In this document: positions 1-64,000 of the stretch, one piece after another
Numbering within the stretch: position 1 is the stretch's first letter
Layout: each line of letters begins with the position of its first letter
Assembly (NCBI RefSeq): GCF_023055435.1
Contig: NW_025963791.1
Span: forward strand, 18,910,001 to 18,974,000
Reading direction: 5' to 3'
Source: Haliotis rufescens
Lineage: Eukaryota
DNA: 64,000 nucleotides
The notes under the pieces: generated by a model
What the model was told of the DNA's origin: nothing
Databases searched by the model: none
Seen by the model: only the letters and a program-made list of their open reading frames with translations
Translations under genes and position numbers: made by a program

Positions 1-289
1 TTGCGATGGAATTGGTATAACATGATGATATTTAGGTATTTGTGTTTAATTACATCAGGTAATATTTGAATACAACTCCCATGATGCATATAGCATTGCA
101 CGTGTAGAGCGCAATCATGGTTCATGACTCAGAGTCGAAAGTGGCAAACATTTACAAGTATTTTGTAAAGGAGAGAGACGGGTAAACCCCTGATTAGTGT
201 TGATGGGTGTACTGCCGAGCATACCAAGCACTTGGAATCTCACACCAACAAGTCTATGTTTTGATAAATAAATAAAAGATGGTAGGGTC

Positions 290-1760
290 CGTATCAAAAG
301 TTTCATCTGGTAGAAAAAGAAAAACGTGATAGTTTTGATAAGGGATTGATAAGACGCACGGTCTACAGTTGTGCGAGCAGAGGGTTCCTCCGACATGTAA
401 ACGGATTCCATATGAAATTAGAGAAACGTTTCACGTACTACGCACATCATAGCTCAACATGAGATTGGATTCTATAACACCGCACGCGTGGACGACAAGG
501 GGGTGTTCAGGGAAAAGTATTCAAGATTACAAGATTCCTTTTTTCAGTATTGGAGGCTTCGTGGCCAAGAGTACAATATATTTATATCCAATTTACTTGT
601 GGATCTCACACAATTCATAATTATACAATTATTCCATGACATGTGACGTAATACATAATACATAATTATGTTGGTTTTTTTTGTTTTTTTCCCATATTTC
701 TCTATAAGTATTCTATAATATCCATGAGTTCAAATTATCTGTGTACTATTCATGACTATCGCGTCCAAGATTATTGCACTTATATAGCGACGTGCATGCG
801 CGTGTATGTGTGTGTGGCTGCTTGTACTAGTCCGGACTGATGCCTATTTATAGTGCTAGCACACTGAGATACCATGCCGCAGTTTAACATGAATACTCCA
901 CTCAGACAAAGTAAACTGACTCCGAGCCGACCATTCCTTGTTTTAGGCCCTTAATGACGAGCGCCAGACAGGGTAACAACAAGTACCATCTTTTAACGTC
1001 TTTTGGTATGACCCGGCTGGGGATCGAACCCCGGACCTTCCGCCTCTCCGGGCGGACGCTCTACCACTAGACCACGGGTCAACAAGAATCATTCTACTGA
1101 TTACATGGGGGTACCGTCAGATAGGCCTAACGCACCCATGGTACCGTCATGAGAAGGTAAACGTCTTTGTATTGCAGGCTGGAACCCGTGAGAAAGGCCT
1201 CATTGACGAGTGTGACTCAGTCTTTGAGACTAAACAGGCTGCGGCGATTATCATCAGGAAATGAATGGGGATGTTATAAGAGCGGATGGAACACCAGCTT
1301 CTCTCTAATCTGCATAACCCCAGTGTTATTGTCCTTGATGACGCCAGTTATCACAACGTGCGAGAACGGTACAGGCACGCCAGCCATGAGCACTTTGTTT
1401 GCACGCAGTTACCTAACTTCTTGTAATGACGCATGTTAACCATCTGATACCAAGATACAGGTTAGGGAAAAGATCCGACTGAACAATACTGCCTTTCAAT
1501 ACAGGGTAGACAAACTAGTAGAGCATCATGGCCACGTCGTCCTACGTTCGCCCGTCAGACACCGTGAGCTCAATCCGATAGCTCATCTGGGCCAACTGCA
1601 AAGGGGTTATAGCTAAGAATAACACAACCTTCAAGCTGAAGGATGTGAAAACCCTCATTATACTTCTTTTGCAAGAATTACTCCTAAGTTTGGCAAAAGG
1701 TTGAAGATCCTTGACACTGAACATCAGTACCGCAAATGTGATGGTGTTTATACCAGCCTC
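290..1760 (+). mobile_element. Decayed Tc1/IS630-superfamily DDE transposase, interrupted by a SINE
   Basis: Frameshifted motif fragments DSFDKGLIRRTV, GKRLCI, GDYHQEMNG, VIVLDDASYH and HGHVVLRSPVRHRELNPI. Confidence 0.75.
759..1077 (-). mobile_element. tRNA-derived SINE family C (MetaSINE-like core)
   Basis: A/B-box head GGTCTAGTGGTAGAGCG...GGTTCGATCCC and core GTCATACCAAAAGACGTTAAAAGATGGTAC; other copies at 3922, 39288 and 50017. Confidence 0.8.
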
Positions 1761-3548
1761 GTCGCCCCAGTCATCATCTCTTTGGATTGCACTACGACCG
1801 AGCTACATTCTTCCTCTGACGAATCAGATATTGAGCTGTAGTGATAATTGTGTGATTGAAAGGAACTTTGTCCGTTCAGTTCCGCCCAAAGGAAACCGTT
1901 TGCTCTGGCGTCAGTATTAAAAGTACAATGTATATTTCAAGACGTGTTATGCTAATTTTATGCTATCTGATTTTCTACATATCACATAGGAGCAGTTAAT
2001 ATTTTGAACTGAAACTATATTGCTTATTTCAAATGAAATCTCACATTACTCATTCAACCAGTAACTGAATATTCCAAGAACAATACGTTATCCTATCATT
2101 AAGATAAAGTACAATTTTCTATTGGCGTAGACCAATTTTCAAGGGCTACAGTGTTTACACTTTCAAATCATAACTTCATATTTTCTATCTTCACTCCCAT
2201 TCACCCCTCACGTGAAAAATTTGCATTTGATGTTTTGAGAGTCTCCCCAATGCATCGACTGTTGTGGTTATATCTGGGTCATCTGTGCACGTGTCAGGTG
2301 TCAGGACACCGGAGTGTTGCTGTCACCGGTAATTAAAGTCTATTTCATACACCCTGGTACACCACTGTTTTTGTTCTAAGTTTATCGCACTTTTACCTGT
2401 AAATATGTATTTATGACAAAATTATACACATGATGTTCGAGAAAACATTGTATGGACAAGCGACAATGTTCCAGTAGCCATTGTATAAAATAACAATAAT
2501 GTTCTTTTTCCAAAAGCAGAACATGAAGAACCCATATATTCCCCAACAGTAATTAAACGAACTAGGAAGTAGTTTCCGGTGTTACCATATGGCCAATCCA
2601 TCTTATATCATATAGACTGTCTGGTCTAGACTCCATTATTTACAGACCGCCATCATATAGCTGGGGTATTGCTTAATGCGGCGTTAAACAACAAACAAAC
2701 AAATAATATCTTATAACAAAACAAATAAATTGTTTTGGAGACATGATTATCAAAAGCAATAAACTTTACACTCAAATATTGTATATACACATCAGTTACG
2801 ACATATACAAAAATAAAACGTCAGCATCAAAGAACGAGCAGGCTCGATTATCCAACGAAGCATACCGGGCGCCAAAGGCGTAATAGCGGTGAAAAATACA
2901 TGAATGGATCACTCAAAATCAGTGACGACACCAGGTGCTCACGAAAATGGTAAGAATGTCCTAACCTTACCGGAAGCACTCGCCACTCACACAATTTGCA
3001 CAAATAAGCATGTGTTTGTTGCCTGACACCACGTGACACCATGTGACGGTGTCACATGACAATCAAGTGATGGACCAGGAATACATTCACACGGTAACCC
3101 ATTTACTGACTTTGTTTGAACACAAAAAAACACACTTTTACCCTGTCAACATGTAACCAGTTATGAAGCATTTGGCACTGATAAATCCCACACTGCTTAC
3201 ATTCAACAGACGAAATATTCCGGCTAGTTCCCTTGCTAATATATTCCGTGATAAATACCGGTAACTATGTGTCGTAATCAGTGTTCTGATGACTGCCAGC
3301 TTCTCGAGAGCATCATAAAACTAGGATATCCTTATCTCAAACCGCTAAATCATAATATTTCTATCTCAAACGGTAAAATCATATTAATTTCTCTATCTCA
3401 AACCGTAAAACCTGCAGAGACGATAAGATTTCTGCAAAGGCAAGCCTGATAATACAACACTGTCGACTGTGAAATGTTTGCATGAAGAATATCTTCCTAG
3501 ATAATGGAATCATTGACATATCTTTGTAAAGGGTAATTATGATAATGG

Positions 3549-3714
3549 GAGTGAGTGAGTGTAGGGTTTTACGCTGCTTTTAGCAAAATTCCTGCAATAT
3601 CACGGCGGGGGACACCAGAAATGAGCTTCACACATTGTACCCACGTGGGGAATCTAACTCGGGCCTTCAGCGTGACGAGCGGACGCTTTAACCACTAGGC
3701 TACCCCGCCGCCCC
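3549..3714 (-). mobile_element. tRNA-derived SINE family A (~165 bp, (ACTC)n tail)
   Basis: Reverse complement of the 7402-7572 element. Confidence 0.85.
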
Positions 3715-3921
3715 TTAGATAACGGAATGAATTATTCAGTAACTGTAGTTCGTTTTAGGAGGGGCATTTCTCTCAAGGCAAATTGTTTCTTAAAATTCTT
3801 TTAGTTAATGCACTTTAATTAAAGAATTAATGGTATTTAAAACACACCAGGTATCATTTTTCATTCTTTCTGAATGCCCTATTTATTAGAACATTCATGA
3901 GACATTCGTGTTGAGTGAACT

Positions 3922-4140
3922 TTAAGGGGCTAAAACAAGGACTGGTCGGCTTGGAGTCAGTTTACTGTGTCTGAGTGGGGTTCTTGTTAAACTGCGGCAT
4001 GGAATCTCAGTGTGCTAGCACTATAGTTGCAATATTAGTCCGGACAAGTACAAGCAGCCACACACACACGTACATGCACGTCGCTATATAAGTGCAATAA
4101 TCTTGGACGCGACATTAAACCCCATTTCACTTCACCTCAC
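3922..4140 (+). mobile_element. SINE family C, 5'-truncated
   Basis: Matches the 3' two-thirds of 39288-39631. Confidence 0.75.
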
Positions 4141-4577
4141 CTGAACTTGACACATGTAAACTCAAACTTACAATTACAATACCGGTTACTAATGCGCGAA
4201 ACAACTGGATACACCGAAAGTCCATGAAATACTCCGAATGGAGTGTTTTTGTGTTATAAGTGTTGGCGGCTTTGAAAATCCGAGATTGATGAACCTCTAC
4301 GTTCAAGAGACAGCGTATGACGGTCTGCCAACAACGCGGCATGCGCGTGAGATCAAATTAACATCTGGCAGGTGCATGATCTTAGTTTTACACTTTTTAC
4401 TTTAAAGCAATTACTCAACTTCTCATCAAAGACCCATCTGAATATCACACTGTGCAACAAGCACAACAAACCGAGAAAAACACACCTTCCAAAGTGCTTT
4501 CTGACAGCTAAATTCAAACTTTATAAGTAAGAAGGTGACTCAGAACCTTGCCTCTCCATATATTCCAAAAACGAACC

Positions 4578-4726
4578 AGTGGTTAAAACGTTTGCTCGTC
4601 ACGCCGAAGCCCCGGTTCGATTCCCGACATGGGTACAATGCATGAAGGCCATTTCTAGTGTCCCCCCGCCGTGATATTGCTGGAATATTGCTAAAAGCGG
4701 CGTAAAACCATACTCATTCACTCACT
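4578..4726 (+). mobile_element. SINE family A, 5'-clipped
   Basis: Same body and tail as 7402-7572. Confidence 0.8.
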
Positions 4727-5168
4727 ATTGCAATTTTCACATGTCGGTTTTAATACACGCCATAAGGTGAACGAACACCACGTTTCCCTAGACTCTCTAT
4801 AAGTATATACTATTAAAAAAATGTTTCTTCGATGGTTATGTATTTGAGCGGGTATCATAGTAGTGTATTGGTCTTTAAGCTTGCAGTGTTTCGGCAACTG
4901 TTTTCAGACTAATACGGCTTTGATAACGTTTGTATTTGTTTGGTCAATTTCCATGTGTATACGTCTTATACGCAGTTTGTGTATTTTATGTAACAACTAT
5001 TTTGCATCTAAATATTCACTTTCTGTGATATACACAGTATAAGTAACCAATTTATTGGAATATGAAAAATAATATTTCAAAGAAGCTGCTGCACCAGTTG
5101 CTGGGGGTATCGTGCGTAATTAATACCACGGTTATAGTCTGTATCAATATTTGTCTTAAATCACTTAC

Positions 5169-5351
5169 CTGCCAAACTGGCCACATTAATCACTCGTCCC
5201 TTAGACGGACGTATTAAAGGTAGAAATGCTTTGGTGACTCTCACGACGCCAAACACATTGACGTCCATGACCCGCTGAAACTGGTCCACGGAACACCACT
5301 CTATCTCCGTAAACACGGCGATGCCAGCGTTATTCACCAGGGCCCACAGCA
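5169..5351 (-). CDS. SDR9C-family dehydrogenase, exon 3 (YxxxK exon not found; presumably left of the window)
   Basis: TTTCAG acceptor; LWALVNNAGI...VMDVNVFGVVRVTKAFLPLIRPSKGRVINVASLA; G|GTAAG donor; 183 nt, phase 1-1. Confidence 0.93.
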
Positions 5352-5708
5352 CTGAAACCAGATTTGTCGAAACAATGTGTTACAATTTCCTGCACAAAGT
5401 AGAAAGTGGGGCAGGTTCGTCAGCTATTCCCTTACACTAGGCCAAAGAACCAATGTGTTTGCAAAATATGTTTCAATGCCCGATAACTCTGTGTTCATGC
5501 ACAATATCTGATCATAGATTAATAGTAATATGGTTCAAAATAACAGGAGATTAATGGTCAGTATATATAACCCAGGCCTACCAAAGAAATCCAACAGAGA
5601 ACTACCAGACTATGGAATATGCACACACTAGAAACAGTTTCAGAAGTTACAAAAACACACGCAATCGCCTAATCTCGTCGTGTTATGCGCCTGTTATACC
5701 TTAATTAA

Positions 5709-5962
5709 CCCGTGAAGATCCGGGGTAGAATAGGTCTTCGCTAACCCATGCTTGCCGTAACTATGATTGTCGTTAGAGGCGACTAACGGGATCGGGTGAT
5801 AAGGCTCGCTGACTTGGTTGATGAATGTCATCGTATCCTAAATGCACGGATCGAAGGTCATGATGTCAATCACATGATTGTCTGGTCCAGACTCGATTAT
5901 TTACAGACCGTCGTCAAACAGCTGGAATATTCCTCAGTGCGGCGTTAAACAACACACAAACA
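5709..5962 (+). mobile_element. SINE-like family B (~250 bp, (AAAC)n tail)
   Basis: CCCGTGAAGATCCGGGGTAGAATAGG...GCTGGAATATT...GCGGCGTTAAACAAC; more than 10 full or partial copies in the window. Confidence 0.8.
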
Positions 5963-7401
5963 AATTATACCTTAATTACAGTTGTTTACTTCTCTGAGTA
6001 TCAATAACCAGGAGTGATAAAAACATTTCAGAGCCCGACATACTATTCTATGTCACATCGTGAGTATACAAACATACAATCTTACAGTAGTGTTTCATCG
6101 GATCATTTATGCTTGACGTCGATAACACTATTTTAGACCACGTGTTTTCCATTCTTTTTAACAACGTGGTCTTTTAAACAGGAAATATCGCAGTAATGTA
6201 CGTCCTGCGAACACAATCTGAAACATTTCAAACAATTGGTCTAGGTCTGGAGTCTCGCGGAACTGGAATCATGAACGCATAGCTTCATTAGCGCATAAAC
6301 TTCGGTTGTTTTGGCCTGGTAGTAACATACTCGTCTTATTATTGTGTAACGACTGCTGGAATGGGTTCGTTGGCAATGCCGGATCGCTCGGTTTTCGGCG
6401 TTGTTTATTTTGGCTCGTTATATTTAGCTCTTACCGATATTATCATGACTGTACGCAATTTTTGAAGAACGAGCTAAACATCCACCAATAGTGTTTTTTG
6501 TGTTAAAAGTTCTGATTAGGTCAACGTTGAATAGAATATGCAGTTTCCGAGTGCACAGGGTAACGCTAGAGCAGGATACACGTGACCACCTTCAGCATTA
6601 GATGGGACGATAGCGCATGTTCCAAATGTATACAAAGTTGAAAGCATCATGTTACATTTTATATAGGCTTGTAAAAGTTTGATTAGACCAACGTATACAC
6701 AAGTATTCCTTGAAGCAAGGTCTATATGTCTTGAGGCACGATCTGTGTGGTCGTCACTTGAAGCATGTTTATGTGTGGTTTTGTAGACAGTGCCGCGGGG
6801 CACTGTAGCTCACCTGACGCACGGAGACATAATTGTATGACACTTCCACCCAATTATGGAAGAAACATCTTTACTTAGTTAAAGAAAAGTTGTTACAAAG
6901 ATTCTAGGAAAAAGAAAAAAGGTTATATAGTGATGCCTAGAACAAACTTGGATATTATTGTCAGTTGTGTCCGTTGATTTCACTGCTGACGTGTATACGC
7001 TGAATAATTGTAAAAAATTGTTTCATCCAGTGTTCCCGGTGTAATTCCTGCATTACATTGGAACAAAGCTAAAGCACAGGGTTGCTTAAGAATATGATAT
7101 TTTAACGTGTTGTACATTTAAAATACAGTACACTACGTTTATAACGAACACGCTCATAATGAACTGGCCGATACAATGAACTTCTGTTTTAGTCCTGGCC
7201 ATTTGTTGTGTACATGCTGTATATATGCTTATAACGAACTACGGTTATTACGAACTTAAATTAGTGGTACAATAGAATCGTATTTTATCTTTGTCTTCGT
7301 AAGGAGGAACCTGCATGCCAAATTTCAGCTTCATCGGGGAAGCAGTATCAGAGGAGAAATATTTGAGGGCAACGTAAAGGTGTAAATGTCTATCGACTGC
7401 A

Positions 7402-7572
7402 GGGGCGGCCGGGTAGCCTAGTGGTTAGAGCGTTCGCTCGTCACGCCGAAGACCCGGGTTCGATTCCCGACATGGGAACAATGTGTGAAGCCCATTTCTG
7501 GTGTCCCCCGCCGTGATATTGCTGGAATATTGCTAAAAGCGGCGTAAAACCATACTCACTCACTCACTCACT
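7402..7572 (+). mobile_element. SINE family A, full length with TSD
   Basis: A box TAGCCTAGTGG, B box GGTTCGATTCC, (ACTC)n tail; TSD ctatcgactgca/ctaacgactgca. Confidence 0.9.
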
Positions 7573-8500
7573 AACGACTGCAACGGTCAGTATCGGGTTT
7601 CTGGGGTCAGAGTCATGTACCATTTAAGTGAACCGTCACAAGAAAGATATCTACTAAGTAATACAGGTCACATGCCCCTGCTTCTAGGGCCACAGCAATG
7701 GCTGTTTTGGCTTTGGCCGCTCAAAGGGTAGCTTGCACACTAGTCAAAATACGCCATATGCTGGCCCACCTTCCATGGAGGTTTGGGCCTGCTTGAACTT
7801 GTGTTGCTATATTCTACTATTTAAAAGGGTTTCGGAGACTTTGCCAGGACAATCCTACATACAGCTTCTCCTAATGGGGGTATAATCATTATTTTTCGAC
7901 GTCAAGTTTAGTTTCCATGGCAACCACATGCAATTTTTTTTAACTTTTTGCCATTGAATCCAAATGGATGCAGATAATTTGATGAAATATGGTGGCAGGT
8001 AAGTGTGCTATGGAGTCTACGGTATGTTTTTTTCCAGTTTTGCACCTACATTGATTTTTATAACCCATGATATCATTTTCACTTTTGATATACCAACTAT
8101 TTTTAAAAGCCAATGATGGGTTTTAAATAAGATCGGATTGGTTGTTTGTGAGCACCTAAACTAAGATTATTCTTGCAAACTTCATCCTCATAGGCCTTGA
8201 AAATTTAGAGGACGCGAGAAAATATAGCAGCGGGATACAAAATAATTATATTATGCCAAAAAATCATTATATATGATTCCAGTAATGGTAAAAAATGACA
8301 CTTTGAATATGGTCGCCATGACGGCCCTGTTTCAAACGTGATCGCGGTTTCTGTGAGCATGTATTAGACGCATCATAGCTTAGAATCATTCATTCACACT
8401 TTCAGCTCCATGTGACTTGTAGTTTCTGAGTAGATGCTGACAAGTTAATGACTTTCAGTCACGTGAGCTACAAATGATACACAGGTTTTATAGCAAAGAA

Positions 8501-8698
8501 TAGTCTGTCATACAGACCCTGACACAAATATATTCAATACAGCCCATGTAAGTCTATAATATTTGGCAAGTCTGGATTACTGCAATGTCTGAAAATGGAG
8601 AAAGTCTCTTGGCTCCTTTTTATTATATTTCATAACTACAATTTAACAACTGTATTTTTGCAGTAAAATATGTTCATTTCAAAGACAAGATGTTAGTT
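8501..8698 (+). repeat. Unclassified ~200-bp interspersed repeat (family F)
   Basis: TAGTCTGT..TACAGACCCTGA...GATGTTAGT recurs at 15669-15876 and 21265-21462. Confidence 0.8.
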
Positions 8699-8733
8699 TA
8701 AGCAATGTATACAGTTCCCATTAATGTTCTTAC

Positions 8734-8946
8734 CATTTTCCTTAAGGTTTTCTTTGACGTATTTCAGGGCGCCGCGCACCTGCCAGTCGTCAGTGACGTC
8801 AACCTTGACGATGTGTAGTTTGTCCGACGTGTCCTCGTTCAACTGCCGTGCACCCTCCCTGTCGGGCATCAGGCACCCCGCGAACACAGTGAAGCCCAGT
8901 TTGTCTAGCCTGACTGCTAGGTTGTAGCCGAACCCACTGTCACATC
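8734..8946 (-). CDS. SDR9C-family dehydrogenase, exon 2
   Basis: Polypyrimidine-CCAG acceptor; (G)CDSGFGYNLAVRLDKLGFTVFAGCL...LHIVKVDVTDDWQV; G|GTAAG donor; 213 nt, phase 1-1. The TGCDSGFG motif is characteristic of SDR9C. Confidence 0.93.
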
Positions 8947-9299
8947 CTGGAAGAGGAAGGGAGAGGTTCTAATCTAAAGAACAAATACTGCCCTTTTATA
9001 ATAACGCCAGTTACAAGTGATTTCTCATCACGGTATGCAAATAATGGACCTGTATTGAGTGATTGTGTAACTTGGAAACCTAGCATCGTGTCGTTGTAAT
9101 TTTAGTGGTGAATTTGGTACATTGGTATGTCATTGCAATCGACGTATTTGTGAAAAAGTGAATAAGTTTGTTTTAACGCAGCTGTGGACGGTAATTCAAT
9201 TAAATCACGGTGTGTCACCTTGGCTTGAGAGGAAAGCCTGGCTGTTGCTTTAAAGAACATCTGGCACTCGTGATTATATTTCTACAAGGAATAGCTTGT

Positions 9300-9490
9300 T
9301 AGCAATTGTGGTTGTATCTCTACAATGACCCTTCAGCATCTGTGACTGTCTTGTTACAATGAAGAGATATCAATTGTGGGTATATTTCTACAATGACCCT
9401 TCAGCATCTGTGACTGTCTTGTTACAATGAAGAGATAGCAATTGTGGGTATATTTCTACAATGGCCCTACAGCAACTGTGATTGCAGTTG
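9300..9490. repeat. ~68-bp tandem repeat, 2-3 copies
   Basis: caattgtgg..tatttctacaatgacccttcagcatctgtgactg repeated. Confidence 0.75.
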
Positions 9491-9619
9491 CTGATATGGT
9501 CTGAGATGGCTGATTTACTGTCTGATTTGATGGTTGACGTTTTGTTCTCTTGATTCTGGTGTTGATGGGGCGGGATGTTTTCACCAACGTAGGATTTCCA
9601 CAGTTACAGTCAATTTTAT

Positions 9620-9824
9620 AAACTACTCCTTTAGCAAATACCTTATCAGCAACTGCCCTAATCACATCAACCGGGAAGACGTCCAAATCCTCCCTAACAA
9701 CCTCCATGACTTCACTAAAAGAAAACTTACAGAAGCAGTCCACATTCGCCACCTCAAACTGCCAATCAACAGAGATCAAGGCTATTTCATCCCATCCGCC
9801 TACTATGAACTCATAAAGCAATAA
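9620..9824 (+). mobile_element. Penelope-like element relic (GIY-YIG endonuclease C-terminus)
   Basis: HINREDVQIL...KRKLTEAVHIR...INRDQG matches the Penelope C-terminal R..xEA.xI...NRDxG pattern. Confidence 0.7.
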
Positions 9825-11966
9825 GCACCCCACCTATGTACACTTGATCCTGTTCCATTAGGTTCCTGTGTTATTGGCTTCCTCATCACGTGTTCTCTGT
9901 CCATCATGGTGTTACAGTTTTATCCTTCTGTTGTCATTGTTTAACCTACTCACGTTAATCTCTCTGATGTAAGCAGTTGTTGTTACTGTTAATCCTCCAC
10001 CAACTATATATATTCTGTACCATGCCCATTATTTAGCCCCACTCTTGGGTTGCACAAACCACTTTCGCCCCTTTCGGAAACACATAAAATGGCCTGGCCG
10101 GGCCCGTGTGCGAAATACGCATCAGTCGGAAAGCGCACGTTAAATCTCCAATGTAAGTAAGTAAGTAAGTCATTATTAGTCTTGCTTGACAACGGTATAA
10201 AGATCTATACCCAAACGTCGCCGTTACAGTATTAAAGAAGTAAAGTTTTGCCATCCGTCAACTTCTAAGTCATGCCTATCAAACAATTCAATTCTGGGTC
10301 AATTTCTATAAATGAATGTTTTGTTACAAAGAAAAGTTAGCAATTGTAGGTGTATTTTTTGCCGGTGTATGACCAGGTCGCACCTGTGTTTATATTTAAG
10401 TATAAACAGCTAAGACCCGGGATGTAATAAATACGAAGCATCCAGTAACGGTTAGTAATAAAACTCGCTCCCGGTGATCTTCGATTCATGACGAAATTCG
10501 AACATGAAACTGAATTTGATCTTAATAATAATGAGCAGACATTTATTTCGGTGTTGCGGTAACCACAACAATTGCCCTGGCTCCCACTTTGCTACTTGAA
10601 GATGAAACTGTTTTAATTAGATATGACATGTTTTCATGCCCCGCTCCACAGGAGCACTTAGTTGGAGGAAACATGAATCACATTAGAAAGAAACACTTAA
10701 TTCCTGTGACTGCTTGACAGAGGAATATTGTTTTGCGTCACCTTCAACAGACATTCGCCTGGTCTGCAGGTGCTAGGATGTGATACTGTCGTCTCGAAAT
10801 AACTGACGCCCTAACATTGATGTCTAACATTAAGAATACAGTGTCATATGACTGAGGTTTGCGAATGCCACATACCCTTTTTCTACTCTTTCGAAGATTG
10901 CTATGTTCTATTTGTAATTCTTCCTTGAAACATATGTAGGCTTAATATCAAATATCTCTTTTTAAACAGATGTACGTCATTTGCGATGTGTTTTATGAAT
11001 GGAGAGGTCGAGAATAGCCACACGTGGGGACTTGAAGGGTTTGCTGACTGAAGGTGTATTGCTCATTCCAAGGGATGCTAAGGTAGCCCAGTGGTTGAAA
11101 CGCTCGCTCGTCGTACCCGGGTTTGTTTCCCAACCTGGTGACTCAGTATGATTGAGTGTGGTACTGGTTATTGCTGGATGGGGTTAAAGTACACCCACTC
11201 ACTCCTATATTCCCCCCCCCCCCCCCACACACACACACACAGGCAAACAGCTCAGAAAAAAACAGGTCAGATTTGCAATCGTTGACACCAACGTTCGATA
11301 AACACCACCTGTGCTAGCCCTTCTCCTATTTATGAAATAAATATTGTTTCTCAAACAAAATATAATTGCTTACATAACAATATTTCAAATTAACATAGCC
11401 AATATCAGAACAGAACAGGGTTTATTCTAAAAAAAACACACAATGGTCGAAAAGAGAACATACATTACGAAGTATAATACAATTGTACAACGAATGTAGC
11501 ACATATCCACAATATCCAAGCATGACCGTTAAATCACATTAATTCTTTCTATTTACCTGACCAGGAATGACTGACGGAGCAACACGCCGCTGTATTTCAT
11601 ATGCAACATTGCCAGGCAGGGCGTCGGAACATTCCTGTCAAACCATGGGTGTTATTTTCAAGTTAATAGCATGTTTTCATTGTGCTAAGGTGATGACTGG
11701 ACTCGTGACGGACCTGCTCCAGTCAACCTGCACATCCTACCTGTACTGTGTGGCGACTCCCCGTTAACTCTCCCCCGGTGTAGAACTCACTGAACACGGT
11801 GTCGTCGGATAACCGTAGACATTACAATGTTTGTTTTTTTGTTTAACGCCGCACTCAGCAATATTCCAGCTATATGACGGCGGTCGCGAATCAGTGACTG
11901 TGTTCGGCTGCTTGACTCCTGAGAGTTTCTTGGGCTTCACTCATGCCCCGCACTGAAGAACATAAT

Positions 11967-12228
11967 GTTTGTTTGTTTGTTGTTTAACGCTGCACTCAGC
12001 AATATTCCAGCTATATGACGGCGGTCTGTAAATAATCGAGTCTGGACCAGACAATCCAGAGATTGACATCATGGGCATCGTTCCACGCAAGTGGGATACG
12101 ATGACATGCATCAACCAAGTCAGCGAGCCTGACCACCCGATCCCGTTAGTCACCTCTTACGACAAGCACGGTCGCTTTTTGCGGCAGGCATGGGTTGCTG
12201 AAGACCTATTCTACCCCGGATCTTCACG
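11967..12228 (-). mobile_element. SINE-like family B
   Basis: Reverse complement of the family B consensus. Confidence 0.85.
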
Positions 12229-13106
12229 TGTCAGACATTACAATGGAATACAAGGGCTTAAAAGCATTACCTGACAAAGGTCTACGCCGTGAAAATGACA
12301 AGCAGCCGTTACACTATTACTGTGGTGTAGGACATGCAGTGGCTCAACTATGTACTAATGATGTATAGGTGTTGTTCTGCTGTATGCCAGGACGGCCCTG
12401 TTAAAACACATTACCAGATAGCACATGACACAATGATACAAAAGTCCCTCTTATTCCACCGAAGCAGTGCTCCCTTGCACAAGGAGATGATATCCGACAT
12501 TTTACTATTAGACGACATTCCCTTATCTACAATGGACAGTTCCCCTTGACGGGCACTTGACCCCTTGGCCGCTGTTTATAGCTCAGACGCAACCACCGCC
12601 GTCAGACACACGTCACACAGGAGCACTTGGCGGCAATCCTCGCCTCTATATATGGATAAATAAGCCTTTATTCCTATTTTGTCCTGTCAACGACTGTGAC
12701 GTAATCATGACGTTCTAAACGCCTAATTGTTCACGAATTAAGTAGTTGTGAATGAAATCGATCCAAATGGAAATGTTGTGAACAGGATATTAAGTGCTAC
12801 AATGACCTTGACCAAAGGGGTGTCTACGTGGCAGTTTGGGTGACTCCTGAAGCCAATCCTTTCTTGATACTGTTTGACAAAGGGGACATCTTCGTCACGA
12901 TTACTCCTTTCCACGAAAGCCCAACACATGCATGATATATTCAACGTACATTAAACCGGGTCTGGTACACCAAGCATACAAAAAGTGTATTAGTTAAACA
13001 TCAGGTGCATGTCTCACAAACCAAGACGAATGACGTTTGACGTCATCATATTGACTTTACATTGCATGAAAAGAAAGCAGTAAGGGTTATTACGAATATT
13101 CCCTCT

Positions 13107-13378
13107 TAGGGAAAGGCCATTTTATATTCTGGGGGAATGGGGTGGGATTTTGTATTGAGATAAGATATTTTATCAGCTACAGCTACAAAATCAGATATTG
13201 TTTTATTTAGATCTGTTAGCCTGATTTTTTATATAAGAGAAACACCTTGAAACAATGTTATTTTTGTGACAGGCAATTTCTTTTTTTTCAACAGTCTGAA
13301 GCATAATCATTTTTATCACGATATATATTTTAATCGCTGACCCATTCCCCCAAGAATATCAAATGGTCGGTCCCTTAA
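13107..13378. mobile_element. Probable MITE with imperfect TIRs
   Basis: Left ttagggaaaggccattttatattct pairs imperfectly with right agaatatcaaatggtcggtcccttaa. Confidence 0.5.
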
Positions 13379-14141
13379 ACCTACTGACGACATTCCAGAG
13401 ATTTACACAAGATAAGATAACAGCGAAAGGACATCGAACGCGGACACGGAACAGTGTACCAACAGGAAAACATGGACACTTATACCGTCGGTTTCTACTG
13501 CTGTAAAATTATTCGTTGTCGACATATAGAATCTGCACTTTTCAGTCCCTTGAATTTGATAAAGTAAATCAACAGGACACCTCAATGTATCCGATTATGG
13601 ATATTGAATGTCTGATTGACCATGCCATTCAGCCACGCGCAGAATCACAATAGTAATAATATTTAGATCGGTTAAGTTTAATGTTAACCTAGGGATAGAG
13701 ACATTGGTGTGGAGACGTTTGGTGACATCAGCACACTTGTACAAACACTTCTTCTCTACAAGTGAATATGCTTAGATGCCTACCACCTTTCCCAAATCTA
13801 TGGGTATGGTTCTGACAAACCTAGAAGCATTATCAACGCGAATCTGGCATTCGAACCCATGATCATATAGGTCTCTGGCACGTCTAAGGGACGCAACTCT
13901 GCACAGCGAATTTTGGCGCCTTGGACGAGTGGGCCATCTGTGCCCCTTCTACCGAAGTCGTATTGATCCTTTACGAAGTTTGGATTACTGAAGGGTGAGT
14001 AAGTGAAAATAATATTCCGTCGCCATTACCAATGGCGCCTGATTCCGACGGGAAGACCAAGACATGGTGTCACACATTGTACCTAGGGAATAGAACCTGT
14101 GACGTACCAACGATTAAACCTTGTAACTACTCGATCGCCGA

Positions 14142-15420
14142 TTCATTATAAGGAAGCATAGGTAACAAGTAACGGGTTAGTTGCACCGAGAGTACATTAT
14201 AAGGAAGCATGGGTAACAAGTAACGGGTTAGTTGCACCGAGAGTACATTATAAGGAAGCATAGGTAACAAGTAACGGGTTAGTTGCACCGAGAGTACATT
14301 ATAAGGAAGCATAGGTAACAAGTAACGGGTTAGTTGCACCGAGAGTACATTATAAGGAAGCATAGGTAACAAGTAACGGGTTAGTTGCACCGGGAGTACA
14401 TTATAAGGAAGCATAGATATCAAGTAACGGGCTAGTTGCACCGGGAGTACATTATAAGGAAGCATAGGTAACAAGTAACGGGTTAGTTGCACCGAGAGTA
14501 CATTATAAGGAAGCATAGGTAACAAGTAACGGGCTAGTTGCACCGAGAGTACATTATAAGGAAGCATAGGTAACAAGTAACGGGTTAGTTGCACCGAGAG
14601 TACATTCTAAGGAAGCATAGGTAACAAGTTGCGGGTTAGTTGCACCGGGAGTACATTATAAGGAAGCATGGGTAACAAGTAACGGGTTAGTTGCACCGAG
14701 AGTACATTATAAGGAAGCATGGGTAACAAGTAATGGGTTAGTTGCACCGAGAGTACATTATAAGGAAGCATAGGTAACAAGTAACGGGTTAGTTGCACCG
14801 AGAGTACATTATAAGGAAGCATGGGTAACAAGTAACGGGTTAGTTGCACCGAGAGTACATTATAAGGAAGCATGGGTAACAAGTAACGGGTTAGTTGCAC
14901 CGAGAGTACATTATAAGGAAGCATGGGTAACAAGTAACGGGTTAGTTGCACCGAGAGTACATTATAAGGAAGCATGGGTAACAAGTAACGGGTTAGTTGC
15001 ACCGAGAGTACATTATAAGGAAGCATGGGTAACAAGTAACGGGTTAGTTGCACCGAGAGTACATTATAAGGAAGCATGGGTAACAAGTAACGGGTTAGTT
15101 GCACCGAGAGTACATTCTAAGGAAGCATGGGTAACAAGTAACGGGTTAGTTTCACCGAGAGTTCATTATAAGGAAGCATGGGTAACAAGTGACGGGTTAG
15201 TTGCACCGAGAGTACATTATAAGGAAGCATGGGTAACAAGTAACGGGTTAGTTTCACCGAGAGTACATTATAAGGAAGCATGGGTAACAAGTAACGGGTT
15301 AGTTGCACCGAGAGTACATTATAAGGAAGCATGGGTAACAAGTAACGGGTTAGTTGCACCGAGAGTACATTATAAGGAAGCATGGGTAACAAGTAACGGG
15401 TTAGTTGCACCGAGAGTACA
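14142..15420. repeat. 51-bp minisatellite, ~25 highly homogeneous copies
   Basis: Unit cattataaggaagcat(a/g)ggtaacaagtaacgggttagttgcaccgagagta; produces the 17-aa periodic ORFs. Confidence 0.97.
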
Positions 15421-15668
15421 CGGTACAGATTGTGCTCGTTAGCTCGCTGGTGATGTTAACAGACATGAAAAAGGTGGGAGATTACTAGTACAGGTGTATG
15501 TTTCCACACACGTCCAACGTGCTCCGTCTGCAAATGTTTTTTCTTTACTTGAAGTATTTCAGCTATGGTGCCTGTTTGTAAACACTAGGCTACACAACGG
15601 TGCACATACTGACAACACGGGCAGGTTGTTCAGGATATCTGTTTAGTTTGCTGCGACAGTTGTTGCTT

Positions 15669-15876
15669 TAGTCTGTTTTACAGACCCTGATACAAATATA
15701 TATCAAATACAGCCCATGTAAGTCTTTAATGTTTGGCAAGTCTAGATTACTGCAGTATCAGTATATCTGAAAATGAAGAGAGTCACTGGGCTCCCTTTTA
15801 TTATATTTTCATGAAGATAACTGAACAACTGTTTTTCTTCTGTACGATATGTTCATTTCAGAGACTAGATGTTAGT
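15669..15876 (+). repeat. Family F repeat, copy 2
   Basis: Colinear with 8501-8698. Confidence 0.8.
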
Positions 15877-16339
15877 CTTTTGTTGCTTAAACACGTTGAA
15901 TTAAAAGCTTTATGACCCAGGCGCTTTCATATTCGGATTTCTGCCATAATATCCTGCCTGAATAATCTCTGAACAGAATTGAAACCCAAAACGATAAATA
16001 ACCATACTCTAACAAACCACTCTAAAGTTACAATGATTACGAAACGGGTGACTATGTCTTGTCATATCAGTAGACGGTGAGGACGAAGGTGAACTTCAAG
16101 GTCAAGAGGCAGTAGGCCCCTAGAAGTTATTCAAATCTTGAGGAGTTAATCTACTTTACTGAATTGTGTCGTTGTTGAATAACATCATAAATGCATAAAT
16201 GGAGAATGGGGGTGTAGTTCAGGTTGGACTGCCCGCTCGGTGTAATGGCATCGTTGGTGCCCATATAGTGGTAAGCCTGGCGGCATTGGAAGCCAATAGG
16301 ACTTGCCAGTGGACGTATATATCGTACCTTGAAATAATA

Positions 16340-16506
16340 AGTGAGTGAGTGAGTTTGATTTTACGCCGCTTTTAGAAATATTCCAGCAATATCACGGCGG
16401 GGGACACCAGAAATAGGCATCACACATTTTATCCATGTCGGGAATCGAACCCGGGTCTTCGGTGTGACGAGCGAATGCTTTAACCACTAGGCTACCCGAC
16501 CGCGCC
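16340..16506 (-). mobile_element. SINE family A with TSD
   Basis: TSD accttgaaataa at 16326-16337 and 16507-16518. Confidence 0.9.
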
Positions 16507-17393
16507 ACCTTGAAATAAAAGGACACCGATACACTGAATCGCCGGACTACCGTTATTGTAGTGAAGAAGTAATTAAGGCTGAAGTAAATGCAGGATAATA
16601 TATTGTAGGTAGGACTACTTGTACATGGCACTGTTATGTAGTGACGATAGGCAGGATACAGTGTTGTAGTAAGACAGATATAACTGCTGGCTCAACCCAA
16701 CATATTCAAATCATCATTTTGGATTCCGCATCATTCAGACTCTACACTGGGACAAATAACACCTAGGGATATCCACCCATCGTCCTCGATTGTCACTACT
16801 TATTTCGATCACCTCGGGACAGATCAATTCAGGAAATCGATAATTTACACACCAGTTAATCCACTCCTACAGCAGCACTGACTTTCGATGCCATGGCCGC
16901 CACCCGTGATTTGGGCCACGTGGTGTGAGTTATGAGCCCTGGACAAGTATGTGAAACCATATGGACGTTGTCATTCGTTATCTGGGTACAAGTCAATATC
17001 AGAAGTAGGCCGTGTCCGCCATGCTATCTGTCACGTGGTTGCATTACAATGACATGCATACACCCCTATGGGAAAATGAACTCATCCATGTTCAGGAATA
17101 AAGTTATCCCTTGGGTATTCTCCATCGCGCTGCTGTAGGGTATTGAATAAAGGTGAACAGGTACTTGAAGGAACAAAGTCGAACTGAACTGTGTTTTTTC
17201 AATGTATGTTCTTGACAATAGATCCAGTGCAACTGAGAACAGAGTCCAAGTGCATCACGTGCAGTCACTCAGTGTATCTCTTAGGTGAGCAAATGTACCA
17301 CTAGTTTGAATACCCTTCCTTCACGCTTCGTCCGTACCACGACTAGCACTTAGGAGCATTTTACACAGCAATACATAAACTTATATGCATGTA

Positions 17394-17566
17394 CAGTAAA
17401 CTACGGTTATAACGAACTCAAAGGGACCACTAATGTCTGTTCGTTATAACCGTAGTTTATTATAAGCATATACAGCACATGTACAGCAAAAGTTCGGGAC
17501 AAAAAAATAAGTTCGTAATATCCGTCAGTTCGTTATAAACGTGTCCGTTATTGCCGTAGTTTACTG
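17394..17566. mobile_element. Tc1/pogo-type MITE
   Basis: TIRs CAGTAAACTACGG / CCGTAGTTTACTG flanked by TA; related partial copy at ~7125-7270. Confidence 0.8.
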
Positions 17567-18229
17567 TATATTAAAGACAGATGTCGTCTTTAACGAGACA
17601 TGAAGATCTGTCAACGATTTATTTGATTTTCCTCTTTAAATCATATCCCTTATGTCTGACAATGGTTTTCATTAGTTCTGGCCCATGTTAAGCCATTCTA
17701 TGTTTACACTACTAATTGAAAATCGAAATGTTCCAATCATGATCCTTCAAATGTACCACCGACTACCTGTCACCAACAGCACAGAGAAATACACCGCCTG
17801 TAGCCCGTCACGTGGTTAGTGCAAGGTAAACACGCCGTGGTAATCAATTACAGGTATCACAGAGTCAACACGTTATGCAGCACCTGGTGCGACGCCCGCA
17901 GCGCGTGCTACCCCAGTGGAACACCCGGCCTTACACAGCACTTTTACCTCCATCTTTCTCGAAGTATATGTGGATGTCGAAGTATCTATCGCGTCCCAAA
18001 AGTGTACATATGTATTCTTCTATACACAAACATGCAAACGTACAACTTTATGGATTACAACTTCTGGTTTATTGCATATAGTGACGTTTCAATGTAGATT
18101 GATGTGGCATGACAAGTGTAAATAATACTGTACCAACAACGACCAAGGCTGCGATAGTGAAACGTGTCAAGTTCCTTATCGCAGACACCACATCACCAGC
18201 CGCACAGCATCCGCATCCCATGTGTCAAA

Positions 18230-18545
18230 CCAGTGACTGTCCTAGACCCCAGTGACTGTCCTAGACTCCAGTGACTGTCCTAGACCCAAGTGACTGTCCT
18301 AGACCCAAGTGACTGTTCTAGACCCCAGAGACTGTCCTAGACCCCAGCGGCTGTCCTAGACCCCAGTGACTGTCCTAGACCCCAGCAAATGCCCTAGACC
18401 CAAGTGACTGTCCTAGACCCCACTGACTGTCCTAGACTCTAGTGACTGTCCTAGACCCCAGAGACTGTCCTAGACCCCAGCGAATGCCCTAGACCCCAGA
18501 GACTGTCCTAGACCCCAGAGACTTTCCTAGGCCCCAGCGACTGTC
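18230..18545. repeat. 19-bp minisatellite, ~16 copies
   Basis: Unit cagtgactgtcctagaccc. Confidence 0.95.
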
Positions 18546-19629
18546 ATCAACCACACGCACCTATATGTACCAACGGAAATGAAAGAAACGTCTCTCGGGA
18601 CAGTCCAGTTTAAAAGCAGAAAAAAACACAATGTTATTGTACGAGCAACGCGTAGCTAAGTATAAGTACTACAATTAAGTGTCGGATATAACAGCGATCC
18701 AGTCCATTGCTAAGATTTTGAAACTTTCCCAACTTGTGTCTTCTGTTCATGACTATGACAGGCAATGACAGGGTATTTTAATCATTTAGTTTATATGATG
18801 CTTACTAACTATATGTATATCACAATTTTCATACGCACAGGTGTTGTGACCACGAGCCCAGTCCAGCGCACGTAATGCGTTAGACTTACACAAGTCTCTA
18901 AGGCAATAATTATTAGTTTAAATCTTAGATTTCTAGATTATGTAAATAATAAGAATAAGTTGTCCCAATAAGACTGAAGTCTACATATCTAGACTTGCCT
19001 ATTAGCAGGATGGAATTACTACACATCCATGGACTTATCTTCCACTACAGCCTTGAAACAAGGCTAGTAATGCGTCGCCGACATCGCACATCGCACTTGA
19101 AGAAAGCGTCACCCGTTTGCCACATGTAAGTACACGGGATCAACTCCTAGATAATCACTGTATGTCAACATAAACATGTTGAATTCGGCTGTTTTTGAAT
19201 CTGGTTAGGTTCTGACAAGCCATGACTTGGTCTCCACAGAGGACGTCATCCGTGTATCACTTTATTGCCTGTCGCGGTTGTGGGGTGAACTTTCAGTATA
19301 GTCTTCGGTTATTTTCGGAATGAGAGACTCAAGGGAATGCGGTGGATTGTTATCGAATAGTATTGACTTTCATAACCACGTTTCTTCATAGCCGTGAGCG
19401 GAATAGTCCAAGTCGCCGTGATACCATTCATTGCAAGTCAGTGTATTTAACACAGCCCTGATGCCATAAACATTGTAATGGAGGCTCCATCCGCCTCCAG
19501 TTTCAGTACCTGCCATCTTCTTCTTCTACTCCATCAAACTGATTTTTAATAAAGGCCCCAATCTAAAGACACAGCGTTAAACTCCACTTAGTTATTATTC
19601 AATTGCAAAAAAATTCACCATATACATAT

Positions 19630-19864
19630 GTTGGTTGGTTTGTTGTTTAACTCCGCAATCAGCAATATTCCAGCGGTCTGTAAATAATCGAGTCTGGACC
19701 AGACAATCCAGTGAATGATATCCTGAACATCGATCCACGCAATTGGGATCGATGACATGCATCAACCAAGTCAGCGAGCCTGACCCCCTGATCCCGTTAG
19801 TCGCCTTTTACGACAAGCATAGTGGCCTTATACGGGTTGGTGAAGACCTATTCTACCCCGGATC
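19630..19864 (-). mobile_element. SINE-like family B
   Basis: Matches family B. Confidence 0.8.
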
Positions 19865-20228
19865 ATATACATATGTGAGATGCACTTGTGTACAGTAGCA
19901 CATATATAAAGACATTCACAAAATAATGGCACAACACGGATTGTTCTCCTGCACGTTTCAGCTTTATCTTCAAGGAGAAGTAATCATATGTGCTACTGCA
20001 CACGAGTGCATGTCACCGCATATTCTCGTACTTTTTGGGGGTGAGTCCCGTCCGGGATTCAAACCCACACTGCCAGAGTGAGGCACCTACTTGCCAGCAC
20101 ACAAAGTCTGACTGACTCAGGCACCGAAGCTTCCACAAAAAAATGGAAATCCGACAACAGGTAGTCTAGATCACATACTTAGTGTACCCCTCTGACAAGC
20201 GTAAATTGGCATGGCTCCCATGGCCGAA

Positions 20229-20393
20229 GGGGCGGTCGGGTAGCCTAGTGGTTAAATCGTTCGCTCGTCACACCGAAGACCCGGGTTCGATTCCCGACAT
20301 GGGTACAATGTGTGAAGCCCATTTCTGGTGTCCCCATCCGTGATATTGCTGGAATATTGCTAAAAGCGGCGTAATACCATACTCACTCACTCA
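20229..20393 (+). mobile_element. SINE family A with TSD
   Basis: TSD cccatggccgaa / cccattgccgaa. Confidence 0.9.
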
Positions 20394-21264
20394 CCCATTG
20401 CCGAAAGCTATGAACACACTATACCATTTAGAAACTGGTCAAATGTAACACATGTTATATTTGGGATATCACTTTCTCAGTAAAGTACAAATTCTCGTAC
20501 GCTTTGGGCTGAGTCCCGTCCGGGATAATATATATCGGTCTATATGTGTAATTAAAAGCGACAAAACCTTTTCACAAAAACAATCTATGAAAATGGTCTA
20601 TTGGATTTCGACGATATCATAAGCATGTGTTTATGTACGACTATCGAAAAACTGATGACATTCTGATTGGGAGTGGGTGTTCATCACATATTTGAAGAGA
20701 TACTTCAAAGGTTGCCGTACGCGACTCGCTCGTATACCCCTCCACCTTACAAAAGAACACGCTTTGTCTTCAAGCCAGCAATTCTGTGGCTTCAAATAAC
20801 AAAGAGTATATCCCTGCCGTGTTGACAACATAAATCTTAAGATCATTCACAATAAAGTGATGTTTTTATTGTATAGACACATGACACCACGTATTTGGTA
20901 TGTGGACACGCATCACTGTGATGCCGCTGTTGAAATGTCAGGCAGTAGGTCAAGTACATGGTCAAGGCAAGACAGCGACCGCGGCCATGCTCGGGACACC
21001 AATCCACCAGCTACTTCAGCGCAGTAATGATGTGTCACTGAGTAAACAAGATTTATTACAAATGGGCCCATCTGACAGTGACGTCGTAAATTGCGGTAAG
21101 TGGGTGCCGAACACTGACAGGGCTTGATTAGTCTTGGTGATGTTCGCTACAGGCGCTATTGATCAGAGTAGCGCCACGACCTGGCCTTGTACAGGGGCTG
21201 GTAGCTATAGGAGTACACTGATCATATATATATCTATGATCACTGCATGGTGCTGCGGCTATAC

Positions 21265-21462
21265 TAGTCTGTCTTACAGACCCTGATACAAATATATATC
21301 AAATACAGCCCATGCAAGTCTATAATTTTTGGCAAGTCTAGATTACTTCAGCATCAGGAAGTGAAGAGAGTCACTGGGCTCCCTTTTATTATATTTTTAT
21401 TAAGATAACTTAACAACTGTTTTTTCTGTACGATATGTTCATTTCAGAGACTAGATGTTAGT
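21265..21462 (+). repeat. Family F repeat, copy 3
   Basis: Colinear with 15669-15876. Confidence 0.8.
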
Positions 21463-21607
21463 GTACGGCTATACTTTCTATCATCGGACCTTTTACCCGT
21501 GAAACCACATTAATAACAATACACGGATGTTCTTCTTTCCATGGAATAAGGACTATAATATTTTTATAGTAATAAATAGATGTTCGTGTTGTTATATAAC
21601 ACCGAGG

Positions 21608-21878
21608 GTGAGTTTGGTTTAACACCGCTTTTAACAGTATTCCAGTTATATCACGGCGTGTCAGCTCAATGCGGGTGGTAAGCCCGACGTGATGCAGGTC
21701 TTAGACGTTTATCACGTTGGGAAAACCACGAGCACGGGTTTAGTGCTGACAAACCTAGAAACATAATCGGGGCTAACCGGGATTCGAACCCACAATCATA
21801 GGTTTCTGGCGTGCCCAAGGGATGCAACTCTGCACAGCGAATTGCGGCGCCTTGGATGACTGGTCCACCCGTGCCCCC
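21608..21878 (-). mobile_element. tRNA-derived SINE family D (~280 bp)
   Basis: Colinear with 44291-44570. Confidence 0.85.
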
Positions 21879-22699
21879 ACATACCAATGACAAACAGGAA
21901 GTTTTGTTACCTTACTTATATCAAACAGGCTGATACGTAATACTGTATACATACCTGTGACTCACTGGTCATAGCCACATACTAGCACTACGGAGTGTAC
22001 GATAACATGACGCTTACGATACTTCAACACTTTGCCAGTCCTAACTCCGTAGTCAAACGAATATATGCAAGACGTTAACTGATGCATGATTTTCAATTAC
22101 ATGAACGAGTCATCGACATTCTTTCTTCAGAGAAGAGCACGACCTTTAAATTACAATTGGCATGCGTGCTGATTCCACACTCTGCACTAACCCTACCCTG
22201 TCCCTCAGCTCGAACATATCTGCCCCCCCCCCCCCCCCCCCCCCCCCCCTATCTCTCTCTGTTGTCTGCCTGCCCACTCTCTCAGTGATAGACCCTCGTC
22301 ATGTTTCACTTAGATTTGTAAAGAAAATACACATACAGTGGCTAAAGTGTTATCTCAGAAAATACGGGCGATACGTGAAACTACGCCAAAACTGTCAAGT
22401 ACGAGGACAAATCAGCTGGTGGGTAGAAGAATGTATTTATATCCCCCGTATAGGCACATATGGCCTTAGTTTCGTTCTGTGTTTCAGAAGTCAACTCCCT
22501 AAGTGTGTTGTGATCGCATTATTCACATACTGACGACATAATGGGATGCTATGTGGAAAGGGCGGCAATACGAGGCGGCAAGAAAACCACGAAGTATGCT
22601 TAAATAAGAGGGGAGGAAGATAGCGTATTGTGGGAAGTGGGAGGCGTTGGGGTGGTAGTAGACGGGTGGGGCAGGGTTTTAGTGGAGGGGGGGCGGTTA

Positions 22700-23357
22700 T
22701 ATAGCTGGGTAAGGAGAGGTAAGATGTATGGTGGTAGTGGACGGGTGGGACAGGGTGGATATAAAGGAGAGGTAAGATTCCAGGGTGGTATAGCTGGGTA
22801 AGGAGAGGTAAGATGTCAGGATGGTATAGCTGGGTAAGGAGAGGTAAGATGCCAGGGTGGTATAGCTGGGTAAGGAGAGGTAAGACGTCAGGGTGGTATA
22901 GCTGGGTAAGGAGAGGTAAGATGTCAGGGTGGTATAGCTGGGTAAGGAGAGGTAAGACGTCAGGGTGGTATAGCTGGGTAAGGAGAGGTAAGATGTCAGG
23001 GTGGTATAGCTGGGTAAGGAGAGGTAAGATGCCAGGGTGGAATAGCTGGGTAAGGAGAGGTAAGACGTCAGGGTGGTATAGCTGGGTAAGGAGAGGTAAG
23101 ATGTCAGGGTGGTATAGCTGGGTAAGGAGAGGTAAGACGTCAGGGTGGTATAGCTGGGTAAGGAGAGGTAAGATGTCAGGGTGGTATAGCTGGGTAAGGA
23201 GAGGTAAGATGCCAGGGTGGAATAGCTGGGTAAGGAGAGGTAAGATGTCAGGGTGGTATAGCTGGGTAAGGAGAGGTAAGATGCCAGGGTGGAATAGCTG
23301 GGTAAGGAGAGGTAAGATGTCAGGGTGGTATAGCTGTGTAAGGAGAGGTAAGATGTA
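22700..23357. repeat. 36-bp purine-rich minisatellite, ~16-17 copies
   Basis: Unit gtcagggtggtatagctgggtaaggagaggtaagat; source of the 12-aa periodic ORFs on both strands. Confidence 0.97.
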
Positions 23358-24557
23358 GGGTTGAGGTGGACGGGTGGGTCAGGGTGGTGGTGGTCATACG
23401 CCGACCCAGGGGAGCAGGTGTTGTGGACGCGAATCTTGACTAGGGCAAACCTAGTGGAGTGATAGGGTATGGTTGGGGCTTGTGCTTTGGGAGGAAGTGT
23501 GAGTATGTAGTCTCGACAAGCATCGACCCCATCACAGCATAACGTCAAATACAAAGGCTTTCAGCTTGAGACCTTTTCAGCAAATTATGTTAAAATAATA
23601 ATGAAATCACCTTTCATGTATTGAGATCACCCCCCTCCCCCCCCCCCCCCCCCCCCACACACACCCACCCCCCACCCACCCCACCCCACCCCTGCGTGCA
23701 CATATAGCATCTTGTACCTTCGTAATAGCCATCCACACATACATTAGACAAAATAAATCAGATTAGTTGAAAGCATTCAAGTTTCAAGCACACGCCCCAA
23801 AACAACCGAAAGTCATTTCATATGGGCGTTTCTGTCAATGTCAATGAAGCATTCTCCGACGGCTTATTAGAGCACTTGCTTTTCATTTCAGCCCTAATAT
23901 ATGCATACGTGCCCTAACAACCATGACTGCAAACATGCATCACACTTCATGTAGAACATCTTGATCAGGCAAGGGTAGGCGAGGGATATGACATGTTCTA
24001 GTATACTGACTTTAGTTTTGGTACATTTTAACACAATGATGTCTAGTAATAACAACTAACCAACAACAAATAATAACAAACAATATATATAATTTATTAA
24101 AAAGGTATGGCTCACGGTCGTTTGATCCCGGTCAATGAATCAGTATACATTCGCTTTTCATTCTCAGCTCCCTAGGGATCATATAGCTCAAGCTGAATGT
24201 GAGTCGCTAGGTTCACAGTCTCATTTTCATCCCATCCTACCGGGTACCCATTCACGGCTTGGTAGACAGAGGCATATTTCGAACAGTCACTTGCATAAGA
24301 AGACACCACATGTGCTACATAATATTCTTTGTGTTTGCCGTAAAAGGTTGCCGTGCTTCGGTGGAATAAGAGGGACTTTTGTATCATTGTGTCATGTGCT
24401 ATCTGTACACCTGTACATAGTTACAACACAGTACACAGTTGAGCCACTGCATGTCCTGATACACAGTAATAGTGTAACGGCTGCTTGTCATTTTCACGGC
24501 GTAGACCTTTGTCAGGGAAAGCTTTTAAGCCCTTGTATTCCATTGTAATGTCTGACA

Positions 24558-24830
24558 CGTGAAGATCCAGGGTAGAATAGGTCTTCAGCAACCCATGCTT
24601 TATTGCCGCAAAAAGCGACCGTGCTTGTCGTAAGAGGCCACTAACGGGATCGGGTGGTCAGGCTCGCTGACTTGGTTAATGCATGTCATCGATCCCAACT
24701 GCTTGGATCGATGCTCATGATATCAATTACTGGATTGTCTGGTCCAGACTCGATTATTTACAGACCGCCGTCATAGAGCTGGAATATTGCTTATTGAGTT
24801 CGGCGTTAAACAACAAAACAACCAACCAAC
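24558..24830 (+). mobile_element. SINE-like family B
   Basis: Matches family B; shares its 5' flank with the 11967 copy. Confidence 0.85.
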
Positions 24831-26015
24831 ATTCGCGATCGACGTTGCACCTGCTTTGTGGTGACCTGTGACCTGTACACATGGTCACGTGCCCCCACAC
24901 TACTTCAGGATATCACGACCCTCCGTGTGAGATTATGTTAGTTAGCAACACTGTAACAATACGACGACGCTTGGCCAGTAATCGTCCATTGTGGGGAATC
25001 GAGCCCGGATGTTTGGAGTGACCAGAGGATGTTTATATGATATACCTATTACAATGTAAATCAAGATGTTGTGATGACTCAGTTTTCTTCACTTGAGGCA
25101 TTGTGTCTACGTACACAGAGAAGCCATTGATTGCTTTTTGGTGCTGAGAATAGGTACAATGGGAATACAGTAACACTTAGTCCCAAAAATATAATGACCT
25201 TACCTAAAACTCTATATCTACTAAATAATAATTAAAATCCAAATGGATCCCAATACAATGCTTGATTTCTGGCCTAGAGCTGCAACAATCAAGACTTGCC
25301 AAATGATTCTAGACTTGATTTGGGTTCATTTCAATTGTTGTTGGAATGGCCAGATTCACGCTTTGACAAACTGTAAACCCAGCAGCCATAAGCTAGTCAC
25401 TAAAACCTTATATCTCAATAATCGACGCTTCAGTAACGGTTTATGAGGCGTTATGACAAATCCTGATTAACACCTGACATCCCTTGTTACGTCCTTGTTT
25501 GGGGACAACCGCTAAAAGTCACAAAGTGGCAACCGGTCAACGTGAAACCGCAACTAGATGGATTGTATCAGTGTTTGGGGCTCCAGACACTTGGAAGAAT
25601 GGTGTGAAATATCCAACACAACCTCTGATACCTGCTGCCGACACCAATGTCATGTCATACAATGGCTGCTTATATTCCCCTGGCGCACGTCGGCTCTGCT
25701 TTCATACATTATTTATTTCACAACATATCGAGTGTACAAAAACACAGATTTATCGATTGTCGATAACGAAAAAACGAAACGAAAATAGTTAAAAAGGACT
25801 AGGTCATTCATTGTGATATAAAACGGACAGATTATGAACAATGTGAATGCAAGATGGAGGGGATAGGGGCGTGGTTTGGGGTTTTCGTCCACAAAAACAG
25901 GTGCTCAATTATTGTGTTGGTTTTAAAAAAAATAAAATAAAGAACTGTATTTTTTTACACTTGTCCGCGAGAAAGGGCACATCATATATTTTCCTGTACT
26001 GTATTGTTTTTAAAG

Positions 26016-26061
<46 letters not shown>

Positions 26062-26394
26062 ACCTTCCCCCGAGAATCAAATAGTTGTGTTCTTGCAGCT
26101 TTTAATGTATTGCATAGTCATGACAAACGTTTGGTTGGATGTCAATAATGACGATAAGGGCTTTTTATGCTGAATCAGCTGACAAAACTCCCTCACGTTA
26201 ACAATTCCAGTGTTGCTACGTGCGTCCGGCTTGTCTCCAGGACGACGAGGAAGGTCAGATGGTAAGAGGGGGAGATTTATGGTGACACTCAGCAACACGA
26301 GGGCTAACACTTCATTAATATCGTAAGGTTAATTAAACGGAAACAAGACAATGCCTAAACACACGACGTTTACTTCAGAATAACCACGAGAATC

Positions 26395-26670
26395 AAACAC
26401 TCAGTCTAGTAATACGTATTTGTCTCTAGTATCAAGCACACAGTCTGGTAAGTCGTATTCTTCTCTAGAATAAGCACTCGTCATTCGTATTCTTCTCTAT
26501 AATAAAACACTCAGTCTAGTACTTGGTATTCTTCTCTGGAATAAAGCACTCAGCCTAGTACTTGGTATTCTTCTCTGGAATTAAGCACTCAGTCTACTAA
26601 TTCGTATTCTTCTCTATAATAAAACACTCAGTCTAGTATTTGGTATTCTTCTCTAGAAGAAAGCACTCGT
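26395..26670. repeat. ~39-bp degenerate tandem repeat
   Basis: aaaacactcagtctagtacttggtattcttctctggaat-like units. Confidence 0.85.
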
Positions 26671-27199
26671 AATTGGTATGTTAACTTCATATTACTATAC
26701 CATTGTTTGTTATAAACTAGACTGAAGTGCATGCATGAAGTAGTCCTGCTGCTACGACGACGTCCGTCCTACGCCATCACTGAGGAATACCTCATAGTGC
26801 ACTCTCTGTGCCTCCATGACGGTGATCTACGGTATGTTCAGCAGATCAACCAAACACTCGGATTACACCTATATATATCACCACCACACCCCTTTTCTCG
26901 CGACTCCGCTTATCTTGGGGTCAAACGCCCGGATAACCACACTTCCATTGGTCTCATGGCTTACACTGTTTGTCACGTGACACGAGTGACCCCAGGGACT
27001 CGGCTATCTCCGTATCAGACTAAAGTACACAGTTCTTGAGAAGGTTTTATAGGAGTTAGGTCACTCCAAACTTATTATTTGTTGTACGAATATTCATCCA
27101 CATTGAAGTTACGGTAGACGGTTATGTTTTATTTCACTAAAGAATATGGATGATTTGCTTAGATTGAACGATTATTGTGTATTTCTTTTTGCAGATAAT

Positions 27200-27504
27200 G
27201 ATGTTTATACAAGTAATATAAAATATATTTTAACATATGTTTTATTACAGCTGAAGTACAACGTGTGATATTTAATAGATTTAAAACTGACTGGAAACAT
27301 ATTAATTTACAATCACATAGCGCTTGGGGTAAGGGGGGTAATAAGTTAAAATTATATTGTACTTTTAAACATGAATACCGTTCATATGCCAATACTACGC
27401 GCCTGAAGCCCAGATCACACAGGAGTGCACGTTCTAAATTTAGAAGTGGAACAGCCCCAATAAACATCGAGCTTGGTCGATACAGCAAAAAGTCTGCATA
27501 AGAG

Positions 27505-27570
<66 letters not shown>

Positions 27571-27676
27571 TTTACAGTCTCTCGTAACTCTATATAGAGT
27601 GGCCCTACCTGGTGTATGTATATTGCTGTATTTTATTGGGGTGTGACTTTAATAAATTATCTGTCTGTCTGTCTGT
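27200..27676 (+). mobile_element. 3' end relic of a non-LTR retrotransposon (LINE) with internal (GT)n and a (CTGT)n tail
   Basis: KLKLYCTFK...RSARSKFRSGTAPINIELGRY is a typical LINE ORF2 C-terminal motif; followed by AATAAA and a simple-repeat tail. Confidence 0.7.
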
Positions 27677-28664
27677 CAATAAAATTGATCAAGATTTTCG
27701 GTCTTGTTTTCTTTTACTTTTGAAATATTTTATTTCTTATGTCACATGATATCTGTAAGCCGTTACAGACAAAGTAGGCAATTTTGAAAAAAAACCCAGC
27801 AATATGCTCATAGTCAGGAAACCACTAGAAAAATACATATCTGTAAAAAAAGAAGGCTTCGATTCCATCGAACAAATAATGTTTACCCATGGGAGGCCCG
27901 ACTTAGTTTTAATTTGAAAACAATATCTAGTTTTGCAGTTGTAGCTGTAGTCCTGCGCCATGACTGTGGAATTTATTTAAAAAATCACTAAAAGCCTAGG
28001 CAAGTCTAGATCAAACTAACCAAGTCTAGTTTGCTTAGAAGAGGAAAGGTTCTTTCGAAGAATTTTTTAAAAGGCATGAATTCATTGACTAAGTGTTAGT
28101 CTGCTGTAGCTGAAACACTATCCAGTCTCCATGCAAAATACCAGTCCTTATGGCAGGGGGTCGTAGTTCAAATGTCTGTCAGCTCATTAAATGAGCGAAT
28201 GAGTTTATCTTGACCTCTAACATCCCTTTACAGACTCTCCCCCTTGGCCGCAATTGAGTCTGGCAAATTGAGAGTTAGTTATCGGGAGCTGATGACATAG
28301 ACTGTAGAAGACAGAGGCGAGACACGGGCACACAGCAATCTGGTCACAAGTCACCTCAGACGCTTGCTAACAACCGCTCAGTGGAATGTTACTGGTCATG
28401 CATACGGAAGCGTGTCGATTAGCTTCTCACGGTTCATATACAAATAAGTACATATCTATTACTAATCACTCCAACAGCTACGGCATGTAAACTAAGATGT
28501 ACATATTGGTTAAACACTTCCGATGGTCACTTCCGGTGGTCACTTCCGGAAGCCGTTCTAATCTTACTACTCAACTTAGAGATCGCTGTCTGGTTCTAGT
28601 TCGGGTCTTAACTTACCGACACAAGATATATAAGTGACTGACGGTCGAGTGTTAATACATTCGT

Positions 28665-29342
28665 TTGTTTATTGGCTTGTTTGTTTGTTGTTTAACGCCG
28701 CACCCAGCAATATTCCAGCTATATGACGGCGGTCTGTAAATAATCGAGTCTGGCCCAGACAATCCAGTGATTGACATCATCAGCATCGATCCACGCAATT
28801 GGGATACGATGATATGCATCAACTAAGTCAGCGAGCCTGTCATTCCGCTCCGTTACCCCCCTCTTACGACAATCATATTCGTCTCTTACGACAAGCAGGG
28901 TCCCAGAAGACCTATTCCACCCCGGATCTTCACGGGGTTGTACACTCGGATTATATAAAATTATGATCATAAAAATAAAAGAATTTCGGACGATCAATAT
29001 TGCGGGGTGGGCGATTATGATCCTTGTGGTCGTGACACTGATGGTCATGGTGATTGGGAAGAGATAGGTAATGGTAATGTTGTTTACATTGTTTGTTTGT
29101 TGTTTAACGCTGCGCTCAGTAATATTCCAGCTATATGACGGCGGTCTCTAAATGATCGAGTCTGGACCAGACAATCCAGTGATTGACATAATGACCTTCC
29201 ATCCACGCAATTGAGATACGATGACATGCATCAACCAAGTCAGCCAGCCTGACCATCCGATCCTGTTAGTCGCCTCTTACGACAAGCATAGTCGCCTTTA
29301 ACGGCAAGCATGGGTAGCTGAAGACCTATTCTACCCCGGAAT
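28665..29342 (-). mobile_element. Two neighbouring SINE-like family B copies (28665-28937, 29090-29342)
   Basis: Both match family B. Confidence 0.8.
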
Positions 29343-30536
29343 CGTCACCGGCCGTTTGTATCGGGATGTCGGATGTGGTGATGGTGATGATGATAATGAT
29401 TATGGGTTTATATGACGGCGATGATCATGAATGTGGATGAATACAAGGATTGTTGACATGTTAGTATGAAAGAGGATTTTTATGAATAATTCTGCTTTGC
29501 TGAGAAACCGACCTTCTGAAGTCTACGTTCTGGTTAATTTACACGAAGCAAAATTTGCCAGCCGGTCCCATTATCGCGATGTTCTCTGAAAACAGTGCGT
29601 GCGTTCTTCATAACTGTTCATGAGCGCACTACTGAATAAACATTAAGATTGCTAAAAACTACTTGACACGTTACTCATTCGCCTTTAAACGTGTTTTCCT
29701 AAGGCCTATTACCAGAAGATGACAGGTAAATAAAAAAACAAACTTTCCAAGTTTTCTCTCTGCATGGCAATTCATTTACCCCAAATTCCGAAAATTTTAC
29801 TTTTGTGAGTATAACACGTTAAGAGGTGTTCAGTTTAAAATCTCATGTTGCCTTAATAGCAGAGGTCTTCAAGCCGTGAAAGTACATTCCGTGATGCGGG
29901 CACGTGTCTGCAGAGAGTCTTTCACCACCACACTTCACACTCTACTCTAAAGCAACGAACCAGAATTAAAACGTAATCGTTACCTAGAAACTATTTTCCT
30001 ATCTTCCCAAATTAAAGGAGGTAAATTTTCTAATCTGGAGAGGACGCGTGACTGCTTTCATGTTAACCTATCCGAACTTCATAAATTAAATTTTAAATTT
30101 TAAATTTTAAATTAAAATGTGTTTTCTTGATTTTCAAGGTGCATTTGCCTCTTTCACGATAATATTTCCACGTTCAATTAAAGTTAAAGAGAGATCTAAT
30201 TATAGCATATTTAATCAAGCGATGTTTCACCAACAATTTCTGCGTCACACATACCAGTATTAACACGGCCGACATGCGCAGTAGCACTGGCCTTGGGACC
30301 AGCGTACACCAAGAAGCTCACTCAGGTATGACACAGCGTTCGAATGTTCAAATACCCCCCGTCCTTATTCTGCTTTCAAATTGGTCAGGGTGACATCTAA
30401 CCACGGTAACGTTGTATACAATACAAAGCTATGTCGCAATAAGTTGTATAGTAGTCAACTGCATCATCACTCGTATATTAAACTGTAGTAGGTGTCAGTA
30501 GGTGCTGTTGTTTTCCTGTTCATGGTGGGTGGATGG

Positions 30537-31041
30537 GTGAGTTGGGTTTAACGCCGCTTTTAACATTATTCCAGTTATATCACGGCGTGTCAGCTTAATG
30601 TGGGAGGAAAGCCCGAAGTGATGCAGGTCTCAGACGTTTACCACTTCGGTGAAACCCACGAGCACGGGTATGGTGCTGACAAACCTAGAAACATAATCGG
30701 GGCGAACCGAACCGAACAATCATAGGTTTCTGGCGTGCCCAAGGGACGCAACTCTGCACAGCGAATCGCGGCGCCTTAGACGACTAGGCCACCTGTGCCC
30801 CCTATTCCAGTTATGTCGCAGCGTGTTAGCTTAATGTGAGGAGGAAAGCCCGAAGTGATGCAGGTCACATTTACCACTTCGGTGAAACCCACGAGCACGG
30901 GTATGGTGCTGACAAACCTAGAAACATAATTGAGGCGAACCGGGTTTCGAACCCACAATCATAGATTTCTGGCGTGCCTAAGGGACGCAACTCTGCACTG
31001 CGAATCGCGGCGCCTTAGACGACTGAGCCACCCGTGTCCCC
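30537..31041 (-). mobile_element. Head-to-tail dimer of SINE family D
   Basis: Copy 30537-30803 directly followed by copy 30804-31041, which lacks the tail. Confidence 0.85.
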
Positions 31042-33699
31042 TGTTCATAATAAGTAGAAGTTTTATAAGATATGAGCTCAAAATAAATGACATTCACCAA
31101 TGCATATGGATACAGTATCTAGTATGATAGCCCACGCATTATTTACACATTCAAACTGACATCAGATAGCCTTGTGGTTAAAGCGTTCGTTTCCCTGCTT
31201 TGGTACATCGAAACCCATTCTTTGCTCTTTTGCAGAACTGAATGTCAAAGAGTTTAGGATATAAAGATATCTCATGGATGTGTTGTTGTGTACTGAAACG
31301 TTGCCATGGTGATATAGAGGACAGTGGGGAACACGTGGCTGGATGCATCGCGATACAAAGTGATACATGTATATTTAATAAGGACATGCCATACACTACG
31401 ACTACGTCTGATACTGTTTATGCAGAATCGTTATGAAACTATACATACTCGGTTTCATTCGTGACCTTCCCGATCTTCTTGCAGGTTACGGAAATAGGCG
31501 AGTGGTGACGAATGCCCCAGCACGACGAGAGAGTTGAGTGGACATTACTATCTGGCTGCGGTAGCTTAACCGCCTGTGCACACAACGGGTCACACCTACA
31601 CCCCTAGTTAACCACAAACATTCACATCAGCGGTCGCATTGTTCACTTATTGTTATGTCTACTTCACATACTGAGACACGGGTGGAACTACTTTTGCTTT
31701 TGATGTCAAGGATAACGAGGATAAATATGTTTAGATTCGAGGATAACTAAATTATTTGGGTCAAAGTTTCTTGACGGTACCATGTGAAAACGCATTTTAA
31801 AAACTAATTTACAATATTTTTGTTAAAAGTTAATTTAACATAAGTTATGAAAGACCTACATATAGCTAGACTATTAAAGTGTTCGGCGTTCAACAACAAA
31901 CAAAGACACAATTGAGCATTACGATTTGCTACGAACGGCTTTGGGCTCACGCAGTATTTCTTACAATCGAATTTTATCTGAATTGCAACTACTTACTGTA
32001 AGGCATAAAACATATCTTATAGAACCTTGACATAGACATACAAACATCCACATGATATAACACCGAAGAAAAAAATAGGTTGGTAAAAGGTTCAAGTTTT
32101 ATTCTATCCATTGCTTATTGTTATTCAGCCATTTTCACCTTTCATTTTTTATGGATATTGGTTCCAGGTTTTGGTGTTCCCGCTGCACCCAACAAAAGAG
32201 CAGCCATCTGGTCTTTACACTATAACATCCAACATGGAGGTTGGGGGAGTGTGACGGTAGCAGGCGGGGGCACTACGCTCTTACGCCATAAGGTATGGCA
32301 TTTCCCTATATCCCCATACAGTATTACATGTACCTTTATCCTCATGGCACCATACAGGTATGAATAATACATTACTTACAACTCCGGCTATAACAAAACA
32401 CTGGCTATACCGAACACACCTGTAATCCCCGAGCAGTGGTGCAAACTGTTCAGTTCGATGAATGAAAAGGAACCGGTCTGATTTATTTGGGTAGAGTTCG
32501 TAATATTAGGGGTGTTGTGAATACAGGTATACACGCGTCTGTACTTGGCCTTATGGCGTCCTTAAGCTCACGTATTCGTGTAATTAAGAAGAAAGCTTTT
32601 CTAAACTGATTTTCTATTTTCATGTATAATAACTGCGATTGTCCATGAAAAGGATAACAACAATTCGTAGCCAGCTCTAATATTTCTCATGAAAAATATC
32701 CTCGCTGAATTGAAGTCGGTGTAATCCCATACTGCAACATATGGCTGCTGCAGTTGAGTCGAGACACCGTAAGCGCAATGGCTTCTCTCCTTTGATCCGG
32801 AGCCTCGCAAGTACAGAGGAGCATTGGCTTATGTCGGTGTTCTCGTTGACATTGCACCGTCACAGTGTGCCTGAATACCTCTCGTCATGTCTGTATGTAT
32901 AGCACAACTAGAATAACACACTGGCATAAAGCGTCGACCAATCTAGTGTGGAGACCCGCCCCGAGTTAACATCAAATGAAATAGTAGTCACTTATGTGCT
33001 CTCTTGGCTTAAGCTTCTGTTAAATGTCGTGGGAACGACTCCACTATATCAATGTTTACACGTGCATCGCATGTAGAGATATATCAAGGTAGATCGGATT
33101 GTTCTATGAACACACACACCAGGAAGTTCTACCGCTGGAGCAAGAACAGGAAAAGGCTTGATATTGTATTCATGCACAGAATCAAAGAGCTCTTCTCTTA
33201 TCCCCCTACAAGAACACGCCACAGACAGACCCGTAGGCATGTATCGGAAGTGCTCTACTCTCTTCCTGCAGGTTTTCCTTTAATTACTGAGAGTCGCTGC
33301 ACAGACCGCGGTATACCGGCATAGAGCATTTCACATGTATTTAATGTGTTCTGTTTGACAGTAAAATCCTCCTTGAGAAAACCTGTATCTACTCAAGATG
33401 CAATGCCGTCTGTGGCGGGTCAACCAAACCGATGTGTATGACAGAATAGGGCGCTATGCTACATTGTAAGGTGAGACACGATGGTGGGGAGTGAGGTGGG
33501 TTTGAACAACCATGTTACAATATTCTAACCATATCTCGAGTCCCGCTTTCCACCGGACTGTAACGTAAAATAACGATACGACGCTGTACCTGATTGTAAC
33601 CACACTGACTGAATATTGTCACACGACGCTGTTGGTGGATATCACCACACGACACTGTAACTTCAACTTAATAGCACCCGATTGTGTAACTGTACCTGA

Positions 33700-34275
33700 T
33701 TATTACATCTGCAACTGAAGAATAGCACACGATCCCAAAACTGTAACTGAATAGCACACGATTCTAAAACTGTAACTGAATAGCACACGATTCTAAAATG
33801 TAACTGAATAGCACACGATTCTAAAACTGTAACTGAATAGCACACGATTCTAAAACTGTAACTGAATAGCACACGATTCTAAAACTGTAACTGAATAGCA
33901 CACGATTCTAAAACTGTAACTGAATAGCACACGATTCTAAAACTGTAACTGAATAGCACACGATTCTAAAACTGCAACTGAATAGCACACGATTCTAAAA
34001 CTGTAACTGGACAGCACACGATTCTGAAACTGTGACTGAATAGCACACGATTCTAAAACTGTAACTGAATAGCACACGATTCTAAAACTGTAACTGAATA
34101 GCACACGATTCTGAAACTGTAACTGAATAGCACACGATTCTAAAACTGTAACTGAATAGCACACGATCCTAAAACTGTAACTGAATAGCACACGATTCTA
34201 AAACTGTAACTGAATAGCACACGATTCTAAAACTGTAACTGAATAGCACACGATTCTGAAACCGTAACTGAATAT
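33700..34275. repeat. 29-bp minisatellite, ~19 copies
   Basis: Unit aaaactgtaactgaatagcacacgattct. Confidence 0.97.
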
Positions 34276-35379
34276 TACAACTGAAACTGATATCGTGATA
34301 CTGTAACTGAACATTGTCAGTTACTTCAACCTGACCATTCCGCTGATGTTGTAGGGACAGCGCGACAGCACTACACAAGAGCATATCTGTACATGGTGCT
34401 GTGTAACAACTGACAGCAATATACCCACGTGTGTTCTTGCATAGCGTGTATAAGCTGTGCTGTAAGGGTGCTTGCTACCTTTGTAACATACTCCGTTGTA
34501 AGACCCGTGTGCACTGAACATAATTTATTTGAAAGAATGATCGTGTCTGGTGTTCCGTGACGGACAACAAAACAAGAAACAAAATTAGCAGTAAGGAACC
34601 TGTGCCTGGCAGGACAATTCAAATTTAAATTTATTCAACGCTTCGACCAACAATTACGCCACAGAAACTGGATGTTCAGTTTTACGACAAAACGGCTGAC
34701 ATGTTTATAACGCCAATGTGTACATTAACAAAGAGAAATTACATAGATATAAATAAACGTGCATGTGGGCATACCACAGTGAGCTGGTATTCATTTAGAC
34801 AGTGGTGGTTCCTGGATATATTAAATGTATTGGTGATCACTGGTCGAGAATTAAGAGTGTCGCAGGGTGTAAAATATGAAACTTGGGATAAATCAGAGAC
34901 ACCGGAACGTGTACTTCTATGAATAACGCTGTTCTGATCAATAAAACCCGAAATGATGATGCAGGTCTTAGACGTTTACCACTTGGGTGAGATCCATGGG
35001 TATGGTGCTGACAAAGAAACATAATCCAACCGCGATTCGAACCCATGATCTGATCAAATAAAGTTGACTGTATAACATTGTTTGGTTTCAAAAAGACTTG
35101 AGACCCCATAGGGATCTGGGAGCAGTGCGGCACCTCAGCACGTATATTCGAGTCTCCGTTGGGTACCGGATGAGAGGTCCCCGGTACTTCACGTTTATCA
35201 AAAGAGCCCACTAAGGTGGTAATTGGTAGTCAGGATGATAGTTTGTCATTGTACCGAGACGCCAAGGATCGTCGTAATCAACCACGTGTGTCGAGGCCCG
35301 TGAAGATGCGGGGTAGAATAGCTGCAGACTTGTTTCATTAATAACGACACAACAGCCGTGGTAACAGCTCATCGACGCG

Positions 35380-36065
35380 TACCATGGGGAAATAGTTTCG
35401 TTGTATACCATGGGGAAATAGTTTCGTTGCGTACCATGGGGAAACAGTTTCGTTGTATATCATGGGGAAACAGTTTCGTTGCGTACCATGGGGAAACAGT
35501 TTCGTTGTATACCATGGGGAAACAGTTTCGTTGTATACCATGGGGAAATAGTTTCGTTGTATACCATGGGGAAACAGTTTCGTTGTGTACCATGGGGAAA
35601 CAGTTTTGTAGTGTACCATGGGAAACAATCTAAGTGTGGACCACGGGGAAACAGTCTTGTTGTGTACAATAGCTAAATAGTTTCGTTGTATACCATGGGG
35701 AAACAATTTCGTTGTGTACCATGGGGAAACAGTTTCGTTGTATACCATGGGAAAACAGTTTCGTTGTGTACCGTGGGGAAAGTTTCGTTGTGTAGCATGG
35801 GGAAACAGTTTCGTTGTGTACCATGGGGAAATAGTTTCGTTGTGTACCATGGGGAAATAGTTTTGTAGTGTACCATGGGAAACAATCTAAGTGTGGACCA
35901 CGGGGAAACAGTCTCGTTGTGTACCATAGCTAAATAGTTTCGTTGTTTACCATGGGGAAACGGTTTCGTTGTGTACCATGGGGAAATAGTTTCGTTGTGT
36001 ACAACGAGGAAACAGTTTCGTTGTGTACAACGAGGAAACAGTTTCGTTGTGGACAATGGGGAAAT
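35380..36065. repeat. 26-bp minisatellite, ~26 copies
   Basis: Unit taccatggggaaacagtttcgttgtg. Confidence 0.97.
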
Positions 36066-37339
36066 AGTCAGATCTTGACATGGCAACAGAAGCAGGGAAA
36101 CTGTGTAGAACCCAACTCTAATACCTTGCAGTTGGACATCCATTATCGGTTTTCACTTTAAAACTCCACATACATTAACAATACGGGCTATACGACCTTG
36201 AAACTTGGTCAACCCAACACTGTTTTCCCCTCCAAGGTGGGACATGGTGTGCGCTTTTCAAGCAGGATGCTATAGTTAAATAAGTTTTACATTTGACGCT
36301 GTAAACCGTACACAAATTTCGTAAACTACCATTACAAAAGCTTGCAAATGTTTGCCCATTCTTAGTGGGTCAACGGCTAATGTTGACACACCCGTACCCA
36401 GGCTAACCCAATTCGTTCCAGCTATTCAGCAAAAGCCCATCTGTTGTCGATATCACAGATACCAGGCAGAATGTCGTAACATATATGTCAATTACTTCAA
36501 AATACATTGGGTCTAATGACCGTGGCCCGTAGTCCTGAGCAGAGAGGCCCCAGGCTAATATAGATTAACAACATTCAACACATACGTTTGGACCAGTTTG
36601 CAATATATATATCTGTGGTATGGTGATGTCGTTATAGGGATATCTGTCGAGGCTGATATGGGTCAAAAGTCCACGTTTATTGATAGCTCGTGTGTAAATG
36701 AACCCCGTGTTATAAACGAGGTGTTGCACATATGTTGTATAAATGGTTTAACTTCCTAGATGCCTGGTCGTAATACATTTCATATGACAGGTGAAGTTTG
36801 ACATGTGTCATAAGCTACGTCTAATCAACGAGCAAAACAGAAGTTCATTATTGATTTTCATTTCCTATTATTTCACATACGTTTTATACAAAATGTATTT
36901 TTTCTTTTGGAGAAGAAGAAAAAGACCCAGGATACAAAAAAAGGATGATTGATTTTTCTTTAAACACCCCGCAGTGTTATATACAGTAAATAATCGTCTG
37001 ATTTGGTGATGGCGATTCATATGAAGTAACGGTATTAAATATTGCTAATATTATTTTAATAGTACATATGTACATACTGATTTATAACTTAGATATGAAA
37101 CTAAACCGCTTAATGATCACAGGAGGTAGCAGATGGCTGACATAACAAACCCTTGGGCTACACACAGGCTTGCTTCAGTGTACGTGTAATGACAGCATTT
37201 ACCTCTCAGTGAAAGAAATCGCTAGACCACAACCGCAAAGCCGGGGTCTAAAACGTCACCTGAAGCTACCTAGCTATCTACTTGATAGTTAAAACACCTG
37301 GGTGGTTAAAATGTCCTGCGTTCAAAATAGTCCACTCAC

Positions 37340-37550
37340 CTGTGATGAAAACTGCTTTTCCCCCGCTGTCCACATCTTCTTCCGGGGCCTTCCTCATCAA
37401 TACAAGCGTTAGCGCCACAATCGCAACATAGAAAACAATTGAAGTAATTTCGTTCGTTAACACAACAGATCGCAGGGGCTCAGGTTGAACCATATATACT
37501 AGCAGTCCAAAGGCTGCAGTAATCAGTCCAAGAAGTGTGTGGTTCTCCAT
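37340..37550 (-). CDS. SDR9C-family short-chain dehydrogenase (BDH1/RDH/HSD17B2-like), exon 1: N-terminal hydrophobic anchor and start of the Rossmann motif
   Basis: ATG at 37550 (MENHTLLGLITAAFGLLVYM...), two hydrophobic segments, ends KAVFIT-G|GTGAGT donor (phase 1, 211 nt). Joins in frame to GCDSGFG of the next exon. Confidence 0.88.
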
Positions 37551-37633
37551 TGGGACGCACCGTACAGTATCGCAGCGCTCAACAAAATGTTTGTATACTA
37601 TTGAGAAATGGGTCTTAAGTAAGTGTAGAGTTC

Positions 37634-37641
37634 TATTTATA
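37634..37641 (-). promoter_or_regulatory. Candidate TATA box of the SDR gene
   Basis: TATAAATA on the minus strand about 85 nt upstream of the ATG. Confidence 0.5.
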
Positions 37642-38171
37642 TCCGTTCCCCCAACTCCCGACAACTGTAGAATGTGATCACAGCGTTCATGAATGGGACT
37701 ACAGAGCTGACGCTTGTGTTTAGGTTTAAGACGAGTCCATTAGCTGCGGTGGGGTGAGAAGGTTGTTTACCGTTACTCAACACGGTTGATGGGCCTCGCG
37801 AGGCATTTATTTAGTACTGCAGTAAATACAAGGAATTATCCCTGCATCTGATGTATTGGGAAGGCCTGTTAGTACCTATACGTGCTAGATTATGCCGAGG
37901 GAAGTTTGGTATCCTTATTTGTCTTCGTGGTAAAGGGGGATTGTGCAAGTCTTTGATAAATGATACCGAGCTTGACTGCACATAAAGGCACAACACGGTG
38001 GGGAGCGCTACCAACGTGGACGTAGATACCGGACTAGGCTTCTAATACACTCCCGTCATTGATGCCCCGAAGCCAATAGTAGGAAAGTCAACAACAGAAT
38101 AGAACTCGGACCTAAACGTCCGCACCTGCATTGTCACAACAAGGTGTGGAGCATACGATTGAGCAATGTCT

Positions 38172-38176
<5 letters not shown>

Positions 38177-38222
<46 letters not shown>

Positions 38223-38659
38223 AAAAGAGAGAGCGATAACACATCTAGCAACGTAATCATTATTAATCATTGAGAGAGAGAGAAAGAGGAAGAGAGAGCG
38301 ATAACACATTTAGAAACGTATATTTTATAAGCAGTATTAATCATCAAGAGAGAAAGAGAGCGATAACAATTCTAGAAACGTAAGCAGTATTAATCATCGA
38401 GAGAGAGAGTAAGAGAGAGAAAAGGGGAGAGAGAGCGATAACACACCAAGAAACGTATATTTATAAGTACATGTAGTATTAATCATCGAGAGAGAGAAAG
38501 AGAGCGATAACACATCTAGCAACGTAATCAGTATTAATCATTGAGAGAGAGAGAGAAAGAGGAAGAGAGAGCGATAACACATCTAGAAACGCAAGCAGTA
38601 TTAATCATCAAGAGAGAGAAAGAGCGATAACAAATCTAGAAACGTTATCAGTATTAATC

Positions 38660-38726
<67 letters not shown>
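38177..38726. repeat. Compound (GA)n / ~55-65-bp tandem array upstream of the SDR gene
   Basis: gagcgataacacatctag.aacgtaa.cagtattaatcat units separated by GA runs. Confidence 0.9.
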
Positions 38727-38729
<3 letters not shown>

Positions 38730-39287
38730 TGGTACTGGTTTCTGATATGCACGATGTATGTAGGAGATGTGCTACAGGCCGCATATTTTAACTGCTAATG
38801 TGCAGTAACACCCCAGGGGTAATGGAGAAACGACGACGCTCATCCGTATCCGTGGACAATACAGGCTTATGCGAAAACATTGTGTTTTAAGAAAAAATCT
38901 GGTTTATGTGTGTGCCACAGAAGACACCCATTGCATAAATCACAGATAAAAGAGCATGAAATAACGGGGACTTCCAGGCACCATGCCCATGAGACACTGC
39001 ATAATAAAATAGTAATAAAACACTGATTAAAACACATTAGACGACTACTTACATATCCGTCATGTGCTGTGTACTGCATATACATACACGTGTTTCAGAT
39101 TGCTACCACAGCTTGAAGCACTCGATTTTGTAAAACATTAACTTTAAACATTTCCCCGCATGGATCTGTGATTTTTATTTCACAAGTCATATCAACATGT
39201 GCTTCTCATCCATGTGGGTATGCTCTTTACAATTCCAAAATTTGTGACGATCTGCATTTTTATATTGGCTGCCCGTCTGAAACCAAC

Positions 39288-39631
39288 GACCGCCTCCGTG
39301 GTCTAGTGGTAGAGCGTCCGCCCGGAGAGCGGAAGGTCCGGGATTCGATCCTCGTCCGCGTCATACCAAAAGACGTTAAAATATGGTACTTGTTGTTACC
39401 CCGTCTGACGCTCGGCATTAAGGGGATAAAACAAGGAATGGTCGGCTCGGAGTCAGTATTCTGTGTCTGAGTGGGGTATTCATGCTAAACTGCGGCATGG
39501 TATCTCAGTGTGCTAGCCCTATAAATCGGCATCAGTCCGGACTAGTACAAGCAGCCACACACACACACGGGCATGCACGTCGCTATATAAGTGCAATATC
39601 TTGGACGCGACGTTAAACCCCATTTCACCAC
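39288..39631 (+). mobile_element. SINE family C, full length
   Basis: tRNA-like head, Meta-like core, GACGCGACGTTAAACCCC tail. Confidence 0.85.
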
Positions 39632-40736
39632 CACTGCAACCGACTCATCATCCTGCTCGTCAACATACAAGGTAACAATCCGCCTAGAGAAAGACATTCA
39701 CAAAGAAAGTAAATAAACTGACTGAAGCAAGATTATATACAACCTACTGAGCACCGTCCCTTATTTGATCTAGCTATAGTTTATTAGTCAAGTGCACTGC
39801 TGTGTTTTGAGACACGAAATTAAAGCTGACTGGGATTTTCTGTCCGATGCGACAGCGAGGATGCGACAGCGAGGACAAGACCAGTTAACCGGAGGTGTAT
39901 TCAGAGGTGCAGTTCCAACAGTAGCTCCACTTCCATATAAGCGGACACTAGACACACACACACTGCCATGTACATATTAGTACATTATAATAGTCCGGGA
40001 TGTCAACTAGCATCATCATGTGTCAGACCACAGCCGTGTACATTATGATATATAGTTCATATACACCGTATATATCATGTAGATCTTTTGATGTTCGTGA
40101 TATCGACATATTCTATCATGGTATTAATTTATGTTCCCATAAGATGTGTATTTCGCCAGTTACCTTCACTACGGACCACGATACACAAGATTTAGTGACA
40201 TCCTGGAGAAGCTTGAAAGTTAGCGTGATTGACATGCCGCTTCGATTAGTTTCAGCGCACTTTATATTATGCTGTCTTTGACCAACAGAAGTTAACGACG
40301 TTTCAGTGGTGGTGACGGCACAGGCAGTAACCCCGAAACGCCGTTACAAACAATAAAGGCGTTATTAACCATAGAAGAATCATGCCTTTATATTTTCGAT
40401 CTTTTCCTCATTTCAAGATTTTAGAACAAATTTCATTTCAAAATATATAGAGGATATTTTTGTCTGATATAATAACATGAATATCTAACCAAAAATCTGT
40501 ATTTCTCATTTTTCAGATCACGAGAAAACAAAACCATAATACAAACATGTCATTTCACTGGAGTGAAATGTTGATACCATGGGGTTGATCGATATTTTCT
40601 GAACCTCACATAGAAGGAATCGCGTCATAGTGAAAATCGACATTACATGATGTCATAGGGGCATATCAACAAAATCGTTAGTCATTTCAGTAAATTGTTC
40701 GCTGCGACAGTAAAATAAGCAAGAATCTGTGGAAAA

Positions 40737-40790
40737 TGGACAAACTTGAAAAACGAGCAGTGATCAAGTACTTGCAGAAAAAGGCATAAC
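40737..40790 (+). mobile_element. Mariner-type transposase N-terminal relic
   Basis: Translates MDKLEKRAVIKYLQKK, similar to the mariner N-terminal RAVIKxL motif; very short. Confidence 0.45.
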
Positions 40791-40823
40791 ACCAACCTGC
40801 TCATGTCACTGCATTATCCCTAG

Positions 40824-40990
40824 TGAGTGAGTGAGTGAGTATGGTTTTACGCCGCTTTTAGCAATATTCCAGCAATATCACGGCGGGGGACACCAGAAAT
40901 GGTCTTCACACATTATACCCATGTGGGGACTCGAACCCGGGCCTTCGGTGTGACGAGCGAACGCTTGAACCACTATGCTACCCCACCGCC
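40824..40990 (-). mobile_element. SINE family A
   Basis: Matches family A; flanked by cattatc on both sides. Confidence 0.88.
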
Positions 40991-41998
40991 TCACATTATC
41001 AAGGAGAACTGAAACACAAAGAGAAAACACTTTGTCGAAAACATGGTGTTACTGTATACCGTGAAGGTGATTCAAATCCGATAACGCCTGTTTCCAAATA
41101 TGAGAATGAACATCACCGTCCAGCCGCAATAACCTCATCTGAACGGATGTGTTCAACCCGAGGGTGAGAAGGGTACTTGTTCTCGCACAACAGATTTCAT
41201 TAAACGATTTCCACGTTTACTCCACAAGGATATCTCCCGGTTGGTCGGGAGACTCTCCTTAACGTGATACTAGACACTGAAGCAGGCGCTACTGGCCAGT
41301 ACCATTATGGAGCCCAATGCTGCTAGGGGGCTGGCTACACGTACGGGGGAATCACATCGGTCAGCCAATACGGAGACCCGCCAGCCTTCTCCGTCAAGTT
41401 AACGATGTAATATTGAACGAAGTATGTGCTTCACGTTTGGGATAATGAAAAAAGCACTGGTTGAAAATTCAAATAAGAATCACATGATTTTTTTCATGAC
41501 CCTTCCTCCGTGGTTGGATTGTACCCAACGGGTTGTATCTAGAAACCTACATCAATCAACCGACATTAATACATTACACGATAACAACAATTATATATTG
41601 ATACATTCACCAATGGCGAGCAAAACAGAGTAGCAGTCAGGCTTTTTTCCTGTAAACATTAATTGTCTGGGGGGTTTTAACGCTTTTTTTCAAAATGGAT
41701 AATCATATTGAGTGCTTTTGTCCTTTTCTTGTCTATATAGCACCTCACGCTGTGATCTCGCGTTGAGCTGCTTGCATAGGCGATATGTTGGTTTGTTTAC
41801 CGCAAAGTATCCTTCTCGATAAATGCCTACCCACAACTAAAGTTGGGCACTTATGTTTTTAGTGATGTTTACCCTTTTTGATAAGCACTTGACGTTTAAC
41901 ACATTTTTATGTGTTTATAATGTTAAATATCAAAAGCATATTTTTGAGCATTTTTTGGACTTAACTGCTTTGAGCCAAGTTACAGAGTAATAGAACTG

Positions 41999-42097
41999 AC
42001 ATCTTCCCGGGGCAAGGGAGTTAACAGACTATAAAAGTCCTGTTTCCACACTGGACTGTTACAGTCAGTTATAACTCCCTTGTCTCGGGAAGATGTA
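41999..42097. mobile_element. Palindromic mini-MITE
   Basis: acatcttcccggggcaagggagtta ... taactcccttgtctcgggaagatgt inverted arms. Confidence 0.65.
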
Positions 42098-42319
42098 GAA
42101 CATGGATGAAAAGAATCCAACATTCGTTTGTGTTCAGTCCAATGGGGTCAGGCTCTAGAATCTAAGTTTACTGAGTTTCATCTTAGTTGCTTTGGGTCGT
42201 TGTCCGCATCTGTAAATCTCGTGGGTTTTGAAAAACAGAATATTTCGTGGGAATTGATCAATGGCATTATTTCGACAGACGTACAAAGGGCCGGGCTCCT
42301 TGTCTCCGCTCTGAGACTT

Positions 42320-42868
42320 TAGCTTTGACTTTGTTCTATCGGTCGGTGGTGCTTCACCAGGCAATGTCAGTAGCTCGGACGTTGTTCTATCAGTCGTGGT
42401 GCTTCACTAGGGAATGTTGGTAGCTCGGACGTTGTTCTATCAGTCGTGGTGCTTCACTAGGGAATGTTGGTAGCTCGGACGTTGTTCTATCAGTCCGTGG
42501 TGCTTCACTAGGGAATGTTGGTAGCTCGGACGTTGTTCTATCAGTCCGTGGTGCTTCACTAGGGAATGTTGGTAGCTCGGACGTTGTTCTATCAGTCGTG
42601 GTGCTTCACTAGGGAATGTTGGTAGCTCGGACGTTGTTCTATCAGTCCGTGGTGCTTCACTAGGGAATGTTGGTAGCTCGGACATTGTTCTATCAGTCGG
42701 TAGTGCTTCACCAGCCGATGTTGGTAGCTCTGACATTGATCTTTTGGTCGGTGGTGCTTCACCAGTCAAGTTGGTAACGCTTACATTGATCTATCGGTGG
42801 GTAGTGCTACACCAGCCCATGTTGGTAGCTTTGACATTGTTCTATCAGTCGGTGGTGCTTCACCAGCA
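42320..42868. repeat. 50/51-bp minisatellite, ~11 copies
   Basis: Unit tagctcggacgttgttctatcagtc(c)gtggtgcttcactagggaatgttgg. Confidence 0.95.
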
Positions 42869-43592
42869 ATATTATTTTCTCAGAAAATCCACATATCAAA
42901 TCAAACTTGGCACTGCACCTCTCCCATTGATATAGAAAGTGTTCACCAAGTTTGAAAAGATTCTATGCTGTAGTTTTCAAGTTATAGGTTGCACACAAAA
43001 ATGTCCCCGGAAGGATGGACATAATTCCATTGTATAACTATATACTCCCGCCCTTGCCAGGATGGTGACATGTGACATGCTTCACTTAATTTCCAAGAAT
43101 GTTACTCTCATATCACTGCACCTGGACAAGACTTAAACCTACCATAAATGGGCATTTCAATGTTAGATTGAAGACATTTAAGCAATGACACTATGAACTT
43201 TTAGAGTATTGCTTACCAGAATCTGCATTATGCATTGATGCATAACATGCAATCTACAGTTTTGATAGGTATAATTATTCAAATAGCAATACTGGTGTGC
43301 TCCATTAGTGTGAAGTACCATTCCCAGTTTGAATGGTGTGAAACGTAATATTTTGCATCAAGTAAAACACAAAATACCCCACATTGAAAAGGGTAATTTG
43401 ACATTACATATGGTTAATATTGCGTTGCTCTGACTGCTCCAGCAAAGATAAAAAACAAAACTTGTGATACTTAACACTTGGTTTATTTTCTCCTGACAAG
43501 GAGAGAACATCAATGTTCAATGTTCATCTACACATCATATTCACAGATAGGAAGAGGGCTTCCTTATAGTCTCACACACACGCACACACACA

Positions 43593-43727
43593 CTAGTCAC
43601 TGCTGGGCTGCACCTGTGCCAGGTACTCTGCATATGTTATACTGGGACCATGCTTGGCCGGATCATAGAACTTCTTCTGGATAAACTTCCTTCCCGAGTA
43701 GCCGCACACGCCAAATTCATTCTTATC
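43593..43727 (-). CDS. NDUFS6: NDUFS6 exon 4 (terminal)
   Basis: TTGCAG|DKNEFGVCGYSGRKFIQKKFYDPAKHGPSITYAEYLAQVQPSSD-TAG; AATAAA on the minus strand at 43482-43487. Confidence 0.9.
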   Translation of the reverse strand, partial: DKNEFGVCGYSGRKFIQKKFYDPAKHGPSITYAEYLAQVQPSSD

Positions 43728-44290
43728 CTGCAAAAATATAAAGACTTACCATATAGTGGATTGTGTAATATAACCCAATCTAACCACCATCCAAAAATTA
43801 TGCAAATGAAAAACATTTGATAGGTTCTTTCCAATGTATGAGTGCTTATGGCAAACAAATATGGCTGTAAATAATTTGGAATTATATTATACATGGGGTG
43901 TTCCATTGAGATATTGTATTCCTACAGTTACTGTATGATAAAAATTATATACAATTCATGTTCTAACACTGCAAAAAGGCAACAGTAACAGTAACTCCTA
44001 ATGTGCTATACAGTAACCAGTACCTATGACACACATACAGTGTCCGAAAAGAACTGCTTGCCAGCCTGCCTGTGGCTTGCAACCTTTCTGCCAGGCTGCA
44101 TGGAATCTTCCTCAACCTTTCTGGCAGATAATATTAAGACTATTTACATATTCAGTTTTATTATAACTCCTTGTAGGTTCTCAAGTAATTGTTTGTGTTA
44201 TTTCAACTGAATCAAGATGTGAATTACCTCTTATTTCTGGTGGCGATCTTTCAATATTAATAATGTCTGAATGAGGGCAGGTTAGTTTGA

Positions 44291-44570
44291 GTGTGTGAGT
44301 GAGTTGGGTTTAACGCCGCTTTTAACATTATTCCAGTTATATCACGGCGTGTCAGCTTAATGTGGGAGGAAAGCCCGAAGTGATGCAGGTCTCGGACGTT
44401 TACCACTTCGGTGAAACCCACGAGCACGGGTATGGTGCTGACAAACCTAGAAACATAATCGGGGCGAACCGGGATTCGAACCCACAATCATAGGTTTCTG
44501 GGGTGCCCAAGGGACGCAACTCTGCACAGCGAATTGCGGCGCCTTAGACGACTGGGCCACCCGTGCCCCC
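44291..44570 (-). mobile_element. SINE family D, full length, in NDUFS6 intron 3
   Basis: 13-bp TSD caggttagtttga (44278-44290 and 44571-44583); A box TGGCCCAGTCGT, B box GGTTCGAATCCC. Confidence 0.92.
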
Positions 44571-45520
44571 CAGGTTAGTTTGAAGATGGTTAGGCAACAC
44601 TTATGGGTCAGTCACCTGCACGACCGTATTTTGGGGTTTTAAACATATTTCAAACATTGCACACAAAACCAATGAAGTAGATAGTTCCAAGGTTTCACTG
44701 GCCCACATAAAAATGGACCAGAAATATCACAAATAATGTTTTCAAGAGTCTATGTAGAAACTGGGAATGACCAATAAAGGTCTATTAAATACTTCCGACT
44801 TTATTTCATTTCCTGCATTGAAGTATTTCTCACAATCTTGCCACCAATACCACAAAATAACGTGAACTCAAATTCACTCAATGTTCCCATGACAGCAAGT
44901 CAAATCACCCCTTCTTGTAGTGTAAGTGTGAGCGAATGTTGTCTTTCATCACACTGTTCCAACTTATGAACTATATCATGAAACCTGGTACATCGTTAGT
45001 TGGGGCAAGCAAACCATAGGTTGATAGCATGAGCTACTATACAGGTTTGTGATGACAGATGCCATGCCAGGGGCGTGACAAAGACGTCAGACCAACATAG
45101 CCCACTTGCACAGACATTTTAGCCCTAAGACTATCGTAAGCCTATGTTAAAGTATGGGAGTTACGATCATCTTAGCAGTAGGATTGCTTTGTGCAAGTGG
45201 GTCCCAGTCTATTCTGCCCAGTTATCCCAATATGATTACAAGAAATATAACATGAGAAGAATATGCTCTTTGTTTTTCGTTAACACTGTACTGTGCTATA
45301 TTCCAGCAGCCTGTAAGTAATCAAATCTGGACCAGACAAACCAGTGAATATTATTATAATGCCTCATACCATCGGGGCACGATGACACAAAATCAAACAA
45401 GACATCAAGAATGACCACACGCTCCATTTAGTCGCCTCTTATAACAAACATAGATTGCTGGGGACCTATTCTAACCTTGAATCCCTAATATGAGAATAAC
45501 TAAAGACCAGAAACACAGAC

Positions 45521-45640
45521 CAGGTTAATGTAGACCTTGGGGTGTCCCAGTGCTCCACCACTGTCGCTCCACACATTGCGTGCCTCCACCACCACTACAG
45601 GATCTTCCGCTATCAGGTTCACAGCGAACTGCTCATTCAC
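45521..45640 (-). CDS. NDUFS6: NDUFS6 exon 3
   Basis: TTCCAG|[40 protein letters not shown]|GT; [13 protein letters not shown] is the NDUFS6 signature; 120 nt. Confidence 0.95.
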
Positions 45641-46147
45641 CTGGAAATATACACAGAGAAGTGCACCACTCAACACTTAACATGCTAAATAGGACAGATT
45701 TTCAAAATGACCTCAACAATTCTATTAATATTCAATTTTAGATAGCTATGCGATACATTGTAAAGAACAATAAAGAACAAAGCATGGTTTATTTCACTAT
45801 AAAACATTGTGACCGCATGACCATCATGACCTCATTGCTACAGATTCAAATATGCGCTTGCAACTTGATGACGCCATATATTGGATGACGTTATTTTTGA
45901 GAGGGAAGTATCTGGTAAGTTGTTCCCCATAGGTGTAGTTGCACCACGTGTATAACACAGTGGCCGTACAATCGCATCCCAAAGTGGGAGAGATTTGACA
46001 ATTGGTATTAGGAGAAAAGGTACAGATAATCGACGTGAGGATTGTGAGAATATGCAGGAAATACCAAACATAATCCCCCTGTTGGTAATATGGACTTGTC
46101 TGACATGTCCGAGGTCAGATTCTATTCAGGGGGGCTGTACATAATTG

Positions 46148-46292
46148 TAAGGAAGAAACGACTCGTGGTCGTTGTTTATCATACAAAAAAACACTGCAGG
46201 GAGAATAAACAACTGAGGGCTGTGCCCCTCATGGTTTATTCTCCCTGCAGTGTTTCAATGTACAATAAACGCTCCCCCTCGTCGTTTACTTA
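46148..46292. mobile_element. Foldback/hairpin element in NDUFS6 intron 2
   Basis: aaacactgcagggagaataaac ... gtttattctccctgcagtgttt perfect 22-bp inverted arms, with looser outer pairing. Confidence 0.7.
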
Positions 46293-46664
46293 TGAATTAA
46301 AGAGAAAAATGTTGAAGATATACATATGGATATGCTATAAAATGTTCAAATACTATTTGTATCTCACAAAATGACACTACAAATCATCATGATACGGATA
46401 AATGCCATGCACCAATCGACAGTTTGATCAGTTTCAGCCACTTGAGAAAGATTTCATTGTTTCATTCTATATTTCTACCATACCATATTCTTTACCTTTT
46501 TTTCTTTTCAACAGTAAGCTTTTTAACTGTGTATCACCGATCACATGCTCAATGTATTGTAATCAGCAAGATCAGTTTATATCAGCAAGAGTGTAGCATA
46601 AGGTACAACATCATGCTAAGTGTCAACTCACAGAAATTAAATGTTTGATTTTTCTCTATCTTAC

Positions 46665-46718
46665 CATCTTGTCCTTGTCAACAAATCTCACACGCCGGTA
46701 GTCTCCCCTTTCCCATAC
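46665..46718 (-). CDS. NDUFS6: NDUFS6 exon 2
   Basis: TTTCAG|VWERGDYRRVRFVDKDKM|GTAAG; matches the conserved DYRRxRF motif; 54 nt. Confidence 0.93.
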
Positions 46719-47986
46719 CTGAAACATACAACACTGTCTTGAACAAAAACATGGCTAAATATGCTCAAGGAACGGTCTTAAACATATCCGTACCACAAAC
46801 AAATCTAAACCATATCAATCTGAGTGAGTGAGTTAAAGTTTAACGTCACATCGGCAATATTTTAGCCATATCGTGACGAATATCAATCTGAAGAATGATG
46901 AATACACTGACATTATTGCAGACATACTGACACAATACATGTAATCACTGATGCAAGAATCTTCGGTGAATGCATATTGTGTTAAAACAATGGGAAAATT
47001 TGTACTAGCCTGCAGCAATTTGTACCTAGCCGCGGGTTAGACGGCTAGTGTTAAAGGAACAGCACATCAACGGTTGTGTTAGTTACCAAATCATGCATGA
47101 AATAATTTCTGAGTGTGATGTCACATGCCTGGTTCAATTCTCATTCCAAAACAATAGAGCGATGTGCAGAGTAAACTGGCTTCAGTCTTGTTTTTTAATA
47201 GAGGCAAATCGAAGAGAAAGCTTGTGTATGTTTTTTTTATGTCTGAGTTACAAAACTACTAAATGTCAGCTTGTAACATGTGTAAGTGCCAGTGTGTATT
47301 GAAGCCCAGGTTACAATTAAAATATGCTTTGGTCGTATGAAGCCAATCACTTTCCTACCCAGAGTTCAGTGTGGCCAGGAGGGGTTATTGGCTAGTTTAC
47401 AAACAAAACTTCAGAACGGTTGACGTCCTGTCCCTCTAAGTTCTAACCCTGACAGTGCAACATCCCATGACACTGGTGTAGGATGATGACAGAACAATCA
47501 CCCAGATCACCTAAAAGCTGACTGGTGATTCAATTAAAAACTCCCTCTACAGAATGAGGTTGGAGGGTCATATTCTATTGGGTAACCACTGACAGCATTT
47601 AGTTCCTGTGTGGAGAATTTCAGCTCTAGTACCTACTTTATTCCAAGGACAATGTAAATATTTCAATCAGGTTTTTTACATAGAAGTTTGTGTAAACATG
47701 TATTTCGCTGAGAAACAGCTAGAAATTAAAAACCTAGCAAATACCATGTTTACAGGCTTAGTTTTAGCTATACATTCTCATTTAATTATATCTATGTATA
47801 TATGTTGGAGTTGAACATGTGTGAATGCACGTATACGTTAATACGCTAAATGTTAAAAGGTTATAAACTAAAATCAGAATATATAAACTGAACAGTGACA
47901 TTCTCGAACCCAGTTCACCTGACTTGTTACTGGAACGTTTGCATTCTCACAAATGAATATCTAAGATCATATCGTATTCATTATAC

Positions 47987-48109
47987 CTGTCCTGTGTGTG
48001 TTTTTTCATCCACGTGAGACTGAGATCCGAGAGTTTTTGGAGTGGATGAGAATGCCCGACAAACGATTTGTCGACCGACATTCAGTCCTGCCCTTGACAA
48101 GGCAGCCAT
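47987..48109 (-). CDS. NDUFS6: NADH:ubiquinone oxidoreductase subunit S6, exon 1 (mitochondrial presequence)
   Basis: MAALSRAGLNVGRQIVCRAFSSTPKTLGSQSHVDEKTHTGQ|GTATAA: Arg/Ser-rich presequence and the conserved THTGQ motif; 41 codons, phase 0. Confidence 0.92.
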
Positions 48110-48957
48110 TTTGAATGCAGTCAAACGAAGGGGAGTAACTCTGATTTCTTAATGTACACGTATTTTGTTCATCCGAGCAAGCCAATGTAATCTCAGGTTC
48201 GAATCGGGTGACAACAAAAGAGCAAGCGCAATATTTTATGGTACATTTTTGTATGGGGTGTGTAAAACAATAAAAGTAGATAAGCATACGGATATTTACA
48301 ATGTTTATCAAAGTTCAAATGTACCATTCAATGTTCTTAGCGATTGTATTTTCATATCGGTGCTGCTAGAAATGTGAAGATTCAGACCACCACGCTCTGT
48401 TGTCGTCTGCATTAATAGCTCAATTTAGGCCTTTTCATATTATATTTGAAGCAGAAATACATATCCTGGCTGAACAGGCCCAATGCAGACGTTTACTTAC
48501 TTAGCAATATGTTCATTTAGCACATTTACATGCACTAGTTGAAGGGAAGATTCACAGAATCATATTTGCTTGCTTGATGTTTAACGCCGCACTCGATACT
48601 ATTCCAGATATTGCCATGACTGAAGGACGTCTGTAAATAGCCAGGTCAGGACTAGACAATAAGTGATTGATATTAGGAGCAATAACCCACACCGTGTTGG
48701 CATAGTGACACACAATCAACCATATCCCTTTCGTTACCTCGCACAGCAAACAAAATAATGTAAGTAGCTGGGGATCCATCTAATCTGGAATCTCCACGGG
48801 GCCATTACCACAAGAACTATCTCGCCACCCTGATGTTCCACGACCAACTGTATAATCTCTTGTATTGTATGTATTGTCATGGTTGTAGGTGTAGGATATG
48901 CAGTATTGTGTCGTGTACATGATGTAATATGTTTAGTGACACTGTTTATCTAATATG

Positions 48958-49039
48958 TAGACTGGTTCCCGTTCGTTCCTTTGATTGAAAAGCGGAACAA
49001 GTGCAGCGACACCAAGCGGAGGATCCGGGAACCAGTCTA
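48958..49039. mobile_element. ~80-bp mini-MITE
   Basis: TIR tagactggttccc / gggaaccagtcta. Confidence 0.65.
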
Positions 49040-49894
49040 ATATAATATGTCACCCAAGCACACACCCATCTTTGTTTCCGAATTGTATTTCAAGGGCTCC
49101 TTTAAAATAAGCAACATTTTATCTCCATCCTAGCTAGCCGCGCCAACACTAGCATGGTCTATGGGGATTATTGAACCAAGATATATTTCTAGATATATCT
49201 GTTTAAAATTACAATGATAAAAATTAACATTGGAAAATTTAATTCCAATATCTAGAAAAAAAAGAGAAATTAGGAATAGTATTTAACGATGAACACGCTT
49301 ACACATAAAACACGCTAACTGGTATTATTGACATGTACACGCATAATGTCATGTTACTTTGCTAATTTTATTAACTTGCCTTAAAAAGGCTGGTGAAGGA
49401 ATGTGTGGAATCTATCCCCTATCCGTAAAGAGATATTAACATCTGGTAAGAAATAATTTAGAAGTCTTTCATTCTCAAAACGACGAACGATATTGATGAG
49501 AATTTCATAATTAAACACGATTTTAAACAGGCAGACATATAGTGATTTTACGTGCGCATCCCGGGTGAAACCGGGGATTATTCTATTTTTTTACGAACCA
49601 TTATGATTTTGAAGAATGAAAGTTGTCTAGTTTTGATGAAATACTACATAATATCATAATCATATATCAGTAAAGATACCAAGTATAATGGTCCCTTGTG
49701 TGTCCAAAATAACGATACCAGGCACAGCCAGAATGAATCGACATCGTAATATTGCGACACAATAGAGGTAAAACAGAAAATGTTACAGACAAAACACCCG
49801 ACACTTAGCCATCACTTTCTGTCGGCTTCATCGTCATTAATTCTGAAAAATATGAATTTGTTTCGCTTCAGGTATTGTTCAATGTGCAAAGACG

Positions 49895-50337
49895 ATGATT
49901 GTGGGTTCGAATCCCGGTTCGTCCCGATTATGTTTCTAGGTTTGTCAGCACCATACCCATGCTCGTGGGTTTCACCGAAGTGGTAAACGTCCGAGACCTG
50001 CATCACTTCGGGGTTCTCGGTGGTCTAGTGGTAGAGCGTCCGCCCGGAGAGCGTAGGGTCCGGGGTTCGATCCCCGGACGCGTCATACCAAAAGACGTTA
50101 AAAGATGGCGCTCGGCATTAAGGGGCTAAAACAAGGACTGGTCGGCTCAGTATTCTGTGGGGTATTCATGTTAAACTGAGGCATGGTATCTCAGTGGGAT
50201 AGCACTATAAATCGGCACCAGCCCGGACAAGTACAAGCAGACACACACATATACACACACACGTGAGCATGCACATCGCTATATAAGTGAAAATATCTTC
50301 GACGCGACGTTAAAACCCCATTTTACCTTCACCTCAC
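49895..50337 (+). mobile_element. Family D internal fragment joined to a family C SINE
   Basis: 49895-50012 matches the D body; 50017-50337 matches C with internal deletions. Confidence 0.8.
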
Positions 50338-51548
50338 TATACGCCTCTATTATACGCCTTAGCAAATGCTTAGCACTCCTAAATTGAAAACTATATATTG
50401 ACAATATGTCATGATTAGGCTGCGACACCTGAGTGGAATATTTCTAAAAGCGGCGTAAAACCCGATTCACTCACTCCTAGAAATTCGTGTGACGTTGGAC
50501 GCCTGACGGAAGTGTTTGAAAACGTTATATGAGTTGTTGACCAGGCGTCTGTCATCTTGAAATGAAAACAAAAGACCACCATGGTATTATGCTTCAGAAG
50601 TTAATTTTCAAAAAAGCCTTATGAGATAAACGATTTGGTAAGATTTTTTTCAGTGTTTACAACATAAAAATGAAATAGTTCACATGCAATAAGGTAGTTG
50701 GTGTTTAAGTGAGTGAAAGCTGTTTAACGCCAATATCAGTCATATCACGGCGGTCTGTAAGTATTCGAGTGTGGACAGGACGAACCAGTGATTGAAAGTT
50801 TGAGCAACACTCCACGCCAGCGGGGGTCACGATGACCAGCTACATGGCATGCAACAGAACCTGTCCATCTGATCATGGACAGCATGAAGCACCGAGGGCA
50901 TTTTCTGACCAGGAATCCCCACAGGGTGGATGGTCCTTAATCTCTCCTTATATGTTTATTACTTCAATGTACTGGCGGTGCACTGTGCCTTCTAATGCCA
51001 CTCTGTGACATTCAATGTCAACCATCATCAATATTTCACGGAGTTACATAGTGTAAACAAACCTGTAAAGTAATAACGATGACATATAACCCGAACCTCA
51101 TAATTCTTTACTCAAACTAGTGAAACAGTTCAATTTTAAGGTTTCAATATTCAATTCTATATTCAGATAAATAAAAATGGACTAAGCCATTTTCATAATC
51201 AAAAGAAATCTCTGCTATAAGCAGAGTCCATTGTATAATTCTGACCATTGTTTTCATCACAAGCATGTGTTTATACCAGGTGTTCGCGAAAAGGTGAGCC
51301 TATCCTGTCCACCGGTTGCACACTCGACACAAACACATGCAAAGGTAAGTCAATTGTCCGCCTGGAAAGACACGGAAACACCTGGTACAAATCAAAATAA
51401 GGAATTGCATCGAACATAATTTTTGTCACTGATGCGACACATTTGGAAATATCCTCCACGTCTTCCGTAACACTTTTTGAAAGCTTTACTCACGCCTGAA
51501 ATGTTGCAGCCAAATGTATTCAAACCTTGTTTCATTACCATCATCTCA

Positions 51549-52088
51549 TTATCCAATGATAGCTCCCCCGCAATTAAACCGGATATTGCTGGTGGTGTGG
51601 GCATCGATATGAAAGTCTGCTTGAGCTGCGCTGGAGATGCATTTGCCGCCAATCTTGAAGTTGTTGAACTGCCAGTTGGTGACTCTGGCTCCAGAATTCC
51701 CTGCTATTTCGTTATGGAGACTGTCGTGGCCAGGCTGGGAGTCCACAGACAGGTTTATAATGTGGACGTTGGAAGCCGTCCCCGATGCCCCGTTGGCCAT
51801 CTTCCAATACACAATACGTGGACAAGACCCTTCTACCCTAATGTTGGTGAAGACGATATCACTCATGGCGAAATGCTTTGTGTTACCAGCCAGGTCGAAG
51901 ACTGCGTCGTTGTCGCTGATGTGACAGTTGGAACCTTTGAAAGTGCACCAGTCGGTGTGAATGACGTCGATGTCACTGATCCTGACTTTCTTCATATCTC
52001 TGCCGCTCCACCATCCGTTCTGGAAGACAGCCCCGTTCTGCATCTGCCAGATGACGACCCTCCGTGCCACCATGTTGTCTGTATATAC
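51549..52088 (-). CDS. GH49 gene A exon 2 (spliced product 483 aa)
   Basis: TTCAG acceptor; VYTDNMVARRVVIWQMQNGAVFQNGWW...ISDIDVIHTDW beta-helix repeats; ends FNCGGAIIG-TAA. Confidence 0.88.
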   Translation of the reverse strand, partial: VYTDNMVARRVVIWQMQNGAVFQNGWWSGRDMKKVRISDIDVIHTDWCTFKGSNCHISDNDAVFDLAGNTKHFAMSDIVFTNIRVEGSCPRIVYWKMANGASGTASNVHIINLSVDSQPGHDSLHNEIAGNSGARVTNWQFNNFKIGGKCISSAAQADFHIDAHTTSNIRFNCGGAIIG

Positions 52089-52244
52089 CTGAATACAATA
52101 AGCACGCTCCAGTTTGGTTTCTAAATTACTCGAATGGGAGTTACATTTGCCACACCATCCCATGTTCTAGATTATTTGTTGGGTGTAATTGAAATTAATT
52201 GAAGATAGGGGAAACCCTGGTCATCCTGACAGTGCCTATCCTTG

Positions 52245-53075
52245 TAAAACCCATTTCACCTGTCGCTACTGTTCCCAGTAAAACCATGTTTCTTCACCAG
52301 TACCGATCCCAGTAAAACCATCCTTGTCCGTCATTATTTTTCCCAGTGAAACCCTGTTCACCCATCAGTACTTTTCTTAGTAAAAACGTGTTCACCTGTC
52401 GTTATTTTCCCAGTAAAACAATCTTCACATGTCGTTTATTTTCCCAGTAAAACCCTGTTTATCTGTCTTTTTTTCCCCCAGTACGTCCCCTCTTGACCTG
52501 TCGTTTATTTACCCAGTAAAACCCTTTTCACCTGTCGTTTATTTTCCCAGTAAATCCATGTTGACCTGTCGTTTATTTTTCCCAGTACGTCCCCTCTTCA
52601 CCTGTCATTTATTTCCCAGTAAAACCCAGTTCACCTGTCGCTACTGTTCTCAGTAACCCATGTTTATTCACCAGTACCGATCCCAGTGAAACCCTGTTCA
52701 CCCGTCAGTACTTTTCCCAGTAAAACCATGTTCACCTGGCGTTTATTTTCCCAGTTAAACCCATGTTCTCCTTTCGTTTATTTCCATAGTAAAACCCTGT
52801 TCACCTTACGTTTATTTTCAAAAAAAAACCCTGTTCACCTGTCGTTTATTATCCCAGTAAAACCCTGTTCACCTGTCGTTTATTTTCACAGTAAAACCCT
52901 GTTGACCTGTCGTTTATTTTTCCATTAAAAAGCTTTTTACCTGTCGTTTATTTACCCAGTAAAACCCTTTTCACCTGTCGTTTATTTTCCCAGTAAAACC
53001 AGGTTCACTTGGTGAGTACTTTTAACAGAAAACCCATGTTGATCCGTCAGTACTGTTTCAAGTAAAACCCTGTTT
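52245..53075. repeat. ~34-bp degenerate minisatellite filling the GH49-A intron
   Basis: cccagtaaaaccctgttcacctgtcgtttatttt-like units. Confidence 0.92.
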
Positions 53076-53333
53076 ATCTATACGTTAAAATATCGACTTC
53101 ACCAATCATCGCTACAAAATAGATATTTAATATTATGTAAAAGTTTCTCACACTACTTCATAATTCTGAGTCTCCAGACTATCACATATTCCCGAGATTG
53201 TTTGATTTTGATAACAGAACACGATTTGCATTATGTGAGAGAGACACCTATCAACGCCCCTTCGGTATTGCCAATGCTAATTTACTGCTCAAGCAGAGAT
53301 CCAAGAAATGTCGACATAACAAAAATCACAAAC

Positions 53334-54245
53334 CTTCAGGGCATCATCGTTTGCCGAGATGAAGCAGTCCTCGACCAGTCCATCATGACCAATACCAATA
53401 CCATCGGAATTATAGGCCCACGACCCAACCATCTTCACATCACGGACGGTATTGTGATCGCTCAGTCCGCGGTAGAAGTATTTCACAGGATCAACCATAA
53501 TGATACCCTCAACTACGTGAGAATGTCCCTTATCAATGTCGATCATGGCCCACTGAAATCTTGGATCGTGCCACGTGTATGTAGCAGTGGAGAGTATTCC
53601 TCTGCCATAGATCTTCACTGGTTGATTCCCGGTGGTCTTAAATCCTCCTTGAACATACGCCCCTGGTGCTAAATATACTTCTTTTATGTGAGAATCCAAT
53701 TGTTTTGGGCCATGCAGATTGTGTATCCCTACGTCATAATACAGAACAGAGTTGTCGTTCTTGTTTGGCTTATGTGTCTCAGGCGGATCTGCGAACACAA
53801 GGAGCCTGTCTGTTATGTCTGGGCCTCCATCACTGCTGCCGTAGTCATAGTCAAATTCTACGGACATCCACTTCTTGGTGTTGGACACGGTGAATTGGGC
53901 AACCTTGGTTCCTGTTCTGCGGCAGTGGTAGGTGTAGCTCTTGGGTCTGACGATGCAGTTGTGGAAGTCGCGCTGGGTGTGGACCTCCACTGTCACGGCA
54001 CCGCCAGTGAAGGAAAACGACGTGAACGACATCGATCGTCCTGGGTGTGCAGATGATGTTTCGTGGGAACGTTTGTCAGAGGTGGTAATGTAAGTGAAAC
54101 TGTCATGTTTTCTTCCACCTTGACTCACATACACCTTGAATTTGTTGGAAGCTGGGGGACCACTGGCGTGTGGGTATATGATGACGTTTCCCGTCGCCTC
54201 GTTGGCGAGGATGACGAGAACGACCCAAACACAGAGACCGACCAT
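53334..54245 (-). CDS. GH49 (dextranase/isopullulanase-like) secreted glycoside hydrolase, gene A exon 1
   Basis: Signal peptide MVGLCVWVVLVILANEATG. Motifs MSVEF, LLVFADP, VYLAPGAYVQG, GRGILS, YNSDG and FISANDDALK parallel fungal Dex49A (VYLAPGAYVKG, GHGILS, QTDG, NDDAIK catalytic Asps). 304 codons, then a GT donor at phase 0. Confidence 0.88.
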
Positions 54246-55466
54246 GCTGTGGCGGCACCGGCTGACTGTGGCACTAATAACTTAATATGAATCGGCAGAG
54301 ATTGTGACGCATGAGACCCATCCCTTCTAATCAGTGCAACCATAACATTTTTTCACTTATTCAAAACATATTGTCTCTACATTCTGTAGAGATAAAAAGA
54401 AACATCTGGTACTTTGCTCTATCTGTCTGATAAACGGAACTTTTTCTATTCAAATATAGTTACTGTCTCGACTGTCACGTGGTACGTGAGGGTGGTCTAA
54501 TTTTGGAAGAAAGTACCCATACATCACTGATACCCAAGTGAAATGAATAAACAAACACATCGATTATTGAGTCATATCAATATGTAATATTCAAAAAGCA
54601 GGATATCGGAATAAGAATGTGAACTCAGGTGCACGTGCACGACCAAGGTTTCGAAGTAGGTTTCGGATAGTTAACAAGTCAAAGTCAAAGTGACCACCAT
54701 TTGCAAAGACATTTGCCTGGCAATGACTCCGAATAAGGACAAAACAGAGAATTCAGGAAGCCTCGGGGACGTCATTCCAGATTTGCCTGCTGCAGCTTGG
54801 CCAACATCACACGACTTCGAAGACGGTGAAAACGTCGTTTCAATTCATCCCACACGTTCTATGACGACTTTAAAACAGCAAATCCCATACCGCTAGCTAC
54901 ATTAATAAGAATGTTATATGCACGTCCGGTTTAATGTCATCACCGTGTGGCCTTGATTTTGAATGAAGGCCTCTTAAAACCAAGCAGAGTCGATGCCCCA
55001 CACTAAGGAAGGTATTTACTAAATTTGATCGGACTGAAATAAACTCTAGATAGTTGTTGAGTTATTATGAAAATTGTTCATTTTTGAGTGTACGACATTG
55101 AGCGTGAATCCGACCTTCCAAACTCAATGACAAGTATTTCAAGAACATTCCTGAGGGCAATATAGCAACGTATGTAAATACAGCACATGCTGCATGACCT
55201 CAACATAACCTACTACTGTTATCATAAGATTGTTAACAGTCAATTCCTTGTCGAGTTAAGATATAAACAAACTGTTTTCAGGCTGACCTTGGAGACGACC
55301 TTGACCATCAACTTGGCTCATCAAGACCTATTCTACCCCGGATCTTCACGGGCCTGCTACAACATATTTTATCAATAGGCGAGTGTGCCTGATTAAAAAC
55401 CCCTTAGGTATTTGCCTTTAGATCATGATAAAGTCATCTTGTTATCATATATATCATTTTTTTCAG

Positions 55467-56000
55467 GTGTTCCATACCGGCTTGATTATCAGGCGAACAG
55501 TCGTGTGGCAGATGCAGTTCGGAGCCATCTTCCAGTTGGGATGGTGGAAGTCCAGGAACGTTCATGACATCCGGGTCTCCGACGTGGACATTATACATAT
55601 GGATTGGTGCGCGTACAAGGGAGATAACTGTCATCTTCAGCCTAATGCTGCTGTCTTCACGGTGTCCGGCCACACCCACGAGTTTCACGTTGATGACATC
55701 ATTCTCAAGGAGATCCGAATTGAGGGAGAATGTCCGAGACTGGTAGAGCGGAAACTCTACAACGGAGCTGTGGGAAAAGTTAGCAATCTGCGTTTCGAGA
55801 ACAACTATGTTGGATCCGTATCGAGCAGCATGCATAACATTATAGCAGGCACACCAGGAGCTCATATCCAGAACTGGCAGTTTATCAATCTCCGGTATGG
55901 CGGCCACTGTGTCTGTAACGCAGGTGCAGGGCACTTTTCGGTTGACTCGCATACGACACACAACAACTTTGTATGCGGTACTGGTCCTATCATTGGATGA
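55467..56000 (+). CDS. GH49 orphan exon 2 (copy C): intact, no same-strand exon 1 upstream in the window
   Basis: TTTTTTTCAG acceptor at the homologous position; VFHTGLIIRRTVVWQMQFGAIFQLGWW...VSDVDIIHMDWC; 177 uninterrupted codons ending FVCGTGPIIG-TGA. Confidence 0.75.
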   Translation: MFHTGLIIRRTVVWQMQFGAIFQLGWWKSRNVHDIRVSDVDIIHMDWCAYKGDNCHLQPNAAVFTVSGHTHEFHVDDIILKEIRIEGECPRLVERKLYNGAVGKVSNLRFENNYVGSVSSSMHNIIAGTPGAHIQNWQFINLRYGGHCVCNAGAGHFSVDSHTTHNNFVCGTGPIIG

Positions 56001-57106
56001 TATTAATGGAAAGTACACACTGTCGTTTAAAACATCAAAACACACTGGAATATTTGCAAAAGTCGCAAAAGCAGAGCCACTGTACAATTCCGCATGTGTT
56101 ATGAATCGATATTAATAGTGATGATACCACGCGTGGCACCCGTCACTAACACATGGAAAGACAAGTCAGTTGTTCATCTGAACAAAACAGGGTAATATAT
56201 GGTACAGGTCAAAATATGGACATTAAGTTTGTCACTAATACGTCACATTTGGAAATATTCTCCACATGTATACCATAAAACTTTTTGAAAACTTTGCTGA
56301 GGCTTTGAATGCTGACACCGAATAAAAATTGTTTACCAAGAGTCGTAAGACGCTCTTTAAAGGATGGACATTAAGGGAAAGTTGACCATTGGAAAGTTGA
56401 AGTCATCCCTCTTGTCATACATTCTTGTGGATAGTTTTGTGTCACTCAGAACAGTTACGCATAGATCTAAATATGAAAGAGATGAGGCGGTTTCACTGGC
56501 TCCCTTTATTTCTAGTTCAGGTGGGTAAATCGGTGGTGGGAACAGGCTAAATGATGGCTATTGAGCGATATCAGATCGCCGATATACCTGAAGCTAAGAT
56601 AATCATCTTGGCCAGATTCCCTTGTTTTGACGTTTCCAATCCGAGCAGAAATTCCGATTCATATGTATAAAGATGGGGAGCACAAACGTTGCCCATGTGT
56701 TAGTGAGGGAGTTATAATTTAACGTCGCATAGGAATTATTTCAGCCATATAGCGACGAGAAGAAGTTGATATATACACAAGTGAGTCATGAATGAATACA
56801 CAGTTCTATTTAAAACCAAATTTGTCAAACATATTTGGGCAAGACAATATTATCTATAAAGTTGCAAACATCGGCGATAGGCTACCAGTAACCAATGGTT
56901 CCCATGGGATGCCGACCTCTGTCATGTTAGGCTTCATGACTAAAATCATGTTATGAGTGATGATATTTTCCGCATTAACATGGAAATGAAACACCTTTTA
57001 ACCCGTTATTCTTTATAAACTGTAATGTAACACTCTGGTATGACTTCTGCATTATAGTATACAGAAGAATATATTGAGCCACATCACTTATACGGTCCTA
57101 CTATAA

Positions 57107-57270
57107 GTGAGTGAGTGAGTATGGTTTTACGCCGCTTTTAGCAATATTCCCGCAATATCACGGCGGGGGACACAAGACATGGGCTTCACACATTGTACCC
57201 ACGTCGAGAATCGAACCTGGGTCTTCGGCGTGACGATCGAACACTTTAACCACTAGGCTATCCGACCGCC
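57107..57270 (-). mobile_element. SINE family A
   Basis: Matches family A; ggtccta on both sides. Confidence 0.88.
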
Positions 57271-57837
57271 AGGTCCTAAGACATAAAGATGAACAGTAAT
57301 GTCCGGTTTACTACAGACTGCCATCAGAGAGAACACAGATACAACCGTTAAGGCCACAGTGATTAGGGTTGAGATATAGGATACTAGAGCAAGGGCAGGC
57401 CAGACTGAAGGTCAGGGTAGATCTTGGGTTGTGATCACTACGGACAGAAGGTTGTACGTTCGTCGTCTCAGCCATCACAGATGACTAAACTATAGTTATT
57501 GTTTGTAGCGAGTGCGTATTCTCAGCAATATTCCAGCTGTGTGACGACGGCCTGTAAATAATGGAGTTTGGTCCAGAGAGTCCAGTGATTGATATTAAGT
57601 GTAATGATCCAAGCTGTCTGGGTACGATGACACAATACAAACCAGTTCACTGAACCTGTCCATACAATCTATTCAGTCGCCTTGTACGACCGTCATAGGT
57701 AACATTTGTGATATTTGGGATAACACTTCCTTAGTGAAGTACAAATTCTAGCACTTTTTGTGGTTGAGTCCCATCCGGAATTCGAACCCAAACTCCCAGA
57801 TTGAGGCACCAATCGCCAGCACACAAAGTCATCCACC

Positions 57838-58103
57838 GAAAACTCAAATGCTTTGACATAATTGAACCTAGTTCTTTTCTGATATTGTAAAAAGTCACGC
57901 AAATCCTTTGAGATTTTGAGAATCCACATGGTATTAATTCCGCTTGTCTCAAACACTTTCTGTGAATGAAAAGAAAGTCCTTCCTTGATTTTATTAAGGA
58001 TTGTGGTTAATCGTTGAGACAGGGATTTGGTGGTACATTTGTTGTACCCAGCAATATACCCCTCTTTGTACGGATCTTTATGGAGCTTTGGAATCCAGTA
58101 CAT
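57838..58103 (-). mobile_element. Penelope-like reverse transcriptase relic
   Basis: YWIPKLHKDPYK...KCTTKSLS...SGINTMWILK.SK...KAFEFS matches the PLE RT N-terminal motifs (PKxHK; up to the DF-S motif). Confidence 0.75.
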
Positions 58104-58574
58104 GTCATGGACATATCTTCAGGTTAAAGAGTCATGTCAAAAGTGGATAGTACCGATGTATGATTTTGGCAGACGAGACTTTTCAGTTGAGACAACGAGC
58201 AATTTCAGTTATGACAGCGTGTGATCCCTCCCAATGCAATGGCTGCTCTTTGTCACACGTTCACGGCTTTGATGTTAGTTATCTACATTTCCGAAACCGT
58301 TTGCGATTTAGATATGTACCCATCCACATCTGGCGTCCCTGGGTCATAACGTCCACGTCGATGCATCACAATTCACTTATATTACAGAGTGAAAGATGCG
58401 TAGTCTGTTAATAATAATAGGACATCGTCTTTCTCAGACAGTTCCGTGACAGTCGAGATCAGAACAAAGACAGAGTTTACAATGCATTGTACGGTAACAG
58501 GTTACATGACAGGGGTCCCATGACAGCCCAAATCGTCACCCAAAGAAACTCCATCAGGATATCAGTGCGACTAT

Positions 58575-58718
58575 GGTTGGTTGGTTGGTTTGTTGTTTAA
58601 CGCCGCACTCAGCAATATTCTAGCTATATGACGACGGTCTGTAAATAATCGAGTCTTGACCAGACAATCCAGTGATTGATATCATGAGCATCGATCGACG
58701 CAATTGGAATATGATGAC
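58575..58718 (-). mobile_element. SINE-like family B, 3' half
   Basis: Matches the family B tail. Confidence 0.75.
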
Positions 58719-59501
58719 AACTGCGACTATAGAAGCAAGGAATCAACCATACGGACTAACTTCTAATATTTGCAGACTGCCGTCAAACATGACATTGTTT
58801 ATACAATGGCAGTGCAGCAGCCAGCATCATTGGCAGCTATTGCCTCAACTGTCTGCTGGATGTGAACACAAGAGAAAGCATGTCGGCTAAGCAACAATTT
58901 GCATGCGCATTTTTCATGATTTGCTCGAACTGCACTATGTGTGAATGTCCAAGGTCATACCACCAGAAATCATTTCTGAACAGGTCGCCAAAACGCATAT
59001 CGACCATTCTCTGTACATTAAAACAGCTTTCAGACTACGGCTAGGTATATGCTAAATTAATGCCCATGGCGACTTTCTTTTGCCTTCCAGTATAGCTAAA
59101 AATGTTGAATCTAAACCAACTCATTCAGTGTTGATATTCTTTGGTTTCAGCGAAGGGAACAACGTTTCTTTTAATAAATGAGAATATTATCCAACCATCC
59201 TAGGATATTGCTTCAACACACACGTCTTCAAATCTAGCAAATATTGACAGTGTGATCTTTGTGTCTTGTTTTCTTCCAGGAGCCCACGAAACATTTTGGC
59301 CGACGAGATATACCCATATGTCTCATATCCTATCAACAGACACAGTACATTTGAGATGTTGAAATGTACGTCATATATGACATGATATATTCGTTATCTG
59401 ATCCTGTCAATATCAAGCAACACGATAACAGCTATCGTGGAGTGTAAACGTTTGATAAATAACATAACAGGTAGCCATTCACCATAGTGTACTAAAACAT
59501 C

Positions 59502-60407
59502 ATGGAAGTGTGTCCAGTCATCTACCTAGTAATGACAATGATGGGCGGATGTATGGCCGAGCTGGTCATATACCCTGCACCTCCGACCATGGAGTCATCA
59601 GATAAGTATGAGGTATTGGTAGGTCTCGGGGATCCATTATTGGGTACCTTCACTTACAAGACGACCTCGAACCACAGACATATCGAGAACCACTACGTCC
59701 ATCCCAACCGGTCCGTGTCCTGGTCGTCTTTTGCATTCAGTCGTGGTCCGGTAATCGTTGAGGTCAGGACGCAGAAGGACTTCAGTCAGTGTCTGGTTCG
59801 CCCGGTAAGTTACAAGTACGCCTGCAGTAGGGTGGGGAACAAGACGGCTAGGTTTACAGTGACTCGGAATTCTACTATGATGTCTGTAGAGTTTGATAAT
59901 GACTACGGCAGTTGGAAGTCCGACATAGTCGACAAGCTGCTGATATTTGCAGAACCTTTGGAGAGAGATGTTCCTTCTAAGAGTGACCCCTCGGTAATGT
60001 TCTTTGACGTCGGTGTGCATTATCTTGACGGTCAAGTCAGATTAAACTCGAGTATAAAAGAAGTTTACATCAGTGCTGGAGCTTTCGTTGATGGAGGGTT
60101 CATCACCACGGACAACACAAAGGTCAAGTTCCATGGAAGAGGGATCTGTTCAGGCCGCAAGTACAAATTTCATGACAAGCGATTTCAGTGGTCGTTGATC
60201 AACACTGCACAAGGCACTAATCACACAATTGAAGGCATAACGTTAAGTGATCCCCAACAGTTTTTCATATTCGCCCAAAGTCCCAACAACATCATTAAAC
60301 AGGTCAAGATGGTGGGCGCCTGGCCTTACAATACTGACGGTATTGAGATGGGCGTTGGTGGTTTGGTGGAGGACGTGTTCATTATGGCCAATGACGACTC
60401 ACTCAAG
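59502..60407 (+). CDS. GH49 gene B exon 1
   Basis: Signal peptide MEVCPVIYLVMTMMGGCMA; colinear paralog of gene A exon 1 with YNTDG and ANDDSLK|GTAATG donor; 302 codons. Confidence 0.88.
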
Positions 60408-60567
60408 GTAATGCCAGACTTTAACCTTTAACAACTCTGTGTGTTTCAGATATGATAGCTTATCAATTATCAATTCATCAATTCCATCTGTATTATTTAT
60501 GTCTTAGTTTCGTTAATAGCTCTAGAGATTAAACATTACTGTAGCCCCTAAAACCATTACAATCTGA

Positions 60568-60830
60568 CCCGTGAAGATCCAGGGTAGAATAGGTCTCCAG
60601 CAACCCGTGTTTGCCGTAAAAGGCGACTATGCTTGTCGTAAGAGGCGACAAACGGGATCTGGTGGAAAGGCTCGCTGACTTGGTTGATGCATGTCACCGT
60701 ATCCCAATTGCGTGGATCGATGCTCATGATGTCAAAAACTGGATTTTCTGGTCCAGACTCGATTATTTACAGACCGCCGTCATATAGCTGGAATATTGCT
60801 GAGTGCGGCGTTAAACAACAAACAAACAAA
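60568..60830 (+). mobile_element. SINE-like family B in the GH49-B intron
   Basis: Full-length match to family B. Confidence 0.88.
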
Positions 60831-61394
60831 CGTTATAATCTAAGTATAATCCAGAATTGGTTTCTTAGGATTAGTTTGAACTCACTCAAAGACCATCGCA
60901 CACTTAGTTATCGATTGCACATGTAAATAAAGCAACACAACCCTTTCCATATCCAATAGAAACCTCCGCATAAAACAGAGTCGATTGTACGATTCCGACT
61001 ACAACATAAGCATGTATTTGTGAATCACTATCAAATAGTAATGATACCAGGTGTTCGCGAAGCGTATCCTGCGGCACCCGTCACCGGTGACACCGGTCAC
61101 AAACACATGCACAGGCAAGTCAATTGTTCACCTGAAAACGACGGGAACATATGGAACAAGTCAAAACAGGGAATTGCATCGGACATCAATTTTGTCACTG
61201 ATGCGTCAAATTTGGAAATGTCCTCCATAAACCTTTTTGAAAGTTTTACTGAATCCTTGAATGTTGTAACGGTGATCAAACAACTTCTGAGCAAGAGTCG
61301 TACGACGCTAAGTCACGTTTTACTTCAGAGATTCCAGTCTTGCTCGATGGTTCCTTGAATATCTGGAACGACTTAATGTTAGTTTTCCTTATAG

Positions 61395-61922
61395 GTGTAC
61401 AACAACGATATGACGATACAGAGAGTGGTCATCTGGCAAATGCAAAATGGTGCCGTATTCCAAACCGGCTGGTGGACGGAACGTGACCTTCACAGAGTCA
61501 GCATCAGCAACATCGACGTCATTCACACGGACTGGTGTACATTCCACGACCCCGACTGTGGTATGCTTAGTAGAAACAATGCAGTGTTCGATCTGGCTGG
61601 AAACGTCAAGGTCATCAACATGTATAATGTGTCGTTTCAAAACATTCGTCTTGAAGGTTTTTGTCCTCGTTTTGTTTTCTGGACCATGCCGGCAGGGATC
61701 AATGGAACTTCATCCAATGTACGATTTATAGATGTCTCGGTTGGTTCACAGCCAAGTAGTGGCCAGCTCATGAATGAAATATCAGGTTATAAACCCAACG
61801 GCTATGTGTCCGATTGGCTATTTGCTAATTTGTCTGTAAGCGGACGATGTATTGCTACACCTAACGCTGGGAGATTCGTAATTGATAATTCAACAACATC
61901 AAATATTAAGTTTTCGTGTTAG
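61395..61922 (+). CDS. GH49 gene B exon 2 (spliced product 477 aa)
   Basis: TTTTCCTTATAG acceptor; VYNNDMTIQRVVIWQMQNGAVFQTGWW...; ends IKFSC-TAG; AATAAA at 62053-62058. Confidence 0.88.
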   Translation: MYNNDMTIQRVVIWQMQNGAVFQTGWWTERDLHRVSISNIDVIHTDWCTFHDPDCGMLSRNNAVFDLAGNVKVINMYNVSFQNIRLEGFCPRFVFWTMPAGINGTSSNVRFIDVSVGSQPSSGQLMNEISGYKPNGYVSDWLFANLSVSGRCIATPNAGRFVIDNSTTSNIKFSC

Positions 61923-62904
61923 ACATGCTACTTAGAATTAGAAATGATTAAAAGAAATGATGATACAAATAATCCAGACGTGTTTCAGGCGTATAGTTGT
62001 TGATTCTGTTCGCATGTCATGTTAATTAATACTGTTTTTTTAACGTGGCCTTAATAAACCATCATTAAAATTATTCTTACATATAAACTGTGGGGCAAAA
62101 GAAACTATAGCTCTCAATTGTATTATATGTTTGATTTTCATTTATTAATATCTCTAGTTAGTGATATTATATATAAAAAGGTGACTTTATTTGCGCTTAG
62201 TCAGCACTCAAAGAATACTTCTAGATGATTTTTATTTTTTTTTACAATAATTTGATTTAAATTTTCTTAAATTAAGAAACAAAATTCGGATAGTAGACAA
62301 CTGCCGATGGGTATCTTAGACATCTTATATTTTATAGTTTTTCGCACAAATTTACATTTCATGGTAGGGGATAACTTACAGGAACGATTGATCAGACATA
62401 ATCCAATTTAACAACAGTTCTTTTAATTTTAAGTTACATAAAAAACAAACTCGGTATAATTTTTTTGCCGGTCAGTTTAGCTTGTGTGTGTTGATGCTGA
62501 TGTCTCATAAAGACCTTGCTCCCACAATCATGCTGTGGCTTTTGTCATGTATCGAGTAACGTTAAGAGAGAAGTGACATTCAATATTCTCTGTCATTCTA
62601 TTTCTCATTGGGATAAGCATGTTAATGAACTAGATTAGGAATACATTCTCTTCATATGATTACATATGTAAATATTATATGTACCCATAAGCATCACGCT
62701 GCTGTCAGCCCAGGTCTGTCTATAGAATCAGGGAAAGCCGATTTCCATCTGCAGTGGAGTGCTGGCACAGTGACAGATCTGTCCGACAGTACCTCCATTA
62801 AGCCAAGGTGCACAATCAGCTAAATACCCTAACGCCTTTCATATTCAACCACACACACAGAGCATATGCCTGCTGACCAGAAGACGTATTACTCGGCAAT
62901 AAAC

Positions 62905-63025
62905 CACCCCACCCCACCTCACCTCACCTCACCTCACCCCATCCCACCAACTTCACATCACCTCACCTCACCCCACCTCACCTCACCCCACCCCACCTCA
63001 CCTCACCTCACCTCACCCCAACCCC
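62905..63025. repeat. (CACCT/CACCC)n pentanucleotide microsatellite
   Basis: Directly visible. Confidence 0.9.
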
Positions 63026-63952
63026 TGTTGCGACCTATATGACCGCCGTTATGTAAGTATATGTTATCTGTGTCCTGCACAATATTTAGTCACGTGACCA
63101 GTAATGGTGGACCAGGTACTTGTTGTACCTGTATTGCTTATACAACCTAGAATTATGTAACTTTTGCACGAATTGGAACTCCACAAGGTGCGACAGATCT
63201 TTGACTTGTGATATGAAAAGGCATAATTACAAGAATAAGTTTTTGAGTCATCGTTATGGCCACTCCCATATTTAGTTTAGTCTGCTCGACTCCATTCGTT
63301 GGAAGTGTATGGAAGAGGATATGTGCGAGACAGTTCGGTGACTATATTGGCCTGCACGTTTTTCGATTTGTCGAGTTCAACACAACTTTGTTTTCTACTA
63401 ATGCAGGGTAACGACCTCAGGTCTCCGGCTAAACGAGCCGACGTTATAACAACGAGTGTCCCCACCGCCCAGTCAACATTCGATGCACAAACATGCAAAT
63501 ATTCGTTATAATATTGTACCGAAATACTTACTGTCAAGTGTAAACTCCTTTTTGCGGTGAATGGCACATAACACACAGTTGTTGACGGCGCCGGAATTCA
63601 CTTTTAAGAGTTACGTCCCTTATTCGTGTCAGGATCTGCTGATCGTTGAAGCGAACTCGATATTCGTGTTGGTCCTTGTTTTTCAGCACAATGCTCATTA
63701 TTCATGTCTGTGGTTATCATCAAAGTTAGCATGCCTTGATAAAACTGAAATCAAATGTGACGTTTACCAGACTTGTTCTTGTTGTGAGTGTTTTGCTAAG
63801 TGTGACGTCATAGTTTGATCAGAACGTCGCCTCACAATGTTAGTGGGGGCTTGATTGTGGTTTTGTATCTCATATCTTTTGTGACATATATATATTAGGA
63901 TATTATATGAGTGTTCATGTCATACTATGTTTACGACACGAGTGTCTAAATT

Positions 63953-64000
63953 CCGGTGGCCCAGTCGTCTAAGGCGTCGCGATTCGCTGTGCAGAGTTGC
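63953..64000 (+). mobile_element. 5' head of a family D SINE, cut by the window edge
   Basis: ggtggcccagtcgtctaaggcg..gc.attcgctgtgcagagttgc. Confidence 0.75.

Follow-up and report, generated by a model that had tools for sequence, protein, structure and literature searches.

Two genes (A and B) in a 64,000-nt stretch of the red abalone (Haliotis rufescens) genome, hereafter the window, are genuine nuclear genes of the animal that are spliced and transcribed. Together with a third intact copy located outside the window (gene D), they are assigned to a divergent branch of GH49 by predicted fold, profile matches, and a catalytic Asp triad. The explanation that best accommodates the whole, and that we regard as reasonably probable, is that these are host genes of a mollusc-wide GH49 branch, anciently bacterial, whose products would act on an algal or biofilm glycan. 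It is commonly assumed that marine grazers leave the digestion of unusual polysaccharides from algae to their gut microbes. Old biochemical reports describe the degradation of algal glycans by limpet and abalone digestive juice, an activity for which the GH49-like genes would be candidates. A literature search yielded no paper on mollusc GH49, and a GH49-like family that is endogenous, expressed, and mollusc-wide would extend the enzymes described in animals by a further class.

Gene Structure and Host Integration

Genes A and B each comprise two exons (Table 1), and ORFs and tblastn matches agree with the sequence-only reading, which had proposed two-exon genes of 483 and 477 aa. Gene A, on the minus strand, encodes 483 aa; its exon 1 contains the putative signal peptide, the N-terminal β-sandwich, and the first part of the β-helix with the catalytic Asp residues, and its exon 2 encodes the C-terminal β-helix coils, where the Pfam models IPU_b_solenoid and Glyco_hydro_49 both match below threshold. 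Gene B encodes 477 aa, and its exons are 100% identical to P0001, a 477-aa protein that NCBI names “dextranase-like [Haliotis rufescens].” The N(S/T)DG and NDDxLK motifs described earlier are present intact in both genes, and both introns are in phase 0 and lie directly 3' of NDDxLK. The GT-AG boundaries and the host repeats that had been claimed for these introns were also recovered, namely, a 34-bp satellite in gene A and an interspersed repeat in gene B. Inspection by eye revealed a hydrophobic stretch, or putative signal peptide, at the N-termini of A and B that ends just upstream of a conserved (L/V)xxYP motif, and bacterial homologues show the same (L/V)xxYP start after a leader of their own. 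The products of A, B, and D are predicted to be secreted, two-domain enzymes.

Table 1. Features of the GH49-like genes and related copies in the window (position 1 is the first nucleotide of the window).
Feature	Position	Strand	Description and evidence
Gene A exon 1	53334..54245	-	304 codons; ORF and tblastn, donor GT at 53333-53332, matches to GH49 chains in PDB
Gene A NSDG motif	53400..53411	-	First catalytic Asp; aligned to xTDG in solved GH49 enzymes
Gene A NDDALK motif	53334..53351	-	Catalytic Asp pair; exon 1 ends with these codons
Gene A intron	52089..53333	-	1245 nt, GT-AG, phase 0; sequence and spliced contigs
34-bp tandem repeat in intron A (satellite)	52338..53008	.	~20 copies; Tandem Repeats Finder
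Gene A exon 2	51549..52088	-	179 codons and stop, acceptor AG; ORF, tblastn, RNA-type contigs
Gene A 3' UTR, minimum extent	51228..51548	-	Spliced contigs continue to 51228-51299
Copy C, orphan exon 2	55467..56000	+	Intact 177-codon frame, CAG acceptor; ORF, tblastn; NCBI model of 162 aa
Possible badly decayed exon-1 relic (weak)	58239..58790	+	Collinear tblastn segments, best E 0.006; profile E 0.24 and 4.2
Gene B exon 1	59502..60407	+	302 codons; P0001 residues 1-302; Pfam Glyco_hydro_49N above cut-off
Gene B NTDG motif	60330..60341	+	Sequence motif
Gene B NDDSLK motif	60390..60407	+	Closing codons of exon 1
Gene B intron	60408..61394	+	987 nt, GT-AG, phase 0; position as in gene A
Interspersed host repeat in intron B	60563..60836	.	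~270 bp; present elsewhere in the window in at least 8 copies, 83-91% identity
Gene B exon 2	61395..61922	+	175 codons and stop; P0001 residues 303-477

Genes A and B sit on a 45.7-Mb contig together with NDUFS6, whose minus-strand exons fall between 43593 and 48124 and whose 5' end is 3.4 kb from the stop codon of gene A, which matches the neighbor and distance reported previously. Single RNA-type contigs from four runs, each belonging to a different study, joined the exons of gene A exactly as modelled. The interval that these contigs skipped (52087/9-53331/3) corresponds to GT..AG on the minus strand; read depth inside the intron was zero, and the intron was skipped in all four runs. The variants listed for the coding sequence of gene A included 17 synonymous and 18 non-synonymous changes, where 22% synonymous would be expected (p 4e-4). 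Contamination, already considered unlikely in the sequence-only reading, and assembly artefacts, for which no supporting evidence was found, deserve practically no credence and are excluded because the genes are integrated into the host genome, undergo splicing, and are expressed. Their spliceosomal introns carry host repeats, they adjoin an animal housekeeping gene on a contig of 45.7 Mb, transcripts in spliced form come from four studies, and orthologues occur in at least 10 mollusc assemblies.

Assignment to GH49

The GH49 N-terminal domain (Glyco_hydro_49N, PF17433) was detected in gene B at 29.7 bits against a cut-off of 21.3, and the H. rubra protein P0004 also scored above it. The core model Glyco_hydro_49 (PF03718) reached 17-20 bits with a cut-off of 27, and PF18783 reached 20-26 bits with a cut-off of 30.2; the core GH49 cut-off was missed by the whole subfamily. 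On the other hand, a profile built from the clade strongly matched the solved chains of dextranase 6nzs (3e-58), isopullulanase 1wmr (7e-57), and Dex49A 1ogm (4e-43), with alignments that were nearly full length for 1wmr and 1ogm and that superimposed the TDG and NDD motifs. The combination of a sub-threshold Pfam core and strong matches to the solved chains indicates a GH49 subfamily that is distant, yet homologous.

The AlphaFold2 model of P0001 (pLDDT 92, pTM 0.91) predicts an N-terminal Ig-like β-sandwich followed by a right-handed parallel β-helix. A Foldseek search against the PDB placed GH49 structures in all of the best seven positions (TM 0.75-0.79), followed by GH28 at no more than ~0.46. 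The GH49 identity that had been claimed from the sequence is therefore upheld by both the best profile and the fold, with the Pfam core model remaining sub-threshold. We take the catalytic residues of GH49 to be one Asp in xTDG and two in xDD, with a spacing of 19-20 residues between them (D353, D372, and D373 in isopullulanase). The motifs of A, B, and D align to QTDG and (N/T)DD of 6nzs and 1wmr with all three Asp residues kept, and D279 and D298 are nearly invariant across the clade. By analogy with the solved GH49 enzymes, A, B, and D should be inverting endo-glycanases. Their predicted architecture is shared with Aspergillus niger isopullulanase (1wmr, 3wwg), Penicillium Dex49A (1ogm), and Arthrobacter AoDex (6nzs), although the abalone proteins are ~70-110 residues shorter than the enzymes represented by 1wmr, 1ogm, and 6nzs, and are encoded by intron-bearing animal genes.

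Distribution and Origin

Members of the family were found in a chiton, limpets, abalones, a periwinkle, a mud snail, and a pearl oyster. Among annotated database proteins, the named animal matches were confined to molluscs. The mollusc sequences, which include chiton, gastropods, and bivalve, were monophyletic (support 100/99), and their paralogues were ~50% diverged. The intron position is common to A, B, and D and appears to extend further, since gene models of Patella caerulea, as well as other genomic ORFs, terminate in a V (GTN) codon a few residues past NDDS(L/I)K, in agreement with an intron at this site. The intron gain proposed in the sequence-only reading is supported. This intron was absent from both readable environmental eukaryote relatives (L095 and L157).

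The closest non-mollusc sequences were eukaryotic, comprising the choanoflagellates Salpingoeca and Stephanoeca and the diplonemid Artemidia, all derived from transcriptomes of prey-containing cultures, and environmental contigs with spliceosomal-type introns. At least two subclades of this eukaryote group include eukaryotic genomic DNA; L157 contains a GT..AG intron, and the match to L103 falls into three pieces, the gaps between which are compatible with GT..AG. The protists were 35-46% identical to the mollusc proteins, and the named bacteria were 23-34% identical (32% for the best-scoring locus); named Bacteroidota relatives reached ~32% at most (mostly 23-29%) and fell outside the eukaryote group, which was separated from all named bacteria at 100/100. 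In the trees, the mollusc genes form one clade within a “eukaryote-type” group, whose own relatives are a large set of distant GH49 proteins that are mostly bacterial. Of the broad occurrence across Metazoa and Holozoa that the sequence-only reading named as counting against a transfer, the choanoflagellate sequences bear on the holozoan part, without a broad presence across Metazoa.

When rooted on one canonical GH49 sequence, the tree nested the eukaryote group within bacteria with SH-aLRT values of 98 and 92, as obtained from a quick search under LG+G4 with a single long branch as outgroup. However, a root between the eukaryote and bacterial groups was not rejected by the AU test (p 0.41), the immediate sister of the molluscs was, with weak support, a choanoflagellate sequence, and no bacterial or fungal donor clade was identified in the trees. 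Nesting within bacteria, as the microbial acquisition envisaged earlier would require, is thus seen in the rooted tree but is not statistically secure. Uptake by an abalone or gastropod from a bacterium or fungus is not supported, because chiton, gastropods, and bivalve form one clade whose closest outsiders are eukaryotic. An old transfer is the likely, although not proven, source of the mollusc genes, given that the family is common to many molluscs and that its nearest relatives are marine protists rather than bacteria. In the history considered most likely, a bacterial gene would have entered eukaryotes long ago, and stem molluscs would already have possessed a copy, whether received from a protist or inherited vertically. 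This copy would then have gained one phase-0 intron directly after the NDDxLK catalytic strand, and duplication would have preceded the divergence of the living mollusc classes.

Vertical descent from an ancestor shared by animals and choanoflagellates, with retention in molluscs and loss in the other sampled animals, is an unlikely but serious alternative. It predicts the position of the molluscs as sister to Salpingoeca urceolata and P0041, which was recovered in a reduced tree with weak support (83/64), and a second choanoflagellate also carries the family. Monophyly of the molluscs and both choanoflagellates was only marginally rejected (p-AU 0.044, for a group chosen post hoc from the tree). 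Nevertheless, the two choanoflagellate sequences were not mutual nearest relatives, with Stephanoeca grouping with the diplonemid, and the mollusc intron was missing from L095 and L157. Descent would also entail ~10 independent losses, in sponges, ctenophores, cnidarians, deuterostomes, ecdysozoans, and several spiralian phyla, and no named non-mollusc animal occurred among the protein database matches. It is very improbable that the abalone or gastropod lineage acquired the gene recently and directly from a bacterium or fungus: GH49 is mainly bacterial and fungal, and Verrucomicrobia-like proteins ranked right behind molluscs in the first protein search, but a single clade of chiton, limpets, caenogastropods, and bivalve with deeply diverged paralogues, the closer identity to protists than to named bacteria, and an intron position common to deep paralogues and Patella all argue against such an acquisition.

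The GH45 cellulases of molluscs and the GH13_1 amylases (PMC7003070) belong to different families, but are likewise carbohydrate-active enzymes with a patchy, transfer-like distribution in animals. As here, a microbe-typical family is integrated, intron-bearing, expressed, and expanded in a marine grazer, and an old transfer is equally hard to tell from retention of an ancestral gene followed by losses. Because their nearest relatives include choanoflagellates, the GH49-like genes offer a clean test case for distinguishing ancient transfer from ancestral retention.

Substrate and Role

The products of these genes would probably act outside the cell to degrade a polysaccharide of algae or biofilms. 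Among 80 bacterial genome loci, 41 had an S1 sulfatase homologue within ~3 kb, and 33 of 80 metagenome loci had one up to 6 kb away (both raw counts), and the sulfatase-linked bacterial proteins are only ~23-34% identical to those of molluscs. Helbert et al. (2019; PMC6442616) described endo-acting GH49_dist enzymes of Bacteroides plebeius (EDY96541.1 and EDY96565.1) that cut sulfated arabinan from Chaetomorpha and Cladophora, and these distant GH49 enzymes were shown to be active on sulfated arabinan and not on dextran or pullulan. The B. plebeius enzymes, which were likened to the abalone proteins by their published description, are also distant GH49 members, and their green-algal cell-wall substrate fits both the diet of a grazer and the sulfatase neighborhood of the bacterial relatives. 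A sulfated algal glycan is accordingly a better guess than dextran, since the bacterial relatives are sulfatase-linked and the only characterized distant GH49 enzymes cleave sulfated arabinan. The narrower proposal that the mollusc-wide, ancient, eukaryote-type GH49 proteins are endo-hydrolases whose substrate is a sulfated glycan of algae or biofilms, for instance the sulfated arabinan of green algae, is offered tentatively and may well be wrong. If it is true, molluscs would provide the first GH49 enzymes from animals; their specificity would be one so far recorded from a single gut bacterium, and they would form part of an endogenous seaweed-digesting toolkit. The enzymes could also serve as tools for sulfated algal glycans.

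A different reading follows the NCBI names and regards the proteins as true α-glucanases (dextranase or isopullulanase) acting on α-1,6-glucans of biofilms. Every solved relative is indeed a dextranase or an isopullulanase, and the catalytic triad is conserved. However, the identity to these solved enzymes is only 20-24%, and the subfamily-wide failure to reach the Pfam core cut-off, the sulfatase linkage of bacterial members, and the activity of distant GH49 enzymes on sulfated arabinan instead of dextran or pullulan (PMC6442616) make α-glucanase activity improbable. In contrast to the solved GH49 enzymes, the abalone proteins probably do not have an α-glucan as substrate.

Additional Copies in the Red Abalone

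The red abalone family comprises three intact genes (A, B, and D), the orphan exon 2 of copy C, and no fewer than two copies in a decayed state, in line with the expansion suggested by the sequence-only reading. The third exon 2 claimed there corresponds to copy C, an intact ORF with a CAG acceptor. Neither tblastn nor profile searches found an exon 1 partner for copy C within the window, and it lacks the catalytic residues because exon 1 is missing. Copy C was covered by low-depth contigs only, and in one run it showed indels of -4, -2, -5, +1, and +3 that break the frame. Gene D is located at 25.36 Mb on the chromosome that carries A and B, shares their intron position, and contains the motifs NSDG and ADDANIK.

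Gene Models and Genomic Surroundings

The window was part of an H. rufescens chromosome (contig 13, 18.91-18.97 Mb) and did not contain any N. The sequence-only reading had placed two complete two-exon genes (A and B) and a third exon 2 (C) near the housekeeping gene NDUFS6, with introns that carried host repeats, and ORF and tblastn analyses reproduced this arrangement, including its coordinates, protein lengths, and distance to NDUFS6. Both introns were GT-AG and of phase 0, each located immediately 3' of the NDDxLK motif; intron A contained a 34-bp satellite of approximately 20 units, and intron B a ~270-bp interspersed repeat that recurred at least eight times in the window (83-91% identity). 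The H. rufescens GH49-like genes already carry NCBI annotation, and P0001, a 477-aa protein named dextranase-like, was identical to the two exons of B. Exons were searched one by one, and P0001 was used for full-length analyses.

Exons, genes, and broken copies of the GH49-like family and the adjoining NDUFS6 in H. rufescens (window positions unless a contig is given; G000, H. rufescens genome; C13, contig 13)
Feature	Position	Strand	Remark
Gene A, exon 1	54245..53334	-	ORF and tblastn
Gene A, exon 2	52088..51549	-	A total 483 aa
Gene B, exon 1	59502..60407	+	ORF and tblastn
Gene B, exon 2	61395..61922	+	B total 477 aa
Copy C, intact exon 2	55467..56000	+	ORF and tblastn
NDUFS6 exons	43593-48124	-	3.4 kb from A
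Gene D, third intact gene	G000:C13:25361852-25363621		Loci L003, L090; 345-nt GT-AG intron, position as in A and B
Broken or decayed copies	Contig 13, 20.866 Mb and 25.365 Mb

NDUFS6 was divided among three or more exons (48124, 45676, and 43733 regions), and its conserved CDGGGG.. stretch and C-terminal CGYCG read SDSGG and CGYSG, respectively. Between C and B, a 136-aa ORF with a reverse-transcriptase-like start, YWIPKLHK (57693-58103, minus strand), is probably a decayed retroelement. Long tandem repeats at 14127-15104, 22697-23554, and 35338-36143 had open frames of 155-285 aa that consisted of repeated peptides; these are satellites, not genes. An Rfam scan of 51-62.5 kb returned no relevant match.

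Family Assignment and Predicted Fold

Single exons gave weak Pfam matches: the GH49 N-terminal domain was above the cut-off for B, and the isopullulanase solenoid repeat and core Glyco_hydro_49 models were below it. The bacterial relatives likewise fell below the cut-off of the core GH49 model. A profile built from 24 clade members and run against solved structures matched the GH49 enzymes dextranase 6nzs (3e-58), isopullulanase 1wmr (7e-57), and Dex49A 1ogm (4e-43), nearly end to end for the latter two, and the next family followed at 0.003. The AlphaFold2 model of P0001 (pLDDT 92, pTM 0.91) had GH49 enzymes as its best seven structural matches in the PDB (TM 0.75-0.79), followed by GH28 at ~0.4. 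In alignments with isopullulanase and dextranase, the N(S/T)DG Asp and both NDD Asp residues coincided with the catalytic positions, and the spacing of 19-20 residues was identical. Taken with the profile and fold matches, this alignment indicates that the predicted proteins belong to a distant branch of GH49 and retain its catalytic residues, and the GH49-like identity and intact acidic motifs noticed in the sequence alone are thus upheld. Gene D contained NSDG and ADDANIK motifs, in which ADD replaces NDD before the intron, and a signal-like N-terminus. A, B, and D are predicted to be secreted on the basis of hydrophobic N-termini that stop right before a conserved (L/V)xxYP start, which in bacterial homologues follows their own leader.

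Distribution in Animals and Other Organisms

All H. rufescens copies were located on contig 13, and the family expansion that had been proposed is evident from three intact genes (A, B, and D), C, and the broken copies. Protein searches and the Atlas cluster identified named animal homologues in molluscs only, namely four Haliotis species, Patella vulgata, P. caerulea, Lottia gigantea, Littorina saxatilis, Batillaria attramentaria, the chiton Liolophura sinensis, and the pearl oyster Pinctada imbricata; a literature search for GH49 or dextranase in molluscs found no paper. The P. caerulea models and several unnamed genomic ORFs ended in a V codon a few residues past NDDS(L/I)K, and other genomic ORFs began right before the exon-2 sequence, following a Q codon, as would be expected if the same intron were present there. 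The 776-aa protein of P. imbricata (P0037) contained NDDAIK twice, at positions 298 and 542, and probably represents two tandem copies merged by annotation.

A phmmer search against 1.84 billion representatives yielded 1826 matches. The nearest of these outside molluscs (35-40% identity) included sequences from two choanoflagellates, Salpingoeca urceolata and Stephanoeca diplocostata, from the diplonemid Artemidia motanka, and from unnamed assemblies; named bacteria, including Planctomycetia, Micromonosporaceae, Opitutales, Bacteroidota, and Alteromonas, reached only 23-34% identity. At least two unnamed subclades contained eukaryotic DNA. A seawater contig (L157) had a canonical GT..AG intron that differed in position from the mollusc intron, another locus (L103) matched in three pieces separated by GT..AG-compatible gaps of ~260 and ~195 nt, and a third (L095) was one ORF without bacterial-style neighbors. 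The mollusc intron was absent from L095 and L157.

Phylogeny and Origin

In an IQ-TREE analysis of 76 rows (LG+G4), in which gene A was represented by exon 1 alone, molluscs and three unnamed rows formed a single clade (100/99), and eukaryote-type rows were split from all named bacteria at 100/100. The orthologue of A was P0203 of H. rubra (88% identity) and that of B was P0002 of H. asinina. The duplications are old, because the paralogue lineages were deep and mixed mollusc classes within them. The gene was not a novelty of abalone: it was present in the mollusc stem lineage. In a 49-row tree, the neighbor of the molluscs was Salpingoeca plus the database protein P0041 (83/64), and constraining molluscs with both choanoflagellates, a group chosen post hoc, cost 38 log-likelihood units (p-AU 0.044).

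A search with PF03718 for canonical GH49 in five bacterial and 14 control genomes found no match, and the canonical outgroup was one sequence from the protein search, P0227. The sequence-only reading had called for a phylogeny with microbial homologues; the P0227-rooted tree nested the eukaryote group (molluscs, choanoflagellates, diplonemid, and environmental eukaryotes) among bacteria (SH-aLRT 98 and 92), and the AU test did not reject a root between eukaryotes and bacteria (p-AU 0.41). The favored origin is an old transfer from bacteria to eukaryotes with later spread through marine eukaryotes, because the bacterial diversity is huge, the eukaryote range is patchy and narrow, and the choanoflagellate and diplonemid topology is at odds with the species tree. 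A serious rival is descent from a holozoan ancestor, which entails many losses. Recent transfer from a bacterium or fungus to abalone is excluded, as is contamination, which had already been considered unlikely. The interpretation first proposed is upheld in part: the H. rufescens genes are a microbial-type animal CAZyme, with a history that is older and more eukaryote-linked than had been suggested.

Putative Substrate

The NCBI name dextranase-like is a family label only. Of 80 bacterial genome loci, 41, from several phyla, had an S1 sulfatase homologue within ~3 kb, and 33 of 80 metagenome loci had one up to 6 kb away, both counts standing without a control frequency. The only characterized distant GH49 enzymes cleave green-algal sulfated arabinan (PMC6442616). 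Together with the sulfatase neighbors of the bacterial relatives, these enzymes favor a sulfated algal glycan as the putative substrate, by analogy across about 23-34% identity. The window contained no sulfatase gene. The mollusc GH49-like genes provide a testable substrate lead. The sulfatase-adjoining distant-GH49 loci (L013, L024, and 39 others within L009-L088) belonged to Actinomycetota, Verrucomicrobiota, Bacteroidota, and Planctomycetota, and sulfated glycans may be the target of the entire distant-GH49 subfamily.

Transcription of Gene A and the Orphan Exon

Contigs of four public runs (four studies, three coded organisms) were mapped onto the window. In each run, one contig of 1.4-1.9 kb linked 52086/8 to 53332/4 in gene A and omitted a 1245-nt stretch with the boundaries CT..AC on the plus strand and hence GT..AG on the minus strand; depth within intron A was zero in all four. 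The runs are only guessed to be RNA, but DNA would retain this intron. Among 35 listed single-base differences in the coding sequence of A, out of about 75 differences, 17 were synonymous, compared with the 22% that random changes would give (p 4e-4, transition bias ignored), a rough sign that gene A may be under purifying selection.

C lacked any catalytic residue, and its NCBI model was a 162-aa protein (P0170). It was covered by low-depth contigs only, in one run with frame-breaking indels (-4, -2, -5, +1, and +3), and is read as a transcribed remnant. No significant match to an exon 1 for C was found within 54246-55466; a weak collinear exon-1-like trace downstream of C, at 58.24-58.79 kb, is possibly a relic of exon 1. 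The possibility that C and exon 2 of A serve as alternative cassettes for exon 1 of A was ruled out: C lies on the opposite strand, the spliced contigs of all four runs connected exon 1 to 52088 only and none contained a joint of C with exon 1, and C shares just 47-49% identity with exon 2 of A.

Summed contig depth reached hundreds to thousands at 55140-55533, 51200-51400, and 56320-56900 in all four runs, with numerous joints linking 51.3 kb with 56.1-56.6 kb. These stretches, which flank the 3' end of A and C, are either high-copy repeats or highly expressed. An element of ~320 bp (~70% identity) was common to 51187-51506, 56133-56354, and 60941-61309, the last within intron B. Low-depth contigs of one run (X1) spanned the spacer between the 5' end of A and C without a break (54510-55139, plus strand), suggesting that C is part of a divergent or read-through transcript.
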